Source: a bacterium (lineage in GTDB: Bacteria; Hydrothermota; UBA3073; JACQXS01; JAQTXJ01). Taken from it: DNA of 64,000 nucleotides. The stretch covers positions 17,361 through 81,360 of the forward strand of contig JBAZNK010000015.1 in NCBI GenBank assembly GCA_041649255.1, read 5' to 3'. Positions 1-64,000 of the stretch are shown one piece after another. How positions within the stretch are numbered: position 1 is the stretch's first letter; every line of letters starts with the position of its first letter. A model generated the notes under the pieces. The model worked only from the letters and a program-made list of their open reading frames with translations, was not told the origin of the DNA and searched no databases. Made by a program: the position numbers and the translations under genes.

Positions 1-1595
1 GCAATTGACAACGTAACTTCATATCCTTTTTTTGTCAGAATATTAACGGCTTCTATTGCAGTATGTGCACCCTTATCGGGATGTAATCCCCCTGAGTATA
101 ATAATTTCAGGGGAACGATTGAACGATTATTTTGTGGAGTTATAAACTTTTTCGTATCAATCCCGCGATAAAAAATAGTAGCGGAACTGCAAGGAAAGCC
201 GAATTCACTGTATTGGAATTTAAGAAATTTGCTTGTAAAATATGTATAATTAAAATTCAGACTGTATAAATCCACGGCAAACATTGACTTAAAATATTCT
301 TTTAGGTCGGGCTGTGTAATCAGTCCAAGGAACTTCATTTTTATAAAAGAAACTAATTTATTTTTAACGGGAGACTGCCAGTAATTAAGCCAATTATCCA
401 CCATTTTATCGCACGCCAGCCAGTAATCCGAGATATCGTATACAACGGGAATATCAAAAGATTCTATAGTTTTTAAAAGGGATTTACTCAATGCGCCCAT
501 ATTAAAAAGAAATAAAACATCCGGCCGGAGTTCATAAACGAGTTTCTTTAGTATGTCATTTTCACGGGTTTCTCTGTTTAGGGTTTTCTTAAAAGACATT
601 GGCTTCTTTCCATAGTCAAAATAATGAGTAAGCTCCCTGTAAACATTATTCTCTATAGTAGAACAGGCATCTGGGACATCCCGCTCAAGCGGTGACCTGC
701 CTGTTATCGGAATTTCCACGCCATAATTAGACGTTAAAACACTTACGTTATGTCCTTTACTTCTAAGGGAATCAACAATATCTTTGCAAACCAATTCATA
801 CCCGCCTATGTAATAGGGTGGATATAAGTTGGAGACTACCAGTATATTCAATTTTTTATCAATTGTATTGGTTATAGGCTCATATTCTTTAGTTTTTGTC
901 AGAGGATAAAAGTGTCCATCTCTGACTTTATGTCCTATACTTCGGATTTTAAAATCCCCTTCTATAACCGAATCACTCTCTTGATATCTTCCATAGTAAT
1001 ATAAAAAATTATCCAATTTTTGCATTTTAAAGTTTTTATAAATTCTTATCCAGTAGTCGTAATCTGCCGCACTAAGAGCTCTGCCATCAAATCCACCTAT
1101 AGTCTTATACACATTATATTTATATAAAAAACAAGCTCCAATACAGCAAAACCGTCTCAAATTATCGGGAGTATCTACTTTTTCTTTTGCAATAATCTCG
1201 TCTCTTTCATTAATGCAATAGTAATTAGAATACACGAAATCGATCTCTTTATTGGCTTCCAAAAAATCTACCATTATTTCTATCGCATCTTCCGTATAGT
1301 AATTATCATCCGAAGTCCAGGTTAGATATTCACCTGTACACAAAGTAAGTCCCTTATTATACGCCTTCGTAGCCCCAACATTTTCCTTCAATTCTATATA
1401 TTTAATCCTGTCATCATTGCCTGCCTTGACGGCAGGCAGGTATGACTTTATTATTTCAGAAGTATTATCCGGAGATGCATCATTAATTAAAATCAACTCG
1501 ATATTTTTATATGTTTGATTCAAACAGCTATCTATTGCTTTTTTAATAAGATGCGCCCTATTATAAGTAGCTAATACAATACTAACTTTTTTCAT
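1..1595 (-). CDS. Two-domain glycosyltransferase (N-terminal GT2 fused to a GT4/GT-B-like domain); C-terminus cut by window edge
   Basis: Absent from the ORF track because it runs off the window. The reverse complement from 1595 reads ATG AAA AAA GTT AGT ATT GTA TTA GCT ACT TAT AAT = MKKVSIVLATYN, a typical GT2 N-terminus, followed by ..LINDASPDNT... In the same frame, around 860, it reads DKKLNILVVSNLYPPYYIGGYELVCKD, a GT-B/GT4-type N-terminus. Confidence 0.7.
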   Translation of the reverse strand, partial: MKKVSIVLATYNRAHLIKKAIDSCLNQTYKNIELILINDASPDNTSEIIKSYLPAVKAGNDDRIKYIELKENVGATKAYNKGLTLCTGEYLTWTSDDNYYTEDAIEIMVDFLEANKEIDFVYSNYYCINERDEIIAKEKVDTPDNLRRFCCIGACFLYKYNVYKTIGGFDGRALSAADYDYWIRIYKNFKMQKLDNFLYYYGRYQESDSVIEGDFKIRSIGHKVRDGHFYPLTKTKEYEPITNTIDKKLNILVVSNLYPPYYIGGYELVCKDIVDSLRSKGHNVSVLTSNYGVEIPITGRSPLERDVPDACSTIENNVYRELTHYFDYGKKPMSFKKTLNRETRENDILKKLVYELRPDVLFLFNMGALSKSLLKTIESFDIPVVYDISDYWLACDKMVDNWLNYWQSPVKNKLVSFIKMKFLGLITQPDLKEYFKSMFAVDLYSLNFNYTYFTSKFLKFQYSEFGFPCSSATIFYRGIDTKKFITPQNNRSIVPLKLLYSGGLHPDKGAHTAIEAVNILTKKGYEVTLSI

Positions 1596-1605
1596 ATAAA
1601 TTAGA

Positions 1606-2751
1606 TTATCCGTCTATAAATTGAGGTCTATCCTGGTTACTATCCCCTTTAGTTACATAATAAGTTTTCCACGGAATGATTGTTTTGCTTTTCCCTTTAA
1701 TCCTAAAGTGTAATGCACTTCTCCATACATAAGGTTTCTTTTCCAAAGGTTGAAAACGCGATGGGAAAAAAATATTTCCTTGATTCGGTAATGGTTGGAG
1801 GGGAAAACCCATTTTAAGAAGCACCTTACCTATTTCCTGAGAAGGATTATAAAAATCTATAAAAGCTGATTTTTGTTTAATCCCAAATTCTATAACTTCT
1901 TTTAACAGGAAAGCGAGAGCATCGGTATTTCCCAATAATTCAAGGATTCTAATCACCGTTTCATTCCGTTCACGAACTTTTTCTAACCTAAAGACAATTA
2001 ATCCTTCCCAACTTCCTGTTTTTTTATCCTTTGCCCCCAGAAATTTATAACTATATACGGGATGTTCAAAATAACGCCACTTAAGATAGTTGCTGTCCCG
2101 TTCTCCCCCAATAAAATTTTTAGAGATATGGTTTTTCCAAAACGAATCCCATAAAGAATCTATTGATGAAACAGTTGTATAATTTTTCTTAAAAATAAAT
2201 TCTTTTTCCGTATATGTATATTTTTTTATAAACTTTTTTATTTCAGGCAACGGAATAAGAGTTTGACATTCACAAAACAAAGGAAAACATTTTTCGGGAT
2301 TAATAACCAAAACCCAGCGAGGCATATCATCCAGTGTCTGGAAACCTAAAGTTTTATATATGTTTTGGACATCTTTCCCGACTTGCATAGCCCCAATAAA
2401 ACTGAATCCTAATGAATATACTTTGTTTAACAATTCAAATCCATATCCCAGGCGGCGAACCTTCTCATCACATACCCAATGAGAAAGCCATACGGAAGAA
2501 TAAGTATGTCCCCTGACATTTAATTGAAATGGAATAAGTCCCATCATACCGACTATTTTCCCCTTATGATAAACAAGTAAAACCGATAATATCTCTTTTT
2601 TACTATTCTTAAAACGAGAAGGCTTAAATTGCCAGCAAAGAAATTTTTCATTTAAAACTAACGCATAGTCTCGTCCCCATATTTTTTCAATATATTTCCT
2701 CAATTCAGGGATTTCTTTCTCGGAGCACAGGAAAATTCCGTTTTTATCCAT
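1606..2751 (-). CDS. GNAT-family N-acyltransferase, two-domain
   Basis: 381 aa. A GNAT motif-A-like segment (..VRRLGYGFELLNKVY..) follows a beta-strand-rich region. It sits directly downstream of the ligase/ACP cassette. Confidence 0.55.
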   Translation of the reverse strand: MDKNGIFLCSEKEIPELRKYIEKIWGRDYALVLNEKFLCWQFKPSRFKNSKKEILSVLLVYHKGKIVGMMGLIPFQLNVRGHTYSSVWLSHWVCDEKVRRLGYGFELLNKVYSLGFSFIGAMQVGKDVQNIYKTLGFQTLDDMPRWVLVINPEKCFPLFCECQTLIPLPEIKKFIKKYTYTEKEFIFKKNYTTVSSIDSLWDSFWKNHISKNFIGGERDSNYLKWRYFEHPVYSYKFLGAKDKKTGSWEGLIVFRLEKVRERNETVIRILELLGNTDALAFLLKEVIEFGIKQKSAFIDFYNPSQEIGKVLLKMGFPLQPLPNQGNIFFPSRFQPLEKKPYVWRSALHFRIKGKSKTIIPWKTYYVTKGDSNQDRPQFIDG

Positions 2752-2758
2752 AATATAA

Positions 2759-4099
2759 TTATTTTCTTAATTTTTTAAACCTCTCATTATATTGTTCTTT
2801 ATCCGTAATAAAAATTTTAGTTGGTACTTTAAACCTTTCTAAGTTTTTATAACAATGTTTTCTTAAACGTATAGTAAATTTCTTGATATCCTCATAACTT
2901 AATAATTTAACTTTTACGCATACAATATTTCCTGTTATCAAATTCTTTTCTCCATAAACCGTTACTTCAGCAATATTACTCATTTTTTGAATAACATTCT
3001 CGATTTCTACAGGATATACTTTTTCGCCTCCAACATTAATAATTTCGGATTTGCGACCTAAAATTTTTATATATTCGCCTTTGACCTCAACTGAATCCCC
3101 CGTATTAAACCAACCATCTTTTGTAAACGGGTTAGGGGAATTTAGATACCCCAGCATTGACGATTCGGCTTTAATATGCAAAATTCCATCTACTATTCGC
3201 GTTTGGAAGCCTTCCCCTCCTATTTTCATCCAAAGGGAGTTTGAATTTTCAGACTTGGAACGCAATATTCCTACTTCGGAAAGCCCATACGTTTGTTGCA
3301 AATGAATATCAGGGAACAATTTATGAAAACGTTTCAATGTGCTTTCAAGCATTGGCTCCGTTCCATAACTAATTGTTTTAAGGGAATCAATATTATGTCG
3401 CTTATATGCTTCACTTAATAAAATTAAATTTATAAAAGTAGGAGAAGTCGGAAGCAACTCAACTTGATATTTTTCAACCGTTTCAAGTACGGTATCGGGA
3501 GTCCTTTCTTTAACTGTTACGATACATCCTGCATTTGATAATATATAAAATATAGTATTTATGCCGCCTATATGGTCATATAATAGAAACGTTATTGCTC
3601 TTAAGCTATTTCTCGGTGTTTTAAATTTTTCTAATATTTTAACTAAATCGTGGACAACCGCTTTATTTTTCCCCGTAGACCCTGAAGAGAATAAAATCAG
3701 TCCCGGATGACACAATTTTTTTAATTTATTATAAAATTCATTATTGGCAGAATTTGATAATTTAATTATTTCAATCTTATCTTTTTTGTTTATCCTTATA
3801 GAAACTTCTCCCTGAGCTATCCCAATAAATTCATCTTTATTTAATCTTACGGAATCGGCAAGCGGAATAATGATACAACCACATTCTATAAGAGCAAGGA
3901 AAAGAGCAATAGAATTTGGGGAAAAATCTGCTTCTAAAACGACCGCCGTACCTTTTTTAATGCCTTCAGACTTTATTGTTTTTTGCCAATAATCAATATT
4001 CTTTATTAACCATTTATAAGTATAAACTTTATCTCCCCAAATAATAGCGTCTTTGTGTTTGTTTTTATCAAATATCTCTATCAGAAAATCTATCGACAT
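2759..4099 (-). CDS. AMP-dependent synthetase/ligase (acyl-CoA or acyl-ACP ligase family)
   Basis: 446 aa with the AMP-binding core motif LFSSGSTGKNKAVVH, plus later YGLSE and GWFNTGD motifs. Confidence 0.85.
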   Translation of the reverse strand: MSIDFLIEIFDKNKHKDAIIWGDKVYTYKWLIKNIDYWQKTIKSEGIKKGTAVVLEADFSPNSIALFLALIECGCIIIPLADSVRLNKDEFIGIAQGEVSIRINKKDKIEIIKLSNSANNEFYNKLKKLCHPGLILFSSGSTGKNKAVVHDLVKILEKFKTPRNSLRAITFLLYDHIGGINTIFYILSNAGCIVTVKERTPDTVLETVEKYQVELLPTSPTFINLILLSEAYKRHNIDSLKTISYGTEPMLESTLKRFHKLFPDIHLQQTYGLSEVGILRSKSENSNSLWMKIGGEGFQTRIVDGILHIKAESSMLGYLNSPNPFTKDGWFNTGDSVEVKGEYIKILGRKSEIINVGGEKVYPVEIENVIQKMSNIAEVTVYGEKNLITGNIVCVKVKLLSYEDIKKFTIRLRKHCYKNLERFKVPTKIFITDKEQYNERFKKLRK

Positions 4100-4800
4100 T
4101 AAATACCACCCAAAAAGATTGTTTGTCCCGTAACAAAATTACTTTCCGGTTGAATAAAAAAATCAATTACATTTGAAATATCCTTAAATTCAGTAAAGCG
4201 ACGAATAGCCTGTTTGTTAATAAGATTCTTTATCTTTTCTTGTGGAATTGTCCGGATTAAATCTGTTTTTGTCGGGGTAGGCCCAATCGCATTCACTGTT
4301 ATCCCGAAGTCGGCAAGTTCTTTCGCAAGTATTTCAGTAAGACTTATAACTGCCGCTTTGGAAGCAGCATAAATAGATTCTCCCTCAAGCTTTAGAGGAA
4401 CGGCTACCGTAGTAAAGTTAATAATTCTACCATATTTATTAACTTTCATTAGTTTAGAGGCTTCCCGACAGAATAAAAAAGTTCCAACAATGTTAGTATT
4501 TAGAATACTTTCTACCGTTTTAAGAGGAGTCAAAAGAAAATGATTCATAGATGCTATCCCTGCGTTATTTATAAGAACATCTACTCGTTTATAAGTTCTA
4601 CGAATCTCCGTAAAAAGTTGTTTTACTTTGTTTTCATCACAAACATCCAAACAAAAGTGTTGGTAATTTTTTAATTTATGTTCAAATGTCTCCCTACTGC
4701 ACCCAATAACTTGAAACCCTCTATCACTATAGTATTCTGCTAAATATTTTCCTATACCTTTTCTCGTACCTGTAATTACTATTACCTTTTTTTTATTCAT
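4099..4800 (-). CDS. Short-chain dehydrogenase/reductase (FabG-like)
   Basis: 233 aa. It has the Rossmann motif VIVITGTRKGIGK, NNAG, and the catalytic YAASKAAV. Its start/stop overlap with the neighbouring genes. Confidence 0.85.
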   Translation of the reverse strand: MNKKKVIVITGTRKGIGKYLAEYYSDRGFQVIGCSRETFEHKLKNYQHFCLDVCDENKVKQLFTEIRRTYKRVDVLINNAGIASMNHFLLTPLKTVESILNTNIVGTFLFCREASKLMKVNKYGRIINFTTVAVPLKLEGESIYAASKAAVISLTEILAKELADFGITVNAIGPTPTKTDLIRTIPQEKIKNLINKQAIRRFTEFKDISNVIDFFIQPESNFVTGQTIFLGGI

Positions 4801-5111
4801 TGAATTTTCCCCTCCAATAACGTAAAAACATAATCCATAATGGTCTTTACGGTTCTAAATGGACTATTCTTTTGTGACATAGCTTTTTCATCTGCCAAAG
4901 TTATTGTAATTCCAAATTCTTCTTCTATTCTTTGTTCTATTGCCACAATGAGATTAACAAGTCCTAATGAATCCAACACTCCTAATTTTCCAAATAAAAC
5001 AGTATCCTTTGTTTTTTTTAATTGTTTTGTTTTAGTTAATTGCTGATTGATTTCATCAATCACGCTAAAAACTATCGTTTCTACTCTTTCATTAAGAGAC
5101 TTTTTGTTCAT
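4797..5111 (-). CDS. Acyl carrier protein
   Basis: 104 aa with an LGVLDSLGLVNL phosphopantetheine-attachment (DSL) motif. It overlaps the SDR start by 4 nt. Confidence 0.75.
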   Translation of the reverse strand: MNKKSLNERVETIVFSVIDEINQQLTKTKQLKKTKDTVLFGKLGVLDSLGLVNLIVAIEQRIEEEFGITITLADEKAMSQKNSPFRTVKTIMDYVFTLLEGKIQ

Positions 5112-5134
5112 TTTTAATTTTTTACCCTATCTCT

Positions 5135-5833
5135 TTATTTATATGGCGTTAAATTTAGCTTCAAAATATTACTTTTTTTTAACCGTATACTATTTTTTAT
5201 TGTTTTTTCAATAAAAGGCAACATTTTTTCCGCATATAATTCATTGCCTTTTTGTGATAAATGAAGCCGTTTCCCATTCTCATTAAGAAAAAAGGATTTG
5301 TCCTTTGAAGCTTTATCAAACAAAGCCTCTATATCACAAAGAATAGTATTGGTTTTCTTTGCTACTTTCCTAATAATAGAATTATAATAACGGTTGTTTT
5401 CATTGTAATCTTTATTGTTCAACATAAGTTTTCTTATCGGTATAAGATGGTTTGTGCTTAAAATTATTTCTTTTATTCCGGAAGTATAACATTTCTCAAT
5501 AAGCTCCAAAAGATTATATTCAAAAGACATCGGATTAACTCTCGGGAATCCATTGTCGGAAAGCCAATAATTGCAATCATTCATACCAAACTGAATAGTA
5601 ATAATATCCGGGTTGAAAACATAAATGTCTTTTAATCTTTCTAACCCATTTCTTGTTGTATCTCCATTTACTCCTAAATTGATATTATTAAACAAAATAT
5701 CTTGTTTTTTATACTTTTTTAATCCATCATCTATTATTGAAGTCCATCGCTTTGTAATATCCCTGCTCTCACTTCCATCACCAAACCCATAGGTAATTGA
5801 GTCTCCAAAATAACAAATTCTAATTATACGCAT
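5135..5833 (-). CDS. SGNH/GDSL hydrolase-type esterase
   Basis: 232 aa with block I ICYFGDSITYG, block III GMND and a later block V region. Confidence 0.8.
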   Translation of the reverse strand: MRIIRICYFGDSITYGFGDGSESRDITKRWTSIIDDGLKKYKKQDILFNNINLGVNGDTTRNGLERLKDIYVFNPDIITIQFGMNDCNYWLSDNGFPRVNPMSFEYNLLELIEKCYTSGIKEIILSTNHLIPIRKLMLNNKDYNENNRYYNSIIRKVAKKTNTILCDIEALFDKASKDKSFFLNENGKRLHLSQKGNELYAEKMLPFIEKTIKNSIRLKKSNILKLNLTPYK

Positions 5834-5849
5834 TTTCTTTTTGCTGTTT

Positions 5850-6608
5850 TTACTTTATTAACCTAAATATCTTAATCGGATAAGGCGTGAACTCCATATA
5901 TTTCATTCCCGCTGTTATCAACATTTCTTTTTCTTGCTTAAATTTAGAGAATATTTTATCTCTCATATACTCTTTGTTTAGAGTTCGTAAATGGACGTAT
6001 TTATATTTTCCATATTTCACTTTATATTCTGGCAATTTATATACACTTAAATCTTGCTCCCATGGGACAGCTAAATAAAGAATACCTTTAGGTTTAATAA
6101 CATCATATATATTTTGAATTACTCTCTCATCATCTATTACATGCTCTATCACATCCGTACATATTCCAATATCTATACTTTCATTATGTATAGGAAGCTT
6201 TTCCAAATCCGCATTTATTTTTATATTTACCTTCTTACATCTTTTTAAATAATTTGCCGCAATATCTATTGCAACAGTAGTATTAAAAGTCATTTTTCTT
6301 AATAAATACGCATCTCCACTTCCAAAATCAGCTATAATTTTATTATTTTGCGTTTCAGTATCTGAAAGAATAAAAGTCGCCATTTCCTGCTTTACTTCCA
6401 TAGGAGTTTTTTCTTTTCTTAAATCATCTTCGCAAATTTGTTCATAATTTTCAAAGTAATCATCTTTTCTAAAATTCATCATAATAACTTTATCATCTAT
6501 AATATATTGTCTGTTACACTTTTGACATATTATTTTATCTTTTAATAATCTTATAGAACCATTACAGTAAATACATTTAACAATTTTTTCTATTGTTTTT
6601 TTATTCAT
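5850..6608 (-). CDS. Class I SAM-dependent methyltransferase with N-terminal zinc-ribbon
   Basis: 252 aa. It has CxxC..CxxC (CIYCNG..CQKCN) at the N-terminus and the SAM motif IADFGSGDAYLL. Confidence 0.75.
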   Translation of the reverse strand: MNKKTIEKIVKCIYCNGSIRLLKDKIICQKCNRQYIIDDKVIMMNFRKDDYFENYEQICEDDLRKEKTPMEVKQEMATFILSDTETQNNKIIADFGSGDAYLLRKMTFNTTVAIDIAANYLKRCKKVNIKINADLEKLPIHNESIDIGICTDVIEHVIDDERVIQNIYDVIKPKGILYLAVPWEQDLSVYKLPEYKVKYGKYKYVHLRTLNKEYMRDKIFSKFKQEKEMLITAGMKYMEFTPYPIKIFRLIK

Positions 6609-6636
6609 AACAATATAGAATTTTTAACAATGATTA

Positions 6637-7572
6637 TTATTTTTCTATTCTTAAATGGGTAAATGTCTCTTTAATTCCATAGGTTTTATAATATTCTACA
6701 GCTTTTTTTATCCCCTCTTTTAAAGGAGTTGTCGTCTTCCATCCAAAATCTTTGTTTGTCTTTGATGGATCAAGCAATATCGTGTAAACATCCCCGGAAT
6801 TTCTGGGTTGAACTTCAATGGGTTTGGTAAGTTTTATACCCATTTTTTCTACTATTGCATCAAATAATTCTTTTATTGAGTAATCTCCGCCCGAGGAAAT
6901 GTGGTAATAACCATTATTTCCTTTTCCATAAATTGCAGGTAGCACGACCTCGAGCAAATCCTCCACAAAAACAAAATCCCTTCGTGTATCAGCCAGGTAA
7001 CATTTTTGGCCTGTATTTAATCTCTGGTAAAAAGTAGGTACAGGACCACTTAAGTTTCTTGGCCCATACATATTAGCCAAGCGAAAAGAGATAAAATTAA
7101 TACCACTTAATGTAATATATTGCTCACCTGCTGTTTTACTTATAGCATAACTACTACCTTCTGATTTTATTGGATGTTCTAATGTAATAGGTTGCTCCAC
7201 AGGTTTTAATCCATAACATAAAGAAGTTTGAAAATATATTAATCTTTTTACCTTATGTTCTAAAGCAGCCTGAGTTATCAATGCAGTCCCATATACGTTT
7301 GTTCTTATATCTTCTTCCCAGTTTTTAGGGTCTTTATAAGAAGCAGCCGCGTGAACTACTATATCAGGACTAAATTCTTGAAAAACACTATTTACTAATT
7401 TAGAATCATAAATGGACCCCTCTACAATTTTCAAGTTACTATGTGGTTTTAAGTTGTCTCTTCTTCCGGTTGCAAAATTATCAATAACTAAAATATTTTC
7501 CCCTTTTAAAATTAGTTTATCTGCAATATTTGAACCTAAAAAACCGGCTCCTCCCGTAATTAATACTTTCAT
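6637..7572 (-). CDS. NAD-dependent sugar-nucleotide epimerase/dehydratase
   Basis: Motifs MKVLITGGAGFLGSNI and YAISK. The track start at 7584 is TTG. The ATG at 7572 is preceded by GGGAGGAAAG, so I place the start there. Confidence 0.85.
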   Translation of the reverse strand: MKVLITGGAGFLGSNIADKLILKGENILVIDNFATGRRDNLKPHSNLKIVEGSIYDSKLVNSVFQEFSPDIVVHAAASYKDPKNWEEDIRTNVYGTALITQAALEHKVKRLIYFQTSLCYGLKPVEQPITLEHPIKSEGSSYAISKTAGEQYITLSGINFISFRLANMYGPRNLSGPVPTFYQRLNTGQKCYLADTRRDFVFVEDLLEVVLPAIYGKGNNGYYHISSGGDYSIKELFDAIVEKMGIKLTKPIEVQPRNSGDVYTILLDPSKTNKDFGWKTTTPLKEGIKKAVEYYKTYGIKETFTHLRIEK

Positions 7573-7586
7573 CTTTCCTCCCAATA

Positions 7587-9497
7587 TTAGCTTTTATATT
7601 TTTTAAAATCGTCTATAAAAAGTTGATTCCATAATTCAAGACTCAATAGTCCCCATAATTTTCTATCAAATTCTTTACCTTTGTTTAAAAAACTTATAAT
7701 GTCAAATTTTTCATTTAAATAATGCCTATGCTTTGCTTTGGATGAAGTAAAAATATCAAATATAAAATCTTTGAGAGGTCCCTTACTCCACTTATTCAGT
7801 GGCACCGGGAATCCCATTTTATCTTTTCTAAGTGATATTTCTTTAGGAAGTTCCTTGTCAAAAGCTATTTTCAGTAGTCTTTTTAATTTTCCGTCTTTAA
7901 ATTTTATATCCGATGGAATTGTCGCTGCTAATTCAACAAGTTTATGGTCTAAAAATGGCACTCTAACTTCAAGCCCATTTGCCATGCTTACCCTGTCTTC
8001 AACATGTAATAGCGCAGGCAACAATGTTTTGAAATCAAAATGTGTCATACTATCAAAATATGATTCTTTTTCTACATTATTACTCCAATATAGTTTTTTA
8101 AATTCTTCAAACGGAGAATAATGCTTAAGTATTTCCCAATTAATTTCATCTTCAAATCCATTTGCCCTGTTTACTATTCTAAAATACCTTTTATCCCTAT
8201 CATCAAAAACCCCATCACTCCAAAAATTTTCTAACAAGGGTTTGTATTGTTCTAAAACTTTAAGATTAGGAATAATAGACTCGTAAGTCACAATGAATTT
8301 CCCGCTGTGTAAAGTTCCCGAGATTGCACCTTTTATACATTGCTCAAAATAACATATTAAATATCTAACATATCCCCCAAAAATCTCATCTCCCCCTGTA
8401 CCACTTAAAATTCCTTTTACAAATTTACTTGCAAGTTTTGCAACCATAAATTGTGGAAACGAACCGGGACCTGCAAGGGGATAATCTAAAGAATATATTA
8501 TTTTTTTTATATTATCTACAAAATCCTTTTCCTTTATGTCTTTTTCATAAAGTGAAATATCTTTGTGTGCAGCTAAAATCCTGGCATATTTAGATTCATC
8601 ATATTCTTCTTCCCCTGAAAACTTTCCTGTAAATCCTAAAAATCTTGAATTGTTCTTTATATCTTTTGCAGTAGAAGCAATAATCCCGGAATCTATACCT
8701 CCACTTATAAAGGAACCTATTTCAACGTCGCTTCTCAAGTGAATATTTATGGAATCAAATAATAACTCTTTTACCTTCTTTACAAAATATTCTTCTTTAT
8801 GAGTAAAGTCTAAATTATAATATACTTCCCAATATTTTTTTATACTTATATCTATTTTACCTTTTTCAACTTTTACAAAACCAGAATGGGCTGGAAGTAA
8901 TTGATATACGCCCTTAAACAAAGTCTTATCTCCAAGATAAAATTGAAAATAGATATAATCCTTCAAAGCATTGTTATCCATTTCTATATTATTCTTGAAC
9001 GGAATCAATGCTTTTACTTCTGAAGCAAAATAAAATCTTCCATCCTCTATAAAATAATAGAACGGCTTAATCCCAAACCTGTCTCTTGCAATGAATAAAT
9101 AGTTCTTTTTTTTATCCCATATAGCAAAAGCAAACATTCCTCTTAAGTGACTAACACATTTTTCTCCCCATTTTCTATATGCCTTCAAAATCACTTCCGT
9201 ATCTGAATTAGTTCTAAAGTTTTCCTTTCCAAGAATATCTCTCAATTCTATATAGTTATAAATTTCTCCATTATAGCTAATAACCAGCTCTTCATCTTCC
9301 ATTGGCTGGTCTCCCTTTTCTATATCTATAAGACTCAACCTTACATGCCCCAATCCCAATGTGTTGTTTTTATCACCCCATATTCCTTCCCCATCAGGGC
9401 CTCTATGTTTTTGAGATTTATTCATTTCCTTTATCATATTTTCAAGGGAATGCTTTGGCTCTTTTTTACAACTTAAAATTCCCGCTATTCCACACAT
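7587..9497 (-). CDS. asnB: Asparagine synthase (glutamine-hydrolysing)
   Basis: 636 aa with the N-terminal MCGIAGI nucleophile Cys2, and SGGIDS in the synthetase domain. Confidence 0.9.
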   Translation of the reverse strand: MCGIAGILSCKKEPKHSLENMIKEMNKSQKHRGPDGEGIWGDKNNTLGLGHVRLSLIDIEKGDQPMEDEELVISYNGEIYNYIELRDILGKENFRTNSDTEVILKAYRKWGEKCVSHLRGMFAFAIWDKKKNYLFIARDRFGIKPFYYFIEDGRFYFASEVKALIPFKNNIEMDNNALKDYIYFQFYLGDKTLFKGVYQLLPAHSGFVKVEKGKIDISIKKYWEVYYNLDFTHKEEYFVKKVKELLFDSINIHLRSDVEIGSFISGGIDSGIIASTAKDIKNNSRFLGFTGKFSGEEEYDESKYARILAAHKDISLYEKDIKEKDFVDNIKKIIYSLDYPLAGPGSFPQFMVAKLASKFVKGILSGTGGDEIFGGYVRYLICYFEQCIKGAISGTLHSGKFIVTYESIIPNLKVLEQYKPLLENFWSDGVFDDRDKRYFRIVNRANGFEDEINWEILKHYSPFEEFKKLYWSNNVEKESYFDSMTHFDFKTLLPALLHVEDRVSMANGLEVRVPFLDHKLVELAATIPSDIKFKDGKLKRLLKIAFDKELPKEISLRKDKMGFPVPLNKWSKGPLKDFIFDIFTSSKAKHRHYLNEKFDIISFLNKGKEFDRKLWGLLSLELWNQLFIDDFKKYKS

Positions 9498-9541
9498 ATA
9501 ATTTCCTTATTCAATAAATAAAATTCATTTATAAAATTATT

Positions 9542-10783
9542 TCAAACTTTCCATTGTGCTTTCGGGACAAAAAAACCGTAATTTTTATCTACACCTGGCA
9601 AATCTGATGAAATATAGAATTTATCTATTCCCCGAGAAGTATATATAATCGTTCTCTTCTCTGCATCCCATACGGAAGCCCCTATTTTATATGTCCCGGG
9701 AATTAATAACGGAAGTTCCAACTTAACTTCTACAAAACCTTCCCCTTCTATGTTGCCCATTTTTATAGTATCAATGGCTGTAGTAGTAGCACAACATTGA
9801 ATACCATCAATAGTTCTTACTATTCCTACCGTAAACACAGGATTTTCTATTTTTTTATACGCATTATATGGTATTTTTGCAACTATAGTTTCCCCCATAC
9901 GGAAAGTATCCTTTCGCACCCCTTTCTCATCAAACAACTCTATTTCTCCAATATGAATGATTTTTGAATCTATATTTGTAATATTTTCTTTGTTTTTTAC
10001 GCCCGGCACCTGATTATAAACCCTTCTTTCATAATCATCAATAACTCTTTCGGAGTCACCGCTGTCTATTGTTTTTCCTTTTGATACTAAAATTGACTTT
10101 TTGCACAACCCTTTTACCGTAGTTAAATTATGAGATATGAACAGTATTGATTTATCTTCCATAAATTTCTTCATTCTTTCCAGACATTTCGCCTGAAAAC
10201 TTATATCGCCGACCGATAATATTTCATCTATTAACAAAATATCCGGCTCGCTGTGAATCGCTATCGCAAAACCCAATCTTATATACATACCGCTGGAATA
10301 ATGTTTCACGGGAGCATCAAGAAAATCCCCTATATCCGCAAAGTCCACAATGGAATCAAACTTCTCGTTTATTTCTTTTTTACTCATTCCTAATATCGCT
10401 CCATTAATATATATGTTTTCCCGTCCCGTCAACATTTGATGAAACCCTGCCCCGAGTTCTATAAGTGCACCAACTTTGCCCTTCATCTCTATCTTTCCCT
10501 TGTCCGGCATAAAGATTCCGTTCAGAAGTTTTAACAACGTAGTCTTTCCCGAACCATTTGGGCCGATAATTCCCAGCGCTTCGCCTTTTTTTAACTCAAA
10601 AGAAATCCCATCCAGCGCCCAGAACTCATCTTTTCGTAATTTACCGGAATTTCTGTTCATCCCAATGCTTGACTTTATAATGTCCCCCGCTCCGTATAAC
10701 ATTGAGTTCTTTAAACTCTTGCAGAACTTCTTGCTGACATTTTCTACTTTTACCACTGTTTCCGAACTTAAATCATTTTTCAT
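9542..10783 (-). CDS. Polysaccharide ABC exporter ATP-binding protein (Wzt/TagH-like) with extra C-terminal domain
   Basis: 413 aa with Walker A GPNGSGKTTLLK, the signature YSSGM and Walker B LLIDE, plus a ~160-aa C-terminal extension typical of glycan-binding Wzt proteins. Confidence 0.9.
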   Translation of the reverse strand: MKNDLSSETVVKVENVSKKFCKSLKNSMLYGAGDIIKSSIGMNRNSGKLRKDEFWALDGISFELKKGEALGIIGPNGSGKTTLLKLLNGIFMPDKGKIEMKGKVGALIELGAGFHQMLTGRENIYINGAILGMSKKEINEKFDSIVDFADIGDFLDAPVKHYSSGMYIRLGFAIAIHSEPDILLIDEILSVGDISFQAKCLERMKKFMEDKSILFISHNLTTVKGLCKKSILVSKGKTIDSGDSERVIDDYERRVYNQVPGVKNKENITNIDSKIIHIGEIELFDEKGVRKDTFRMGETIVAKIPYNAYKKIENPVFTVGIVRTIDGIQCCATTTAIDTIKMGNIEGEGFVEVKLELPLLIPGTYKIGASVWDAEKRTIIYTSRGIDKFYISSDLPGVDKNYGFFVPKAQWKV

Positions 10784-11001
10784 AATATTATTCTAAACAA
10801 AACAACAAACCACAAGATTTCACAGATTTTCACAAGATTACAACAAAAGGAAAAGTACGATCCCATTTTAGCTAACTTTTCCCTATTTTTCCTATATATC
10901 ACTCGTTATCGTTTTTGCAATATAATTTTTGCTTTGGAATCATTTTTTATCTTTACTTCGGATTTTTATTCGGGGGAACGGGGAAATAGGGTAAAAAAAA
11001 A

Positions 11002-11117
11002 CCCTGGCAGTACTTACTCTTCCATCCCGTCACCAGGATAGTACCATCAGCTCCTGAGGCTTAACGACCGTATTCGAAATGGGAACGGGTGTGTCCCTCA
11101 GAATATAACCACCAAGA
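11002..11117 (-). rRNA. rrf: 5S ribosomal RNA, not linked to a 23S gene
   Basis: The reverse complement reads CTTGGTGGTTATATTCTGAGGGACACACCCGTTCCCATTTCGAATACGGTCGTTAAGCCTCAGGAGCTGATGGTACTATCCTGGTGACGGGATGGAAGAGTAAGTACTGCCAGGG. Helix I pairs CUUGGUGG with CUGCCAGG. The CCCGUUCCCAU..GAA and AGAGUA(A/G)G..ACUGCCAGG blocks match the bacterial 5S consensus. Confidence 0.85.
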
Positions 11118-11128
11118 TTATGTTGCAG

Positions 11129-11156
11129 AGAATATGCAAATAAATAGTTTTGTCAA
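11129..11156 (-). promoter_or_regulatory. Candidate sigma70-type promoter for the orphan 5S gene
   Basis: The minus strand reads TTGACA (11156..11151), 16 nt, TATTCT (11134..11129), about 12 nt before the 5S 5' end. Confidence 0.4.
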
Positions 11157-11295
11157 TAACTTTTTACAAAAAAGTGTTTAAAAGTAAGTTTCGGATTAGA
11201 AAAAACGATTGACAAGAAGACCAATCATATTAAAATAAACGACAGTTTGCTAAAATTTTTTTATTTTGCGACTAAAGTGTAATAAAAGAATATAT

Positions 11296-11367
11296 GGCGG
11301 TGTAGCCAAGCGGTAAGGCAGTGGTCTGCAAAACCACTATGCAGCGGTTCGAATCCGCTCGCCGCCT
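11296..11367 (+). tRNA. tRNA-Cys (GCA)
   Basis: Cloverleaf folded by hand: acceptor GGCGGTG/CGCCGCC, anticodon stem GTGGT/ACCAC with loop CTGCAAA, T-arm AGCGG TTCGAAT CCGCT. Confidence 0.9.
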
Positions 11368-11492
11368 TGCAAAAAGGTATATAAGTAGTTTTTTAATTAT
11401 CTCATTCTATTTTTGCATTTTAATTTTTTTACAAACTCTTATGTTAATTAGAGATTGTTATCCCGTGTTAACGGGGGATTTTTGATTTAAAA

Positions 11493-12332
11493 ATGAATCA
11501 ATCTCCTTATGTTGTTTATACTTCAGATAAATCCGGGGCAAAAGGTTTGGGAATATGGAAAGATATGTTCCGGGAACTGCGGAAAAGCAAAGAGCTTATA
11601 ATCCGCTTGTTCCTGAGAGATTTAATCGGCAGATACAAGCAATCTCTTTTTGGATATTTCTGGGTGCTCATAAATCCTTTTGTTGCAATCGGAACATTTA
11701 TACTATTGAACAGAGCAGGGATTTTGAACATTAGACCGACGGACATTCCATATCCTTTGTTTGCATTGATAGGCTTATCTGTCTGGCAATTGTTTTCCGG
11801 TGGAGTAACGATAGGTTCTCATTCTATTTTAGCCGCAGGCAGTATGATTTCGAAAATAAATTTCCCGCGCGAAGCTTTGGTATTTTCAGCTATGGGACAG
11901 GTAATATTTGATTTCCTTGTACGATTTTGCCTGGTTATTTTACTTTTCATAGTATTCAAGTTTGTACCGAGTTGGGGAATATTGCTGTTCCCATTTGCGC
12001 TTATCCCGCTTATACTTTTAACGTTGGGATTAAGTATGATATTATCCGTCATTAATGCCGTAGTAAGGGACACTATGAATATGATATCCATACTTTTGAC
12101 TTTCTGTATGTTTTTGACGCCTGTTTTGTATCCCGTACCAATTAGATTTTCCAGGCTTTTTAAGTTTAACCCGTTAAGTCCGTTAATTACTGCGCCAAGG
12201 GATTTAATAGCGTATGGACATATAAAAGAACCAACGGGTTTCGTCATTATGTCTGTAGTTTCTGTCCTCGTATTTTTGGTCTGCTGGCAGATATTCCACC
12301 TCGCAGAGACAAAACTTCCGGAACGAATGTAG
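11493..12332 (+). CDS. ABC-2 type polysaccharide exporter permease (Wzm/TagG-like)
   Basis: 279 aa with about 6 hydrophobic spans and an N-terminal LIxRDLxxRYKQSxxGxxW motif typical of ABC-2 permeases. It is divergent from the ATPase gene. Confidence 0.8.
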   Translation: MNQSPYVVYTSDKSGAKGLGIWKDMFRELRKSKELIIRLFLRDLIGRYKQSLFGYFWVLINPFVAIGTFILLNRAGILNIRPTDIPYPLFALIGLSVWQLFSGGVTIGSHSILAAGSMISKINFPREALVFSAMGQVIFDFLVRFCLVILLFIVFKFVPSWGILLFPFALIPLILLTLGLSMILSVINAVVRDTMNMISILLTFCMFLTPVLYPVPIRFSRLFKFNPLSPLITAPRDLIAYGHIKEPTGFVIMSVVSVLVFLVCWQIFHLAETKLPERM

Positions 12333-12339
12333 TAGAAAT

Positions 12340-13503
12340 ATGCGTAGTTCACCCTCTAAACCATCTTTTCCAAAAATAGCATTTATAAAACCATACTGGG
12401 GAATACGAGAGTTTTTTTGCGGGACTTTCTATAGAGACTCCGAAGACAACAACTTCGTCGAAACGTTAACGGAAAAATTTAGGAACAAATTAAATATAAA
12501 AGGAACGATTATCCCCACAAGCAGCGGTAGAACGGCATTTGAATTAGCTCTAAAAGTTTTGAAAAACGAATATCCTAAAAGAGACAAAGTCGTAATCCCT
12601 ACTTATGGATGCAAAGGCACTTTTGACCCTGTAATAAAAGCAGGACTGAAACCTGTTTTAGTGGATATAGGAGAAGATTTAAACATAACGTCTTCCACAG
12701 TAAAAGATTATTTAAACACAGAAGTTTTGGCACTACTTATCCCCCATTTATCCGGATGTAAAGCAGAAATAGAGAGCTTGGCAAAAATGGCAAAAGAAAA
12801 AGGCATAATCGTTATTGAAGATGTATGCCAGAGTTTAGGCGGTAGAGACTCTAAAGGTTTTTGGGGAACACAATACTACATGGCGATTTTCTCGTTTGGA
12901 ATGGGGAAAAACCTGATGGCTACGTCAGGCGGGATGTTAGTTTCAAATATTCTTGAAAAAGAAATCCTTGAAGAATCAAAGAATTTGGGAAACGAAAACA
13001 CCGGGACGGTAAAGAAAAGATTTGAAAACGTAGTGTGGAAATATTTCTTAAAAAAGGATATTGAGTTTGAAAGCAGGAATATAATTAGTTCTTATAAATA
13101 CAATAAAATGCACCCGTTGGATGCAAGGTTATTGTCCATACAATTAGATAGACTGGAAACTGTTTTACAAAAAAGACGAAACAATGCCGAAAAAGTAATA
13201 AAAGCGCTAAAACAAACGGGATTGAAATTCCATTTACAGTGCGATAAAAATAATGTTTATACCAAGTTATCTCTAATATTTGAAAATGCAGACGAATGTT
13301 CCAAATTAAAAAGTAGTTTTCATAAAATGGGCATCGAGCCCGAAGAAATGTATACCCCATTGCATTTGAAAAATGCGGGAATAAAGTCTTGTTGCCCTTA
13401 TTCTGAAAAGGTGTACAAAAATATATTCAATATACCCATACGACCAAACCTCAAGAATAAAGAACTGAATATGATTTTTAAGGCGATTCTTAATGCTACG
13501 TAA
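12340..13503 (+). CDS. DegT/DnrJ/EryC1/StrS-family PLP-dependent sugar aminotransferase
   Basis: 387 aa. The segment ..EDVCQSLGG..FSFGMGKNL.. shows the active-site Lys context of this family. Confidence 0.75.
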   Translation: MRSSPSKPSFPKIAFIKPYWGIREFFCGTFYRDSEDNNFVETLTEKFRNKLNIKGTIIPTSSGRTAFELALKVLKNEYPKRDKVVIPTYGCKGTFDPVIKAGLKPVLVDIGEDLNITSSTVKDYLNTEVLALLIPHLSGCKAEIESLAKMAKEKGIIVIEDVCQSLGGRDSKGFWGTQYYMAIFSFGMGKNLMATSGGMLVSNILEKEILEESKNLGNENTGTVKKRFENVVWKYFLKKDIEFESRNIISSYKYNKMHPLDARLLSIQLDRLETVLQKRRNNAEKVIKALKQTGLKFHLQCDKNNVYTKLSLIFENADECSKLKSSFHKMGIEPEEMYTPLHLKNAGIKSCCPYSEKVYKNIFNIPIRPNLKNKELNMIFKAILNAT

Positions 13504-13684
13504 AACTATAGTAAAAAATGTAACAACTGGTAATAAATGTAATAACTGAAATCAATGTGACAGGTAGTATAATTAGTAACAATAAATTATAGCAAGCTCT
13601 TTGACGATAGTCATTAGAGATTGCTATCCAGAAGCGTAGTGTAGGACACTTTTTACAGTTCTTGCTTTTATTGCACAAAAAGGC

Positions 13685-13713
13685 TTGACTTTTTGTCAAT
13701 TATTCAATAAGAA
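13685..13713 (+). promoter_or_regulatory. Candidate promoter placing the cmk ATG at or near +1
   Basis: TTGACT (13685..13690), 17 nt, TAAGAA. The ATG at 13723 follows about 9 nt later, with no Shine-Dalgarno in between. Confidence 0.35.
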
Positions 13714-13722
13714 TACTACATT

Positions 13723-14367
13723 ATGGTTATTACAATAGACGGACCTGCCGGAAGTGGAAAATCTACAACTGCAAAACTTGTCGCACAAAAACTCGGATTC
13801 AAATATCTCGACACCGGCGCCACGTACAGAGTCGTCGCCCTTGCTGTCCTGAAAAATAATATATCCCCCTCAAATGAAAAGGAAGTAGAAAAATTAGTTC
13901 CCGAACTTAATATTCGTTTTGTAGATACAAAAATACTCCTGAATGATGAAGACGTTTCCTCCCAAATAAGAACCGAGGAAATCGGGAAACTCGCATCCCT
14001 TTGCTCCACATACAAAGGAGTCCGTGAAAATATGGTCAAACTGCAACGCAAAATAGCCCAAAATCAATCAATCGTTTGCGAAGGCAGGGATATGGGAACG
14101 GTCGTATTCCCGAATGCAGAAATAAAAATATATATGGACGCAAACGTTGAAACGAGAGCAAAAAGAAGAGAAAAAGAATTATCCGAAAAAGGAACTCCCG
14201 AAAGTTTCGAATCTATTATAGAAAGTATAAAGTCGAGAGATAAACAGGACAGCACAAGAAAACATTCCCCCCTGAAAATACCGGATGGTGCCATAGTTAT
14301 AGATACCACAAACCTCAGCATAGAAGAACAAGTCATAAAAATTACAGAAATAGTAGGCAGTAGGTAG
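13723..14367 (+). CDS. cmk: Cytidylate kinase
   Basis: ITIDGPAGSGKSTTAKLVAQKLGFKYLDTGATYR is the canonical Cmk N-terminus. Confidence 0.9.
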   Translation: MVITIDGPAGSGKSTTAKLVAQKLGFKYLDTGATYRVVALAVLKNNISPSNEKEVEKLVPELNIRFVDTKILLNDEDVSSQIRTEEIGKLASLCSTYKGVRENMVKLQRKIAQNQSIVCEGRDMGTVVFPNAEIKIYMDANVETRAKRREKELSEKGTPESFESIIESIKSRDKQDSTRKHSPLKIPDGAIVIDTTNLSIEEQVIKITEIVGSR

Positions 14368-14381
14368 GGAACAAAATAAAT

Positions 14382-15008
14382 ATGATGAAATTACGATACC
14401 GTATAGGCACAAAAGTCATTAACTATATGTGGACGATATTATTTGGATTTCAAGTGGAAGGCAGGGAAAATATTCTTGAAAATGTCGGTCTGATTATTGC
14501 TCCAAACCACCTGTCAAATTTTGACCCTCCATTGGTCGGAACTGCCGCATGGAACCGTGAATGCTACTTCTTATCGAAAACTTCGGTGTTTTTTTCCAGC
14601 AAGTTCGCCACTTTCATAATGAAAGCGTTTAATGCTTATCCTATTAACATAGAAAAACCGGAAAAAACCACATTCGATTATACTAAAGAGGTATTGCGCA
14701 AAAAATTTGCGATAATAATGTTCCCGGAAGGCACAAGAAGTAAAGTAGGGCATTTGAACGAATTTAACGAAGGAGTTGCCTGGATGGCTTTTCAATTCAA
14801 TGTTCCAATAATCCCGGTTCTCGTCGTCAATACAAATACTCCTCTTATTACCCAGATGTTTAGAAAAACCAGTGTGTTGATAAAACTCGGCAAACCAATT
14901 CCTACCGATTTTTATCGTCAATTTAAAAACTCAAAAGAAGCCCGTAAAATGATAACACGGGAATTAAAATCCCGTATTGAAGAAATGGCAAGAGACTTAA
15001 AAAAATAA
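14382..15008 (+). CDS. plsC: 1-acyl-sn-glycerol-3-phosphate acyltransferase
   Basis: HxxxxD motif (PNHLSNFDPP) and FPEGTRS motif. Confidence 0.85.
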   Translation: MMKLRYRIGTKVINYMWTILFGFQVEGRENILENVGLIIAPNHLSNFDPPLVGTAAWNRECYFLSKTSVFFSSKFATFIMKAFNAYPINIEKPEKTTFDYTKEVLRKKFAIIMFPEGTRSKVGHLNEFNEGVAWMAFQFNVPIIPVLVVNTNTPLITQMFRKTSVLIKLGKPIPTDFYRQFKNSKEARKMITRELKSRIEEMARDLKK

Positions 15009-15863
15009 ATGCGAATTTTTCTTATACCTAATTACGGATTTTGTTTTGGAGTAAAACGCTCCATAGATATTGCATATCACACGATAAAAAACAACAAAAC
15101 GCCGGCTTATACGTGGGGACACATAATACATAATCCCCAAGTCGTTGCTCAACTTGAAAAAACCGGTGTAAGCGCTTTAGACAGTCTTAAAGGAATAACA
15201 CCCGGAAAGTTAATCATCCGTTCACACGGGGTAAGCCCGGAATTTATACCCAAAGCCCAGAAAATGGGGTTTGAAATAATAGACGCTACCTGTCCTTTCG
15301 TTCAGAAAGCCCAGGAGTACGCAAAAAGATTGTGTAACGAAGGATACAACGTTGTGGTAATCGGAGCTGCGGAACACCCCGAAGTCCAGGGAATTATCGG
15401 ACATACAAATTTCAGAGCCACAGTCATAAACGAGATGAAAGCCATTGCAAAATTACCTAGAGTTCAAAAACTCGGCATCGTTTCTCAAACGACTCTTTCC
15501 CCGGAAATATTTGCGGAAATGGTAGGGAAACTTTTATCCAAAGCGGAAGAAGTCCGCGTATATAATACAATCTGCAGAGCCGTTATCTCACGCCAGCAAG
15601 AAACACTGGAATTGGCTAAAAAAGTTAAATTAATGATAATCGTGGGAGGAAAAAATTCGGCAAATACAAAAAGATTAGCCGAACTTGCGCGAAGTCAGGG
15701 GTGCGAAGCCTACCAGATAGAAACAAAAGACGAAATAAAAAAACAATGGTTCAAAAATAAATTATCCGTTGGCGTAACCGCTGGAACTTCCACCCCGGAC
15801 TGGATAATCCTTGAAGTCGTACAGGCTATAAAAAATCTGTCCCTTTCTAAGAAGAAACCCTGA
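15009..15863 (+). CDS. ispH: 4-hydroxy-3-methylbut-2-enyl diphosphate reductase
   Basis: 284 aa. GFCFGVKRSI, ATCPFV and SSNS-like GGKNSANT blocks match the LytB/IspH family. It ends at a TGA stop. Confidence 0.9.
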   Translation: MRIFLIPNYGFCFGVKRSIDIAYHTIKNNKTPAYTWGHIIHNPQVVAQLEKTGVSALDSLKGITPGKLIIRSHGVSPEFIPKAQKMGFEIIDATCPFVQKAQEYAKRLCNEGYNVVVIGAAEHPEVQGIIGHTNFRATVINEMKAIAKLPRVQKLGIVSQTTLSPEIFAEMVGKLLSKAEEVRVYNTICRAVISRQQETLELAKKVKLMIIVGGKNSANTKRLAELARSQGCEAYQIETKDEIKKQWFKNKLSVGVTAGTSTPDWIILEVVQAIKNLSLSKKKP

Positions 15864-16052
15864 CCTACCTATTGGAGCAACCCCATTGAAGATAGACAAA
15901 AAGAAGCGACCTTAAAAGGTCGCGCTACGTCACACGAAAGCACAAAAAAAAGGAAGGGAGTCACGAAAAGACATCCAACAGAGAGATTCTTCGTCTTCGA
16001 CTCAGAATGACAATCTCAAAAGGTTTGTTAGACCACTTTAGACGAATTGGCA

Positions 16053-18065
16053 CTATTTAATTAAGTTTATCTTCTTTATCTTTTTATGATTCCCGTCTTT
16101 TAACTCACAGAAATATATCCCGCTGCTTACCTTTTTCCCGTCATCGTTCCTACCATCCCAGATAATTTGGGAAATAGTTAATCGGAAATAGTTAATCGGA
16201 AATTGGCGAACCAAACGACCGGAAACGTCTCGAATCGTTAACTGCAAATTTTTTGTCTGATTAGCAACTCCGGAATAACTAATAACGGTTTTCTGAATGA
16301 ACGGATTTGGAGATATGTCCAATTGCAGATTTGGAATTTTGGATTGCGAGTTGGCGTTTTCTTCAATACCAACCAATTTCTTTGTTTTCAGAATCCAATT
16401 ATCAGGGTCAAAAATTACATTTTCAGGTTTTATATTCAAAGACAAATTAAATTGCTGATAATCTAAAGAATCTTCTAATACAAAACTTACGGTATCCCCG
16501 GTAAGATTATTTACTTTTATATCTATCGGCATCTTAAATGAAGGGACATTATAATTATGCGACTGCACTTGTTTGACAAATATGTTCAAGTTAAAACTGT
16601 CAACGGCAAGCGAGTCATACCAGAAAGCATACTCATAATCGGGATGTCCTGCCTTATATATCCATTCGTCAAAAAACCAGTCCAAATCTTTGCCATACAT
16701 ACCTTCAGCAAGGTTTTGAAAATCTGCCGTACTTGCAATTTTATATTTATAAGTAGCATAATAATTTTTTAGGATTGCAAAAAATAAACTATCGCCGGTC
16801 AGGTGTCTTAACATATGAAGCACGGAAGCACCTTTTTCATAAGTCGTGTTTGACCACAAGCCCTGTTCAGGTGGATTATAAATAGCAAAAGGATACCCCA
16901 GAGTAGAGTCTCCATATGTAAGATGCCAATCCATAATGCTTGTTTTCATATAATCTTTGTAAGATGCTCCGCTCTGCCAGTGTTCCGAATATAAAGCTTC
17001 ACAATAAGTGGCAAATCCTTCATTCAACCAGATATCTTTAGTGCTAATCGGAGTAATTGAGCCTCCCCACCACTGGTGAGAAGTTTCATGAGCAATCGTC
17101 ATCTCACGGGTATGGTCATTAGGTATGGGCAACGCAAAAAACACGTTTGTTGGATATTCCATCGCCCAACTTAAAGAAGGTAAGCGGACAAATCCATATT
17201 TTTCATTAAAAAAAGGATACTTGTCTCCAAATGTATCAGAAAAGAAAGTAAGCATATCCGGAACGTTAGAAAATGCGGTTAACGCACTCGCAGAATCAGA
17301 TCGGAATACGAAATTATTAACAGGCATAGTATCCCCTTTATAACTAAAAGTATCGCGCAGAATAACATATTTAGAAATTGAAAACGCTGCATACCAGGTA
17401 GGTATTGAATAATTTTCCACCCATTTATATTTACACTTTGTACTTATGGTATCGACTTTTTCCAGCAACCCGTTTGCTACCACATAATAAACTGAAGGAA
17501 CGGTTATTGAAAAACAGAACTTCGCCTTATCCGTAAAAACGTCATTACATGGGAACCAGTATCTTGCACCTACGGGCAACTCGCTTGTAGGCCATGGAAC
17601 ACTCATTGTATACGCAATTCCCGCATTAGTCGTGCTGTAATATAATCCTTCCGAAGGTGTCCCGTTATAGCCAACTCCGATTACAAAAGTATCGCCTGCC
17701 GTAATAGTCGTTCCCGAACTGACATTCAATAATGTATTTATTCCTGTGTCGGTTCTGCTATAATTAACATTAATTCCGTTAACCTTAATGCTATCAATAT
17801 TCAACCCGACGAAATTAAGTTTTGTAGTATCTATGTTTTCCGTTGCTACGGCAGTGATTTCTGTCCATCCTTTTGTTATTTGCTTGCCCGGGAAAGCAAT
17901 ATCAAGCAGGATATCATAATTTATTACATCATAACCTGAAATACTATCCGCTAAACTAAGTTTTGTATTAACTGTTTGTCTTGAAAGATTTTCGCGAAGG
18001 GATGACTCTTTTTCTGAGAATAAAGGCGTTCTAAAAGACAAAATAGCAATTATCAGTATCAACAT
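16053..18065 (-). CDS. M1-family zinc aminopeptidase with T9SS C-terminal sorting domain
   Basis: The zinc site HETSHQWWG-x18-E (WLNEGFATY) is the gluzincin M1 signature. The C-terminus ..SPNPFIQKTVISY..IRDVSGRLV..GIYFCELK..INLIK is a T9SS CTD. Confidence 0.85.
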   Translation of the reverse strand: MLILIIAILSFRTPLFSEKESSLRENLSRQTVNTKLSLADSISGYDVINYDILLDIAFPGKQITKGWTEITAVATENIDTTKLNFVGLNIDSIKVNGINVNYSRTDTGINTLLNVSSGTTITAGDTFVIGVGYNGTPSEGLYYSTTNAGIAYTMSVPWPTSELPVGARYWFPCNDVFTDKAKFCFSITVPSVYYVVANGLLEKVDTISTKCKYKWVENYSIPTWYAAFSISKYVILRDTFSYKGDTMPVNNFVFRSDSASALTAFSNVPDMLTFFSDTFGDKYPFFNEKYGFVRLPSLSWAMEYPTNVFFALPIPNDHTREMTIAHETSHQWWGGSITPISTKDIWLNEGFATYCEALYSEHWQSGASYKDYMKTSIMDWHLTYGDSTLGYPFAIYNPPEQGLWSNTTYEKGASVLHMLRHLTGDSLFFAILKNYYATYKYKIASTADFQNLAEGMYGKDLDWFFDEWIYKAGHPDYEYAFWYDSLAVDSFNLNIFVKQVQSHNYNVPSFKMPIDIKVNNLTGDTVSFVLEDSLDYQQFNLSLNIKPENVIFDPDNWILKTKKLVGIEENANSQSKIPNLQLDISPNPFIQKTVISYSGVANQTKNLQLTIRDVSGRLVRQFPINYFRLTISQIIWDGRNDDGKKVSSGIYFCELKDGNHKKIKKINLIK

Positions 18066-18089
18066 TTTAGTAAATATATCTATTTGATT

Positions 18090-19079
18090 TTAATTGGCAA
18101 GTTTTAAATTACTTAAAAACATCCTAAAATAATAATGTTCCTCTTTTATCTCACGCAATCTTCTAACATTCCACATAAAAGCCTTAAAAATCATATACAC
18201 TATATAAAATCTTGTCTTTTGTGTAATCTTTGCCCTGGGATTAATTTTATACCATATTTTAAGGAATCCGCCCGAGGCGGGTTCAAAATACAATTTTGAA
18301 TAAGCATTTTTATTCCATAAGAAATCACCAATATTCTGTAGAATAATTTTTATGGACGGAAACCCGACAATGGATTTACCAAGTTTATAAAATTTTAAAT
18401 ACGCATAAATTGAATTTCGCAAATCCATATAATATCTAAATTCGGCATTTTTAGAATCTTTTAACCAATGGTAAGCTTTTGCATTTTCTACATATTTTGC
18501 AGTTAATCCGCATATCTTACATCTTAAGAAAAAATCAAGGTCTTCGTTATAGATTTCATATCTTTCATCAAAATATTTATCCATTTTCGCCAGCGCTTTT
18601 CTTTGCATCATAAAAATCGCAGAAATCACGGGATATTCTTTTGCCGCAAAAATAGGAAAAATAGGAATTCCATTAGGAAAATACGGAACCGTATATAAAA
18701 TCACCGCCGGGGCGGGATGTTCCATATCATAATTACCGCCTGCCTGCCTGCCGTCAGGCATGGAGCGATTCATTTGAGCTAATAACTCGTTAATGCATTC
18801 TTTATCCAACCATACATCCGCATCTATAAAAACAAGAATATTCCCGCAGGAATTAACTATTCCAAGGTTTCTTGCGTAAGCCGCACCGCTTCTTTCCGAA
18901 GCACAAAAACACTTCACACCGGGATAATTTTTACGAATAAAATCGAAAGTATTATCCGTTGAAGCATCGTCTATAACTATTATTTCAAAAATATTATTAA
19001 GGGTTAAATTATAGATAGAATCTATACATTTTCCAACGTATTCCCGACTATTATGGGTGGGGATGATAAAAGATACCAT
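18090..19079 (-). CDS. Family 2 glycosyltransferase
   Basis: MVSFIIPTHNS..IVIDDASTDNT..ARNLG..DAD motifs. Confidence 0.8.
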   Translation of the reverse strand: MVSFIIPTHNSREYVGKCIDSIYNLTLNNIFEIIVIDDASTDNTFDFIRKNYPGVKCFCASERSGAAYARNLGIVNSCGNILVFIDADVWLDKECINELLAQMNRSMPDGRQAGGNYDMEHPAPAVILYTVPYFPNGIPIFPIFAAKEYPVISAIFMMQRKALAKMDKYFDERYEIYNEDLDFFLRCKICGLTAKYVENAKAYHWLKDSKNAEFRYYMDLRNSIYAYLKFYKLGKSIVGFPSIKIILQNIGDFLWNKNAYSKLYFEPASGGFLKIWYKINPRAKITQKTRFYIVYMIFKAFMWNVRRLREIKEEHYYFRMFLSNLKLAN

Positions 19080-20151
19080 ATTTTATTGAGTTAAGCAAAC
19101 TTGTCTGCAAAAAACATCCGTGAATACAATAACAGTTTTTTATTTTTTTCCTGAAATCATCCATCTTTTTTGATTGCCATAATTTATGGAAATCAAGGTC
19201 AAAATCTCTTATATTAAGTTTTGATTCTATCAATTCGCAACCCGCAACCTTCCCGTCAGGATAAAGCACGCCAATTTGATTCCCGGCAACACAATCAACG
19301 ATTTTACAATTTGTTTCTATTAATTCGATTTCCTTTTTCAACCCCAGCAAAGAAAAAGACAAATCAACGGCAAGCTTTGATTTCTCAAGAGTATAAATCT
19401 TTTTTATTTCATTGTATGTTTTTTTCATTTCGTCTAAAGTTAGTAAGGTTTTATCGGGCGAAGACGGGTTATAACTTTTTGACAACAAAGGATTATTTTG
19501 GAATAATTCATTTCCTCGCGCAAATTCAAAAGTTATGGGGATTTTCAAAACATTCGTAGTAAACTCTGAAAGCTGAACCAAATGTTTATAATTTAATTTT
19601 GATACTACGGTTAAAATATGAACGGTTAAGTTAGGATGCTTTGTGGAAAGTTTTTTTAATTCTTTCAATGTTTTAACGGCTTCATTAAAGCACCCTTCCT
19701 TGCCTCTTATTTTATCGTGTATATCTTCTACTCCATCAATTGATATCTGGAAATGAAGATTACTATTCACATTTTTAAGTATAGACTCCGTAGTTTCAAT
19801 AATTTTGGAAGAAGGCACCCCGTTAGTCATAAAATGGAAATTCATCGGTTTGTTTTTATCGTAAAATGTCTTACATATTTCGACAATTTGTGAGTGCAAA
19901 AAAGGTTCTCCCCCCGTAATTAAAATAGACGAGAGCGGGGACTTCAAAGAGCCTGCAATCTTGCCAATCTCTTCCAAATTAAGCGTGTTTTCATCCTTGC
20001 TCAGACTTTTCCAATAAAAACAATGTTTACAATGCATATTACATTTATTGGTTATGAAATAAATCAGGACTAATGGGGTTTTAAGTTTATTCTTTACCTT
20101 GAGATACATCTTCGTTTTTCTCGGGAAAGAAAGTAATTTATCAAAATTCAT
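19051..20151 (-). CDS. Radical SAM protein with SPASM/twitch-like C-terminal Cys cluster
   Basis: CNMHCKHCFY is the CxxxCxxC motif. The C-terminal CVAGNQIGVLYPDGKVAGCE..CYCIHGCF is SPASM-like. The gene overlaps the downstream GT2 gene by 29 nt. Confidence 0.8.
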   Translation of the reverse strand: MNFDKLLSFPRKTKMYLKVKNKLKTPLVLIYFITNKCNMHCKHCFYWKSLSKDENTLNLEEIGKIAGSLKSPLSSILITGGEPFLHSQIVEICKTFYDKNKPMNFHFMTNGVPSSKIIETTESILKNVNSNLHFQISIDGVEDIHDKIRGKEGCFNEAVKTLKELKKLSTKHPNLTVHILTVVSKLNYKHLVQLSEFTTNVLKIPITFEFARGNELFQNNPLLSKSYNPSSPDKTLLTLDEMKKTYNEIKKIYTLEKSKLAVDLSFSLLGLKKEIELIETNCKIVDCVAGNQIGVLYPDGKVAGCELIESKLNIRDFDLDFHKLWQSKKMDDFRKKIKNCYCIHGCFLQTSLLNSIKYGIFYHPHP

Positions 20152-20190
20152 TTTTATCTTTGCGGCCTCAGCAATCTTGCGTTGAAAATA

Positions 20191-20219
20191 TTCACCGCAG
20201 AGACGCAGAGTTCGCAGAG
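20191..20219. repeat. Inverted-repeat arm (CGCAGAG heptad words) abutting the GxxExxY gene stop
   Basis: TTCACCGCAGAGACGCAGAGTTCGCAGAG. The reverse complement of 20730..20758 matches it at 26 of 29 positions. Confidence 0.7.
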
Positions 20220-20220
20220 T

Positions 20221-20601
20221 CTACAATTTATTTACTATCCTCTTTATACCATCTTTTAAAATAGGGACATTAAAATTTATAAGCAATCCTACTTTTATTC
20301 CTGTCAATTTCAAATATGTTAGAACTTGAGCTTGATGAATTGGGAGTAGAGCTTCAATAGATTTCAATTCAACAATTACACAATTTTCAACGACTAAATC
20401 AAGACGGTATCCACAATCTAAACGAACACCTTTATACTCTACCGGTAAAGGTATTTGCCTTTCAAAAGAAAGTTTATTTAGAGTTAGTTCTCTGCAAAAA
20501 CATTCTTCATAGGGGGATTCTAATAATCCGGGGCCTAAGGTTTTATGCATTTCAATTGCTAAACCAATTACTTTCTCGGACACTTCATTTTCTTTTATCA
20601 T
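20221..20601 (-). CDS. GxxExxY family protein (PD-(D/E)XK nuclease fold)
   Basis: 126 aa. ..GPGLLESPYEECF..YRLDLVVENCVIVELKS..QVLTYLKLTG.. matches the GxxExxY family layout, including the D..ExK core. Confidence 0.8.
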   Translation of the reverse strand: MIKENEVSEKVIGLAIEMHKTLGPGLLESPYEECFCRELTLNKLSFERQIPLPVEYKGVRLDCGYRLDLVVENCVIVELKSIEALLPIHQAQVLTYLKLTGIKVGLLINFNVPILKDGIKRIVNKL

Positions 20602-20729
20602 ATTAGTTCTTTTTAAACCCTAACCTGCTTTCTCTATTTATTTCTTTTTCCATTTTTCAACTCTCAAACTTTCCGTTTTTCCTCTCTGTGTCCTCTGTAG
20701 TTACTGTTTCTGTTCTTTTCCTTTTTATT

Positions 20730-20758
20730 CTCTGCGTTCTCTGCGGCTCTGCGGTGAA
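20730..20758. repeat. Inverted-repeat arm upstream of the GxxExxY gene
   Basis: CTCTGCGTTCTCTGCGGCTCTGCGGTGAA, partner of 20191..20219. Confidence 0.7.
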
Positions 20759-20809
20759 AATCTTCTCTTCTTAGTTATATTAATTAAATATATAGGCGTA
20801 ATTTTCCAG

Positions 20810-21592
20810 TTATTTTTTCAATTTATTAAACAATGCGCAAGCTTCTTCCAACCCTATACCATTATGAACAATAGCTTTTATTGTTTTCATTGCCGCAACA
20901 GGATACTCCGATTGAAATATATTTCTTCCCATATCCACACCTTTTGCTCCTTTTTGAATCGCATTATATGCCAATTTGAACGCTTCTTCCTCGGGAAGTT
21001 TTTTCCCTCCCGCAATAACAATGGGAACGGGACAACTTTCTATAACCTTTTCAAATTCCTCACAATAATAAGTTTTTACTATATGCGCTCCGATTTCAGC
21101 CGCAATACGGCAAGCTAATGCTAAATACCTTACATCTCTTACCATATTTTTACCGACTGCAGTAACTGCAAGAACTGCTATACCATATTCTTCGGCTTCA
21201 TCAACAAGTTTAGCCAAATTCAATAACGTCTCTTTTTCATTAGGAGCGCCTACGAATATGGATAACGCTACGGCCGAAGCGTTCAGCCTAACTGCTTCTT
21301 TAATTGATGTAGTAATTCCTTCATTGGATAAATCTTCATCCAGAATGCTTGTTCCGCCTGAAACTCTCAATACGATTGGTATATTATTATCCGGTTTTAC
21401 GGATGTTCTGAGTATCCCGCGGGTAAGCATTAAGGAATCCGCATATTCAATCAAAGGAGTAACGGTTTTTGATGGGGTTTCCAACCCGCTTATCGGACCT
21501 AAAAAGTAACCATGGTCAACGGCAAGCATCACCGTGCGTCCCGTTTCTTTATTAAATATTCTATTGATTCTATTGCTTAATCCCCAATCCAT
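20810..21592 (-). CDS. Class I aldolase of the DhnA/FbaB/LsrF family
   Basis: 260 aa. MLAVDHGYFLGP, LRVSGG and IVKTYY (Schiff-base Lys context) are typical of DhnA-type aldolases. Confidence 0.8.
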   Translation of the reverse strand: MDWGLSNRINRIFNKETGRTVMLAVDHGYFLGPISGLETPSKTVTPLIEYADSLMLTRGILRTSVKPDNNIPIVLRVSGGTSILDEDLSNEGITTSIKEAVRLNASAVALSIFVGAPNEKETLLNLAKLVDEAEEYGIAVLAVTAVGKNMVRDVRYLALACRIAAEIGAHIVKTYYCEEFEKVIESCPVPIVIAGGKKLPEEEAFKLAYNAIQKGAKGVDMGRNIFQSEYPVAAMKTIKAIVHNGIGLEEACALFNKLKK

Positions 21593-21617
21593 TTACTCCC
21601 CCTTTTTACGTTAAAAC

Positions 21618-24600
21618 TTATTTTATTAATACTATTTTTTTTGTTTCATTATAAGTTCCGGCATTAAATTTAACAAAATATATCCCGGCAGGATAATCTT
21701 TGAATTCCAATTTTTCTTCATACCGACCGGGCAATTTTTCACACTCTATTAATGTTTTTACACATCGCCCGGAAAGGTCAAAGAGCTTTAATGAAACATT
21801 ACTCTTCAAAGGTATCTGGTAACTAATAATTGTTGACTTTATAAATGGATTTGAAGAGTTCTGATTAAAACTGAAAAGTTTTGTTAAAGTATCCGTTTCT
21901 TCAACTCCAACTACTACAATAGTAGAAAATACGGTTCTGTTCTTCAAATTATCGGAAGCCTGTAGTTCCAATGTATCCTCTCCTTCGCTCAAACTAAGCT
22001 GATATGAAATACTTCCACGAGTACAACTTCCGGTATCGTACTGAAAATAATCGGCAAGCTGTATATTTCTTGGCAGCAATTGACCATTTTTTATTCTTAA
22101 CGTAAGAGCAAGATTATATGGCACTATTTTATTAAATACATTAATTCCAGATTCATCTTCCAGTAAAGCTGAAAACATAAATTCAGCAGTATTTATAGTA
22201 TCTCCCATAGAAACACCATTTACAAAGAGTTGAATCGCAGGGCCTACCGTGTCTCCGGGGTTATCGCCACCGGGCATAATCGTAACCGGGGTAGCAGCAT
22301 TCCCGCAACTTGTATCATTCCAGGCAAATACACTAATTTTCCCATATGCTCCCCACAGTAATGAATCTTGAATCGAATCAAGTTTTGGAATATAGAAACT
22401 CTCTTTCCATTTTCCATTTGTTACTTCCGTTATGCCTTCAAATAAAATATCCTCACACAATTGATTATCTACCATCCTGCCGCGCATTTTATATTTAGTA
22501 TTTCCCTCAATTCCAGGATATCCATGATAAACATAGGTATAATTATATTCCGAACTCCTAACCGTAATATGTGCAAAATTTGCATTCGGTGCTGTGCCTT
22601 CTATCTCAAGCATAGTTCCACCCATAAGAGTATCAGAAAAAGAATCAATTTCTACATTAATTGACCATGAGGGGAATCTTGTTGCAGGGTCAGCAAATAA
22701 ATTTTCATTTACCTGGAGATTTCTGGATAAGTTCTGCCCATATACTACCTGGCCTAACGTATTTAATTTTTGTTTTAGTAATAGATTAACCAGTAAAGTA
22801 TCCATACCCGATGAACCACCTGTAGTCCTGGTAGCCGCAATAGAAGCAATGGTGCCTTTGTTGGGTATTTTCTGTAAATAATCAGCCATACAATCATCAT
22901 CCATACGGTCAAAACATCCTATTCCACAAGACCAGAATTGCCAAATTGGGTTTTTTACACCATTATTCAGGACTTCTATATCCTGTGGATTATAAAAAAG
23001 AATCTCGTGACAGAAAAGATAAAGATTACCATGCCCGGCCGCAAGCACCATATTCATACCTTTATCAATATGTCTTATGATATCGTTTTCTGCCGTAGGT
23101 TTACGATTACAAGTTTCTAACGGATAGTTCATAGAATAAACCTTAAACACGTCATATTCTTGTGGAATCATATTTGCACATCTTTCTTCATTTGCTACAA
23201 ACATATCTCTATCCGGATATTCATCGTCTGAAATCAATAGAATACGATTCTTCCATACCCCTTGGTCTGCTTTTTCATACTTAGTAATTTTATCTATTGC
23301 ATTCTCTGCTTCAATTTTAGTTTTTGCCGTAATCCTTCCAACTGCTAAGTTATGCTGTGAAAACCAATCATCCCAGCAATAATTACCTTGAGGGGGATAA
23401 CCATATTCACCAACCTTATATCCTTCTTCCCTCGCAGGAATACGATTTTTTGATACGTCTGACTTGTATGCATATGTCCCGGCACCAAGTAAAAGACAAT
23501 ATCCGGGTTGTCCCCAATTATCGTAAGCATACGATAGAAAGTTCTTTATCGCATACGGCGAATTTTCTATTCCCCAGCTAAAATTATTATATATATCCAC
23601 AGTAGAAAAAACTTCAGTGCTTAATCCCTGCCATTCTCTATAAGTTTTAAGCGTATTTGCATAATTTATAAAATCAGGATGAGCGATTATTATAAAATCC
23701 AGATTTTGTGACATATTCCTTATATTATACGGACTTTCTTCTTTTATAACCGGGATTTTAAAACTGTCACTTGCATAATAAACACCGCCGGGGCACTGAA
23801 AACTAACCACTCCCGTATCAAAATCAACATTGGCAACCCTTTTGGGGTCAAGAGGATTCGTAATATTAAAAATCACAGGAGACGATTGAAAACCTTTTAA
23901 TGTAAAGGCGAGAGAATCCTCTCCACTGAATTTTAAGTTTCCGGTATACGCTTCATATTTCTTTTTACAAACAACTTCAAAGTAATCAAAAAATATGACA
24001 TCTTTTGTCATTGAACTTCCTTTATATAACTCAATGGTAACAGTATCCGTTCCGTCGTGAAATCCGGAAGCATCAAATTCAAAAAACTTCGGAGGGTATT
24101 CCTGTGGGCCAATCCAACTTGTATTATAAAATTCAACTCCATTCAAATATAATTTTATGTTATGATTCATATCCGTCGCCTCAGGCTTATATTGACTCAT
24201 ATCAGTATACCAGCCATAAACGGCAAATTTTATCTTGCAGGAATCATTATAACAACTATGTGCATCAAACGTATAATCTTTTTTTAGACTTGAAACTGAT
24301 GAAATACGTTCAAGTTTATCCCATACCCAGGCAAGTCCACTTTTTGCCGGACAAATAGAATCTTTTTCTATATGCAAAGTATCAAAAAAGTACGCGGGCG
24401 CATTTTGAACTGAACTACCTGAAATGCTGTCTCTTCTCCCACTGCCTCCACCATATGTAAGCCAATAAACATTAGTAGATGCATATGGATTCAGGAAAGC
24501 TAAATCATTCTTTCCCCATCCGTCAAGTGATGTTCCATAAAATAAAATAGAATTATTCGGAAGGATATAAATAGGGACTTCTTTCAAGGTATCACTTGTT

Positions 24601-25553
24601 CCGATAACCATTTTACTTCCACCGTTATATAATCTTACAGTACTGAGGTCAACACCTGATAAATCAACCTGTGAAGTGTCAATTTTATATATGCCTTCTT
24701 CTTTAACTTCCACCTTATACCAATTATTAGTGTAAAAATGCAATTTTTTTGTTTCGCTTTCTTTTTTCCAGTTCTTTGCCTGTTCATAGTTAAGAAGCAC
24801 TGATTCAAATACTTTTTCAAAAAATCTATCCTGATGTGCTACACCTGCATCGCCACCATAAAAATTAACCTTTACCCGTAAACTCTTATAAAACAATAGA
24901 GTTTTGCTATTAGGATTATACCTAAATGGATTTATTCCGATTTTTACGATTTCCTGTCCTCTATAAAGCGCTTGCTCTTCTACGCTTGCAATCGCAGAAG
25001 GTAAAAACCCATCCTGTGAAGATGCTTTACCTTTTACGTTTCCCCCTGTAATTTCATATATTGGCGGGATATCTACTCCTGTAGATTCTACGGTTATAGC
25101 TTCAACTACCTCCACTCTAACAGTTGCGCCTATCGGGACTCCTATCGTAACATATTTTATGGGAAGAGTAGATTTTTCAGGTATTTGCTCCTGATAACTA
25201 CTTGGAGTATAGTGCGGAAGTTCCGATTTTATGATATTATCAGGAGTATACAAAAACTCTATACTTCTACTAGTTGAATTCAATACTGTTACGTCTTTTT
25301 TAAAATAATTTTCTGTTTTTGGAGAAGGCACATAAGCTTTCTTGTATTTTGCGGTTTTTATACTATTTAAGGATATCTTTTGAGACAATTTTGAAAGTGG
25401 TTTTACTTGTCCTATTGAAACTTTACGTTTTACGACTGAATTACTTTCCGTTTGAGCAGCTACATTTCTTGATAAACTTGTTTTACTCGCTCTAACTGAA
25501 TAAGTCGCAAAAAAAACAAAAAATACTAAAGAAAAAATATACCATTTTTTCAT
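21618..25553 (-). CDS. Peptidase C25 (gingipain-like) with T9SS C-terminal domain; PorU-type sortase is one possibility
   Basis: 1311 aa with a signal peptide. The C25 core is ..DFIIIAHPDF..YREWQGLSTEVFSTVDIYNNFS..YCLLLGAGTY.., with catalytic-type His (AAGHGN) and Cys (WSCGIGCF). The C-terminus ..NPFIKSTIISY..LFDLSGRCV..GIYFVKF..IVLIK is a T9SS CTD. Confidence 0.75.
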   Translation of the reverse strand: MKKWYIFSLVFFVFFATYSVRASKTSLSRNVAAQTESNSVVKRKVSIGQVKPLSKLSQKISLNSIKTAKYKKAYVPSPKTENYFKKDVTVLNSTSRSIEFLYTPDNIIKSELPHYTPSSYQEQIPEKSTLPIKYVTIGVPIGATVRVEVVEAITVESTGVDIPPIYEITGGNVKGKASSQDGFLPSAIASVEEQALYRGQEIVKIGINPFRYNPNSKTLLFYKSLRVKVNFYGGDAGVAHQDRFFEKVFESVLLNYEQAKNWKKESETKKLHFYTNNWYKVEVKEEGIYKIDTSQVDLSGVDLSTVRLYNGGSKMVIGTSDTLKEVPIYILPNNSILFYGTSLDGWGKNDLAFLNPYASTNVYWLTYGGGSGRRDSISGSSVQNAPAYFFDTLHIEKDSICPAKSGLAWVWDKLERISSVSSLKKDYTFDAHSCYNDSCKIKFAVYGWYTDMSQYKPEATDMNHNIKLYLNGVEFYNTSWIGPQEYPPKFFEFDASGFHDGTDTVTIELYKGSSMTKDVIFFDYFEVVCKKKYEAYTGNLKFSGEDSLAFTLKGFQSSPVIFNITNPLDPKRVANVDFDTGVVSFQCPGGVYYASDSFKIPVIKEESPYNIRNMSQNLDFIIIAHPDFINYANTLKTYREWQGLSTEVFSTVDIYNNFSWGIENSPYAIKNFLSYAYDNWGQPGYCLLLGAGTYAYKSDVSKNRIPAREEGYKVGEYGYPPQGNYCWDDWFSQHNLAVGRITAKTKIEAENAIDKITKYEKADQGVWKNRILLISDDEYPDRDMFVANEERCANMIPQEYDVFKVYSMNYPLETCNRKPTAENDIIRHIDKGMNMVLAAGHGNLYLFCHEILFYNPQDIEVLNNGVKNPIWQFWSCGIGCFDRMDDDCMADYLQKIPNKGTIASIAATRTTGGSSGMDTLLVNLLLKQKLNTLGQVVYGQNLSRNLQVNENLFADPATRFPSWSINVEIDSFSDTLMGGTMLEIEGTAPNANFAHITVRSSEYNYTYVYHGYPGIEGNTKYKMRGRMVDNQLCEDILFEGITEVTNGKWKESFYIPKLDSIQDSLLWGAYGKISVFAWNDTSCGNAATPVTIMPGGDNPGDTVGPAIQLFVNGVSMGDTINTAEFMFSALLEDESGINVFNKIVPYNLALTLRIKNGQLLPRNIQLADYFQYDTGSCTRGSISYQLSLSEGEDTLELQASDNLKNRTVFSTIVVVGVEETDTLTKLFSFNQNSSNPFIKSTIISYQIPLKSNVSLKLFDLSGRCVKTLIECEKLPGRYEEKLEFKDYPAGIYFVKFNAGTYNETKKIVLIK

Positions 25554-25593
25554 TTTTATCCCCTTGATTTAATATATAACCTTATTAATGGAC

Positions 25594-25622
25594 AATATAT
25601 TAAGAAGTTTTATCATTGTCAA
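25594..25622 (-). promoter_or_regulatory. Candidate sigma70-type promoter of the C25 peptidase gene
   Basis: The minus strand reads TTGACA (25622..25617), 17 nt, TATATT (25599..25594). Confidence 0.45.
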
Positions 25623-25750
25623 ATTAAAATCTCATTTATTTTTAATACAAAAAGACAACTAAAAACTTATGTTCATTTTGCGCTAACTTTTTTGAGAATT
25701 CACCTAGAAACTAATTCAGTAATTATTTTTTCTAGTCAAAAAACACATCA

Positions 25751-26671
25751 TTAACTACTGTTTTTTTCTATATATAGTTCTGCAGAGAATGCTGCTAATG
25801 CACCGTCTCCGGCTGCTGTTACGATTTGACGGAATCGTTTTTCCCTGACATCACCGGCAGCAAAAATACCGGGCACCGAAGTCTCGAGGTGTTCGTTTGT
25901 CATTATATATCTTTTGTTATCCAATTGTACAACATCCTTCAAAAAAGCGGTATTTGGAGTCAATCCTGCAAAAATAAATACACCTGTAACGTCTATGGTT
26001 TTTTCTACTCCATCACCTTCTATCGTGATGGACTCAACTCCTTTATCACCGTTTACACTTACAAGTTTATGTGAAAAATAAAATTTTGCGTTAGTATGTT
26101 TCTTTACTCTTTCTTGTAAAGTTTTATCTGCCGTAATAAAAGGCAAAAACTCAACAAACGTAATATGATTAACAAACTTAAGCAGGAATAATCCTTCCTG
26201 TATGCCTGAATTTCCGCATCCTATAACAGCTACATTTTTATTTTTATACAATGGACCATCACAGATAGCGCAATAGGATATTCCCTTACCGAAGAACTTT
26301 TCTTCCCCGGGAATATTTAATTTTTTATAATGAGTTCCTGTTGCAATTATTATTGCAGACGTTTCATATTCATTTTTTGATGTCTTTACAATTTTCACGT
26401 TATCTCGTATTTCGAGAGTTTCAACTTCTTCCGGGACTATATTCACGCCGATAGCTCTTGCTTGTTCTTCCATTTTCTGCATCAAATCAAAACCGCTTAT
26501 CTCTTTGAACCCGGGATAATTTTCTATTATATCGGTGTTTACTACAAGTCCACCCGTTACATATTTTTCAAGGATAACGGTATTTAATTTTGCTCTCTGA
26601 GCATAAATTCCCGCCGTAAGCCCGGCAGGTCCGGATCCAATTATAACTAAATCTTTTTTCTCCATAATCAT
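25751..26671 (-). CDS. trxB: Thioredoxin-disulfide reductase
   Basis: VIIGSGPAGLTAGIYAQRA (FAD-binding), the redox CAICDG motif, and GCGNSG (NADPH-binding). Its ATGA overlaps the stop of the upstream PBP gene. Confidence 0.9.
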   Translation of the reverse strand: MIMEKKDLVIIGSGPAGLTAGIYAQRAKLNTVILEKYVTGGLVVNTDIIENYPGFKEISGFDLMQKMEEQARAIGVNIVPEEVETLEIRDNVKIVKTSKNEYETSAIIIATGTHYKKLNIPGEEKFFGKGISYCAICDGPLYKNKNVAVIGCGNSGIQEGLFLLKFVNHITFVEFLPFITADKTLQERVKKHTNAKFYFSHKLVSVNGDKGVESITIEGDGVEKTIDVTGVFIFAGLTPNTAFLKDVVQLDNKRYIMTNEHLETSVPGIFAAGDVREKRFRQIVTAAGDGALAAFSAELYIEKNSS

Positions 26672-28629
26672 CTACAGGTGCAAAATTCCGTTGGTTCAGT
26701 TCCTTCAATAAAGACTTCCGTCCTGACAGCGCCTGAATTACGACCTGCAAGGCTGCCACATTTCTTGCATATATCTTTCCATACAAGTCCTGAAGGCACC
26801 GGGAAATCATTCATTGGTTTATTCTTCAAGGCTTCTTTCATAAATGATATCCAGATAGGTAACGCAACTTCCGCACCGGTAGCCTTATACCCTATCTTTT
26901 TAGGCGTATCATAGCCAACCCAGACACCACAAACCATATCGGGGGTAAATCCAATAAACCACGTATCTCCGTATTCATCGGATGTTCCTGTTTTTCCCGC
27001 TATAGGGCCTTCAAGCCCTGAATTTCTTATTTTTATTCCTGTCCCCTCATTTACAACGCTTTGCAACATACTTGTCATAAGATACGCCGTTTGTGGAGAC
27101 AAAACACGGTCTTTAAATAATTGTGGTCTCTTATATAAAACGGAACCATCAAGGTCAGTTATTTTTTCTATCATATATGGCGTAACCCTTATCCCTCCGG
27201 TGGCAAACGTTCCATAAGCAGTAACCATATCAAGCAAACTTATTGAACTGCATCCCAATGATAACGAAATAACCGGGTCTAATTTCGAAGTTATCCCCAT
27301 TCTTCGAGCATAACTAATGACTTTTTCCGGACCGATATCCATAATAAGCCTTACGGAGACTAAATTTCTTGATAACGCTAAAGCCTTACGTAAAGTAATT
27401 GGGCCTAAGAACTCTTCGTCATAATTACCGGGCCTATATGTTTTATTCCCCCAATCTTTAATGGCTATTGGCGCATCTTCTACAACTGATGCCGGCGTAT
27501 AACCTGATTCAAGCGCTGCCGTCCACACAAACGGTTTAAACGCCGAACCTGCCTGTCTTTCTCCCAGAATTGCCCGATTAAACGTACTTTTCCCGAATTC
27601 TTTACCTCCGACTTCTGCCAGTATTCCGCCCGTATTGGGGTCCATAACTAAAAGTGCCGATTGTAAAGGCAATGTTGTATCTTTCGATTTAAATCTTGTC
27701 CCTATTGACATTAATCCATTCTTTACAACTGAGTCCGCAGCTTGCTGAAAACTTCCATCCAGAGTCGTATATATTAAAATACCTCCCCTGTAAAGTTCAT
27801 CCGCTCCAAATTGTGCAGATACCCATTTTCTTATTTCTTCTATAAAATATGCTCCCGTTCCGCGAACAAAAGTCTGTTTAAATACTTTTATCGGTATTTT
27901 CTTAGCAAATTCTTCTTCTTCTTTGCTAACCACTCCACTCTGAGCCAATACACTAATGACAAGATTTCTTCGTCCGGTGGCATTTTCAAGGTTGGTGTAC
28001 GGATTATATTTTGCAGGACTCTTAGGTAATCCTATTAATAACGCATATTCATACAGTTTCAGTTGATTCACATGTTTCCCAAAATAAGTTTGTGCCGCAG
28101 TTTCTATTCCATACGCTCCATTTCCATAGTAAATCTGGTTAAAATAAAGTTCAAGTATCTCATCTTTTGAATAAATTCGTTCTATACGCAAAGCTAAAAT
28201 CAACTCTTTAAGTTTACGCAGTATACTCTTATCAAAAGTCAGGAACAAGTTTCTTGCAAGCTGTTGTGTTATAGTAGAACCACCCTGTGCGCTTCGCAAA
28301 CGAAAAGCATTTAGTATTATTGCCCTGCTGAAACCACTAATATCAAAACCATGATGCTTATAAAAATTCTTATCCTCCAAAGCAAGAGTGGCTTTTATTA
28401 TTGGAGCAGGAATATTTTCAAGTTTTACCGGAATTCGTTTTTCTTCGTAAAACTCATAAATTATTCGTTTATTTCTATCGTAAACTTTTGAGCTCAAAGC
28501 CCTGTAAGTCTCGAGTAAATCTACGGAAGGCAGATTTCGGCTAATTCTGTAAACCAAAGCCCCACCGAATCCAATAAGAAAACCACAAACCACAACCGTT
28601 ATAAAAACCGCTTTTTTTACATTACTCAT
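26668..28629 (-). CDS. Class A penicillin-binding protein (transglycosylase/transpeptidase, PBP1A-type)
   Basis: Glycosyltransferase motifs EDKNFYKHHGFD and GGSTITQQLARN, transpeptidase motifs SAFKPF, SRN and KTGT, plus an N-terminal membrane anchor. Confidence 0.9.
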   Translation of the reverse strand: MSNVKKAVFITVVVCGFLIGFGGALVYRISRNLPSVDLLETYRALSSKVYDRNKRIIYEFYEEKRIPVKLENIPAPIIKATLALEDKNFYKHHGFDISGFSRAIILNAFRLRSAQGGSTITQQLARNLFLTFDKSILRKLKELILALRIERIYSKDEILELYFNQIYYGNGAYGIETAAQTYFGKHVNQLKLYEYALLIGLPKSPAKYNPYTNLENATGRRNLVISVLAQSGVVSKEEEEFAKKIPIKVFKQTFVRGTGAYFIEEIRKWVSAQFGADELYRGGILIYTTLDGSFQQAADSVVKNGLMSIGTRFKSKDTTLPLQSALLVMDPNTGGILAEVGGKEFGKSTFNRAILGERQAGSAFKPFVWTAALESGYTPASVVEDAPIAIKDWGNKTYRPGNYDEEFLGPITLRKALALSRNLVSVRLIMDIGPEKVISYARRMGITSKLDPVISLSLGCSSISLLDMVTAYGTFATGGIRVTPYMIEKITDLDGSVLYKRPQLFKDRVLSPQTAYLMTSMLQSVVNEGTGIKIRNSGLEGPIAGKTGTSDEYGDTWFIGFTPDMVCGVWVGYDTPKKIGYKATGAEVALPIWISFMKEALKNKPMNDFPVPSGLVWKDICKKCGSLAGRNSGAVRTEVFIEGTEPTEFCTCR

Positions 28630-28645
28630 TTTTTACCCTGTATAT

Positions 28646-29065
28646 TTATTGTACCAGCTCTTTGGTATTAAAGAAAAATGCTATTTCTTTTTTTGCATTA
28701 TCTACAGAATCCGAGGCATGCACCGCATTAACACAACCATTGGTACCAAATTGTTTTCTTAATGTCCCGGGTGCTGCATCTTTAGGATCTGTAGCGCCAA
28801 CTATCTCCCTTAAATGTTTTATAGCATTAATTCTACGTAAATGGCATACTTTAATTTTTCCCGAACTCATAAAATTTATTAGCCTGTTATAAAATTCTTT
28901 CCCATAATGGACGGCATAGAATCTTGACGCATCCTCCAGTGAAAGTCCTGCATATTTTGTTTCAACGATTTTAAAACCTTCTGTCTTTATCCGTTCAAGT
29001 ATTTTCTCATCAGTGCCGGCGGATACGGCATCCGGTTTTATAATAAGCAGTGTATCCTCTTCCAT
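28646..29065 (-). CDS. ndk: Nucleoside-diphosphate kinase
   Basis: 139 aa with the NAVHASDS active-site His motif and TLLIIKPDAV. Confidence 0.9.
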   Translation of the reverse strand: MEEDTLLIIKPDAVSAGTDEKILERIKTEGFKIVETKYAGLSLEDASRFYAVHYGKEFYNRLINFMSSGKIKVCHLRRINAIKHLREIVGATDPKDAAPGTLRKQFGTNGCVNAVHASDSVDNAKKEIAFFFNTKELVQ

Positions 29066-29089
29066 TTTCCCCTCCTCACATCCGGCAAA

Positions 29090-29893
29090 CTAAAAATATC
29101 TAATTTCCTGCACTATGTAATCAACAGGGTTTTTAGCTCTCCCAGCCCGCCACACTTCATAATGTAATCTTGGTCCGATCGTTTTTCCGGTTTTTCCGGC
29201 GTAACCGATTACCTGATTTCTTTTGACTGTCTGCCCTTTACTTACTTTCAATAATCCAAGATGTGAATACGTAGTTTCAAAACCATAATTATGGTCAATG
29301 CGAACCGTTAGCCCTGAATTAGATGAAAAACCAGCATATTCAACTCTCCCTGCACCGGCAGCAAATATTGCACTCCCTTCCGGCGCTGCAATATCTATTC
29401 CCTCGGAATATCTTTCTTCCCCGGTAAATATGTATTTTGTTTTACCAAAAGTTTGGATTACAAAACCATTTGTAGGCAAAATACAGGGAATACTCCCGCC
29501 AATCTCTGCATCCCCCGTTAATTTCTGTTCGACTTTGCTCAAAACATATTTGGAGCTTTTCAATTCTCCCAGAAGTTCATCTATACCAATCATTTTCTCA
29601 TTTGCATAAGAAACATCTTTAACTGTTTGAAATCTATCTATGGCATTAACTTTAGATACGATATTTTTGTAATATGCACTTACTTTTCCGTATTCTTCAT
29701 AACAATTATTCAAACTACTCTCCAGGTGATTATTCATATTTTCTATTGCGGATGAATTTAAAAAACCTTTCGGCAAAAGATACCTGCTTACAATAGGAAA
29801 CACAATAAGAATTACCACTATAACAATCCAGAATTTTCGGATCCTGAATGTCTTTATATTTGAAGTATTATGGGGGATTATCGTTATTTTCAT
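29090..29893 (-). CDS. M23-family metallopeptidase (LytM-type)
   Basis: EGIDIAAPEGSAI..IDHNYGFETTYSHL..GKTGKTIGPRLHYEV (HxxxD and HxH motifs), with an N-terminal TM segment. Confidence 0.85.
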   Translation of the reverse strand: MKITIIPHNTSNIKTFRIRKFWIVIVVILIVFPIVSRYLLPKGFLNSSAIENMNNHLESSLNNCYEEYGKVSAYYKNIVSKVNAIDRFQTVKDVSYANEKMIGIDELLGELKSSKYVLSKVEQKLTGDAEIGGSIPCILPTNGFVIQTFGKTKYIFTGEERYSEGIDIAAPEGSAIFAAGAGRVEYAGFSSNSGLTVRIDHNYGFETTYSHLGLLKVSKGQTVKRNQVIGYAGKTGKTIGPRLHYEVWRAGRAKNPVDYIVQEIRYF

Positions 29894-30681
29894 CCGAGTG
29901 CCCTTCTCAACTTAATAATAGCTCGTTTTTCTATCTGCCTTATGCGCTCACGAGAAAGATTCAATATGCTCCCAACCTGTTGCAATGTATAAGCAGCCCC
30001 ACCTCCAAGTCCAAATCTTAAACGAATAATCGTTCTCTCTACCTTATTTAATTTATCTATGTTTTCTTTGATTTCACTAACATAAACCGACATTAAGGCA
30101 TTGTTCTCGAGTATCTCCATATCCGTACCCATAATGTCGCCTATTGTTGTTTTTTCACCTATCAGAGTATCAAGTGAAATTGCGGATTCCGCTAAATCCA
30201 TTGCTTCTTCCACATCTTTCACGCTAATTCCCAATGCTCTTGAGATTTCCTCCGTTGTAGGCAATCTCCCAAATAATTTTGATAACTCTTCCTCCATTCC
30301 CCTGATTGCAGATTTATCTAATTGTTTTTTTATCGGAATTCTGATTGATTTGGCGCCGTCATAAATCGTTCTTAATATGTAATGTTTTATCCACCACACG
30401 GCATAGGATATAAACCTTACTCTTTTTCTTAAATCGTATTTCTCCAAAGCTTTTAAAAGTCCTATAGTCCCTTCCAGCATAAGGTCTTCAACATCTACTC
30501 CCCGCCCCTTGTATAAATAAGCAAGCCTCACGACTGAACTGATCTTCAGTCTTACAAATTTATCTTTTGCTTCTTTATCCCCTTTCTTTATTTTCTTTAT
30601 ATATTCTCGCTCTTCTTCATATGATAAAGGAGCGGTTTTAGGGACACTCTGGAAAAAACCACAACTTTTTAGTTCTTTCAT
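29890..30681 (-). CDS. Sigma-70 family RNA polymerase sigma factor (regions 2-4, compact)
   Basis: Region 2 (..DLMLEGTIGLLKALEKYD..FISYAVWWIKHYI..) and region 4 HTH (..YTLQQVGSILNLSRERIRQIEKRAIIKLR..). Confidence 0.85.
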   Translation of the reverse strand: MKELKSCGFFQSVPKTAPLSYEEEREYIKKIKKGDKEAKDKFVRLKISSVVRLAYLYKGRGVDVEDLMLEGTIGLLKALEKYDLRKRVRFISYAVWWIKHYILRTIYDGAKSIRIPIKKQLDKSAIRGMEEELSKLFGRLPTTEEISRALGISVKDVEEAMDLAESAISLDTLIGEKTTIGDIMGTDMEILENNALMSVYVSEIKENIDKLNKVERTIIRLRFGLGGGAAYTLQQVGSILNLSRERIRQIEKRAIIKLRRALG

Positions 30682-30728
30682 TTTAATCTGTTTCTATCCC
30701 GATTAACGATTTACAATTTTCTGTTTTA

Positions 30729-32189
30729 TTATTTCTGATTTGGAGTAAAGGCTACTATTGCCTTACCGTCTCCCCTCTTTAATTTAAATACAATAGGAGC
30801 TTTACTTTTGCCGTATGTAGAATGTGCAGATTCATAATCCTGTAAATTTTTTATTTCTTTATTTCCTATTTTTGTTATTATGTCTCCCATTCTTATCCCG
30901 GCTTCGTATGCAATTGAGCCTTCATCTATACTTGCCACGACTACTCCGGAAGATGCTTTGATATTCATTTTTTCTGCTTCCGGACTCTTTACGGAAACAA
31001 CTTCCATATCAAGCCATTTTTCAGCTTTTTGAGGTTCCCCTGTTCCCTTCATTTCTGCAGGTTTCTCTCCTACCGTCACAAATAAAGTCTGGAATGTTTT
31101 ATCTCTAAATATCTTTATTGTTATTTTTTTATTGAGTGGAGTTTGCAAAACTATAGTCGCAAAATTCTTATATGTTACCTTTTTGCCATCCCATTCAACA
31201 AGTATGTCTTCCTCTTTTACTCCAGCTTTTGCTGCAGGAGAACCCGAAAGAACTGAAGTTACTACTATCCCCGCTCCCGTGTTATCCTTAAATCCGTATG
31301 CTTCCGCAAGATTACTATTTATTCCCTCGTAATAAATTCCTAACCACCCTCTTTTTACTTCTTTATACTGTACTAAATCGGATTTTACTTTTTGTGCCAT
31401 ATTTATAGGAACTGCAAACCCGATTCCTATATTCCCTACTATACCACTACCAGTCATACTGCCACTTGTTTTTATAGCCGCATTTATGCCTATTACTTCT
31501 CCTTTGAGGTTTACAAGCGGGCCACCGGAATTCCCCGGGTTTATCGCTGCATCCGTCTGGATAAAGTCCTGTATTTTGGGACCATCGCCATCTTCGTATC
31601 CTATCCCAATATCCCGTCTGTCTTTAGCTGAGACGACTCCAACCGTAACCGTCCCGAAAAGCTGGAACGGGTTTCCTATTGCCATAACCCAGTCTCCGAC
31701 TTCAATTTCATCCGAATTTCCAAGTTTTGCATACGGAAGCCCTTTGACATCTATTTTTAAAAGTGCTATATCCGTTACAGGATCGCTTCCTATTACTTTA
31801 GCTTTATATTCTTTCTCATCCATCATTTTTACTGTAAGTGATGATGCCCCACTTATTACATGATTATTCGTAAGAATATAGCCATCTTCGGATACGATAA
31901 ACCCCGAACCAAGACCTGAAAGCGTCTGTCTTTTTTTAAGTTCCGGCATAAATTGTCTAAAAAATTCATCCGGTGTTCCCCCAAAAAACTCAGAAAACGG
32001 GTCTCGTACATTCACTGTTTTTTCTGCGGAAATACTTACAACTGCCGGCATTAATTCTTTTGCTATCCTAACAAAGGGACTTTTCCCTTCTGAAGTAATT
32101 GGCAATGAACCTTTTATTTCTACTTTGGGTGGTTCACTGCATAACAACGCAGGCATCACCAACAATGCCACAAGTAAACCTTTTTTCAT
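30729..32189 (-). CDS. HtrA/DegP-family periplasmic serine endoprotease with two PDZ domains
   Basis: Signal peptide, catalytic TNNHV, DIALLK and GNSGGPLVN motifs, and two PDZ-like C-terminal repeats. Confidence 0.9.
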   Translation of the reverse strand: MKKGLLVALLVMPALLCSEPPKVEIKGSLPITSEGKSPFVRIAKELMPAVVSISAEKTVNVRDPFSEFFGGTPDEFFRQFMPELKKRQTLSGLGSGFIVSEDGYILTNNHVISGASSLTVKMMDEKEYKAKVIGSDPVTDIALLKIDVKGLPYAKLGNSDEIEVGDWVMAIGNPFQLFGTVTVGVVSAKDRRDIGIGYEDGDGPKIQDFIQTDAAINPGNSGGPLVNLKGEVIGINAAIKTSGSMTGSGIVGNIGIGFAVPINMAQKVKSDLVQYKEVKRGWLGIYYEGINSNLAEAYGFKDNTGAGIVVTSVLSGSPAAKAGVKEEDILVEWDGKKVTYKNFATIVLQTPLNKKITIKIFRDKTFQTLFVTVGEKPAEMKGTGEPQKAEKWLDMEVVSVKSPEAEKMNIKASSGVVVASIDEGSIAYEAGIRMGDIITKIGNKEIKNLQDYESAHSTYGKSKAPIVFKLKRGDGKAIVAFTPNQK

Positions 32190-32432
32190 CTTTCCCCCTT
32201 TCTTTTAGATTAAAAGGAATATCCTGTTATACAGGACAGCTTTTTCTTTTTTATTTTGATTGTCTTAACATAATACATTCTATGTATTAAGTCAAGAATA
32301 AAAATATCCTCTCTTTATCCCACCTTTTTTACTATTTAATTCTATTTCTTGCTTAACTTAACCCACCTACTTTACCTGCTCTATTTTTTCCTTGACTTTT
32401 CCTTAAAAATCAAGCAATTAGTAAATCAGATT

Positions 32433-33224
32433 ATGAAAAAGGTTTGTTATGTTTTTACACTCAACGTGTTATTATCCGGAATAGCATACGGGAACAGTAT
32501 GCAAGAGGTCCCCATACCAAAATTAATAAAAGATATAAAACCTTCCATTGTAGGAGTACTAGCAAGAGATATTAATCAATCCGGGACCGGAGTATTCTTA
32601 TCCATTAACAAAAAAACATATATATTAACTAACGAACACGTTGTAGCTCTAAAAGACAGCGCAGGGGAAACAATCAAGTACTCTGAAGATATAGTAGTAA
32701 CTTTCAATCTAAAAATAAAAAGGGCATTCTTTTTTCAGGCTGAGATAGAAAAAACAGACGAGAATTCCGATTTGGCAGCTCTTAGATTTTATCGTCCAGT
32801 TGATATGCCGGACAGTTTATTTGATGCCGTTTTTGTCCCTTCCAATATATGGAAAGAACCCGATGATATAAAAGAGGGGGAAACAGTAATATATTCAGGG
32901 TATCCTACAGGATGGGGCTTATCTTACCAGCGGAATTACCCACTTTCAAGGATCGGAATAGTATCTCAGGTAATTCCCGGCAAAAAAGATTTTCTAATAG
33001 ATGCGTTTGTACAACCCGGATACAGTGGCAGTCCGGTTTTTCTAGTCCGGGAGAACCAAAAAGACACTCTTTCAAAATGGATGTGGTATTTCATAGGAAT
33101 CGCAAAAAGTTATCCCAAAATATATAAAAATTTAACAGATAGTATCAAAATATCGGAGAATCCGGGCTTTGCAAACGTTATAGGAACAGGATTGATAAAA
33201 AAGTTTTTTGAAGTAGAAAAATAA
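32433..33224 (+). CDS. Secreted trypsin-like (S1/S1C-like) serine protease
   Basis: TNEHVV, DLAALRF and GYSGSPVF form a His/Asp/Ser triad context. The start is placed at ATG 32433 (MKKVCYVFTLNVLLSG signal peptide) rather than the track's TTG at 32349. Confidence 0.6.
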   Translation: MKKVCYVFTLNVLLSGIAYGNSMQEVPIPKLIKDIKPSIVGVLARDINQSGTGVFLSINKKTYILTNEHVVALKDSAGETIKYSEDIVVTFNLKIKRAFFFQAEIEKTDENSDLAALRFYRPVDMPDSLFDAVFVPSNIWKEPDDIKEGETVIYSGYPTGWGLSYQRNYPLSRIGIVSQVIPGKKDFLIDAFVQPGYSGSPVFLVRENQKDTLSKWMWYFIGIAKSYPKIYKNLTDSIKISENPGFANVIGTGLIKKFFEVEK

Positions 33225-33252
33225 CAACAACACTTTCGACAATTAAAAATTT

Positions 33253-35052
33253 CTAATCAATCTTAAGAATTGCGTGGAAGGCTTCTTTTGGCAAATCTAC
33301 CGAACCTTCATTTCTCATTCTCTTTTTTCCTTCTTTTTGTTTTTCACGGAGTTTTCGTTTCCTTGTGATGTCGCCACCGGAACACCTTGCAGTGACATCT
33401 TTACGGAATGTGGGAATAGTTTCCCGAGCAATTATTTTTCCACCAATCGCAGCCTGTAAAGCCACTGCAAATTGATGTCTAGGAATTACTTCTTTTAATT
33501 TAATCACCAAATCTCTCGCACGCTGCTGTACTTTTTCCGCATTCACAAGAAAAGATAAGGCATCAACCGGTTCACCGGCTACTAAAATATCCACTTTCGC
33601 CAAATCTACTTCCCGATAATCCAGATATTCATAATCAAAAGATGCATACCCCTTACTTACGGATTTTAATTTATCATAAAAATCAAATAAAACTTCCGAC
33701 AATGGTAATTCATAAATAATTATGTTTCGATTTCCTTCAAGATAATTCAAAGACTGTTGAATACCTCTTCTTGATTCTAAAAGTGTTAACACACTACCTA
33801 CATATTCATTGGGAACCAATATTGTAGCTTTAATGTAAGGCTCTTCGCTTTTATCTATTTCATTGATACTCGGGAATCTGAGAGGATTATCAACTATTAT
33901 CATTTCACCACTATTTTTTTTGGTAATATGATAAGAGACGCTTGGCGCAGTCGAAATTAAGTCCAGTTCATATTCACGATAAAACCTCTCGCTTATTATT
34001 TCCATATGCAACAGTCCTAAAAACCCGCATCTGTATCCAAGCCCAAGCGCTAACGAAGATTCAGGCTCGTATATCAATGAAGCGTCGGTCAATCTTAACT
34101 TTTCAACTGCATCCTGTAACTCTTTGAATGCCGTATCAGGTCCGGGATAAAAACTGCAAAAAACCATTGGCTTTAATTCGCGATACCCTTGAAGAGGTTC
34201 GGCAGCAGGGAAATTCACCGTAGTAATAGTATCTCCTATTTTAATATCCGTAAGATTTTTTATTCCTGTTATAATATACCCTACTTCTCCTGACTGTAAA
34301 ACATCCTGCGGTATCAAGCCCATTCTCATAATTCCGATTTCACTAACAGGATACGTATTATCATTAGACATCAATTTAATCTCCATACCTTGCTTTATTT
34401 GCCCTTCAAATATTCTAACATATATAACGACTCCACGATACGCATCAAACCAGGAATCAAAAATTAACGCTTTTAAGGGCATATTGGGATCTCCTTTGGG
34501 AGGAGGAACTTCATCTACAATGGTTTCTAATAATTCTTCAATTCCAATTCCTTCTTTTCCACTTGCTAAAACAGCTTTATTTGGATTTAAGTGTAAAACT
34601 TCTTCTATTTGTTTTTTAACGAGAGGAATGTCCACATTTTGCAAATCTATTTTATTAATAACCGGAATAATAATCTTATTGAGACTTTTGGCTAACAAAG
34701 TATGCGCCAGAGTTTGGGCTTCCACTCCCTGGGAAGCATCAATCAAAAGAACTACTCCTTCCGTTGCCGCAAGACTACGGGAAACTTCGTAAGTAAAATC
34801 AACATGCCCCGGAGTATCAATAAGATTTAATATATAAGTTTTACCATCCCACGCCTTATATTCCATTCTTATTGGATGCGCTTTGATAGTAATTCCGCGT
34901 TCGCGTTCCAAATCCATAGTATCCAAAACCTGGTCGCGCATTTTTCTGATTTCAATTGTATGCGTAAACTCTAGCAGCCTGTCCGCAAGAGTAGATTTGC
35001 CGTGGTCAATGTGGGCAATTATACTGAAATTCCTGATATTTGAAAGTTCCAT
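33253..35052 (-). CDS. lepA: Translation elongation factor 4
   Basis: 599 aa. [34 protein letters not shown] and the LepA-specific C-terminal domain. Confidence 0.95.
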
Positions 35053-35293
35053 TGCTTTGCTTTTGTTACTTATACCCTAAATTTAACCTATGTCAAATTA
35101 AAATTTCAATCGCGATTAGTATTCAACAATATTAACGCTGATTTTATCCTATATTTAGTTTCAATTTTATCTTTGTCTAATACCGCAAAAAAAGACTTGA
35201 CAAAATACTTAATATATTACATCAATACATTGGTATGAGTTCAGAGGTGAAATTGGGAGTAAAAGTAAGTTTCAGGTAAACAAGGGGGATTAT

Positions 35294-37159
35294 ATGCTGG
35301 TATTGTTTTCGTTTTTTTTATTAGGAGCAGTTCATACTCAAACTGATTGGGTAGGGAGTTCGGGAGTATTAGGTCCCGTAGCAAACTGGGAAACTTCTTT
35401 TTATTCTTCTGATAGTTTAACGCAATCTACTCAGGGAGAGGTACACCCGCTTCAAGGCCAAATAAATTACTCAAACTGGACTTCTCACATAATAGAATCA
35501 AATGCTAATATCGTATGCCATAGCATCTGGCCCGCAGACTTTGATGGTGACGGTGACATCGACCTTGCCGGATGGATAGGCAAGGCGAATCAGCTTGCCT
35601 TCTACCGTAACGATAACGGTGTTTTTACTAAAATGAACACTTATGCTACAGTTGGAGCATCTAACTGGGGATTCCTGTCAGGAGCAGATTTTAATAACGA
35701 TGGACGGCAAGATGTAGTAGTGCCCGGAGGATTGACTGACCCATATTCCCTATCTCCAAAAGGAGTAATCTGGTATAGAAACGACGGTAATTTTAATTTT
35801 ACGCCGCTCACCGTTGAACCCACCGGAACGACATCCTACGCGCGAATAGATTGTCAATGCGATGATATAGATAATGACGGTGATGTCGATTTAATCGTCG
35901 GCACGGTTTATCCTTGGATGGGAAGCGCCGGAAACTGGGCACGAATCTATAAAAACAATGGCTCGGGAACGTTTTCCCTTTTTGACAGCGTTGCCGGTAA
36001 TTACTGGCGTTCAAAACTTACTGACCTTAATGGAGATGGGTATAAAGACCTTATGATAGGCGACCCAATGACCCCCAGAGGAATCGTGATTTATTTTAAT
36101 AATGGCACCGGAAGATTCAATCAGGTAACTTCGCTGGTAAGTGGAGTAGACAGTATAGACGGATTAGAAAGCCGGGATTTTGATAATGATGGAGACCAGG
36201 ATATTACCGCCTGTGCTAATAGGGCGTACTGGTTTGAAAATGACGGGACCGGAATAACTTATACCCGGCACACTATATATTCCGGCGCTGCTGCCGAATT
36301 TGCTGACGGCGCTTGCTCCGAAGATATGGACCTGGACGGTAAATACGATTTGGTCGCAGGATTTACTAGACTTGCATGGTTCAGACAAATCGGACCTGAT
36401 AATTTTACTACTTACGTCATAGACAACTATAACTCCATACCTTCATCCACCCATTGGGTAGTCCCCATCAAAATTAAATCGGGGTGTCTTGGTGGTGGAT
36501 GGGATATTGTTGTTTGCAGACAGGGCGCCTTTATGTGGTACGAAAATAATATGGTATCCGGATTTTCTACAGGTTCGTTGGAATCATCCGTTCTTGAAAC
36601 TGATCCCCAACAGAGGTCTTTTTTGTTTTTCGGATGGGAGGTCTGTCTCCCCCAACCTAATACAATTGCATTCTACTGGAGAGGCGATAGCACGGCAGCA
36701 AATATAACATCTAAAACATGGGAGGGACCATTTTATGCGGCGCAAGAAGTTGACAGCATTGCATTGCCTATTACTCCTTGTTATAGATTTTTCCAGTATA
36801 AAGCTCAGTTTTTGAAAGCAACTGTCGTTGATGCTCCGATTTTATATAAAGTATGGTTAAGCGATACAAATTGTCTCGGAAGCGGAATAGCAGAAAATAC
36901 ATTTATAACTACTCAAGTGGAACTCAAAACAATCGGAAACAAGATAATGCTCTCTACTAATAAACTGATTGAAAATGCGACTCTTTCTATATTTAATATT
37001 GCGGGTGAACTTGTGCAGACTATTTATAACGGAAGACTCGAAGCTAAAACGTATAAGTTCTCGCCAAAGTTGCCTTCAAAAGGAATCTATCTTGTAGTCC
37101 TAAAGTCGAATATCTACACAAAAACGGTAAAACTTATTAATACCGGATGGTCAAAATAA
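35294..37159 (+). CDS. FG-GAP/VCBS-repeat protein with T9SS C-terminal domain
   Basis: Repeated DxDxDGxxD calcium-type loops (FDGDGDIDLAG, FNNDGRQDVVV, DIDNDGDVDLIV, DLNGDGYKDLMI, DFDNDGDQDI). The C-terminus ..LSIFNIAGELV..GIYLVVLK..VKLI is a T9SS CTD. Confidence 0.8.
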   Translation: MLVLFSFFLLGAVHTQTDWVGSSGVLGPVANWETSFYSSDSLTQSTQGEVHPLQGQINYSNWTSHIIESNANIVCHSIWPADFDGDGDIDLAGWIGKANQLAFYRNDNGVFTKMNTYATVGASNWGFLSGADFNNDGRQDVVVPGGLTDPYSLSPKGVIWYRNDGNFNFTPLTVEPTGTTSYARIDCQCDDIDNDGDVDLIVGTVYPWMGSAGNWARIYKNNGSGTFSLFDSVAGNYWRSKLTDLNGDGYKDLMIGDPMTPRGIVIYFNNGTGRFNQVTSLVSGVDSIDGLESRDFDNDGDQDITACANRAYWFENDGTGITYTRHTIYSGAAAEFADGACSEDMDLDGKYDLVAGFTRLAWFRQIGPDNFTTYVIDNYNSIPSSTHWVVPIKIKSGCLGGGWDIVVCRQGAFMWYENNMVSGFSTGSLESSVLETDPQQRSFLFFGWEVCLPQPNTIAFYWRGDSTAANITSKTWEGPFYAAQEVDSIALPITPCYRFFQYKAQFLKATVVDAPILYKVWLSDTNCLGSGIAENTFITTQVELKTIGNKIMLSTNKLIENATLSIFNIAGELVQTIYNGRLEAKTYKFSPKLPSKGIYLVVLKSNIYTKTVKLINTGWSK

Positions 37160-37250
37160 GTACACAATTGGTACAGAAAAGTTGGTATAACCAGGAAATT
37201 CGTTTTTCTATAACCCTGTTTTATTATATTTCTAAGCGGAGTTCTATAGA

Positions 37251-37727
37251 TTAAATAATATTTTTTAAAAGCGATAAGAACACTAACCCATCAAAAATCT
37301 TATCTGATTTTGCAATAGAATGAGCTTTACGAATACTGTCTCCTTCATGTTCTAAAAGGTTTTTAAAATCTTCGTTGGGAATAGATAGTTTTTCCCTGAC
37401 TACTTTTGGCGTTAATTCCAATAATTTTATATTATTTTTATGGCAAAAAAGGTGGAGAATTGCCGAATTTGCAAACCCTTCTTCATCCTTGATTTTTCCC
37501 ATATACTTTTGAGGAGATTGATATGCCAATAAACCTGCAGAATATTTTGTTTGAATCCGTAACAATTCATCTAAAACTTTATTATACTTCTCGCCTCTAT
37601 TTTTTATAGATTCCAAAGATACGTTTTCCCTCTTGCCTACAACTAAATTCCCGGCATTTATATCACACTCTAAAAAATTGATTTTCTCTTTTTCAAATCT
37701 AAATAAAATTATTTTCATATTAGTCAA
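37251..37727 (-). CDS. Hypothetical protein
   Basis: 158-aa ORF with coding-like composition. I recognise no motif with confidence. Confidence 0.4.
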   Translation of the reverse strand: MTNMKIILFRFEKEKINFLECDINAGNLVVGKRENVSLESIKNRGEKYNKVLDELLRIQTKYSAGLLAYQSPQKYMGKIKDEEGFANSAILHLFCHKNNIKLLELTPKVVREKLSIPNEDFKNLLEHEGDSIRKAHSIAKSDKIFDGLVFLSLLKNII

Positions 37728-37827
37728 ATACTATCTAATGATATTGGGTATAGATTGAAAACACTAAAAGTCAAGGACAAAAAGAGAACTTATAATCTTA
37801 GTTTGTCTATCTTTATCTTTCAAAATT

Positions 37828-38868
37828 CTAAGAACTAACTACTTTATTAGTGAATCCAATAACAAAAAACACCACTATCCCGATTATCATAGCTATAATA
37901 CCATTACTTAACACGCCCGTTGCTGAACCCGCAATCATAAAATTATGCGCAACCGCAACTCCGGCAATCATCCCAAGAAAACTTATTCCGGAATCCGTAT
38001 TTCCATAACCTGCAAGAATTGTTTGTCTGAAAGGACATCCGCCTATCAACACCGACCCCCAACCCACAAGCAACATTCCCAAAAAACTTGCTATATAATT
38101 TGTATGAACTCCGGGAGATACGCCCGGTTTAAATTGCCCCAATAATAAATTCCCCAGAAGACAGAAAAGGAAAAACCCGAGAATTCCGCTAAACAAATGG
38201 AAATCCTTCATAAGAAAAATATCCCTGATTCCGCCGGCAAAACACAGCCTTGACCTCTGCGCAAAAATACCGACAAGTAATCCTGCAATAATAGAAATTA
38301 GAACCGGCGCATGCCCTTTAGAAGTTAAAACAATAAAAGAAGGTTTTACCAGAAGTAATATAAATAAACATAATGCAATAACCGGAATTATAAAACCATT
38401 TATTTTGCTAACTTCCTGCGCTTTTCCAAGAGTAAAGCCTCCCTTAAGAAATAGCGCTCCGATCCATATTCCAACGATAAATCCTAAAAGTCCTGCCAAA
38501 GCCGTCCAATCTCCGCCTGCCAATCTACCCAGCATTCTAATAGGACACCCGAGGAAAACAAGCGCTCCCATTGCTACGAAGAAACTAATCGTAAAACGAA
38601 TAATAGGAGAAGAACCTCCAATAACCTTGAATTCTTTAGTAAAAATCCCTATAATAAAAGCGCCTAAAATAAACCCTAATATCTCAGGACGAATGTACGA
38701 GAGTTTTTCCATATGATGTAATCCTAATGCGCCTGCAATGTCCCTGATAAAACAAATACCGCAAACACCCATATTAGGAGGATTTCCTAAACTTATAAGG
38801 AATGCAAACAATATTCCAAATAATCCCCCCGTAAGAAAAACTATCCACGAAATCTTAATTTTTCCCAT
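37828..38868 (-). CDS. yedE: YedE/YeeE-family membrane protein (putative selenium/sulfur compound transporter)
   Basis: 346 aa and polytopic. It has repeated conserved Cys loops (GVCGICFIRD, SRLCFAGGIRD, GGCPFRQ) characteristic of YedE-type proteins. It sits adjacent to a TusA-like gene. Confidence 0.8.
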   Translation of the reverse strand: MGKIKISWIVFLTGGLFGILFAFLISLGNPPNMGVCGICFIRDIAGALGLHHMEKLSYIRPEILGFILGAFIIGIFTKEFKVIGGSSPIIRFTISFFVAMGALVFLGCPIRMLGRLAGGDWTALAGLLGFIVGIWIGALFLKGGFTLGKAQEVSKINGFIIPVIALCLFILLLVKPSFIVLTSKGHAPVLISIIAGLLVGIFAQRSRLCFAGGIRDIFLMKDFHLFSGILGFFLFCLLGNLLLGQFKPGVSPGVHTNYIASFLGMLLVGWGSVLIGGCPFRQTILAGYGNTDSGISFLGMIAGVAVAHNFMIAGSATGVLSNGIIAMIIGIVVFFVIGFTNKVVSS

Positions 38869-38883
38869 TTTGCCCCCACTTCG

Positions 38884-39102
38884 TTATTTTAATTTCGTTA
38901 TCTTAATATTGTAAACTCCTTGAGTCTCGGTCAATTCAACCCCACATCCCGAATTTTTTGCAAACCGCGATACGTTTTCAGATGCAGGTTTATTATCAAC
39001 AATAACTTCTATAACTCCATCGGTCATTCCTTCTAATGCCTTTTTAGTTAAAATTACCGGCTGGGGACAATCTAATCCACACGCATCAATTTTGTTTGAC
39101 AT
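38884..39102 (-). CDS. TusA/SirA-like sulfur(selenium)transferase domain protein (YedF N-domain-like)
   Basis: 72 aa with a CGLDCPQPVILTKKAL CPxP active-site motif. Confidence 0.8.
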   Translation of the reverse strand: MSNKIDACGLDCPQPVILTKKALEGMTDGVIEVIVDNKPASENVSRFAKNSGCGVELTETQGVYNIKITKLK

Positions 39103-39426
39103 ATTATCCCCCTTACAATCAAAATATTTACATCTATTACCAATTTAAAATATACACTTATCTTTATCTAATATACAGATTTGTCAAATTGAAAGTTTAG
39201 ATATAACACCGGTGTGTAATATAAAAAATCAATGATTGGATGTGAGAGTTAGTCTCTTGTTTTGTATGAAATTACCGATTAAGAAGGTTGGCAAGAGTAG
39301 GATAGGCAAGTCCGCCTGAGGCGGATTATCCTTGCGCTTAAGCGAATGAACTTCCTTGTCTAAGGAAGAGGAGACGGGCGAACAGCCGTTCGCCCCTATA
39401 AAAAACGAAAGAAATTTATTTCAACA

Positions 39427-39450
39427 AGATAGAATGACGTCATTCTATCT
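39427..39450. repeat. 24-nt perfect palindrome centred on TGACGTCA, just 3' of a T9SS gene
   Basis: AGATAGAATGACGTCATTCTATCT lies 14 nt after the stop at 39465. It is related to the palindrome at 41554..41585. Confidence 0.6.
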
Positions 39451-39464
39451 ATCCTAACAATGAT

Positions 39465-40964
39465 TTATTTCAACAGGGTAAGTTTTTGGGTAGTTTTTGT
39501 CCCATTTGCATTCAGTATTAGAAAATACATTCCCGCTTTTAGTTCTTTTACGCGCAAAGTAATACTGTAACTCCCGGCTTTTTTCTCTTCGTTCACAAGT
39601 GTTTTCACGCAACTACCGGAAATGTCATAAAGAGTCAACGAAGCTTTACCCGTCATAGGTATTTTGTATTTGATAATTGTCGACTGTTTAAAAGGATTCT
39701 GTCCTATTTTTAATTCCAAAATCCGCACTCTAAAATCTAAATTTGCCTGTTCTTCTTCCCCTACCCATGTCCCAAAAGCATAAATGTATCCATCCTGTGA
39801 AGTAACAAAAACCATTCCATTAGAAATAGCAGGAGTAGACGTAATATATCCTCCTGTAGCATAACTCCATAAGACATTGCCTGTGCTTTTATCAAGACAA
39901 TACAAATCCTTTCCATTTACATATCCCGTTCCGACATAAATCTTTCCATTTCCGCTCAATGAAGCAGCTCCGACTCCGCAATGTCCTCCCAATGATGCAC
40001 TTGTCCAGCTTAACGCTCCGCTTGTTGCGTTTCTACAGTAAGTTTTCCCGATTTCGTGTCCATAATATATTTTATCCCCTTCAATAGATACGCAGGATGG
40101 GTCACCGCTATATCCCGGCGCTGAACGCTCTGACCATATAAGTTCTCCGCTCGAAGAAGCAGGAGACTCATTCATACAATACAACCACCCATCGTCCACC
40201 GAACCATATACTTTCCCGTCTCCTATACTCACAGATTGGTGTGTTGTATGACTTGCAGCAGTGTATTCCCACTGAAGGTCGGGTGTTGAGGAAAATTCTT
40301 TATACGCATAAAATGTCGTAGGCTGGTCTCCGGCAAAAATAGAAGCTCCTACTATTACAAGGCTGTCTTTAACTGCCGGGACTACCCCGTGTCCATACAT
40401 CAAATTAGGATTAGACGGAGTTATCTCCCATATAAACGCGCCTGTATTTGCGTTCAGACACCACATATAATTCTGGTACATAGCCCCAAAGAAAACTCTA
40501 TCGTCGGAAACAGTAGGTCCGGCTTCGATTTTACCTCCACTGTGATAAAACCAAATAGAATCTCCCGTATTTGCATCAAGACAATACATATCCCCGCCCC
40601 AGGTTCCAACATATACTTTTCCATTAACCACTGCAGGCGATGAAAATATTGTATCCTCTAATTGTTTAGTCCATATAGGAGCTCCACCATTATGGTCAAA
40701 ACAATATACACGACGATTAGTCGAACCAACGTAAACTTTTCCGTTTACTACCGCCGGTGATGACATATGAATATATTCCCAGCTGTTTCCTAAAGCAGTT
40801 CCTATCGGATAGCTCCATCCAAGTGTACCCGTTTCCGGACCGGCATCAGTTGTAAACGAAGTATGCGCCGGGTCGTGATACATCTGCGGCCAGTCTGAAG
40901 CAAGGACTAATGTTGCACTAATCTGTAAAAAGATTATTCCAAAACATACAACTACTTTTTTCAT
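39465..40964 (-). CDS. PQQ-like beta-propeller repeat protein with T9SS C-terminal domain
   Basis: Signal peptide, then repeated ..SSPAVVNGKVYVG(S/T)..(V/M)YC(F/L)D..G..(I/L)W.. blades. The C-terminus ..QNPFKQSTIIKY..LYDISGSCV..GMYFLIL..LTLLK is a T9SS CTD. Confidence 0.8.
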   Translation of the reverse strand: MKKVVVCFGIIFLQISATLVLASDWPQMYHDPAHTSFTTDAGPETGTLGWSYPIGTALGNSWEYIHMSSPAVVNGKVYVGSTNRRVYCFDHNGGAPIWTKQLEDTIFSSPAVVNGKVYVGTWGGDMYCLDANTGDSIWFYHSGGKIEAGPTVSDDRVFFGAMYQNYMWCLNANTGAFIWEITPSNPNLMYGHGVVPAVKDSLVIVGASIFAGDQPTTFYAYKEFSSTPDLQWEYTAASHTTHQSVSIGDGKVYGSVDDGWLYCMNESPASSSGELIWSERSAPGYSGDPSCVSIEGDKIYYGHEIGKTYCRNATSGALSWTSASLGGHCGVGAASLSGNGKIYVGTGYVNGKDLYCLDKSTGNVLWSYATGGYITSTPAISNGMVFVTSQDGYIYAFGTWVGEEEQANLDFRVRILELKIGQNPFKQSTIIKYKIPMTGKASLTLYDISGSCVKTLVNEEKKAGSYSITLRVKELKAGMYFLILNANGTKTTQKLTLLK

Positions 40965-40977
40965 ATCCTCCTCCTAT

Positions 40978-41445
40978 TTATTTTTCGTTTGCTATTTTAT
41001 ACATTTTCTCTAAAAGACTAAGCAACTTCTTTGCATCTTTCACCGGCAGTTGTGTAGCAGGCGAATTCCCGTATATCCTATTCCAGGAAGGTAATTTTTT
41101 CAGTATTCCCTTTCCTTTGTCTGTAAGTCGAACCCTTACGATTCTTCTGATTTTGGGGTCCACTTTCCTCTTGACCAATCCTTTTTTTACCATACCTTCA
41201 ACAATTCCGGTAAGATTACTTTTTGTGCAAGAAAGATGCTCTTTCAATTTATAGAACGGAACATTATCTTCTTTTTGCAAGAGTCTGAGTATTTTATTCT
41301 GGGGAGGCGTAAGGTTATGTTTCGCTGTTTTCTCTTCCCATCTTTTATATATGAGTTTTTCGAGCCACATTATAAGGGAATCTATTCTTAATGCTTCATC
41401 ATTGGGAAGTAACTCCGTTTTAGATACACGATGTTTTTTCTTCAT
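40978..41445 (-). CDS. MarR-family winged-helix transcriptional regulator
   Basis: 155 aa. ..LTPPQNKILRLL..LKEHLSCTKSNLTGIVEGMVKKGLVKRKVDPKIRRIVRVRLTDKG.. is a typical MarR wHTH. There are 13 nt to the next gene. Confidence 0.75.
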   Translation of the reverse strand: MKKKHRVSKTELLPNDEALRIDSLIMWLEKLIYKRWEEKTAKHNLTPPQNKILRLLQKEDNVPFYKLKEHLSCTKSNLTGIVEGMVKKGLVKRKVDPKIRRIVRVRLTDKGKGILKKLPSWNRIYGNSPATQLPVKDAKKLLSLLEKMYKIANEK

Positions 41446-41553
41446 AATCTGATATAATCTAAAAATAGTTAAGTACTAAACTGTTTAATAATTAACTAAC
41501 TATAACTATGTAACTTTATTGATTATTTGTCAAGGGGTTTTTATAAATATGTG

Positions 41554-41585
41554 GGGTAGATAGGATGACGTCATCCTATCTACCC
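41554..41585. repeat. 32-nt perfect palindrome centred on TGACGTCA, just 3' of a T9SS gene
   Basis: GGGTAGATAGGATGACGTCATCCTATCTACCC lies 10 nt after the stop at 41596. Confidence 0.6.
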
Positions 41586-41595
41586 TAACAATGAT

Positions 41596-43317
41596 TTATT
41601 TCAGCAGGGTAAGTTTTTGTGTAAAGCTTCTATTGCCGCAGATAAGTTTAGCGAAGTATATACCCGGGGGTAGATTTTTTGCATCCAGATTAAAATTATA
41701 ACTCCCGGCTTGTTTTTCTTCGTTTATGAATGTTTTTACAAGCCTCCCTCCTATGTCGTAAATCTTCAACGAGGTTTTAGTCTTGGCAGGCAGTTGATAT
41801 GAAATTGTCGCATAAGAAACAAAAGGATTGGGAGTGATTTTCATATTTGTTTTATATTCGTTAGGGATTTCCGAAACAGCCGGCACATCCACGAAAAAAG
41901 TAATGGTTGTCGTATCATTGCTTAAATTATTGTCCCCCGGATATGTTGTTACGGCTGTTAAAGTAAGAGTATCCGGCGTTTGAGATAAACACTTTTTCGT
42001 AAAGATAATATTTTTTGTTTCCGTGAAGTTGAGGTCAGTAAAAGCGCTATCTTCGTAACATCCCGTAATTTTTATCTTTACCCCGTTAAGAGGTTTAAGT
42101 CCGAAGTTTGATACTTCCAGTATGATATCCAAACTATCCCCGATATTGTATTTAACCTGATTCTGCGGACTTACGAATTTAATTATTCCCGCATCGGTAT
42201 CGGGAAGTGTTTCAAAAATATTATTAAGTCCCATTTTTGCGAGGTAACTGCTCACCCAGCACATATCTTCCGTATCCGGATCCTGTGTGGTAGAAGTTAT
42301 TCCCCCGTCAAAGTCAGTATCATAAGACAAAAGGACATCCGTAAGAAATTTATGTTTATTTTTATATTTTGTATCCCTTGATATTTCATACATTGCGTAA
42401 TGTGCGTTGCAGTATGCGACATTCCACGCATTATCCCAGTTATACCCGTCTCCGCAATCACGCCATACCTGAAAAGTATCAACATAACTTCCATTAGTAT
42501 CAATCCATGCTTTTCCGCGTATCGTATCCTCCCGAAAAGTTGAATTACATATTCCCCAAACTATAGTTCCGCTTGACATAGCCCATGTTTCTTCCGACAA
42601 GCGCAGTTGTGTGCTCAGTGTTATCCAGTACATAAGTCTTTCGCCGTATGTTGCTGCGCTATCCATCCAATTATTATTATTTCTTAGTGCCCCATATTGA
42701 TAAAGGTTCCCGGCTGCCCATCCCGTTACGAATGAGTTAATGTATTTATATGAAGGGTGATAAATATTCAGCGGATGACTCATAATATAATCAGCGCAGG
42801 AATCAGCAAATCCATAATACGAGGAATCTCCATAGGTTTCAGAATAAACTTCCGCAGCAGTGAGCGCCCACGCAGAGTTGTGAACACGGTAATAATCGTA
42901 CTCCACGGCGCCTTCTTCTTCCCACGGCGGGTACCTATCACAATAGATTTTTGCATTTCTGATATTAGTACTGAATTTCGCAGTATCTCCCGTAAGTTGT
43001 CCGTATCTTGCCCAGACCCAGATAGCTTCGAGCGTATTATCCGTCTGTATAATGTTTGCGAGTGCTCCTGCTTCAGCTTCAATCATCCCGCCGAAATTGG
43101 TATCTGCAGGATTTGTGACCTGCCATTTCGTAAGAAAGTCTGCAGTTCGAGCAAATTCTGCAGGATAACTGTGTCTCTTGGAAAGAAGAAGTGTATCTAA
43201 CGTTTTATTGATTTTTCTACTTGTGTAGTATCCCGGATAATCAATCGGAATAGTTGCGTATACAGGAGTACATAAGATTATTTCTAATAAGAAAAAAAAC
43301 GGCAGTTTTATCTTCAC
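41596..43317 (-). CDS. Secreted hypothetical protein with Ig-like (CARDB-type) module and T9SS C-terminal domain
   Basis: 573 aa with a signal peptide. The Trp/Tyr-rich N-domain is of unknown family. The C-terminus ..PNPFVSYATISY..IYDIGGRLV..GIYFAKL..LTLLK is a T9SS CTD. Its start overlaps the YHS gene stop by 4 nt. Confidence 0.65.
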   Translation of the reverse strand: MKIKLPFFFLLEIILCTPVYATIPIDYPGYYTSRKINKTLDTLLLSKRHSYPAEFARTADFLTKWQVTNPADTNFGGMIEAEAGALANIIQTDNTLEAIWVWARYGQLTGDTAKFSTNIRNAKIYCDRYPPWEEEGAVEYDYYRVHNSAWALTAAEVYSETYGDSSYYGFADSCADYIMSHPLNIYHPSYKYINSFVTGWAAGNLYQYGALRNNNNWMDSAATYGERLMYWITLSTQLRLSEETWAMSSGTIVWGICNSTFREDTIRGKAWIDTNGSYVDTFQVWRDCGDGYNWDNAWNVAYCNAHYAMYEISRDTKYKNKHKFLTDVLLSYDTDFDGGITSTTQDPDTEDMCWVSSYLAKMGLNNIFETLPDTDAGIIKFVSPQNQVKYNIGDSLDIILEVSNFGLKPLNGVKIKITGCYEDSAFTDLNFTETKNIIFTKKCLSQTPDTLTLTAVTTYPGDNNLSNDTTTITFFVDVPAVSEIPNEYKTNMKITPNPFVSYATISYQLPAKTKTSLKIYDIGGRLVKTFINEEKQAGSYNFNLDAKNLPPGIYFAKLICGNRSFTQKLTLLK

Positions 43318-43631
43318 CGCTCTCTATTCTCCACTTTTCTCTTTTCCCTACTATAAATATATTTCACTGGATGTTTTAAAAACTCAGTTTCACATTTCTG
43401 TGAACAAAAATAATAATTTTTATCAACATATTTTAACTTTAGAGAGTGCGACTTATATACTTCCGTTCCACATACAGGGTCCATATCCCTTATTGATGTA
43501 TCCTCTTCTTCTTGTTTTTGGGGCGGCGACTTTTCTTCTTTTTCTTTTTTATTCAAATTAAGATAAGCACATCCCGCTAACATGCAAATAGTCCCACATA
43601 AAAACAAACTCAATGCTATTTTTTTCAACAT
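43314..43631 (-). CDS. YHS-domain lipoprotein (putative metal-binding)
   Basis: Lipobox MLAGC, then DPVCGTEV..KYVDKNYYFCSQKCETEFLKHP, which matches the YHS/TRASH-type Cys motif. Confidence 0.7.
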   Translation of the reverse strand: MLKKIALSLFLCGTICMLAGCAYLNLNKKEKEEKSPPQKQEEEDTSIRDMDPVCGTEVYKSHSLKLKYVDKNYYFCSQKCETEFLKHPVKYIYSREKRKVENRER

Positions 43632-43695
43632 TGTTCTTCTTCCCCAAAACCCCTTAAGTTAGGGGCGAAGCTATTAGCCCCGCCCCTATTTATTC

Positions 43696-44706
43696 CTATT
43701 TCAAAGACATTATTTTACTAACATTTTTGTGACTTCCGGTATTTACTACACAGAAATATATACCGTTTCCTATTTTATTACCCAATTCATTTTCCCCGTT
43801 CCAGTATGCAGTATACGAGCCTGCATCCTGTTCGCCATTCACAATTTGTTTCACCAATTTACCGGTTACGTCATAAATACCTACACTGACTTTTTCTTTG
43901 TTTTCAATTGAATAAAAAACATTGGTATTTGAAGTAAACGGATTCGGCGATACCTTTACGCTAAATGTATTCTTGTCAGAGTTTTCTTCCACAGCTACAT
44001 TCATAACGGAGGTTTTTGCACCTTGACACACTTGTACACCTTTTCCCGAAGTCTTCTGGTACCAAACAACTATATTACAGTTGCTGACATTCCAGCCCGA
44101 ACTTATTGTAAAATTCTGTGATACGTCAGTAGAAGCCCCTACCGATAGATTCTTGGTAGTACCGCCATAAGGTATTATAACTCTTGCTACGTCGTAATAC
44201 GTAGACCCCGAATACGAAATGTTAGTCTCGGTAATCAGTACGTGAACAACTCCCGTTAGAGAAGTCCCCGATACGTTCACAATGTGAGCCTTAACCGTAC
44301 CGGTCTTTGCTCCTGAATTATAAAAAGTCCCTGCTAAACTTATCGTTACTTTCGGTATAGTGTCTTTACGCATATCAAAATAACCTCTACTATTAGCATA
44401 ACTTGGACTCGCCTGGAAAGCCCACCCATCGTATATTACCGTTGGAGTTCCCTGGATGCCATAATAATTATATGCCCTGTTATAAAAATCGCTCACATAA
44501 AAAGGATCGCTGGAACTACAATGATAAGCCACTACTATTAATGTATCTTTTGCTTCCTGTGATAATTGATGCAGCCCCGCTGCAGTCGTTGGGCAGTATG
44601 TTCAGTTAGTTGCAGTGAACTCCTCAAATACCATAACTCTTTGCACTGCCAAGACCGAACTTGCCAAAACCGCCAACATACAAAAAATCCCTAAACCTTT
44701 ACGCAT
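43696..44706 (-). CDS. Candidate selenoprotein: secreted thioredoxin-fold (UxxC) protein with T9SS C-terminal domain, paralog 1
   Basis: The hand translation extends the track ORF (43696..44532) upstream in frame: AGGAGGAAAT-ATG(44706) MRKGLGIFCMLAVLASSVLAVQRVMVFEEFTATN-TGA(44604..44602)-TYCPTTAAGLHQL..VVAYH... It has a signal peptide, a UxxC motif, a hairpin 17 nt after the TGA, and the C-terminal CTD ..SPNPFTSNTNVFY..IYDVTGKLV..GIYFCVV.. Confidence 0.7.
44570..44584 (-). promoter_or_regulatory. SECIS-like hairpin of paralog 1
   Basis: The mRNA reads UGA + 17 nt + UGCAGC GGG GCUGCA (6-bp stem, G-rich loop). The sequence and spacing are conserved in paralog 2. Confidence 0.5.
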
Positions 44707-44834
44707 ATTTCCTCCTATATTTTTTTAACACAACATCTTCCTATAAAATATAACAACACCTCTCAGCAACAATTGTTACTCCCTCCTTAAAATAACAATA
44801 TTTTAATTAACCGTCACTGTCCAAAATTTTGTAC

Positions 44835-45836
44835 TTATTTGATTGATAATATTTTACTAACATTTTTGTGACTTCCGGCATTTACTACACAGAAATATAT
44901 ACCGGTTCCCATCTTATTCCCCAATTCATTTTTCCCGTTCCAGTATGCAGTATAAGAGCCTGCATCCTGTTCTTCATTCACAAGTTGTTTCACCAATTTA
45001 CCGGTTACGTCATAAATACCTACACTGACTTTTTCTTTGTTTTCGATTGAATAAAAAACATTGGTATTTGAAGTAAACGGATTCGGTGATACCTTCACGG
45101 CAAATGTATTCTTGTTTGAGTTTTCTTCCGCAGCTATACTCGTAACAGGTATTTTAGCTCCCTGGTATATTTCTCCGGTTGAAGTATTCTGGACAAAAGC
45201 AACTATACTGCAATTAGATGGATTCCAACCTCCGCCCGAACTGATTACGAAGTATTTTGTCGAATCAAGAGAGGCACCTGCGGCTAAGGATACCGGGCTT
45301 CCGGCTGCGCGAAGCAGGTCTCTTGCTACGTCATAATAACCAGAAAGATTTGTTTCGGTGATTGCAATGTAAAGTAATCCGCTTATTGAAACACCGGAAA
45401 CGTTTGTGATATGCGCAGTAACGTACCCGTTTCTTGCCGACGAGTTATAGTAAGAATTAGAAAGGTCTATCGTTAATTGGGGTGCAACGACCTTTCGGGT
45501 ATTAAAATCGGTTCTAAAAGTACTGTATGTCGTACCGGTTCTTCCTATTATACCGTCACACACCGTAGTAGGGGTGCCTGACACACCATAATCATTTGCC
45601 CTTTTAGCATGTTCGGTTGTATAAAAAGTTTGACCCGATACGGGAAAATATGAAACAACAGCTAAAGAATCCCCTACTTCTCCTGCTAATTGATGCAGCG
45701 CCGCTGCAGTCGCTGGGCAGGACGGTCAAGCCGTACTGGTAAATTCTTCTACTATAACTACTCTTTTCACTGCCGATGCCTGACTTATCAAAGTCATCAT
45801 TATGCAGGCAATTCCTAAAAAGACGTTCTTACGCAT
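44835..45836 (-). CDS. Candidate selenoprotein: secreted thioredoxin-fold (UxxC) protein with T9SS C-terminal domain, paralog 2
   Basis: The hand translation extends the track ORF (44835..45584) upstream in frame: AGGAGGAAGT-ATG(45836) MRKNVFLGIACIMMTLISQASAVKRVVIVEEFTSTA-TGA(45728..45726)-PSCPATAAALHQL..VVSYF... It has the same architecture as paralog 1. There are 16 nt between the selD stop and this start. Confidence 0.7.
45694..45708 (-). promoter_or_regulatory. SECIS-like hairpin of paralog 2
   Basis: The mRNA reads UGA + 17 nt + UGCAGC GGC GCUGCA, followed by the same UCAAUUA as in paralog 1. Confidence 0.5.
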
Positions 45837-45852
45837 ACTTCCTCCTACCTGA

Positions 45853-46911
45853 CTAACAAAAGTCAGGATTTATTACTATTTTCCCTTTCGGTTTATTTAT
45901 CACTTCGCCAATAATAGTCACATCTTTTATCCCGGCTTTTCTCATTTTCTTAACCATATTATCAACTTTATTCTTAGAAACACATATCAACAATCCACCT
46001 GAAGTCTGGGGGTCAAACAAAACATCTTTTTTCCAGTCGGGGATTTTATCAGACATTTCCACAAATTTTATTCTAAATTCTTTATTGCGATAAGCTCCCC
46101 CCGGAACCATTCCCATTTTCGCAAATTCTTCAACTCCGTTAAAAATAGGAATTTTATTGATATCCAGTTTTACACCAACCTTTTTCTCTCCGGCAATCAT
46201 CTCGCAAATATGCCCGATAAGACCAAATCCCGTTATATCAGTGCAGGCGTTCACACCCGTTTCCTGCGCAATTTCAGAAGCAATCTTGTTCAAAGTAGTC
46301 ATTGACTTAATTATTTCATTTATACTTTCATTAGACGCCAAATTAGCTTTAATTGCCGTGCTGATTATTCCTGTACCTAATGGTTTCGTAAGCACTATAC
46401 CATCCCCTGTTTTCGCGCCCGTATTTCTGATTACTTTACCGGGATGAATCGTTCCTGTAACGGAAAGTCCGTATTTTAATTCCGAATCTTCAACACTATG
46501 TCCACCAACAAGCGTCACTTCAGCTTCTTTAAGTTTTGCCAACCCACCTTCCAATATCTTTTTAAGAACGGATATGTCCAATTTACTCACAGGGAATCCA
46601 ACAATATTCATTGCCACAATAGGTTTTCCACCCATAGCATAAACATCGGAAAGAGCATTAGCCGCAGCAATTTGTCCAAACAGATATGGGTCATCAACGA
46701 TAGGAGTAAAAAAGTCTATTGTCTGCACGATAGCAATATCGTCAGTTAACTTATAAACACCGGCATCTTCTGCGTTTTCAAAACCGGCAATAAGATTTTT
46801 ATTTTTTTTCTGAATCAACCCGCACAATGCCTTATCCAGTACACCTGGACCTAATTTAGCCGCTCAGCCACCGCCTTTGCTGTACTGTGTTAATTTAAAG
46901 TCATCGTTCAT
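45853..46911 (-). CDS. selD: Selenide, water dikinase (selenophosphate synthetase), Sec-containing form
   Basis: The track ORF (45853..46827, TTG start) lacks the N-terminus. Upstream in frame: ATG(46911) MNDDFKLTQYSKGGG-TGA(46866..46864)-AAKLGPGVLDKAL-CGLIQ... This aligns with the E. coli SelD N-terminus [22 protein letters not shown], with U at the catalytic Cys17 position. The rest (..IVQTIDFFTPIVDDPYLFGQIAAANALSDVYAMGGKP..) is typical SelD. Confidence 0.9.
46835..46849 (-). promoter_or_regulatory. SECIS-like hairpin of selD
   Basis: The mRNA reads UGA + 14 nt + UCCAG GUGUA CUGGA (5-6 bp stem, GU-containing apical loop). Confidence 0.45.
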
Positions 46912-46920
46912 TACACTCCC

Positions 46921-47979
46921 TTATTGTGGCTTTTTCATTGCATCATAAAAAGCCTGCCAGAACGGGTCCACTCTTGGATGTTCCAATTCCCTATCTTTAC
47001 CATTTTCTCTCAATATTATTTTTTCTTTAGCATTTGTTAATTCCCCGACAATTGCCGATTTAATACCTTCTTTTGATAACACATCGACTACTTCCTGAGC
47101 TTTATGGGGTCTGCATGAGATAATCAAAGTACCTTCACTTATAGATTTATACGGGTCAATCTTGAAATAATCGCATATTTCTTTCACGTTATTTTCCATC
47201 GGAATAAGTTCTTTTTCTACTCTTATTCCAAATCCGCTTGCCTGTGCAAGTTCATATAATCCGCCCCAGATTCCACATTCCGTAGCGTCGTGCATTGAAC
47301 TTATTCCTTCATCCCTGACTCCAACTTTTACCGCAGCCATTGCTTCTTTTATTACCGACATTTTATAAAACAATTCCTGTGACTGTTTAGAAAAATCACT
47401 TCCAAATTCCTTTTCAAGCAATTTAGGAAACATAGCTGCAAATATTCCGCAAGCTTCTATTGCAGGGCCTTTTGTAATAATTATTTTGTCTTTCTCTTTT
47501 GCCATTCTGGGGGTTACGTATTTATCTTTATCGCCTATTGCCAAAACCGTAGCTCCTCCGACCATCGGATAATTGCAATTCTCATACCTCGCAGTATGCC
47601 CGCAAATTACGCTTACTCCAAATTTTTTACATTCTTGATGAATGGTCTCCCACATTATTTGTATTTCTTCTTCGTTGATTTCCATAGGTAAATTGAGGTC
47701 TATCGCCATATAAACGGGAGGCAATCCGCTTGTTACCACATCGGAAATGAGTATATGAGTAGCAAACCATGCCGCTCTTTCCCAGCCATAAGCAGGAACT
47801 ATAAATACAGGGTCAGTAGTTATCGCCACAGCTTGTGTCCCGATTTCTACGATTCCAACGTCTACTCCATGTTGCGGACCTACGAGTATATTTTTATTGC
47901 CGGCGCCTAAACGCGGAAATATAAGTTCATTGAAAACCTCAGGAGATATTTTGCCTATATCAGGAAGCCTTGATTTCAT
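46921..47979 (-). CDS. AIR-synthase-related protein (PurM/HypE/SelD superfamily)
   Basis: 352 aa. ..VGPQHGVDVGIVEIG..VAITTDPVF.. and the later ..SMHDATECGIWGGLYELA.. are PurM-fold N and C domain hallmarks. There are 9 nt to the selD start. Confidence 0.7.
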   Translation of the reverse strand: MKSRLPDIGKISPEVFNELIFPRLGAGNKNILVGPQHGVDVGIVEIGTQAVAITTDPVFIVPAYGWERAAWFATHILISDVVTSGLPPVYMAIDLNLPMEINEEEIQIMWETIHQECKKFGVSVICGHTARYENCNYPMVGGATVLAIGDKDKYVTPRMAKEKDKIIITKGPAIEACGIFAAMFPKLLEKEFGSDFSKQSQELFYKMSVIKEAMAAVKVGVRDEGISSMHDATECGIWGGLYELAQASGFGIRVEKELIPMENNVKEICDYFKIDPYKSISEGTLIISCRPHKAQEVVDVLSKEGIKSAIVGELTNAKEKIILRENGKDRELEHPRVDPFWQAFYDAMKKPQ

Positions 47980-48049
47980 TTTTCCCCTATCCTATATAAA
48001 TTTTAATAATATTATCATATGGTATTATATTCCTTCAATATATAAAATT

Positions 48050-48055
48050 TGTCAA
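48050..48055 (-). promoter_or_regulatory. Candidate -35 box for the AIR-synthase-like/selD operon
   Basis: The minus strand reads TTGACA at 48055..48050, with an A/T-rich -10 candidate (GAATAT/AATATA) 17-18 nt downstream. It is divergent from the LysR promoter. Confidence 0.3.
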
Positions 48056-48100
48056 TCTGAATTTTTAAATATTTTACTGAAATGTGCAATGATATAAATC

Positions 48101-48129
48101 TTGACATACATAACAATACGGATTAATTA
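48101..48129 (+). promoter_or_regulatory. Candidate promoter of the LysR regulator gene
   Basis: TTGACA (48101..48106), 17 nt, TAATTA (48124..48129), with the ATG at 48157. Confidence 0.4.
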
Positions 48130-48156
48130 TTCAATATTGGCTAAATTAGAAACAAA

Positions 48157-49041
48157 ATGATAGATTTACAGCAGTTAAAAACCTTTTGCACGGTGGTTGA
48201 AAAAAAGAGTTTTACAAAAGCGCAGGAAATAGTCCATCGCACGCAATCCACAATAAGTTCTCAAATATCGGCATTAGAAAGATTTTACAACACGCCCTTG
48301 TTTGACCGTTCATCAAGAGAAATAAGAGTCACAGATAACGGAAAAATATTATACGAATACGCCAAAAAAATTATTGAACTTGCAGAGAAATCTAAAAATG
48401 CAATATATTCATCGAAACAGACACTACAAGGCGAATTACTTATCGGCGCCAGCACAATACCGGGAACTTACATATTACCCGAAATTTTAAGTATTTTTAA
48501 GAAAAAATATTCTGAAGTTGATATCTCTATGCAAATTACCAACAGCAAAGATATAATTACTAAAATAATTGAACATACATTGGAAATAGGGATAGTAGGA
48601 GAAAAATTAAACGATAATCGTCTTGAATACATAAATATAGCAAAAGACAGAATTGTTCTTGTTGTCCCGAAAAATCATAAATGGGTAAAAGCATCAAAAA
48701 TTAAACTAAAAGACATTCAAAAAGAATCTTTTCTTTCAAGGGAAGAAGGGTCCGGCACCAGAACGGCATTGGAATCAATTCTAAAAACAAAAGGCATAAA
48801 TAAATTAAACACTTCCATAAACTTAGGGAGCACCGAAGCAATAAAAGAAGGCGTAAAAGCAGGTTTGGGACCGGCTTTTGTATCAGAATGGGCAATCAGG
48901 GATAAGTCACTAAAAACAATTGCCGTTGAAAACCTTGATATCGTGCGTCACTTTTATATTGTATTCCTGAGAAACAGCGTAAAAAACAATATAATCGAAA
49001 CTTTCATACAGTTTATTAAAAAAGATTATTTCCTCTCCTGA
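48157..49041 (+). CDS. LysR-family transcriptional regulator, divergent from the selD operon
   Basis: 294 aa with an N-terminal wHTH (LKTFCTVVEKKSFTKAQEIVHRTQSTISSQISALE) and a LysR substrate-binding domain. It ends at a TGA stop. Confidence 0.85.
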   Translation: MIDLQQLKTFCTVVEKKSFTKAQEIVHRTQSTISSQISALERFYNTPLFDRSSREIRVTDNGKILYEYAKKIIELAEKSKNAIYSSKQTLQGELLIGASTIPGTYILPEILSIFKKKYSEVDISMQITNSKDIITKIIEHTLEIGIVGEKLNDNRLEYINIAKDRIVLVVPKNHKWVKASKIKLKDIQKESFLSREEGSGTRTALESILKTKGINKLNTSINLGSTEAIKEGVKAGLGPAFVSEWAIRDKSLKTIAVENLDIVRHFYIVFLRNSVKNNIIETFIQFIKKDYFLS

Positions 49042-49137
49042 GTTTTCTTTTCTTTGCGGCTTTGCGCCTTAACGCCTTAGCGCGAGACATTCTGTTCTTT
49101 CTTATCTTTTACCTACCCGCTGTTCACTACCTACTGT

Positions 49138-50703
49138 CTACTTCTTTATATCTATTTCCACACTTTTTTCTTTTAACGTATACACTTCTATCTTATCTCT
49201 CTGTGAGTATTTACCTGATTTAAATTCTTTTTTATTTTGTAGTTTATCATACGTGTGTCCGGAAATAAGTATTTCCCCCGGAAGTGCCATTTTCTGTAAA
49301 TGCCCGGCAATATCGGTTATTTTGCTGAATACTACATTACCACCTTTTTGTTGGTCTTCAACGATTTTTCCCGTATTCAAACCCAAGCGAACGTTAAACG
49401 GCAATTTCAGAAGGTTTGTTGTTTTATTGAACTTGTCCATGCTTCCCAATAATTGCTGAGCGCCGGAAATCGCTTTATTTACGTCCTCGAACAAGTACAT
49501 TGCTTCGTCACCTGCCCGACTTAGTAGTCTCCCCTGGTTATTCTGGACAATAAGGTCTGTAAATTTCCAGAACTCCATAAAAGAAAAAATAATGTTCTCG
49601 TGTAATTCATTTTGTTTCAATGCTGTACTTTCTACAATATCTATATCCATAGCCGTTACTTCGTGGATAAACTTCTTTTGTATATGCTCACTCAAAACAT
49701 TTTGCATTTTCAAAGACTCTTCCAGCGACAACTTATCAACGCTTATATTTTTTCCTCCTGCAGCAGATTGTGGAATTACGTCATCCCTAAAAACAACTTC
49801 TTCCCCATCATATTCTGTTAGAGAGAATTCGTGGGCTTCTATCCAATTCATTAGTTTCCATAGTGCTAAAATCACTAATATTATTGGCACGCCTATGTAT
49901 AAGAATGTACTTAAATCAAAATTTATTTTCCCGGGATAAATTGTTATTACTATTAAGTCTAATAAAACAACCAATCCTGCTCCCGACACTACGCCTATTA
50001 AATCAAGCCACCATTTTTTTTCCCTTATAAATAATTCTATATAATAGCTTATCATCCCCCAGATAATTGCCTGAAAAATTATCAGTGGTTGAGCTAAAAG
50101 AAACTTTCCCAAATTTGTTATTATTTTATAAAAGTCATCTAAGAAGAAAATATTCGCTTTAGCTTGAAACCAGCTGAAATTATAGAATAAAAGAGGTAAT
50201 TCCTTTAAGGAATAGAATTTATAAACAGGTACCCCAACAACCAAATATCCCATAATCTCTTGCTGTGTAATTATCCCAAGAATACAGCACCAAAAGCATG
50301 CAACTCCGGCTATCACCGGTCCCTTATTTTTCAACAACAGGGGTGCAAGTATTACGATTAAAAATTCAAGAGGAATATGAGTTTTAAGCGAAACAGAAGT
50401 GGCTAAAAACGATGCCCCGGTTATTAATAGAAACATTTCCGGGAACTCAGAAAACCAAATCGTTACTATTAAGAAAAAGAGAGCAACGACTATATAGCAT
50501 AAGAAAAGTTCTATAGAATGATATGCGATTGTTATGCTAATCACACTCATAGTGAGCACTGTGGCAAATCGGATAAACTTCCATCCTATCAGGCAAATTA
50601 TCAAACTAAAACAAAGACTCCACCAATTTGGGAAATACGGGAACACGTTAAGTGATAAAAAAGTTATTCCTCCTAACGCAGCAGCAATAAGGAATCGTTT
50701 CAT
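49138..50703 (-). CDS. Polytopic membrane protein with C-terminal class III adenylate/guanylate cyclase-like domain
   Basis: 521 aa with about 8-10 hydrophobic spans. The C-terminal ..VTAMDIDIVESTAL..RAGDEAMYLF..VRLGLNTGKIV..DIAGHLQKMALPGEILIS.. follows the class III cyclase catalytic-domain pattern. Confidence 0.65.
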   Translation of the reverse strand: MKRFLIAAALGGITFLSLNVFPYFPNWWSLCFSLIICLIGWKFIRFATVLTMSVISITIAYHSIELFLCYIVVALFFLIVTIWFSEFPEMFLLITGASFLATSVSLKTHIPLEFLIVILAPLLLKNKGPVIAGVACFWCCILGIITQQEIMGYLVVGVPVYKFYSLKELPLLFYNFSWFQAKANIFFLDDFYKIITNLGKFLLAQPLIIFQAIIWGMISYYIELFIREKKWWLDLIGVVSGAGLVVLLDLIVITIYPGKINFDLSTFLYIGVPIILVILALWKLMNWIEAHEFSLTEYDGEEVVFRDDVIPQSAAGGKNISVDKLSLEESLKMQNVLSEHIQKKFIHEVTAMDIDIVESTALKQNELHENIIFSFMEFWKFTDLIVQNNQGRLLSRAGDEAMYLFEDVNKAISGAQQLLGSMDKFNKTTNLLKLPFNVRLGLNTGKIVEDQQKGGNVVFSKITDIAGHLQKMALPGEILISGHTYDKLQNKKEFKSGKYSQRDKIEVYTLKEKSVEIDIKK

Positions 50704-50842
50704 TATAGTTTTACTATATCCAATTAAAATTCATATTGTCAATTATTTTATAAAAGCCCCACTTTTTCTTCGCTTCACTGCGTCCCCACTTTCTATTGCC
50801 TACTGCCTGTTGCCTTTCATCTAATGTTAAAACAATATTTTC

Positions 50843-50871
50843 TTGACATAAGCACTATATTAAACTAAATT
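50843..50871 (+). promoter_or_regulatory. Candidate sigma70-type promoter for tRNA-Phe
   Basis: TTGACA (50843..50848), 17 nt, TAAATT (50866..50871), 19 nt before the tRNA 5' end. Confidence 0.5.
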
Positions 50872-50890
50872 GACAGTTTACTATGGTTAT

Positions 50891-50963
50891 GCCAAGGTAG
50901 CTCAGTCGGTAGAGCACTAGACTGAAAATCTAGGTGTCGGCGGTCCGATTCCGCCCCTTGGCA
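50891..50963 (+). tRNA. tRNA-Phe (GAA)
   Basis: Acceptor GCCAAGG/CCTTGGC, D-arm GCTC AGTCGGTA GAGC, anticodon stem CTAGA/TCTAG with loop CTGAAAA, T-arm GGCGG TCCGATT CCGCC. Confidence 0.9.
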
Positions 50964-51062
50964 TTTTTCATAATTAATATTTATTTTTCTGCCTGTTTGT
51001 CTATTCGCCCTATATTCGGCAGAAATTTTTGACATTTAATTTTTAATACTTGATTTGTAAAT

Positions 51063-51134
51063 GCCGGCGTGGCTCAGTGGTAGAGCAGCGGTTTCGTAAA
51101 CCGCAGGTCGAAGGTTCGATTCCTTTCGCCGGCT
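51063..51134 (+). tRNA. tRNA-Thr (CGT)
   Basis: Acceptor GCCGGCG/CGCCGGC, anticodon stem GCGGT/ACCGC with loop TTCGTAA, T-arm GAAGG TTCGATT CCTTT. Confidence 0.9.
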
Positions 51135-51378
51135 TGATATTTGTTTCAGTTTTGTATCTCTACTCGCTCTTCTACCTCCTAAATTTTTGTATGGAAAATT
51201 TTTAAGAGTATACATTTCTGTATTTGCTAGAAGAAGTCCCTAGTTTAGTATAGGAAAATTATAAAGTAAAAAAAATAGAATTGAGCTATTTTGCAGGAAG
51301 GAGAAGTAATAACTATACTCTTGGCGGAAAAGAAAAGACTTTAGAAGTTACGGAAGCAGCAGCAAGAAAACTCCAGTG

Positions 51379-52206
51379 TTATTTTTTCAATACTATAATT
51401 ATTTTGCCTGATATTTTAGAAACATAAGGGAATATGGAAGATAAAAGATAATCCCATTTCGAGAGAAGCATTCTATATTTATCGAGTTTTTGAATTCTAC
51501 CAAGTCTTTCAAATAAATACGCTGAGCGTCGGATTTTAATTTTCTTAAATATTTTTTTGAATATTTTTATTTCTTTTGTTGTAATAATACTCCCGCCCGG
51601 GGATTCTCTGCATTCAATTGGCATCAGTCCACGCAAGAATAAGAAGCTACGAGATTCTCCAAACGGTTCTTTGAATATTGCCATACCTCCCGGTTTTAAA
51701 ACTCTCTCGAATTCCCTTGCAGCAGTGTGAGGTTCAAAATGATGCAATACTCCATGCCCGACAATAACATCAAAAGTATTTGATTTGAACCCCAGTTCTT
51801 CGGCAGACATTTGTGCAAAAGTAGTTAGCTTATCTACATTTTTAACCCGACTACCTTTTTTAGAGATATTCAGGGCTTGCATGGAAATATCCGTTCCGGT
51901 AACAGAAGCTTTTTTCCCTGCACAATAAATGGAGAACAACCCTATTCCACACCCCACTTCGAGAACAGTTTTACCGGATATATTGTCCAACAAAGAAACA
52001 AAATACCGTTCGTTTATACCATAACAATACGACTCATAAAAAGAAGCAAGATTATCACTATTATCGTTATAAAACTTTTCTGACCAATCGTCCCAGAAGT
52101 TCCTTTCAAGCTTATTCTTAATCTGTATTTTATCTATTTGCTTAATTGGATTATTAATAAGGTTTTGGAATTTTTTCTTATTCTGAGAAAGGTTTATTTT
52201 TTGCAT
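51379..52206 (-). CDS. Class I SAM-dependent methyltransferase
   Basis: 275 aa with the SAM-binding motif VLEVGCGIGLFS, then FDVIVGHGVLHH and LKPGG. Confidence 0.8.
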   Translation of the reverse strand: MQKINLSQNKKKFQNLINNPIKQIDKIQIKNKLERNFWDDWSEKFYNDNSDNLASFYESYCYGINERYFVSLLDNISGKTVLEVGCGIGLFSIYCAGKKASVTGTDISMQALNISKKGSRVKNVDKLTTFAQMSAEELGFKSNTFDVIVGHGVLHHFEPHTAAREFERVLKPGGMAIFKEPFGESRSFLFLRGLMPIECRESPGGSIITTKEIKIFKKIFKKIKIRRSAYLFERLGRIQKLDKYRMLLSKWDYLLSSIFPYVSKISGKIIIVLKK

Positions 52207-52646
52207 TATTGAATATTATTACAGCTATGCTAAATTGTCAAGTTGTTAGCATTCTGCAAGGATTAGGAAAATTCTTCCTATTTAATCGGAGACTTTCAAG
52301 ATTGATGTTTTCCACCTTTCCTCCAATAAATTACTTACCCTTATTTTTTCTAAAGCCAAACACTTTTTTCTTCTCCCACATTTCTAAAATCCACATAGTC
52401 TTTCCATTTATAAAAATCTTTCGGACTTATTTGTTTGTGAATACCTATATTGTAACAATGGGGTATCTATTTTTCTATCTTTTAATCTCCGGTACGCCAT
52501 TCTTTGTTTCTATCCAATACTTTTTTAGGATATATACACTTTATAATCTGGTTTAACAGGGAGGATTTTAATAGCTTTATAAACAGTATCATCGCAAGAC
52601 AATAAAGACTATTCACATCCCCTATCATCATCTCAACTATTTTTTC

Positions 52647-54114
<1,468 letters not shown>

Positions 54115-54200
54115 ATTAGTAAACTTACACAAACTTTCCAACTCTAAACTTTTCTTATTTTTATAATTATTATCCCGTTAAATCGGTGAATGGAGGAATT

Positions 54201-54593
54201 ATGAAAATCACACCCGTAGAATTAAAAAATATTGAATTCAAAAAAACAATGCATGGTTTTGATCCAAAAGAAGTCACGTCTTGTATTGAATCCGTAGCAC
54301 AAACTTTTGAAGAACTTATAATCGAAAAAAATAACCTCGTTGAAGAATTAAAAAAATATAAACAGAAAGCTCAATACCAGGAAAACATATCTAATGAAAT
54401 ACAGGATATGCTCAATAAAGCCAAAGAAGAAGCTAATTCAATTCTTGAAATGGCCAATTCCGAAAAACAAGCTATTCTCGCTGAAATATCCTCATTGAAA
54501 AACGAACATTCCGAGTTTATTGCCCAGTTTAAATTCCTACTAAATTCTTATATGCTGACAATTGATAAAATGGTCAATAAAGAGCAAATTTAA
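54201..54593 (+). CDS. DivIVA-domain protein
   Basis: MKITPVELKNIEFKKTMHGFDPKEV is the DivIVA N-terminal motif, followed by a coiled coil. The start is placed at ATG 54201 after GGAGGA, not at the track's GTG 54186. Confidence 0.75.
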   Translation: MKITPVELKNIEFKKTMHGFDPKEVTSCIESVAQTFEELIIEKNNLVEELKKYKQKAQYQENISNEIQDMLNKAKEEANSILEMANSEKQAILAEISSLKNEHSEFIAQFKFLLNSYMLTIDKMVNKEQI

Positions 54594-54605
54594 AGCCGGA
54601 ATAAT

Positions 54606-56033
54606 ATGAACGGGTTACTAAATACTGATATTTCCACACTTCACCAAAAACTTAAAACTCGTGAAATAACCTGCACAGAACTTATTACTGAGGCATTTAA
54701 TAATATCCATAAAAGTAAACTAAATTCATACATCACTCTTATGGAAGAATCCGCATTAGAAAAAGCTTCTTTCCTTGATAAAAATTCTGATTTCAACCAT
54801 CTCTTAACCGGAATTCCCATTGCAATAAAAGATAATATATGTATTCGTAACTTCCCTACAACCTGCGGTTCCAAAATACTTAAAGACTTTATCCCTCCCT
54901 ATAACGCAACCGTAATAGACAAATTAGAATCTCTTAATGCCATATTTGTAGGCAAAACAAACCTTGATGAATTCGCAATGGGCTCCTCTACCGAAAACTC
55001 TGCCTTTAATCCTACTCTTAACCCTTACAATCCAAACCTTGTTCCCGGCGGTTCTTCAGGTGGTTCTGCCTCCAGCGTAAAAGCAAACGAATCAATTTGT
55101 GCTCTTGGTTCGGATACAGGCGGCTCAATCAGGCAACCCGCTGCATTTTGTGGAGTCGTTGGATTAAAACCAACATATGGACTAGTATCAAGATATGGAC
55201 TTATAGCTTTTGCTTCTTCTTTAGACCAGATAGGTCCAATTACTCGTTGCGCAAAAGATTCTGCTATCCTTCTTGATGCTATCGCAGGAGAAGACCCAAA
55301 AGACTCAACCAGTCGTAATTCTAAACAAACAGGACAATATTTCAACAATCTAAATCCTGAAATTAAAAATCTAAAAATCGGTATTCCAAAAGAATATTTT
55401 GTTGAAGGAATAGCCCCTGAAATTAAAGAGAAAATTCTCTCTACAGCCAAACTTATGGAACAGTCGGGAGCCGTATTGTATGATATTTCTTTACCTAATA
55501 CCGAATATGCTATTGCCATTTATTATCTAATCGCAACAGCAGAAGCTTCTTCAAATCTTGCAAGATATGATGGCGTAAAATATGGTTATAGAATCCCGGA
55601 ATCGGAAAACTTAAAAACAATGTATGAATTTACAAAAGAACAGGGTTTTGGGAAAGAAGTCAAAAGACGAATAATGCTGGGAACTTTTGGTCTACAATCA
55701 GGATATTATGATGAATACTATAATAAAGCCTGCAAAGTAAGGAATCTTATAGCATCAGACTTTGAAACCGCTTTTAAGAAAGTTGATATTATCTTAACTC
55801 CCGCAACACCAACATTACCGTTCAAAATCGGAGAACGAATAACCAATCCTTTACAAATGTATTTGAGTGATATTTTTACGGTTAGTGTAAACCTTGCAGG
55901 TTTGCCGGCAATATCTTTCAAATGCGGAGAAAATAATGGATTGCCTGTAGGAGTCCAATTAATCGGGAAATCATTCAGCGAACAGCTACTTCTAAATACT
56001 AATTACGCTTACGAACAAATAACCGCAATTTAA
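54606..56033 (+). CDS. gatA: Asp-tRNA(Asn)/Glu-tRNA(Gln) amidotransferase subunit A
   Basis: 475 aa with the amidase signature GGSSGGSASSV and the GSDTGGSIRQPA block. Confidence 0.95.
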   Translation: MNGLLNTDISTLHQKLKTREITCTELITEAFNNIHKSKLNSYITLMEESALEKASFLDKNSDFNHLLTGIPIAIKDNICIRNFPTTCGSKILKDFIPPYNATVIDKLESLNAIFVGKTNLDEFAMGSSTENSAFNPTLNPYNPNLVPGGSSGGSASSVKANESICALGSDTGGSIRQPAAFCGVVGLKPTYGLVSRYGLIAFASSLDQIGPITRCAKDSAILLDAIAGEDPKDSTSRNSKQTGQYFNNLNPEIKNLKIGIPKEYFVEGIAPEIKEKILSTAKLMEQSGAVLYDISLPNTEYAIAIYYLIATAEASSNLARYDGVKYGYRIPESENLKTMYEFTKEQGFGKEVKRRIMLGTFGLQSGYYDEYYNKACKVRNLIASDFETAFKKVDIILTPATPTLPFKIGERITNPLQMYLSDIFTVSVNLAGLPAISFKCGENNGLPVGVQLIGKSFSEQLLLNTNYAYEQITAI

Positions 56034-56776
56034 CTTTCAATTACCTTCCTGCATCTTTTTACATATTCTTCGTTCAGTCCGCCTAACCTAAATATTATTA
56101 CCTCGTTTACTCCGAATTCTTTTACTATTTTCAAATCTTCTTCAAATTCATCGGGTGTAAGAATTGGTTCTGAACCACCAACCCCGATAGCCGTACAGCC
56201 TAATCCCATTTTAAATCTGTTCCCGTATTTTTTTACTCCAACTTCACAGAAATGTCGCAGTTTTTCAACCATTCCTTTTCTGTCCAGTTTTCCTATTAGA
56301 CTCGTATATACCATTTTGGCAACGGCTGCGGTTTCGCTTTCATAAGTAAGTCCCCAAAATTTCAAACGTTTTTCTATCCCAGGCAACTCAATAAGCACAA
56401 GCTTATGACCATTCGTATCTACAAACTCTTTTATAAATCTTTTATTTCTAAAAAAGTTTAATGATTCCGTAAAATACAGATGTTTTGCGTGTGTAGGGTT
56501 TTCTAAATCCAACATAAGTTCAATCTTTTCGTTTCTGACTTCATTTAAAACTCTTTGTAATGCTCTTCTTTTTGTAAATGGAGAAATCCAGTAACCTTCT
56601 TTATTTTCCAGAACAGGCCAGTAAACAAGCGGAATTTTTAATTTTTCCTCAAAACCACGAAACTCGCTTAAACTATGGGATACTATATAGATTTTAGTAT
56701 TAAAAGACTTAGGAATAAGTTTGATTTTTCCAAGGTTCTCCTCCGTAGGGAACTCTTCAAAAAAACTTATATTCAT
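56030..56776 (-). CDS. Hypothetical protein
   Basis: 248-aa ORF with coding-like composition and no motif I can name. Its stop overlaps the gatA stop (TTAA shared). Confidence 0.45.
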   Translation of the reverse strand: MNISFFEEFPTEENLGKIKLIPKSFNTKIYIVSHSLSEFRGFEEKLKIPLVYWPVLENKEGYWISPFTKRRALQRVLNEVRNEKIELMLDLENPTHAKHLYFTESLNFFRNKRFIKEFVDTNGHKLVLIELPGIEKRLKFWGLTYESETAAVAKMVYTSLIGKLDRKGMVEKLRHFCEVGVKKYGNRFKMGLGCTAIGVGGSEPILTPDEFEEDLKIVKEFGVNEVIIFRLGGLNEEYVKRCRKVIES

Positions 56777-56807
56777 ATTTTCTAATCTTTCCGTTACGCG
56801 TTTATTG

Positions 56808-57131
56808 TTAACAGTTTACTAAGTATGGAGCTATTTTATTTTTTAAATCTTCTTCGGGCATTGCTCCAACCATTTGTTCCACAAGTTTTCCATCCTTAAA
56901 AATAATCAATGTCGGTATGCTTCTTATTCCATAAGTCTCCGATACATTAGGGCTATCATCTACATTAGCTTTACATATTTTAATTTTCCCTTCGTATTCC
57001 TTAGCGATTTTTTCTACTATCGGAGCAATCATCCTGCACGAGCCACACCAAGGCGCCCAAAAATCTACCAATACTGCAAGTTTTGAATCTTTTATCCCTT
57101 CATTAAAATTGGCATCCGTAAGTTCACACAT
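56808..57131 (-). CDS. trxA: Thioredoxin
   Basis: 107 aa. VDFWAPWCGSCRMIAP is a WCGxC active site, followed by RSIPTLIIFKDG. Confidence 0.9.
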   Translation of the reverse strand: MCELTDANFNEGIKDSKLAVLVDFWAPWCGSCRMIAPIVEKIAKEYEGKIKICKANVDDSPNVSETYGIRSIPTLIIFKDGKLVEQMVGAMPEEDLKNKIAPYLVNC

Positions 57132-57305
57132 CTTTACCTCCTAGTGTTATTGTTTTAATCAATTATAGAATACTCTACTTATATTTTCTTTAATACCTCA
57201 TACCACCAAAAAGTCAATCTGTTTTTCAACGACATTGATATACACGGATATAAAAGAATCCCGCTACAACAATCAAATTAAGTGTTATAGCGGGATAGAA
57301 TTATC

Positions 57306-57839
57306 TTATTTTTTTACCGGTATTTGTATTTCTGTTAAAAGTGAATCTTCAGGTACTTCTTGAGGAGAATTCAAATAAAATTCTCTTCCCGGGCCGTCAG
57401 GTTTATATCCGTTCCTAAATATCCATTTGAATAATCCGCCCCATGAAGGTCCAACTTTGCTATACGCACCTTTATGTAAAAGAAAAGCCACTTCTATCGC
57501 AGGTATTTCTTTTATCTTTATATCCCCGGTAATTTTTCCTGCAATACTATCTGCTACCGGAACTATCGGGACGCATACATCGTATCTGCATTTTTCCGGC
57601 GCCACCTTTTTGGGATCATCATAATAAACTCCAAAAGGCGCTCCTGCATATTGAATACCATTTGTTCCTGCATACTGGAAAAGCATTCCCATCGCATTTC
57701 CTATATCGGAAAAATTTCCCTGTTTCTCGACAAATAAAACCTGCATTTTGTCCACAGTTTTAACCTGGACATCAGGCAGGTTAGAAGAACAACCGGCCAC
57801 AAATAAAACGGCTGAAACCGCACAAAAAAACTTCAACAT
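57306..57839 (-). CDS. GyrI-like (small-molecule binding) domain lipoprotein
   Basis: 177 aa with the lipobox FVAGC. Its duplicated beta-alpha-beta-beta layout and C-terminal ..REFYLN..P.. motif are typical of the GyrI-like/AraC effector-binding fold. Confidence 0.55.
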   Translation of the reverse strand: MLKFFCAVSAVLFVAGCSSNLPDVQVKTVDKMQVLFVEKQGNFSDIGNAMGMLFQYAGTNGIQYAGAPFGVYYDDPKKVAPEKCRYDVCVPIVPVADSIAGKITGDIKIKEIPAIEVAFLLHKGAYSKVGPSWGGLFKWIFRNGYKPDGPGREFYLNSPQEVPEDSLLTEIQIPVKK

Positions 57840-57941
57840 CCTTCCCCCCTTTATTAATTTATAATATGTTATAAAACTCCATTTTAAGTAACTCTTTTTT
57901 TATACTTGTCAATTAAATTTCAAAGATATTGTTTCAATTTG

Positions 57942-58535
57942 TCACTGCCCTATTGCTAATAATAATGATACCCATACTTTTTTTACCTTAGCTCTCAAAG
58001 CACTTAAACTCGAGTTATTCTCAATGATTATATCTACAAGTTTATCACACTTATCCTGACCATAATTAACTATCTGTGATTTCATAATATTATCTATAAT
58101 TTCTTTGTTATACTTTAATCTTTTTGTCCTCTTTTGCCTGCTCTCATAACTTGACGTTACAACAATAAGCCTATCAAACCATTCCTCTATTTCCCATTGA
58201 TATACCAACGCACAATCTACTATTTTAAGGATATCATCAGGTATTTTCAGAATACGATTTTTCAATTCTTTTACAAGTAAAGGATGAATAATGGAATTTA
58301 ATAATTGCAATTTATTTTTGTCATTAAAAACTATTTTTCCCAATTTTTTCCTGTCTATTTTGCCTCTTGTTATTATTTTCTCACCAAACGTATCTATAAG
58401 TTTTGCTTTCTTTTTTTCAAGGATTTCCCATCCAAGTTTGTCTACATTTATGATTTCACCCTTGCTAAATTCTTTTAAAAACTTAGCAACTGTGGATTTT
58501 CCTGTCCCTATATCACCTGTCACGCCAATAATCAT
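57942..58535 (-). CDS. coaE: Dephospho-CoA kinase
   Basis: MIIGVTGDIGTGKSTVAKFL has the P-loop at the N-terminus. The start is placed at ATG 58535 rather than the track's TTG at 58550. Confidence 0.85.
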   Translation of the reverse strand: MIIGVTGDIGTGKSTVAKFLKEFSKGEIINVDKLGWEILEKKKAKLIDTFGEKIITRGKIDRKKLGKIVFNDKNKLQLLNSIIHPLLVKELKNRILKIPDDILKIVDCALVYQWEIEEWFDRLIVVTSSYESRQKRTKRLKYNKEIIDNIMKSQIVNYGQDKCDKLVDIIIENNSSLSALRAKVKKVWVSLLLAIGQ

Positions 58536-58628
58536 ATTACTCCAAATCAAAAATCAAATATTAAATATCAAAAATAAAAAACAGACAAACTTAAATTATA
58601 AATCTGTTTATTAAAAACATATTCCAAA
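58459..58628. repeat. Direct repeat copy 1 (coaE 5' end plus upstream region)
   Basis: It aligns by eye with 59821..59992. A 37-nt block (58501..58537) is identical to 59864..59900. The surrounding sequence is clearly homologous, with scattered mismatches and small indels. Confidence 0.8.
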
Positions 58629-58691
58629 AGCCTTCTTATCCAAAAAACGCATTCTTCTACTTTTTCCACTCCATTTGTAGATATGTATAAA

Positions 58692-59753
58692 TTATTTTTT
58701 ATTTTTCTTATCTAACGGAGTAAGTTTATTTTTAGAGTCTAATAACTTTTTTACTTCGCGGTCAAAGTCGGATTCAAGTATTTTATTTTGAACAACCATA
58801 TACTTTTCATATTCGCTCTCTGCTAAAGCTATCGCAACTTCGTGGCTGATTTTACCGCTGTCTTGCAGAATTTCTTTTCCGTTGAACTGTAAAAAAGCAT
58901 CCAGTTTCTCTACCCAATCTTTCATATACATAACGACACCCTTTTTCGCCTGCATTTCTGCATAATCAAGATACATTGTTACGATTCTATTAAGTTCGTC
59001 CAGTTCTTTTTCATTTAAATAATTTTTAGCAATGCTGACATCGGTTTTTCTAATGTCTCCTTTGGGTGCGTTTTTCCATACTGTGAGCCCCATATTATTT
59101 TTTTCACTTCCTACCCTTTGATAAATAATTTCTGCCGCAGTTTGACCGCTTATTGCAAAATGAAGTTTGTTCTGAACTGTAGCAAAAAATTGTCGAGTGA
59201 TTTCTTCATCCGGATTATAATCAGCACTGCATTGCGAGTAAATATCAGTAATTTTCTGGTAAAATCTTCTCTCACTGCTGCGAATATTCCTGATTCGCGC
59301 CAGTTGCTCTTCAAAATAATCTTTACCAAAGATGTTACCGGGGGTTTTCAACCGCTCATCATCCATAGCAAAGCCTTTAATAATATACTCTTTTAGAACC
59401 TGGGTCGCCCAGATGCGAAAGAGTGTTGCCTGTCTTGAATTAACACGGTAACCAACGGAAATGATAGCGTCAAGATTGTAGAATTTAGTAGAATATTTTT
59501 TTCCGTCTTTGGCAGTTGTTTCCAAAATGGAAATAACTGAATCTTCTTGTAATTCACCATTTTCAAAGATGTTTTTGAGATGCTTATTGATAGCCGGAAT
59601 ACCAACACCAAACAAATCTGCCATTCTCTTTTGCGTCAGCCATAAGGTTTCGTCACGCAAAAATATCTCCACTTTCACTTTGCCGTTTGGTGTAGTGTAG
59701 AGTAGAAATTCAGTAAAACTGTTTTGTTGGGCAATCTGTTTATTCTTTTTCAT
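58692..59753 (-). CDS. RhuM-family protein
   Basis: 353 aa. ..LLYTTPNGKVKVEIFLRDETLWLTQKRMADLFGV..STKFYNLDAIISVGYRVNSRQATLFRIWATQVLKEYIIKGF.. is the conserved RhuM N-terminal region. Confidence 0.8.
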   Translation of the reverse strand: MKKNKQIAQQNSFTEFLLYTTPNGKVKVEIFLRDETLWLTQKRMADLFGVGIPAINKHLKNIFENGELQEDSVISILETTAKDGKKYSTKFYNLDAIISVGYRVNSRQATLFRIWATQVLKEYIIKGFAMDDERLKTPGNIFGKDYFEEQLARIRNIRSSERRFYQKITDIYSQCSADYNPDEEITRQFFATVQNKLHFAISGQTAAEIIYQRVGSEKNNMGLTVWKNAPKGDIRKTDVSIAKNYLNEKELDELNRIVTMYLDYAEMQAKKGVVMYMKDWVEKLDAFLQFNGKEILQDSGKISHEVAIALAESEYEKYMVVQNKILESDFDREVKKLLDSKNKLTPLDKKNKK

Positions 59754-59820
59754 ATTTTCAAATTAGAAATATTTTATTAATAAACATCGTTTAGTCAAGC
59801 CGTATTTTCCAAATCCGAAT

Positions 59821-59992
59821 ACCCTTGCTAAATCATCTCAAGAACTTAGTAACTGTGGACTTCCCTGTCCCTATATCACCTGTCACGCCAATAATCATAT
59901 CACATCAAATCAAATATTAAAATGTAAATATCAAAAATAAAAAAACAGGCAAGCTTAAATTATAAATCTGAATGTTAAAATTATATTCCAAA
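59821..59992. repeat. Direct repeat copy 2
   Basis: Partner of 58459..58628. It contains a truncated coaE 5' fragment. Confidence 0.8.
59833..59898 (-). pseudogene. Truncated coaE 5' fragment (21 codons then TGA)
   Basis: The minus strand from 59898 reads MIIGVTGDIGTGKSTVTKFLR followed by a stop. The first 20 residues nearly match the intact CoaE N-terminus. Confidence 0.7.
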
Positions 59993-60061
59993 TAACTTTG
60001 CATACGGAAAAAATATTCTTTTTACGCTATTTAATTTTTGCATTTTAATTTTTAATTTTGC

Positions 60062-62656
60062 CTAAGGGTGTGCAGAATGCCAGTCTTTACCTACACCAAT
60101 TCCTACTACTACCGGCACACCTATATCTAACGCGTTTTCCATTTCATATTTTACCAATGATTGTACTTCCTTTACCTTATCTTCAGGCACTTCCAATACT
60201 AATTCGTCGTGAACCTGCATTATTATATTCGCATTGAAATCTTTTAATTGCGGTTGAATTTTTATCATTGCTATTTTTATCATATCTGCCGCCGTTCCCT
60301 GTAATGGAGCATTTATTGCCACCCGTTCCTCAAACTCTTTGCTCCTGCCTTTTTCCGAACCTATATTCGGCAACCACCTTTTTCGCCCAAGAATAGTCTC
60401 AACATAACCGTTTTTCTTTGCATTTTCTATTTGTTTATCTATCCAGTTTTTTACACCCGGATAGGTAAGAAAATAAGACGTTATAAAAGTTAAAGCTTCT
60501 TCAGGAAGAATGTTCAGCCTCTGCGCCAATCCAAAAGGTCCCATTCCATATACAATTCCAAAATTAACCACTTTCGCTATATCCCTCTGTGTTTGGTTAA
60601 TCTGCTCTTCCGGAACATTAAATATCAATCCTGCCGTTTTCCTGTGAATGTCTTCATTATTTTTAAATGCTTCTAAAAGAATATCATCTTTTGAAACACC
60701 TGCAAGTATCCTCAATTCTATTTGAGAATAATCCGCATCCATTATAACATATCCTTCAGGAGCAATAAATCCCTGTTTTATCTCCATATCCGGTATATTT
60801 TGTAGATTCGGGTCTTTTGATGACAACCTTCCCGTTATAGTACCCGTTTGCTGCCATATCGTATGCACTCTACTGTTTTCATCTGCCAATACAGGCAGAG
60901 TATCAATATATGTAGATTTTAATTTGAACAATTCACGATATTCTAATATTTTTTTCGGCAAAGGATGTATCTTTGCCAGTTCATCCAAAACATCCTGTTC
61001 AGTAGAATAATGCGTCTTTTTATGTTTTGATTTAGGTAAATTCAATTTCTCAAAAAGAATTTTACTTAACTGTGAAGGAGACCTCAAGTTAAACCTCTCC
61101 CCCACATCCTCATATATTGATTCTTCTATTTTATTGATTCTTTTACCCAACTTTTCGGATTCATCGGCAAAATATTTTTTATCTATAAGAACTCCCTTTT
61201 CCTCCATCCCGGCAAGAATTCTTGCTAATGGGAGTTCCATATCATTGTATATAGTATTCAACCCCTCTTCTTCAAGTTTAGCTTTCAAAACCGGATACGC
61301 TTTAGTGCATACGTCTACGCTTTTACCAAGATAATCTATTTCATCCGAACTTACCAGCGTTTTCCCAAGCCATTTAATACTCATAGCTTCAAGCGAAGGT
61401 TCTTTCACACCGGGTTCCAGCAAATACCCGGCTAATCCTATGTCAAAAACTTTTCCCTTTACACGGAAATTATGAAACAAATACTTGCTGTCTGCCGTAA
61501 TTTTTTCAATATCCTCATTATTGATAATAGAATTAAGCTTTTCGAGATTCTCTTTCTTGTCGGAACCATCAGAAAAAACAATTTTCTCTTTATCCGTTCC
61601 CAATGCAAAACCATTGTCCTTAAAAGCTACACTAACTTTTCCCCCGATACCTTCCAAGAAACTATCCCAGTCCGTTTCCAAAACAGATTCCGGATTTTCT
61701 TGTTTCTGCGGAATCTGTGAAAAGATAGACAAAGTTGACTGTTCTTCCTTACTTGTTGCAACTTTTGTTTTACCTTTGACGGTATTATCTTTGTTTGCAA
61801 CTTCAAAACTATCAGGAATCAATTTTTTAACAAGCGAATAAAACTCCAACTCTCTCAAAATATTGAACAAATTTTCTTTATTTGTTTCCTTTACCGTCAT
61901 TTCGGAAATATCAATCCCGACATCAACATCAGTCTTGATAGTAGCAAGCATCTTTGACATATATGCATTATCTTTATTTTTCACCAGTGATTCTTTTATT
62001 TTTTCACCCTTTACAGAAGGTATATTCTCGTATATTTTATCCAGCCCGCCTATTTCCGTTATAAGTTTTTGCGCATTTTTCGGACCTATCCCATACACGC
62101 CCGGAATATTATCTATCGAGTCTCCTGTAAGCGCAAGGTAATCCGGAACCAAAGCAGGCGGGATACCTAATTTTTCTTCGCAGTGTACAAACTCAAAAGT
62201 CCTTGCGCTCAAAATTTTTATCCCCTGCGACTCCAATTGCAGGAAATCCTTGTCGTCCGCAAATATCGTAACCTCAAATCCTTTATCTCTTGCCGCTATT
62301 GCAATAGTACCGATAATATCATCTGCTTCTACGCCGGGTTTTTCAATAAGCGTAACGCCCATTATTTCTACGACGTTTTTTATTATCGGAAACTGGGAAG
62401 ATAAATCCGACGGCGTCGGAGGTCTCTGAATTTTATAATCCTTAAACTGCTCGTGACGAAAAGTAGGATGCGGAGCATCAAACGCAACAAACATATATTC
62501 CGGTTTTTTCTCGGTTAACAATTTAACCAACGAATTAATAAACCCAAATACGGCAGAAGTATTTTCTCCTTTAGAATTTCTGAGGGGATTGTGCATAAAA
62601 GCGAAATAAGAACGGTAAGCAATAGAATGCCCGTCTACAAGCCAGAACGTTTTCAT
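60062..62656 (-). CDS. polA: DNA polymerase I
   Basis: 864 aa with an N-terminal 5'-3' exonuclease domain (..LVDGHSIAYRSYFA..), and polymerase motifs DYSQIELRILA, RDIAKVVNFGIVYG and QVHDELV. Confidence 0.95.
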   Translation of the reverse strand: MKTFWLVDGHSIAYRSYFAFMHNPLRNSKGENTSAVFGFINSLVKLLTEKKPEYMFVAFDAPHPTFRHEQFKDYKIQRPPTPSDLSSQFPIIKNVVEIMGVTLIEKPGVEADDIIGTIAIAARDKGFEVTIFADDKDFLQLESQGIKILSARTFEFVHCEEKLGIPPALVPDYLALTGDSIDNIPGVYGIGPKNAQKLITEIGGLDKIYENIPSVKGEKIKESLVKNKDNAYMSKMLATIKTDVDVGIDISEMTVKETNKENLFNILRELEFYSLVKKLIPDSFEVANKDNTVKGKTKVATSKEEQSTLSIFSQIPQKQENPESVLETDWDSFLEGIGGKVSVAFKDNGFALGTDKEKIVFSDGSDKKENLEKLNSIINNEDIEKITADSKYLFHNFRVKGKVFDIGLAGYLLEPGVKEPSLEAMSIKWLGKTLVSSDEIDYLGKSVDVCTKAYPVLKAKLEEEGLNTIYNDMELPLARILAGMEEKGVLIDKKYFADESEKLGKRINKIEESIYEDVGERFNLRSPSQLSKILFEKLNLPKSKHKKTHYSTEQDVLDELAKIHPLPKKILEYRELFKLKSTYIDTLPVLADENSRVHTIWQQTGTITGRLSSKDPNLQNIPDMEIKQGFIAPEGYVIMDADYSQIELRILAGVSKDDILLEAFKNNEDIHRKTAGLIFNVPEEQINQTQRDIAKVVNFGIVYGMGPFGLAQRLNILPEEALTFITSYFLTYPGVKNWIDKQIENAKKNGYVETILGRKRWLPNIGSEKGRSKEFEERVAINAPLQGTAADMIKIAMIKIQPQLKDFNANIIMQVHDELVLEVPEDKVKEVQSLVKYEMENALDIGVPVVVGIGVGKDWHSAHP

Positions 62657-62723
62657 ATAAGTATAGGATTTTATTGTAAAACAAAGCTATGTCAAGAGTA
62701 AAACATTTTTTACTATTTCTGAC

Positions 62724-62751
62724 TTGACATTTATATGAATTGTATTAATTT
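62724..62751 (+). promoter_or_regulatory. Candidate promoter placing the tdh ATG (62759) at or near +1
   Basis: TTGACA (62724..62729), 16 nt, TAATTT (62746..62751), 7 nt, then ATG 62759. The track start ATG at 62735 lies inside this promoter. Confidence 0.35.
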
Positions 62752-62758
62752 CCTCTTT

Positions 62759-63793
62759 ATGAAAATGAAATCAATCCGTAAAATAAGTCCCCAACTAGGG
62801 GCAACACTTGTAGATATTGAAGCACCTAAACCCTCTTCGTATGAGGTGTTAGTTAAAGTAAAAGCTACTTCCATATGCGGGACAGACGTTCATATTTACA
62901 GTTGGAATGAATGGGCACAGAACAGAATAAAAAACTTACCGCAAACGATGGGGCATGAATTTGCAGGTGAAGTAGTAGAAGTTGGGTCTTGCGTAAAAAA
63001 TATAAAAGTAGGGGATTACGTATCCGCAGAAACTCATATCCCATGCGGAGGATGTATCCAATGTATGACAGGACAGATGCATATATGTCATAACGTCAAA
63101 ATACTTGGAGTAGATTGTGACGGTTGTTTTGCGGAGTATATTACGGTCCCGGAAAGTGTAATATGGAAAAACGATAAATCCATACCACCTGAATTTGCCT
63201 CAGTACAGGAACCGATTGGAAATGCAGTGTACTGCACGTTAGTTGAACCTGTCACCGCCAAAACCGTCGTTATTCTTGGTGCAGGACCAACAGGTTTATT
63301 TTCAACGGGAGTGGCAAAAGTAGCAGGCGCAGCGCAAGTGATAGTCGTAGAAGTCGAGCAATTCAGGCTTGACATTGCAAAAAAAATGGGAGCGGACATT
63401 TGTATTAATCCAAAGAATGAAGACCCTTTAAAAAGAATATTAGACGAAACAAAAGGTATAGGGGCAGACGTCGTCCTTGATATGGCAGGTTCGCCCAAAA
63501 CAATTGAACTCGCGATAAAAGCAGTCCGCAGAGGGGGAAGATTCTCTGCTTTCGGAATTACACCGGGGACAATCACTATAGATTACAACAGTATAATATT
63601 TAAAGGGGTTACCATTTACGGAATAAGCGGAAGACTGATGTTTGATACGTGGTTCAAAGTAAGAAACCTCCTTGCATACAAAAAACTTGATATCTCGCCT
63701 GTAATTACGCATAAGCTCAAGCTTGAAGAATTTGACAAGGGATTTTCTGAAATGCTAAACAAAACTGCCGCTAAAGTAATTCTATTCCCGTAA
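62759..63793 (+). CDS. tdh: L-threonine 3-dehydrogenase (zinc-dependent MDR family)
   Basis: ..VKVKATSICGTDVHIYSWNEWAQNRI..MGHEFAGEVVEVG.. closely parallels the E. coli Tdh N-terminal region. It also has GAGPTGL (NAD-binding). The start was chosen at MKMKSIRK. Confidence 0.85.
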   Translation: MKMKSIRKISPQLGATLVDIEAPKPSSYEVLVKVKATSICGTDVHIYSWNEWAQNRIKNLPQTMGHEFAGEVVEVGSCVKNIKVGDYVSAETHIPCGGCIQCMTGQMHICHNVKILGVDCDGCFAEYITVPESVIWKNDKSIPPEFASVQEPIGNAVYCTLVEPVTAKTVVILGAGPTGLFSTGVAKVAGAAQVIVVEVEQFRLDIAKKMGADICINPKNEDPLKRILDETKGIGADVVLDMAGSPKTIELAIKAVRRGGRFSAFGITPGTITIDYNSIIFKGVTIYGISGRLMFDTWFKVRNLLAYKKLDISPVITHKLKLEEFDKGFSEMLNKTAAKVILFP

Positions 63794-64000
63794 TTCAACA
63801 CTCTCTAAAGGTTTCTTTAATTTATATATCCTTATAATAGGTCCACCTGTAATATTTTTATCAAATATCGAGACTTTTGAAAGAGCATTATAATCTACTT
63901 TAAAACAATAATAATCCCATTTAAAAACAGGATTAGGAACAAATTCTTTTATAAATATACGGTCTTTTTCAAAAGACTTTCTAAATTCATCCGGCATCGT
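63782..64000 (-). CDS. Hypothetical protein, possibly 5'-truncated by window edge
   Basis: The ORF is open to the window end (an in-frame ACG precedes the ATG at 63997). No recognisable motif. Confidence 0.3.
   Translation of the reverse strand, partial: TMPDEFRKSFEKDRIFIKEFVPNPVFKWDYYCFKVDYNALSKVSIFDKNITGGPIIRIYKLKKPLESVELRE

Follow-up and report, generated by a model that had tools for sequence, protein, structure and literature searches.

A selenium-utilisation locus in which two candidate exported selenoproteins are encoded next to selD

The region running from yedE to a divergent LysR-family gene, within the 64-kb window (the whole stretch of DNA analysed), is probably a selenium-utilisation locus of about four separately promoted units, the first of which couples two exported selenocysteine (Sec)-containing proteins, Ux1 and Ux2, to selD and a LysR_Se regulator. 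This first unit would be the core: an AIRS-like gene followed by selD, Ux2 and Ux1, each of the last three with a Sec codon, divergent from LysR_Se and closed by a strong hairpin. A YHS-domain lipoprotein and a 573-aa T9SS protein would form unit 2, a MarR regulator and a propeller T9SS protein unit 3, and a TusA protein resembling the YedF N-terminal domain, with YedE, unit 4, a pair already known as putative selenium importer and handler, here under a promoter of its own. A Sec-type signal peptide would carry Ux1 and Ux2 over the inner membrane and the T9SS C-terminal sorting domain would direct them to the cell surface, with the U-x-x-C redox centre seated in the thioredoxin-fold domain; the architecture would be that of HBP35, with selenocysteine in place of the attacking cysteine. 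Placement of the Ux genes behind selD may tie production of a surface oxidoreductase to selenophosphate supply and to LysR_Se control. The co-transcription of unit 1, like the surface location, oxidoreductase activity and substrate of the Ux proteins, we infer.

Table 1. Genes and structural features of the locus; positions are those of the window.
Feature	Position	Strand	Remarks
YedE-family putative selenium transporter	37828-38868	minus	TIGR04112 402.8 bits, cutoff 200
TusA-fold protein, equivalent to YedF N-terminal domain	38884-39102	minus	PF01206 77 bits
PQQ-TusA spacer, three parts	39103-39464		palindrome 39427-39454 plus further hairpins; 115-nt conserved upstream region 39137-39251 containing ACACCGGTGT palindrome; promoter-like TTGACAAAT box 39179-39187, ahead of TusA-like gene
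BamB/PQQ-like beta-propeller with T9SS C-terminal domain, no Sec codon	39465-40964	minus	PQQ_2 126 bits and Por_Secre_tail
MarR-family regulator, leads separate accessory unit	40978-41445	minus	PF01047
Perfect palindrome, terminator-like, after 573-aa gene	41554-41585		-27.3 kcal/mol, z -7.2; followed by TTGACAAAT box 41525-41533, ahead of MarR
573-aa T9SS cargo of unknown function	41596-43317	minus	sole recognised domain Por_Secre_tail
YHS-domain lipoprotein, lipobox LAGC, no Sec codon	43314-43631	minus	PF04945 42.9 bits
GC-rich hairpin after Ux1	43660-43688	minus	-25.5 kcal/mol, z -4.2, 0/200 shuffles equally stable
Ux1, UTYC paralog of Ux2, same architecture	43696-44706	minus	TGA 44602-44604 (TATNUTYCP)
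Ux1 SECIS-like hairpin	44570-44584	minus	+21 to +35 from UGA, GGG loop
Ux2: signal peptide, thioredoxin-fold domain with UPSC, Omp28-like beta-sandwich, T9SS C-terminal domain	44835-45836	minus	TGA 45726-45728 (TSTAUPSCP)
Ux2 SECIS-like hairpin	45694-45708	minus	+21 to +35 from UGA, GGC loop
selD, selenophosphate synthetase, Sec at codon 16	45853-46911	minus	TIGR00476 399.5 bits, cutoff 125; TGA 46864-46866 (GGGUAAK motif)
AIRS-like, PurM-superfamily "AIR synthase family" protein of unknown function	46921-47979	minus	Pfam AIRS and AIRS_C
Divergent intergenic region, upstream of AIRS-like gene	47980-48156		promoter-like TTGACAAAT box 48047-48055, minus
LysR-family regulator, LysR_Se subfamily, divergent from AIRS-selD unit	48157-49041	plus	NF040786 LysR_Sec_metab 289.2 bits, cutoff 250

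The selenocysteine assignments rest on three in-frame stops, all TGA, in selD, Ux2 and Ux1 (Table 1), whose terminal stops are TAG or TAA. A six-frame scan of the whole 64 kb returned just these three plausible TGA read-throughs, and an alternative genetic code is excluded because TGA normally ends 6 of 43 long ORFs, LysR among them. The hairpin that follows each Ux TGA sits where a bacterial SECIS element would be expected. In all 15 Sec-form homologs such a hairpin, with a G-rich apical loop, is centred +26.5 to +28.5 past the UGA, even as at least five different stem sequences are used, and its mean folding energy is -10.2 kcal/mol, versus -4.4 kcal/mol at the same position in five Cys-forms; the U of the Sec-forms aligns with Cys in the Cys homologs. 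It is highly improbable that the TGAs instead mark pseudogenes, arose as sequencing errors or belong to a reassigned codon: public gene calls do truncate these ORFs (e.g. P0001-P0005, with calls of 36 aa and 215 aa), but the TGA recurs at an identical active-site position in the 15 homologs from different assemblies, the downstream hairpin is conserved, the signal peptides upstream of the TGA are intact, and TGA both terminates other long ORFs and has so few read-through candidates. As judged from their sequences, both UxxC genes credibly encode exported selenoproteins that combine a thioredoxin fold with a T9SS sorting domain.

The thioredoxin fold of the Ux proteins is marked by the UxxC motif together with a cis-proline. 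The family profile matches the MJ0307 thioredoxin (1fo5) at E 2.8e-4, the CPxCP motif and the cis-Pro falling in register, and the C-terminal domain passes TIGR04183 (T9SS); over the C-terminal 300 nt Ux1 is 92% identical to Ux2, and a PorU-like sortase is encoded within the window. The protein modelled was a Cys proxy, the end-to-end homolog P0155 (29% identity), and not a U-containing sequence; the AF2 model of P0155 (pLDDT 83.8) has as its best PDB match the HBP35 T9SS thioredoxin (5y1a, E 1.6e-10). HBP35 of Porphyromonas gingivalis has thioredoxin activity in vitro and occurs in modified form at the cell surface (PMC2907840). Its parts follow one another as in the Ux proteins: first a signal peptide, next a thioredoxin domain bearing a dithiol-type motif, then a beta-sandwich and finally the T9SS C-terminal domain (PDB 5y1a; PMC2907840, PMC3120885); unlike the Ux proteins, HBP35 carries CxxC and is tied to hemin binding with no selenium gene neighbours, whereas Ux1 and Ux2 sit behind selD. 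At the sequence level HBP35 gave no match to Ux at E<=1.

The best NCBIfam match of both Ux proteins is NF045500 (GOS_C / Omp28-related selenoprotein), over model positions 29-276 of 377, at 40.6 and 55.8 bits; since these scores, like those of the WOR-3 and sister homologs (52-83 bits), stay below the cutoff of 200, the Ux family is a distinct, uncurated branch. By this sequence comparison the Ux proteins are distant relatives of the GOS_C / Omp28-related family, itself a predicted selenoprotein family tabulated as "Hypothetical protein GOS_C" / Omp28-related selenoprotein (PMC9312934, PMC13188914); in both, a UxxC-bearing thioredoxin-like N-terminus leads into an Omp28-like domain. For GOS_C, the literature searched mentions no T9SS tail and no linkage to selD. 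Other predicted exported thioredoxin-fold selenoproteins, of DsbA-like, DsbG-like, thiol:disulfide interchange and Prx-like types (table in PMC9312934), likewise carry UxxC within this fold and have a predicted extracytoplasmic role. These families are of periplasmic type, whereas Ux adds the Omp28-like domain and the T9SS sorting domain, which implies a surface or extracellular location.

The selenium-handling core named in the sequence-only reading is real: SelD(U), YedE and LysR_Se pass curated cutoffs, and the TusA domain is YedF-like, scoring 68 bits against TIGR03527 (cutoff 110) over model positions 1-67 of 194 only. In the relative L003 its ortholog is a full 199-aa YedF, the selD ortholog is also Sec-containing, and the LysR ortholog, as in L004, keeps its divergent position. 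Prokaryotic selenium-utilisation neighbourhoods group selD with yedE, yedF and LysR_Se (Lin et al. 2015, PMC5322559). The present locus resembles them in having SelD, YedE and LysR_Se, in the placing of LysR_Se beside the selD unit in divergent orientation, and in a TusA domain of YedF type ahead of YedE. It differs in that only the N-terminal domain of YedF remains, selD is preceded by an unrelated PurM-superfamily gene and followed by two exported selenoprotein genes, and selA and selB are not nearby; selA, selB and tRNA-Sec (selC) were not found within the 64-kb window. The PurM-superfamily (AIRS-like) protein fell below cutoff for the hypE, thiL and selD models and was rejected as SelD, HypE or ThiL. 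Members of its family from different phyla share about 70% identity, and elsewhere they have sulfur-trafficking genes as neighbours.

Comparison of gene neighbourhoods, proposed earlier as a check, bore out the link between Ux and selD: in WOR-3 loci, UxxC Sec homologs (35-40% identity) lie immediately beside a Sec-containing selD. Of 15 evaluable Sec-form loci, 10 place the gene beside a Sec-containing selD, among them seven WOR-3 genome MAG loci (L011, L012, L014, L015, L016, L017, L021) and one WOR-3-type metagenome contig (L028); none of five evaluable Cys-form loci does. Five Sec-form loci with adequate flanks have no selD (L001, L010, L027, L029, L030), and in GCA_028716385.1 the orthologs of the Ux1/Ux2 pair lie elsewhere, far from selD. 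Because the pairing recurs in distant relatives it looks real; the cases are not independent, being confined to about three clades. A rather unlikely alternative is that Ux and selD are merely inherited together as a "selenium island", Ux needing Sec but sharing neither regulation nor pathway. The complete WOR-3 chromosome L011, where a single cluster holds the Ux genes together with selD, selA and selB, would suit this explanation, yet adjacency holds in at least three clades despite paralog turnover and differing gene orders (selD comes first here, Ux first in WOR-3). Ux paralogs have replaced one another behind selD: the DNA of the window and that of L009 stay alike through selD and some 250 nt into the Ux gene, where their identity collapses. 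The 16-nt selD-Ux spacing is maintained in two species with different paralogs, L003 having a third Ux paralog in the slot of Ux2. Elsewhere in this lineage T9SS selenoproteins occur with no linkage to selD, a further point for simple co-inheritance, whereas the selD-Ux2 junction has no strong terminator; read-through into Ux2 is uncertain because a weak hairpin (-10.4 kcal/mol, z -2.3) overlaps the selD stop.

The division of the region into about four units, with selD and the Ux pair coupled in the first, is suggested by strong hairpins 3' of the Ux1, 573-aa and PQQ genes and by promoter-like TTGACAAAT boxes before the AIRS-like, MarR and TusA-like genes. The AIRS-selD-Ux2-Ux1 unit probably ends, on its 3' side, at the hairpin after Ux1. 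The box upstream of the AIRS-like gene is conserved with its flanks in L009, and the terminator-promoter cassette ahead of MarR recurs in relatives. Every gene coordinate, gap and family assignment of the sequence-only reading was confirmed on recheck, and its account is partly supported overall, for the selenium core and the UxxC pair; the single operon and self-contained module are not. Tight packing holds for AIRS-selD-Ux2 (gaps of 9 and 16 nt), YHS-573-aa (a 4-nt overlap, translationally coupled), MarR-PQQ (13 nt) and TusA-YedE (15 nt) only; Ux2 and Ux1 are 128 nt apart, and the gaps of 64 nt (Ux1-YHS), 150 nt (573-aa-MarR) and 362 nt (PQQ-TusA) hold strong hairpins and/or promoter-like boxes. 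These hairpins and separate boxes, the loss of the MarR-PQQ unit in the close relative L007 and the absence of selA, selB and tRNA-Sec from the window all speak against a single operon and a self-contained module.

Units 2 and 3 are lineage-specific neighbours with no link to selenium, and the genes other than the Ux pair and the selenium core look like loosely attached passengers. Of the proposed clients of selenophosphate, the two UxxC exported proteins stand, and the YHS, 573-aa and propeller proteins do not, because they have no Sec codon. It is improbable that the whole set of genes between 47979 and 37828 works as one module that imports and activates selenium and performs extracytoplasmic chemistry, these three proteins being its partners or clients. 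All the genes share a strand and the whole block is syntenic in L003 and L009, but these relatives are only about 12% diverged in DNA, so the synteny says little. The three TTGACAAAT boxes resemble each other over extended sequence, which could in principle mean common control, but strong hairpins set the units apart. In other organisms YHS-domain and C-GCAxxG-C-C proteins do occur as selenoproteins (PMC9312934), and in L003 yedE has a C-GCAxxG-C-C gene beside it; here, however, the YHS and 573-aa genes are genus-specific and Sec-free, the YHS lipoprotein being confined to close relatives, and neither these nor the propeller have a counterpart in WOR-3 Ux-selD loci. The 573-aa protein had no match among PDB sequences.

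Gene content also varies at the PQQ-TusA spacer, which had no Rfam match: it stands where both relatives have a TonB_C and Mop gene pair, deleted in the window.

Selenoproteins are mostly regarded as cytoplasmic or periplasmic redox enzymes. The locus described here points to selenocysteine (Sec) oxidoreductases sent to the cell surface by type IX secretion (T9SS), with genes repeatedly coupled to that for selenophosphate synthetase (selD) in a little-known candidate phylum (WOR-3 and relatives). The central players are two exported UxxC paralogs with an in-frame TGA, Ux1 and Ux2. An ORF listing combined with frame translations exactly reproduced the gene map of the sequence-only reading and confirmed its spacings of 9, 16, 13 and 362 nt and its 4-nt overlap. 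For the 573-aa protein, a single-sequence AlphaFold model reached a pLDDT of 37, with the T9SS domain as the sole folded part, and a PDB sequence search gave no match.

Genes and repeated elements of the selenium locus and its surroundings (window positions unless a relative is named)
Feature	Position	Strand	Basis or score
YedE	37828-38868	-	ORF listing and frame translation
TusA-fold gene, 72 aa	38884-39102	-	ORF listing and frame translation
BamB/PQQ-like propeller with T9SS tail (PQQ)	39465-40964	-	ORF listing and frame translation
MarR	40978-41445	-	ORF listing and frame translation
573-aa T9SS protein	41596-43317	-	ORF listing and frame translation
YHS lipoprotein	43314-43631	-	ORF listing and frame translation
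Ux1	43696-44706	-	ORF listing and frame translation
Ux2	44835-45836	-	ORF listing and frame translation
SelD	45853-46911	-	ORF listing and frame translation
PurM-superfamily 'AIR synthase family' gene (AIRS-like)	46921-47979	-	ORF listing and frame translation
LysR, divergent	48157-49041	+	ORF listing
M1 aminopeptidase with T9SS tail	16053-18065
PorU-like T9SS sortase	21618-25553		profile score 399.6 bits vs cutoff 420
Thioredoxin reductase	25751-26671		352.9 bits vs cutoff 343
Repeated cassette, window	39427-39492, 41558-41623
Repeated cassette, L009 (GCA_028716385.1)	13300-13390, 15432-15523
Repeated cassette, L007 (second close relative)	4308-4361

The internal stops are all TGA (selD 46864-46866, Ux2 45726-45728, Ux1 44602-44604), and the three genes terminate with TAG or TAA. 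A six-frame scan of the 64 kb revealed no further credible TGA read-through, and TGA is the normal stop of 6 of the 43 long ORFs, LysR among them, which indicates the standard code with local recoding and rules out an alternative genetic code or pseudogenes. The TGA falls in the same alignment column in 15 homologs from independent assemblies; this column (C15) is invariably U or C, with Cys in Bacteroidota and in some metagenomic homologs. Every homolog with U at the first motif position (Sec-form) has a hairpin of 5-8 bp with a GG-containing loop centered +26.5 to +28.5 from the UGA. When sequences are folded individually, these SECIS-like stems fall into at least five different sequences with pairing kept (for example CUGCAGC/GCUGCAG, CAGCAAG/CUUGCUG, CGGCAAG/CUUGCCG and GUACAGCC/GGCUGUAC), and the mean folding energy in a 32-nt window is -10.2 kcal/mol, as against -4.4 at the same position in five homologs with Cys (Cys-forms). 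RNAalifold detected no common hairpin in an ungapped alignment of the 15 SECIS regions because the stems shift by 1-3 nt between clades.

Both Ux proteins begin with a Sec-type signal peptide (judged by eye, MRKNVFLGIACIMMTLISQASA/VK and MRKGLGIFCMLAVLASSVLA/VQ), followed by the motif EEFT-x3-U-x-x-C-P, a conserved cis-Pro (G-T-P-T), a region resembling Omp28 and a type-A T9SS sorting domain. The sorting domain passes both TIGR04183 (37.1 bits in Ux1 and 36.7 in Ux2, cutoff 23) and PF18962 (30.0 and 33.5, cutoff 27). Against the Pfam Omp28 model (PF11551, gathering threshold 34.9), Ux2 scores above threshold (43.4) and Ux1 just below (34.3). The motifs UPSC and UTYC align with CPHC of the MJ0307 thioredoxin, and the Ux family profile matches the structure of that protein (1fo5, E 2.8e-4) with the redox motif and the cis-Pro loop aligned. 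The structural evidence comes from a model of P0155, a CPPC Cys homolog that is 29% identical end-to-end with Ux2 (E 1e-32), rather than from Ux itself. The best PDB match of this model (pLDDT 83.8) is Porphyromonas gingivalis HBP35 (5y1a, E 1.6e-10, TM 0.52-0.54), and by way of this proxy the Ux proteins show the order of parts seen in HBP35, a thioredoxin domain followed by a beta-sandwich and a C-terminal domain. HBP35, which carries a thioredoxin motif and is itself T9SS cargo, has in vitro thioredoxin (disulfide reductase) activity, binds hemin and occurs in a cell-surface form (PMC2907840).

The best NCBIfam match of the Ux proteins is NF045500, 'Omp28-related selenoprotein', which a 2026 selenoproteome review treats as 'hypothetical protein GOS_C', and which shares with them a thioredoxin-like domain that has UxxC at its N-terminus. 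All recovered homologs score under its cutoff of 200 bits (40.6 for Ux1, 55.8 for Ux2, 52-83 for those of WOR-3 and relatives), placing Ux in a separate branch of this predicted selenoprotein superfamily, outside the curated family. The 3' 300 nt of the two genes, encoding the T9SS domain (43689-43988 and 44828-45127), are 92% identical, against 48% residue identity between the N-terminal domains. In L001, a locus of the close relative GCA_028716385.1, the orthologous pair follows the same pattern (88%). This suggests gene conversion limited to the sorting domain.

SelD passes the TIGR00476 equivalog (399.5 bits, cutoff 125) and contains the N-terminal glycine-rich UxxK motif (SKGGGUAAKLG) that includes its own TGA. 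YedE passes TIGR04112 (402.8 bits, cutoff 200) over model positions 2-337 of 337. The TusA-fold protein fails the YedF model TIGR03527 (68.4 bits, cutoff 110), which joins a TusA-like N-domain to a DsrE-like C-domain, and covers positions 1-67 of 194; its ortholog in L003, from GCA_028716385.1, is a full-length 199-aa YedF (232.8 bits). The LysR protein qualifies as the selenium metabolism-associated type (LysR_Se; NF040786, 289.2 bits, cutoff 250) and diverges from AIRS-selD at 177 nt, a position kept in L003 and L004. These selD, yedE, yedF and LysR_Se associations match those in Lin et al. 2015 (PMC5322559). No selA, selB or tRNA-Sec gene was found within the 64-kb window.

Assignment of the AIRS-like protein as HypE was rejected on score (TIGR02124, 96.8 bits, cutoff 251.6) and on a C-terminus (...FYDAMKKPQ) without the catalytic Cys, and ThiL or a second SelD on scores under the respective cutoffs. 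The family is ~70% identical across phyla and occurs in five other contexts (L005, L006, L032, L033, L034), never adjoining selD, with neighbors that include cysteine desulfurase, NifU_N, NIL, ThiF, MOSC, FdhD, TusA, DsrE_2, Rrf2 and MnmA-like genes; placement ahead of selD is limited to the genus of the window. By its genomic company, it looks like an uncharacterized ATP-dependent enzyme of sulfur/selenium trafficking.

A family-profile scan of GTDB species genomes and metagenomes traced the association of Ux with selD beyond the immediate relatives. Sec-forms stand immediately upstream of a selD that itself contains Sec (CAGUASK) in seven WOR-3 MAG loci (L011, L012, L014, L015, L016, L017, L021) and on a metagenome contig (L028). 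On the complete WOR-3 chromosome CP070664.1 (L011), the order is Rrf2 - UxA(U) - UxB(U) - T9SS protein - Omp28-like Cys lipoprotein - selD - HgdD-like - activase - selA - selB. The lipoprotein immediately upstream of selD (12577-13335) is itself a Cys-form; the 2-hydroxyglutaryl-CoA dehydratase D-component and activase between selD and selA (15042-17061) form an odd association that is also reported for Slackia by Lin et al. 2015 (PMC5322559). Among loci with at least ~3 kb of flank on either side, selD adjoins 10 of 15 Sec-forms (the exceptions being L001, L010, L027, L029 and L030) and none of 5 Cys-forms, the hosts of which may simply be without selD. The neighborhood comparison that the sequence-only reading proposed as a check is therefore positive for selD. 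In the WOR-3 flanks, nothing corresponds to YedE, the YHS lipoprotein, the 573-aa protein, MarR, the propeller, LysR or the AIRS-like gene. The main rival interpretation is that the linkage is mere co-inheritance of Sec-dependent genes with the Sec machinery; the selD-adjacent positives are non-independent because they represent only about three clades.

The sequence-only reading regarded the entire stretch from 37828 to 49041 as one self-contained selenium module. The most economical reading of the intergenic features is, instead, that of four predicted units: [AIRS-selD-Ux2-Ux1], [YHS-573aa], [MarR-PQQ] and [TusA-YedE]. Strong hairpins are located 3' of Ux1 and of the 573-aa gene (-25.5 and -27.3 kcal/mol; z -4.2 and -7.2, respectively), with several more 3' of the propeller gene (z -3.5). 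The only hairpin at the selD stop (-10.4 kcal/mol, z -2.3) is weak, and the same folding analysis revealed no notable hairpin on the 3' side of Ux2. The TTGACAAAT box has four exact matches in the window, three of them in this locus, upstream of the AIRS-like, MarR and TusA-like genes; these three lie between genes, read on the coding strand, and relatives keep each of them. The 362-nt spacer is composed of terminator-like hairpins and a 115-nt segment that is 84-85% conserved and lies upstream of Mop-YedF in relatives; Rfam gave no match anywhere in the locus at gathering or permissive thresholds, so this spacer holds no known riboswitch. A search for a shared LysR operator showed that the selD and yedF promoters have in common only the TTGACAAAT box with an A/T-rich upstream stretch. 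A ACACCGGTGT-centered palindrome (39207-39222), just upstream of a -35-like box of the TusA-YedE unit, is a candidate operator; it is partly conserved in L009 (ATATACCAGTGTTAT) and L007 (ATATCCCAACATTAT) and is not matched in the intergenic region that separates LysR from AIRS.

Comparison with close relatives, at ~88% DNA identity to the window, bears on the same claim. In GCA_028716385.1 (L003/L009), the order is LysR <> AIRS - selD(U) - Ux3(U) - YHS - 573aa - MarR - PQQ - TonB_C - Mop - YedF(199 aa) - 124 aa - C-GCAxxG-C-C - YedE, and in L007 it is Ux2 - Ux1 - YHS - 573aa - TonB_C - Mop - YedF-N - YedE, with MarR-PQQ missing. Going by these differences in gene content, the block delimited by the 573-aa gene and yedF is variable, TonB_C and Mop having been lost in the window and MarR-PQQ in L007. 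The notion of a self-contained module is weakened by the indels in this block and the terminators between units, and also because the other cargo contains no Sec and the 64 kb no selA or selB. A repeated intergenic cassette combines the final codons (..TLLK) of a T9SS gene with a perfect palindrome around ATGACGTCAT and, mostly, a TTGACAAAT promoter-like box. Its copies border two units, MarR-PQQ and TonB_C-Mop, whose presence differs among three close relatives, and it probably mediates these indels. The gene behind selD varies as well: in GCA_028716385.1 it is a third paralog, Ux3, which is ~50% identical and retains the 16-nt spacing. Between window 45588-46913 and L009 8868-10183, DNA identity is 82% across selD and ~250 nt of the Ux gene and then collapses, implying that the slot after selD was refilled by another paralog with an intragenic junction.

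The true orthologs of Ux1 and Ux2 in GCA_028716385.1 are on another contig, amid T9SS selenoproteins and T9SS peptidases. Two T9SS-tailed ORFs with in-frame TGA (L001 6739-7587 and 7646-8506, JAQUPX010000001.1; 'DPM-U-PNC' and 'SVS-U-PEC') share this array with the orthologs and with C25 and M14 peptidases; they match no family besides the sorting domain and may represent an undescribed UxxC selenoprotein family. In L002 (Logan SRR29366204), three tandem Prx/ResA-like genes with T9SS tails (58-804, 1044-1799, 3084-3848; 'G-U-GPC' or 'D-U-SGC') flank a Ux2 ortholog; gene callers split T9SS selenoprotein genes of this type into ORFs of 60 aa and ~180 aa. The lineage seems, by prediction, to possess an enlarged set of T9SS-sorted selenoproteins.

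The analysis establishes the fold, the recoding and sorting signals and the recurrent selD linkage; the co-transcription, location, activity and substrate of the Ux proteins are inferred along the following lines. LysR_Se would control a unit making SelD, itself a selenoprotein, that also yields two Sec-dependent thioredoxin-fold proteins. These would leave via the Sec translocon and then T9SS and, as HBP35 may also do, would act at the cell surface as selenol/thiol-disulfide oxidoreductases, with YedE and the YedF-like protein as a putative selenium uptake pair under a separate promoter. A bolder proposal, which we consider improbable, is that Ux is the outward arm of selenium acquisition: a T9SS-displayed Sec thioredoxin would capture or reduce external selenium species or S/Se-bridged compounds and feed the YedE/YedF-like importer and SelD under LysR_Se, in a lineage with a T9SS-dependent surface selenoproteome comprising Ux paralogs, Prx-like proteins and the 'U-P-x-C' T9SS proteins (L001, L002). 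Such a role would account for the persistence of Sec-forms by selD across WOR-3 and relatives.

Loci with selD, yedE, yedF and LysR_Se are already known, as are UxxC selenoproteins of the thioredoxin fold, and GOS_C (Omp28-related selenoprotein) is listed as an uncharacterized prediction. Selenoproteome reviews and full-text literature searches yielded no T9SS-sorted selenoproteins, no HBP35-like architecture for the Ux family and no Ux-selD adjacency in WOR-3 and relatives; the sole literature or database trace of Ux-like proteins is the NCBI name of a distant sister group. The present findings, if borne out, would extend the prokaryotic selenoproteome to a further cellular compartment and supply GOS_C, so far predicted with no function attached, with fold, location and genomic partner. 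They would also show that standard gene callers split such genes, so that these proteins are systematically missed in MAG annotation. Elsewhere in the window, which holds no reported 23S rRNA match, a solitary 5S rRNA gene (11002-11116) lies 180 nt from a tRNA-Cys gene on the opposite strand.

Follow-up and report, generated by a model that had tools for sequence, protein, structure and literature searches.

Tandem Omp28-related genes with an in-frame UGA probably encode selenoproteins exported by the type IX secretion system

Introduction

Two tandem genes on the minus strand of the 64-kb stretch of DNA analysed here (referred to as the window) each carry a single in-frame UGA, which raises the question of whether these codons end translation or are read as selenocysteine (Sec) and, in the latter case, what the resulting proteins would do and where. 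The original prediction regarded the pair as candidate secreted selenoproteins of thioredoxin fold. The analysis below leads us to consider it likely that gene 1 and gene 2 are real selenoproteins, exported by the type IX secretion system (T9SS), in which the UGA is read as Sec.

Results

Gene 1 and gene 2 form complete frames around a single UGA

A mechanical listing of open reading frames contained solely the GTG-started 3′ parts of both genes (43696..44532 and 44835..45584), and the public annotation of the two genes and their orthologs describes the same truncated, signal-less products as "FlgD immunoglobulin-like domain containing protein". With the UGA read through, gene 1 spans positions 43696..44706 (336 codons plus stop) and gene 2 positions 44835..45836 (333 codons plus stop) of the minus strand. 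Each has an AGGAGG ribosome-binding site, located 8 nt 5′ of the ATG in the case of gene 1. The sole in-frame TGA of gene 1 is codon 35 (44602..44604, minus strand; EEFTATN-U-TYCP) and that of gene 2 is codon 37 (45726..45728, minus strand; EEFTSTA-U-PSCP), yielding the motifs U-T-Y-C and U-P-S-C with the UGA at the first position of U-x-x-C. A scan for promoters and terminators revealed nothing above chance.

Both encoded proteins share one architecture, running from a signal peptide through a thioredoxin-fold domain and a beta-sandwich to a T9SS C-terminal domain. The signal peptides, delineated by eye, comprise 20 residues in gene 1 (44647..44706, minus strand; ending in SVLA before VQ) and 22 residues in gene 2 (45771..45836, minus strand; ending in SQASA before VK), and display the basic n-region, hydrophobic core and A-x-A cleavage site of Sec-pathway leaders. 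The N-terminus of gene 1 thus reads MRKGLGIFCMLAVLASSVLA up to the cleavage site and VQRV behind it, and that of gene 2 reads MRKNVFLGIACIMMTLISQASA followed by VKRV. At the opposite end, a type A sorting domain was detected with TIGR04183 (cut-off 23 bits) at residues 252–336 of gene 1 (43699..43953, minus strand; 37.1 bits) and residues 249–333 of gene 2 (44838..45092, minus strand; 36.7 bits), which bears out the earlier assignment of T9SS sorting domains to both proteins. The Pfam model Por_Secre_tail (PF18962, cut-off 27) yielded 30.0 bits for gene 1 and 33.5 bits for gene 2.

The window also encodes a PorU-like T9SS sortase (21618..25553, minus strand), which scored 399.6 bits with NF033707 against a cut-off of 420 and covered model positions 4–1042 of 1095. 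Its presence suggests that the organism possesses the secretion machinery on which such sorting domains depend, and at least five further proteins with T9SS sorting domains are encoded in the window.

The UGA occupies the column of a catalytic cysteine

In alignments, the UGAs of gene 1 and gene 2 and the Cys of their homologs fall in one column. A C-x-x-C motif stood at this column in all 109 full-length homologs retrieved by profile search, in agreement with the originally proposed position of the UGA at the first Cys of a thioredoxin-type C-x-x-C, and an exhaustive search found Cys there in at least 144 of 147 representatives. The Cys-containing family amounts to 21,720 representative clusters. 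Among N-terminally truncated homologs, the four clusters checked on DNA all carried TGA at this column.

Both paralogs retain the TGA in three genomes, namely that of the window, L001 (GCA_028716385.1) and L002 (GCA_028688815.1), the latter two harbouring orthologs of gene 1 and gene 2 in which reading frame and TGA are both preserved. Two homologs from Zixibacteria have TGA at the identical column, and further cases were a third paralog in L012, a tandem T9SS pair in L016 and a dockerin form in L018. The pattern used to scan the genome collection had Cys at the Sec column and was hence biased towards Cys homologs; this bias was corrected with a TGA-containing pattern applied to metagenome DNA, which recovered 46 TGA-bearing members of the family. 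Of the complete Sec forms in the scan, 18 out of 27 bear a T9SS sorting domain. Separately, a U-x-x-U diselenide variant was seen in L014, and a second, unrelated family of T9SS selenoproteins was noted at positions 6739..8506 of L001.

The segments upstream of the UGA were compared with their orthologs at the codon level. Codons 1–36 of gene 2 differ from the L001 ortholog by nine synonymous and two non-synonymous changes, and codons 1–34 of gene 1 differ from the L002 ortholog by seven synonymous changes and no non-synonymous one. These counts argue that the frame 5′ of the UGA is translated and under purifying selection. The earlier claim that the upstream signal-peptide segments are part of the genes is supported.

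A short SECIS-like hairpin follows the UGA

Downstream of the UGA, gene 1 contains a SECIS-like hairpin, GA(C)UGCAGC-GGG-GCUGCAUC (44568..44587, minus strand), and gene 2 contains its counterpart GA(C)UGCAGC-GGC-GCUGCAUC (45692..45711, minus strand), each with a 6-bp core that begins 18 nt past the UGA. The stem comprises 6 bp, or 8 bp with a bulge, and is closed by a GGG or GGC loop. The 6-bp hairpins lie within a run of 21 nt (ACT GCA GCG G(G/C)G CTG CAT CAA) that is invariant in six genes but for one loop base. Nucleotide identity between gene 1 and gene 2 peaks at 0.90–0.93 at the hairpin, versus approximately 0.5–0.6 over most of the N-terminal domain.

A single hairpin of this kind is weak evidence, given that 11–13% of random codon positions pass the test that we applied (at least 6 bp, a G opening the loop, and a centre 20–32 nt past the UGA). 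Among 37 distinct TGA genes in the family, 31 passed it, with 23 distinct stem/loop sequences among the hairpins, versus a background of 11.3% for in-frame positions elsewhere in these ORFs (binomial p ~5e-24). The four Cys homologs examined all failed it.

For the 55- to 68-nt segments that follow the UGAs, minimum free energies were not unusual compared with shuffled sequences, with z scores of about –0.2 to –0.8 (including –0.55 and –0.76). The hairpins are too short for an energy test of this type, and position, conservation and family-wide frequency were therefore used instead. Rfam searches revealed no SECIS or tRNA-Sec match, either in the whole window at gathering thresholds or in 43600..47000 at permissive thresholds. 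Bacterial SECIS elements are poorly modelled, and such an empty result says little. When 28 Sec-gene stretches were aligned without gaps, RNAalifold detected no consensus structure; the register of the hairpin varies by 3–8 nt among subfamilies.

The proteins belong to the Omp28-related superfamily

The Pfam model for Omp28 (PF11551, cut-off 34.9) scored gene 2 at 43.4 bits and gene 1, slightly below the cut-off, at 34.3 bits. Both genes remained below the cut-offs of two further Omp28-related models, gene 1 and gene 2 reaching 40.6 and 55.8 bits with NF045500 (cut-off 200) and 39.9 and 51.6 bits with NF033782 (cut-off 150). The positive control for NF045500, L052, scored 312.9 bits. The thioredoxin-fold domain plus Ig-like sandwich is the Omp28-related module, and the resemblance to Omp28 suggested in the original prediction is real. 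Because the scores lie far below the NF045500 cut-off, both proteins are placed, as judged from sequence, in a separate short subfamily of the Omp28-related superfamily.

For the structure, the Cys homolog P0042, which shares 32% identity with gene 2 across the entire N-terminal module, stood in for the window proteins. Its AlphaFold model (mean pLDDT 86.3) displays a thioredoxin fold in which helix 1 begins with C-x-x-C; next come a beta-sandwich and, at the C-terminus, the sorting domain. When this model was compared with the PDB using Foldseek, the best match was HBP35 (5Y1A; E 1.8e-15, TM-score 0.60 on the target) and the second was Atu2684/DUF1223 (2AXO; E 4.7e-9). Sequence-profile matches in the PDB were headed by 2AXO (3.8e-6) and included the MJ0307 thioredoxin (6e-6) and HBP35 (0.015).

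The gene pair lies among selenium genes

Upstream of gene 2 lies selD, encoding selenophosphate synthetase (45853..46911, minus strand; TIGR00476 399.5 bits, cut-off 125), which itself has an in-frame UGA at its catalytic position (46864..46866, minus strand; GGG-U-AAK in translation) and a hairpin, GUCCAG-GUGUA-CUGGAU, that begins 14 nt past this UGA. Only 16 nt separate the end of selD from gene 2, with which it is probably co-transcribed, in line with the initial description of both UGA genes as lying directly behind a Sec-containing selD. A scan of the whole window for in-frame TGAs with long open frames on either side yielded only three plausible cases, which are gene 1, gene 2 and selD.

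The pair is flanked by selD and by a gene for a lipoprotein with a YHS metal-binding domain. At the distal end of the minus-strand run of gene 1 and gene 2 are genes for a small YedF/TusA-like protein (38884..39102, minus strand; TIGR03527 68.4 bits, below the cut-off of 110) and a YedE-family putative selenium transporter (37828..38868, minus strand; TIGR04112 402.8 bits, cut-off 200). A selenium-metabolism-associated LysR regulator is encoded divergently (48157..49041, plus strand; NF040786 289.2 bits, cut-off 250). L002 repeats the order gene 2, gene 1, YHS and a 573-aa T9SS protein, with TusA and YedE further along. The linkage to selD is not universal: in L001, other T9SS cargo genes surround the pair, and selD does not occur within 10 kb of it. 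Neither selA, selB nor tRNA-Sec was found in the 64-kb window or in the approximately 17 kb of flanking contig that were read on its two sides, where only glycosyltransferases and other unrelated genes were detected. Among named organisms, the nearest LepA is that of Candidatus Desantisbacteria (65% identity), with closer matches in bacterial genomes assembled from metagenomes.

Discussion

Relation to known selenoproteins and surface proteins

The closest relatives among known selenoproteins had already been described. GOS_C, an Omp28-related selenoprotein (NF045500), was predicted by Zhang and Gladyshev in 2008 (PMC2398784) and is listed in a 2026 review (PMC13188914). GOS_C and the window proteins share the Omp28-related thioredoxin-fold module with U-x-x-C in E-E-F-T-x3-U-x-x-C-P, Cys homologs in far greater number than Sec forms, a SECIS hairpin at a similar distance past the UGA, and a presumed thiol-type redox role. 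The Sec column of NF045500 would correspond to that of gene 1 and gene 2, to judge from the EEFT-x3-U-x-x-CP motif that L052 shares with them. L052, a true member of NF045500, likewise ends in a T9SS sorting domain, but at 1154 aa it has many extra domains, whereas the window proteins consist of the module and sorting domain alone in some 335 aa, form a tandem pair behind selD, and come from a lineage that is not marine. Given that Sec-containing Omp28-related proteins were thus already catalogued, and that at least one true member is T9SS-sorted, the novelty of the pair had been overestimated in the original prediction.

Judged by the modelled fold, the closest characterised analogue is HBP35 of Porphyromonas gingivalis, for which thioredoxin activity, T9SS export and surface attachment were shown by experiment (PMC2907840, PMC3120885), and which binds haemin and is required for growth when haem is limiting (PMC2907840). 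It has the same order of signal peptide, two-cysteine thioredoxin domain, beta-sandwich and T9SS C-terminal domain, but it contains Cys instead of Sec, its sequence similarity is marginal, and HBP35 alone is known to bind haemin and to take part in haem acquisition. The Omp28 outer-membrane lipoproteins (PF11551, NF033782) have a homologous module, whereas the window proteins have a signal-peptidase-I-type leader and a T9SS sorting domain in place of a lipoprotein anchor, with Sec replacing the first Cys. Atu2684/DUF1223 (2AXO) combines a thioredoxin domain, with the motif E-L-F-T-S-x-G-C-x-S-C-P, and a beta-sandwich, but is a proteobacterial Cys protein devoid of a T9SS domain; we know of no Sec form of it. 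The DsbA-like, DsbG-like and thiol:disulfide interchange selenoproteins, predicted by the same logic of Sec/Cys pairs and SECIS elements (PMC13188914, Table 1), also place a U-x-x-C thioredoxin fold behind a signal peptide. However, they are periplasmic, belong to other thioredoxin-fold families, and none has the Omp28-type sandwich or a T9SS signal.

How the UGA is read

Gene callers treat the two TGAs as genuine stops in every public assembly, and other genes of the window do end in TGA, among them ispH (15861..15863) and the LysR gene (49039..49041). Gene 1 and gene 2 would then be broken or split, yielding either leader peptides only or products started at the internal GTGs. Such an internal-GTG product would, however, lack thioredoxin strand 1 and the active site, and it has no signal peptide and therefore could not reach the T9SS. 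The purifying selection on the frame 5′ of the TGA, the conserved hairpin 3′ of it, and the fixation of TGA, in different paralogs, genomes and phyla alike, at a single catalytic Cys column speak against this as well, which makes genuine stops extremely improbable and agrees with the earlier view that no chance nonsense mutation is involved. The same recurrence bears on sequencing or assembly errors in place of TGC or TGT. The window does derive from a metagenome assembly (ENA ERZ27247363), but the TGA recurs in two paralogs, in L001, L002 and L012, and in dozens of metagenome contigs from other samples and species, so that an error has next to no chance of being the explanation. Reading of the UGA as Cys, Trp or Gly, by near-cognate decoding or a variant code, would be in keeping with the lack of selA, selB and tRNA-Sec in the window and its flanks. 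Nevertheless, TGA sensibly ends 5 of the 43 large ORFs in the window and the code is therefore standard, as had been argued before from the stops of ispH and the LysR gene. Furthermore, only three TGAs in 64 kb are in frame within long conserved reading frames, each of them coinciding with a catalytic Cys position and having a hairpin behind it, selD, the maker of the selenium donor, contains one of the three, and the NF045500 branch is accepted as comprising selenoproteins (PMC2398784, PMC13188914). Taken together, we regard insertion of a standard amino acid as very improbable.

Proposed mode of action and the case for selenium capture

For gene 1 and gene 2 as T9SS-exported selenoproteins, we propose that the UGA is decoded as Sec with the aid of the short SECIS hairpin within the coding sequence. 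The resulting pre-protein would consist of a cleavable signal peptide, the U-x-x-C thioredoxin-fold domain, the Ig-like beta-sandwich and the type A sorting domain. It would cross the inner membrane via the Sec translocon and then the outer membrane via the T9SS, after which a PorU-type sortase would anchor it on the cell surface or free it. On the model of HBP35, the protein would most likely function either as an oxidoreductase of the selenol/thiol-disulfide type or as a ligand binder based on selenolate; Sec would be exposed and make the attack, with the Cys downstream of it acting as the resolving residue. Because the gene run adjoins the selenium LysR regulator and YedE/YedF, its expression probably depends on the supply of selenium. 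A catalytic redox cycle at the cell surface is conjecture, as a surface U-x-x-C has no evident electron donor.

The lack of an obvious reductant for catalysis at the cell surface also favours a function other than general redox catalysis for these selenoproteins, in which they would capture selenium, a soft metal or haem outside the cell, reduce it or pass it on. The selenolate-thiolate pair would then constitute the outermost step of the neighbouring selenium-uptake module of YedE/YedF, SelD, LysR and the YHS lipoprotein. The position of the pair between selD and the YHS lipoprotein gene, on the strand shared with the YedF-like and YedE genes and with the LysR gene adjoining, points in this direction, as do the recurrence in L002 of the gene order from gene 2 to YedE and the haemin binding of the fold analogue HBP35 (PMC2907840). 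On the other hand, proximity to selD is common for selenoprotein genes simply from their dependence on selD, the homologs in L001, L012 and L016 are not beside selenium genes, and most of the 21,720-cluster Cys family is probably found in organisms that do not use selenium. Binding of selenium or metal by these proteins is hypothetical, and we consider such a capture function unlikely. It can be widened into the proposal that the pair forms the outermost components of selenium acquisition, in which a surface selenolate-thiolate captures or reduces selenium or a chalcophile metal and passes it towards YedE/YedF and SelD under LysR control, and that surface-displayed selenoproteins are a general and unrecognised trait of T9SS-bearing candidate phyla. 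The claim of generality is based on the U-x-x-U variant of L014 and the unrelated family of L001, and we hold this joint proposal to be decidedly unlikely.

Significance

Full-text literature searches retrieved no paper that connects the T9SS to selenoproteins, and no experimental work has addressed these Sec-containing Omp28-related proteins. Reading the UGA as Sec would restore two complete secreted proteins from what is annotated as truncated fragments, and it adds a subfamily that is missed by the NF045500 model. The linkage to selD, YedE/YedF and the selenium LysR regulator hints at control of expression and at a possible role in selenium handling. Selenoproteins displayed at the surface by the T9SS appear to be common in environmental bacteria, and the assays established for HBP35, namely insulin reduction, haemin binding and T9SS-dependent attachment, could reveal what benefit extracellular Sec brings.

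Reading frames and conservation of the UGA codons

A mechanical ORF list contains genes 1 and 2 solely as GTG-started 3′ fragments. Reading the minus strand further upstream revealed complete frames of 336 codons for gene 1 (44706..43696) and 333 codons for gene 2 (45836..44835), each uninterrupted except for one TGA (at 44604..44602 and 45728..45726, respectively). Both genes have an AGGAGG 8 nt before the ATG and a typical signal peptide with A-x-A at its end (judged by eye), in keeping with the original prediction that complete, exported proteins begin upstream of the GTG starts. As was also predicted, the UGA takes the first redox position of an EEFT-x3-U-x-x-C-P motif. Specifically, U is residue 35 in V-F-E-E-F-T-A-T-N-U-T-Y-C-P of gene 1 (VFEEFTATN-U-TYCPTTAAGLHQL across the UGA) and residue 37 in I-V-E-E-F-T-S-T-A-U-P-S-C-P of gene 2 (IVEEFTSTA-U-PSCPATAAALHQL).

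Public annotation shows every close relative as a fragment that begins right after this motif. At the DNA level, the orthologous tandem pairs of two other assemblies (L001 from GCA_028716385.1 and L002 from GCA_028688815.1) have the same frames as the window, with TGA at the equivalent codon. TGA also occupies this column in two Zixibacteria proteins, a third paralog (L012, from GCA_028688815.1), a tandem T9SS pair (L016) and a dockerin-ended form (L018), and one further homolog (L014) carries TGA at each of the two redox positions (U-P-Y-U). A profile search found C-x-x-C at the Sec column, mostly as CGPC, in all 109 full-length homologs; in an exhaustive search, which put the domain family at 21,720 representative clusters (E <= 0.001), at least 144 of 147 representatives had C-x-x-C there. 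Moreover, differences from the orthologs in the codons before the TGA were almost exclusively synonymous (synonymous to non-synonymous 9:2 for gene 2 and 7:0 for gene 1), indicating that this stretch is translated in this frame.

An alternative genetic code does not explain the UGA codons, as had been argued from ispH and the LysR gene: TGA is the stop of these two genes and of three others, i.e. of 5 of the 43 large ORFs in the window, and a six-frame scan of the window yielded no further credible in-frame TGA beyond genes 1 and 2 and selD. A chance nonsense mutation could likewise be excluded, since TGA is kept at one column in both paralogs, both orthologous pairs and distant homologs. Codon conservation, the Cys in homologs and selection on the upstream frame together argue strongly against the TGA being a stop, a sequencing error or part of another code.

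Some of the homologs differ in their redox motif or their presumed mode of attachment. The Omp28-like L014 protein (4857..6188; JGI metagenome 3300038551) reads T-N-T-S-U-P-Y-U-L, a candidate U-x-x-U diselenide, and has a 7-bp hairpin from 19 nt past the second UGA. The Sec-containing L012 paralog (7746..8546) starts with a leader of the lipoprotein type (…GAAGC) and lacks a T9SS domain; this lineage thus appears to use two targeting routes for Sec-bearing Omp28-like modules. In the Sec-containing homologs L006 and L007 (Zixibacteria) and L018, C-terminal dockerin-like repeats replace the T9SS domain, which suggests another extracellular attachment of an equivalent selenoprotein module.

A conserved hairpin downstream of the UGA

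Both genes carry the hairpin UGCAGC-GGG/GGC-GCUGCA, with a 6-bp core that starts 18 nt past the UGA and is lengthened by two extra pairs beyond a bulged C. The 21 nt around this hairpin are invariant, save for one loop base, in all six genes of the three genomes, all synonymous positions included. Nucleotide identity between paralogs is maximal at the hairpin (0.90-0.93), compared with about 0.5-0.6 over most of the N-terminal domain, and because this peak is equally high between and within genomes it indicates selection rather than recent gene conversion.

Individual hairpins are weak evidence, as their folding z-scores are unremarkable and 11-13% of arbitrary codon positions satisfy the same hairpin test; Rfam contains no model that matches them. 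For a family-wide test we therefore scanned metagenome contigs with the pattern GAR GAR TTY ACN N9 TGA N6 TGY CC, and 46 of the 121 matches encoded family members. A hairpin (at least 6 bp, G at the loop start, centre 20-32 nt past the UGA) was present in 31 of 37 distinct TGA sequences, against a background of 11.3% within the same ORFs (binomial p about 5e-24). Among these hairpins, 23 stem/loop sequences could be distinguished, whose loops include GTT, GTG, CGTG, AGTT and CGGT, and inspection of related stems revealed paired changes (AGTGCAA/TTGCACT versus AGCGCAA/TTGCGCT, and CGCAGCC/GGCTGTG versus TGCGGCC/GGCTGCA). RNAalifold found no consensus structure in an ungapped alignment, because the hairpin register differs between subfamilies. 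The four Cys homologs examined all failed the hairpin test.

Fold and T9SS sorting

The Omp28 resemblance noted in the original prediction was borne out by Pfam Omp28 (43.4 bits for gene 2 and 34.3 bits for gene 1; cut-off 34.9) and by the best NCBIfam domain matches, namely NF045500, the model of the Omp28-related selenoprotein GOS_C (40.6 bits for gene 1 and 55.8 bits for gene 2; cut-off 200), and the Omp28 lipoprotein model NF033782 (39.9 and 51.6 bits; cut-off 150). Pfam also returned several sub-threshold thioredoxin families and Por_Secre_tail, and TIGR04183, the T9SS type A sorting-domain model, scored above its cut-off in both genes, confirming the predicted T9SS C-terminal domains.

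An AlphaFold model of P0042, a Cys homolog that shares 32% identity with gene 2 across the entire N-terminal module, had a mean pLDDT of 86.3 and revealed a thioredoxin fold with C-x-x-C starting helix 1, followed by a beta-sandwich and a C-terminal sandwich. Its best PDB match was HBP35 of Porphyromonas gingivalis (5Y1A, E 1.8e-15), followed by Atu2684/DUF1223 (2AXO, E 4.7e-9); the sequence profile likewise reached 2AXO (3.8e-6) and the MJ0307 thioredoxin (6e-6). HBP35 is itself exported by the T9SS; its thioredoxin activity requires its two active-site cysteines, and it binds haemin and is required for normal growth when haem is limited (PMC2907840, PMC3120885).

The window also encodes a PorU-like T9SS sortase of 1311 aa (21618..25553, minus strand; 399.6 bits with near-full model coverage, cut-off 420), which has about 270 additional N-terminal residues, and at least five proteins with sorting domains besides genes 1 and 2 (at least seven in total). 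By LepA similarity the lineage is not Bacteroidota, the nearest named LepA being that of Candidatus Desantisbacteria (65% identity).

For the sorting-domain-coding 3′ ends of the pair (43699..43990 in gene 1 and 44838..45130 in gene 2), nucleotide identity is mostly 90-100% within a genome and about 75-90% between genomes, against about 50-60% for the N-terminal domains. This pattern suggests that gene conversion has acted between the tandem copies at these ends.

Selenium-gene neighbourhood

The original prediction placed the pair directly behind a Sec-containing selD, and selD (TIGR00476, 399.5 bits) indeed precedes gene 2 by 16 nt and itself carries an in-frame TGA (46866..46864). On the minus strand, the genes between 47979 and 37828 encode, in this order, a HypE/ThiL-like AIR-synthase-family protein, selD, gene 2, gene 1, a YHS-domain lipoprotein, a 573-aa T9SS protein, a MarR regulator, a T9SS beta-propeller, a YedF-like protein and YedE (TIGR04112, 402.8 bits), and a selenium-metabolism LysR regulator (NF040786, 289.2 bits) lies in divergent orientation. 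This order is largely retained in L002 and is not kept in L001, L012 or L016. The linkage may reflect co-regulation with selenium supply only, and we consider it unlikely that genes 1 and 2 serve in selenium capture. Neither selA, selB nor tRNA-Sec was found in the window or in about 17 kb of contig flanking it.

The AIR-synthase-family protein (46921..47979, minus strand), directly upstream of selD, is nearest to HypE, ThiL and SelD, falls under every NCBIfam cut-off and may be an uncharacterised selenium-linked paralog. Directly downstream of gene 1, the small YHS metal-binding-domain lipoprotein (43314..43631, minus strand), whose position is kept in L002, weakly matches a 'YHS domain-containing (seleno)protein' model and has no TGA.

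Relation to known selenoproteins and proposed function

A 2026 review of prokaryotic selenoproteomes lists NF045500 as "Hypothetical protein GOS_C" with the motif UxxC (PMC13188914). In Global Ocean Sampling data, GOS_C comprised 74 Sec and 312 Cys sequences, for which a thioredoxin-like fold and SECIS-like elements were noted and no function was assigned (Zhang and Gladyshev 2008, PMC2398784). One contig of our metagenome scan (L052) encodes a 1154-aa protein with both NF045500 (312.9 bits) and a C-terminal TIGR04183 domain (42.2 bits), which shows that T9SS cargo already occurs within the known family; by our own HMM, a sorting domain is present in 18 of the 27 complete Sec forms of the scan. 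Full-text literature searches returned nothing relevant tying selenoproteins or selenocysteine to T9SS or Omp28. The window genes share with GOS_C the motif, the type of recoding signal and the kind of sorting, but lie outside the NF045500 model; they form a new subfamily, short and duplicated in tandem, within an already predicted kind of selenoprotein.

Just upstream of the orthologous pair in L001 lie two further tandem genes (6739..7587 and 7646..8506), which encode T9SS-sorted proteins unrelated to the Omp28-like family (a weak DUF4082 match in one). Each has an in-frame TGA in U-P-x-C (GYDPM-U-PNCG and WSVS-U-PECY) and, from 21 nt past the UGA, a hairpin of 8 bp closed by a GGU loop. Annotation splits these genes into 43-aa and 213- or 217-aa parts, and they constitute a candidate second T9SS selenoprotein family.

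With the gene structure, Sec/Cys column, conserved hairpin, homolog fold and sorting domain observed here, genes 1 and 2 are very probably T9SS-sorted Omp28/HBP35-like selenoproteins, which supports the original interpretation overall. SelB would insert Sec at the UGA, and the product would be exported by the Sec translocon, pass through the T9SS, lose its sorting domain by cleavage and be attached to the surface or released. There it would probably serve as a selenol/thiol-disulfide oxidoreductase or bind a ligand, Sec being the exposed residue that attacks and the downstream Cys its partner; a catalytic cycle is a tentative proposal, since no surface reductant is apparent. Recognising these genes corrects a widespread mis-annotation, and predicted surface-displayed selenoproteins emerge as an apparently common yet unstudied class for which a characterised Cys analogue can guide experiments.
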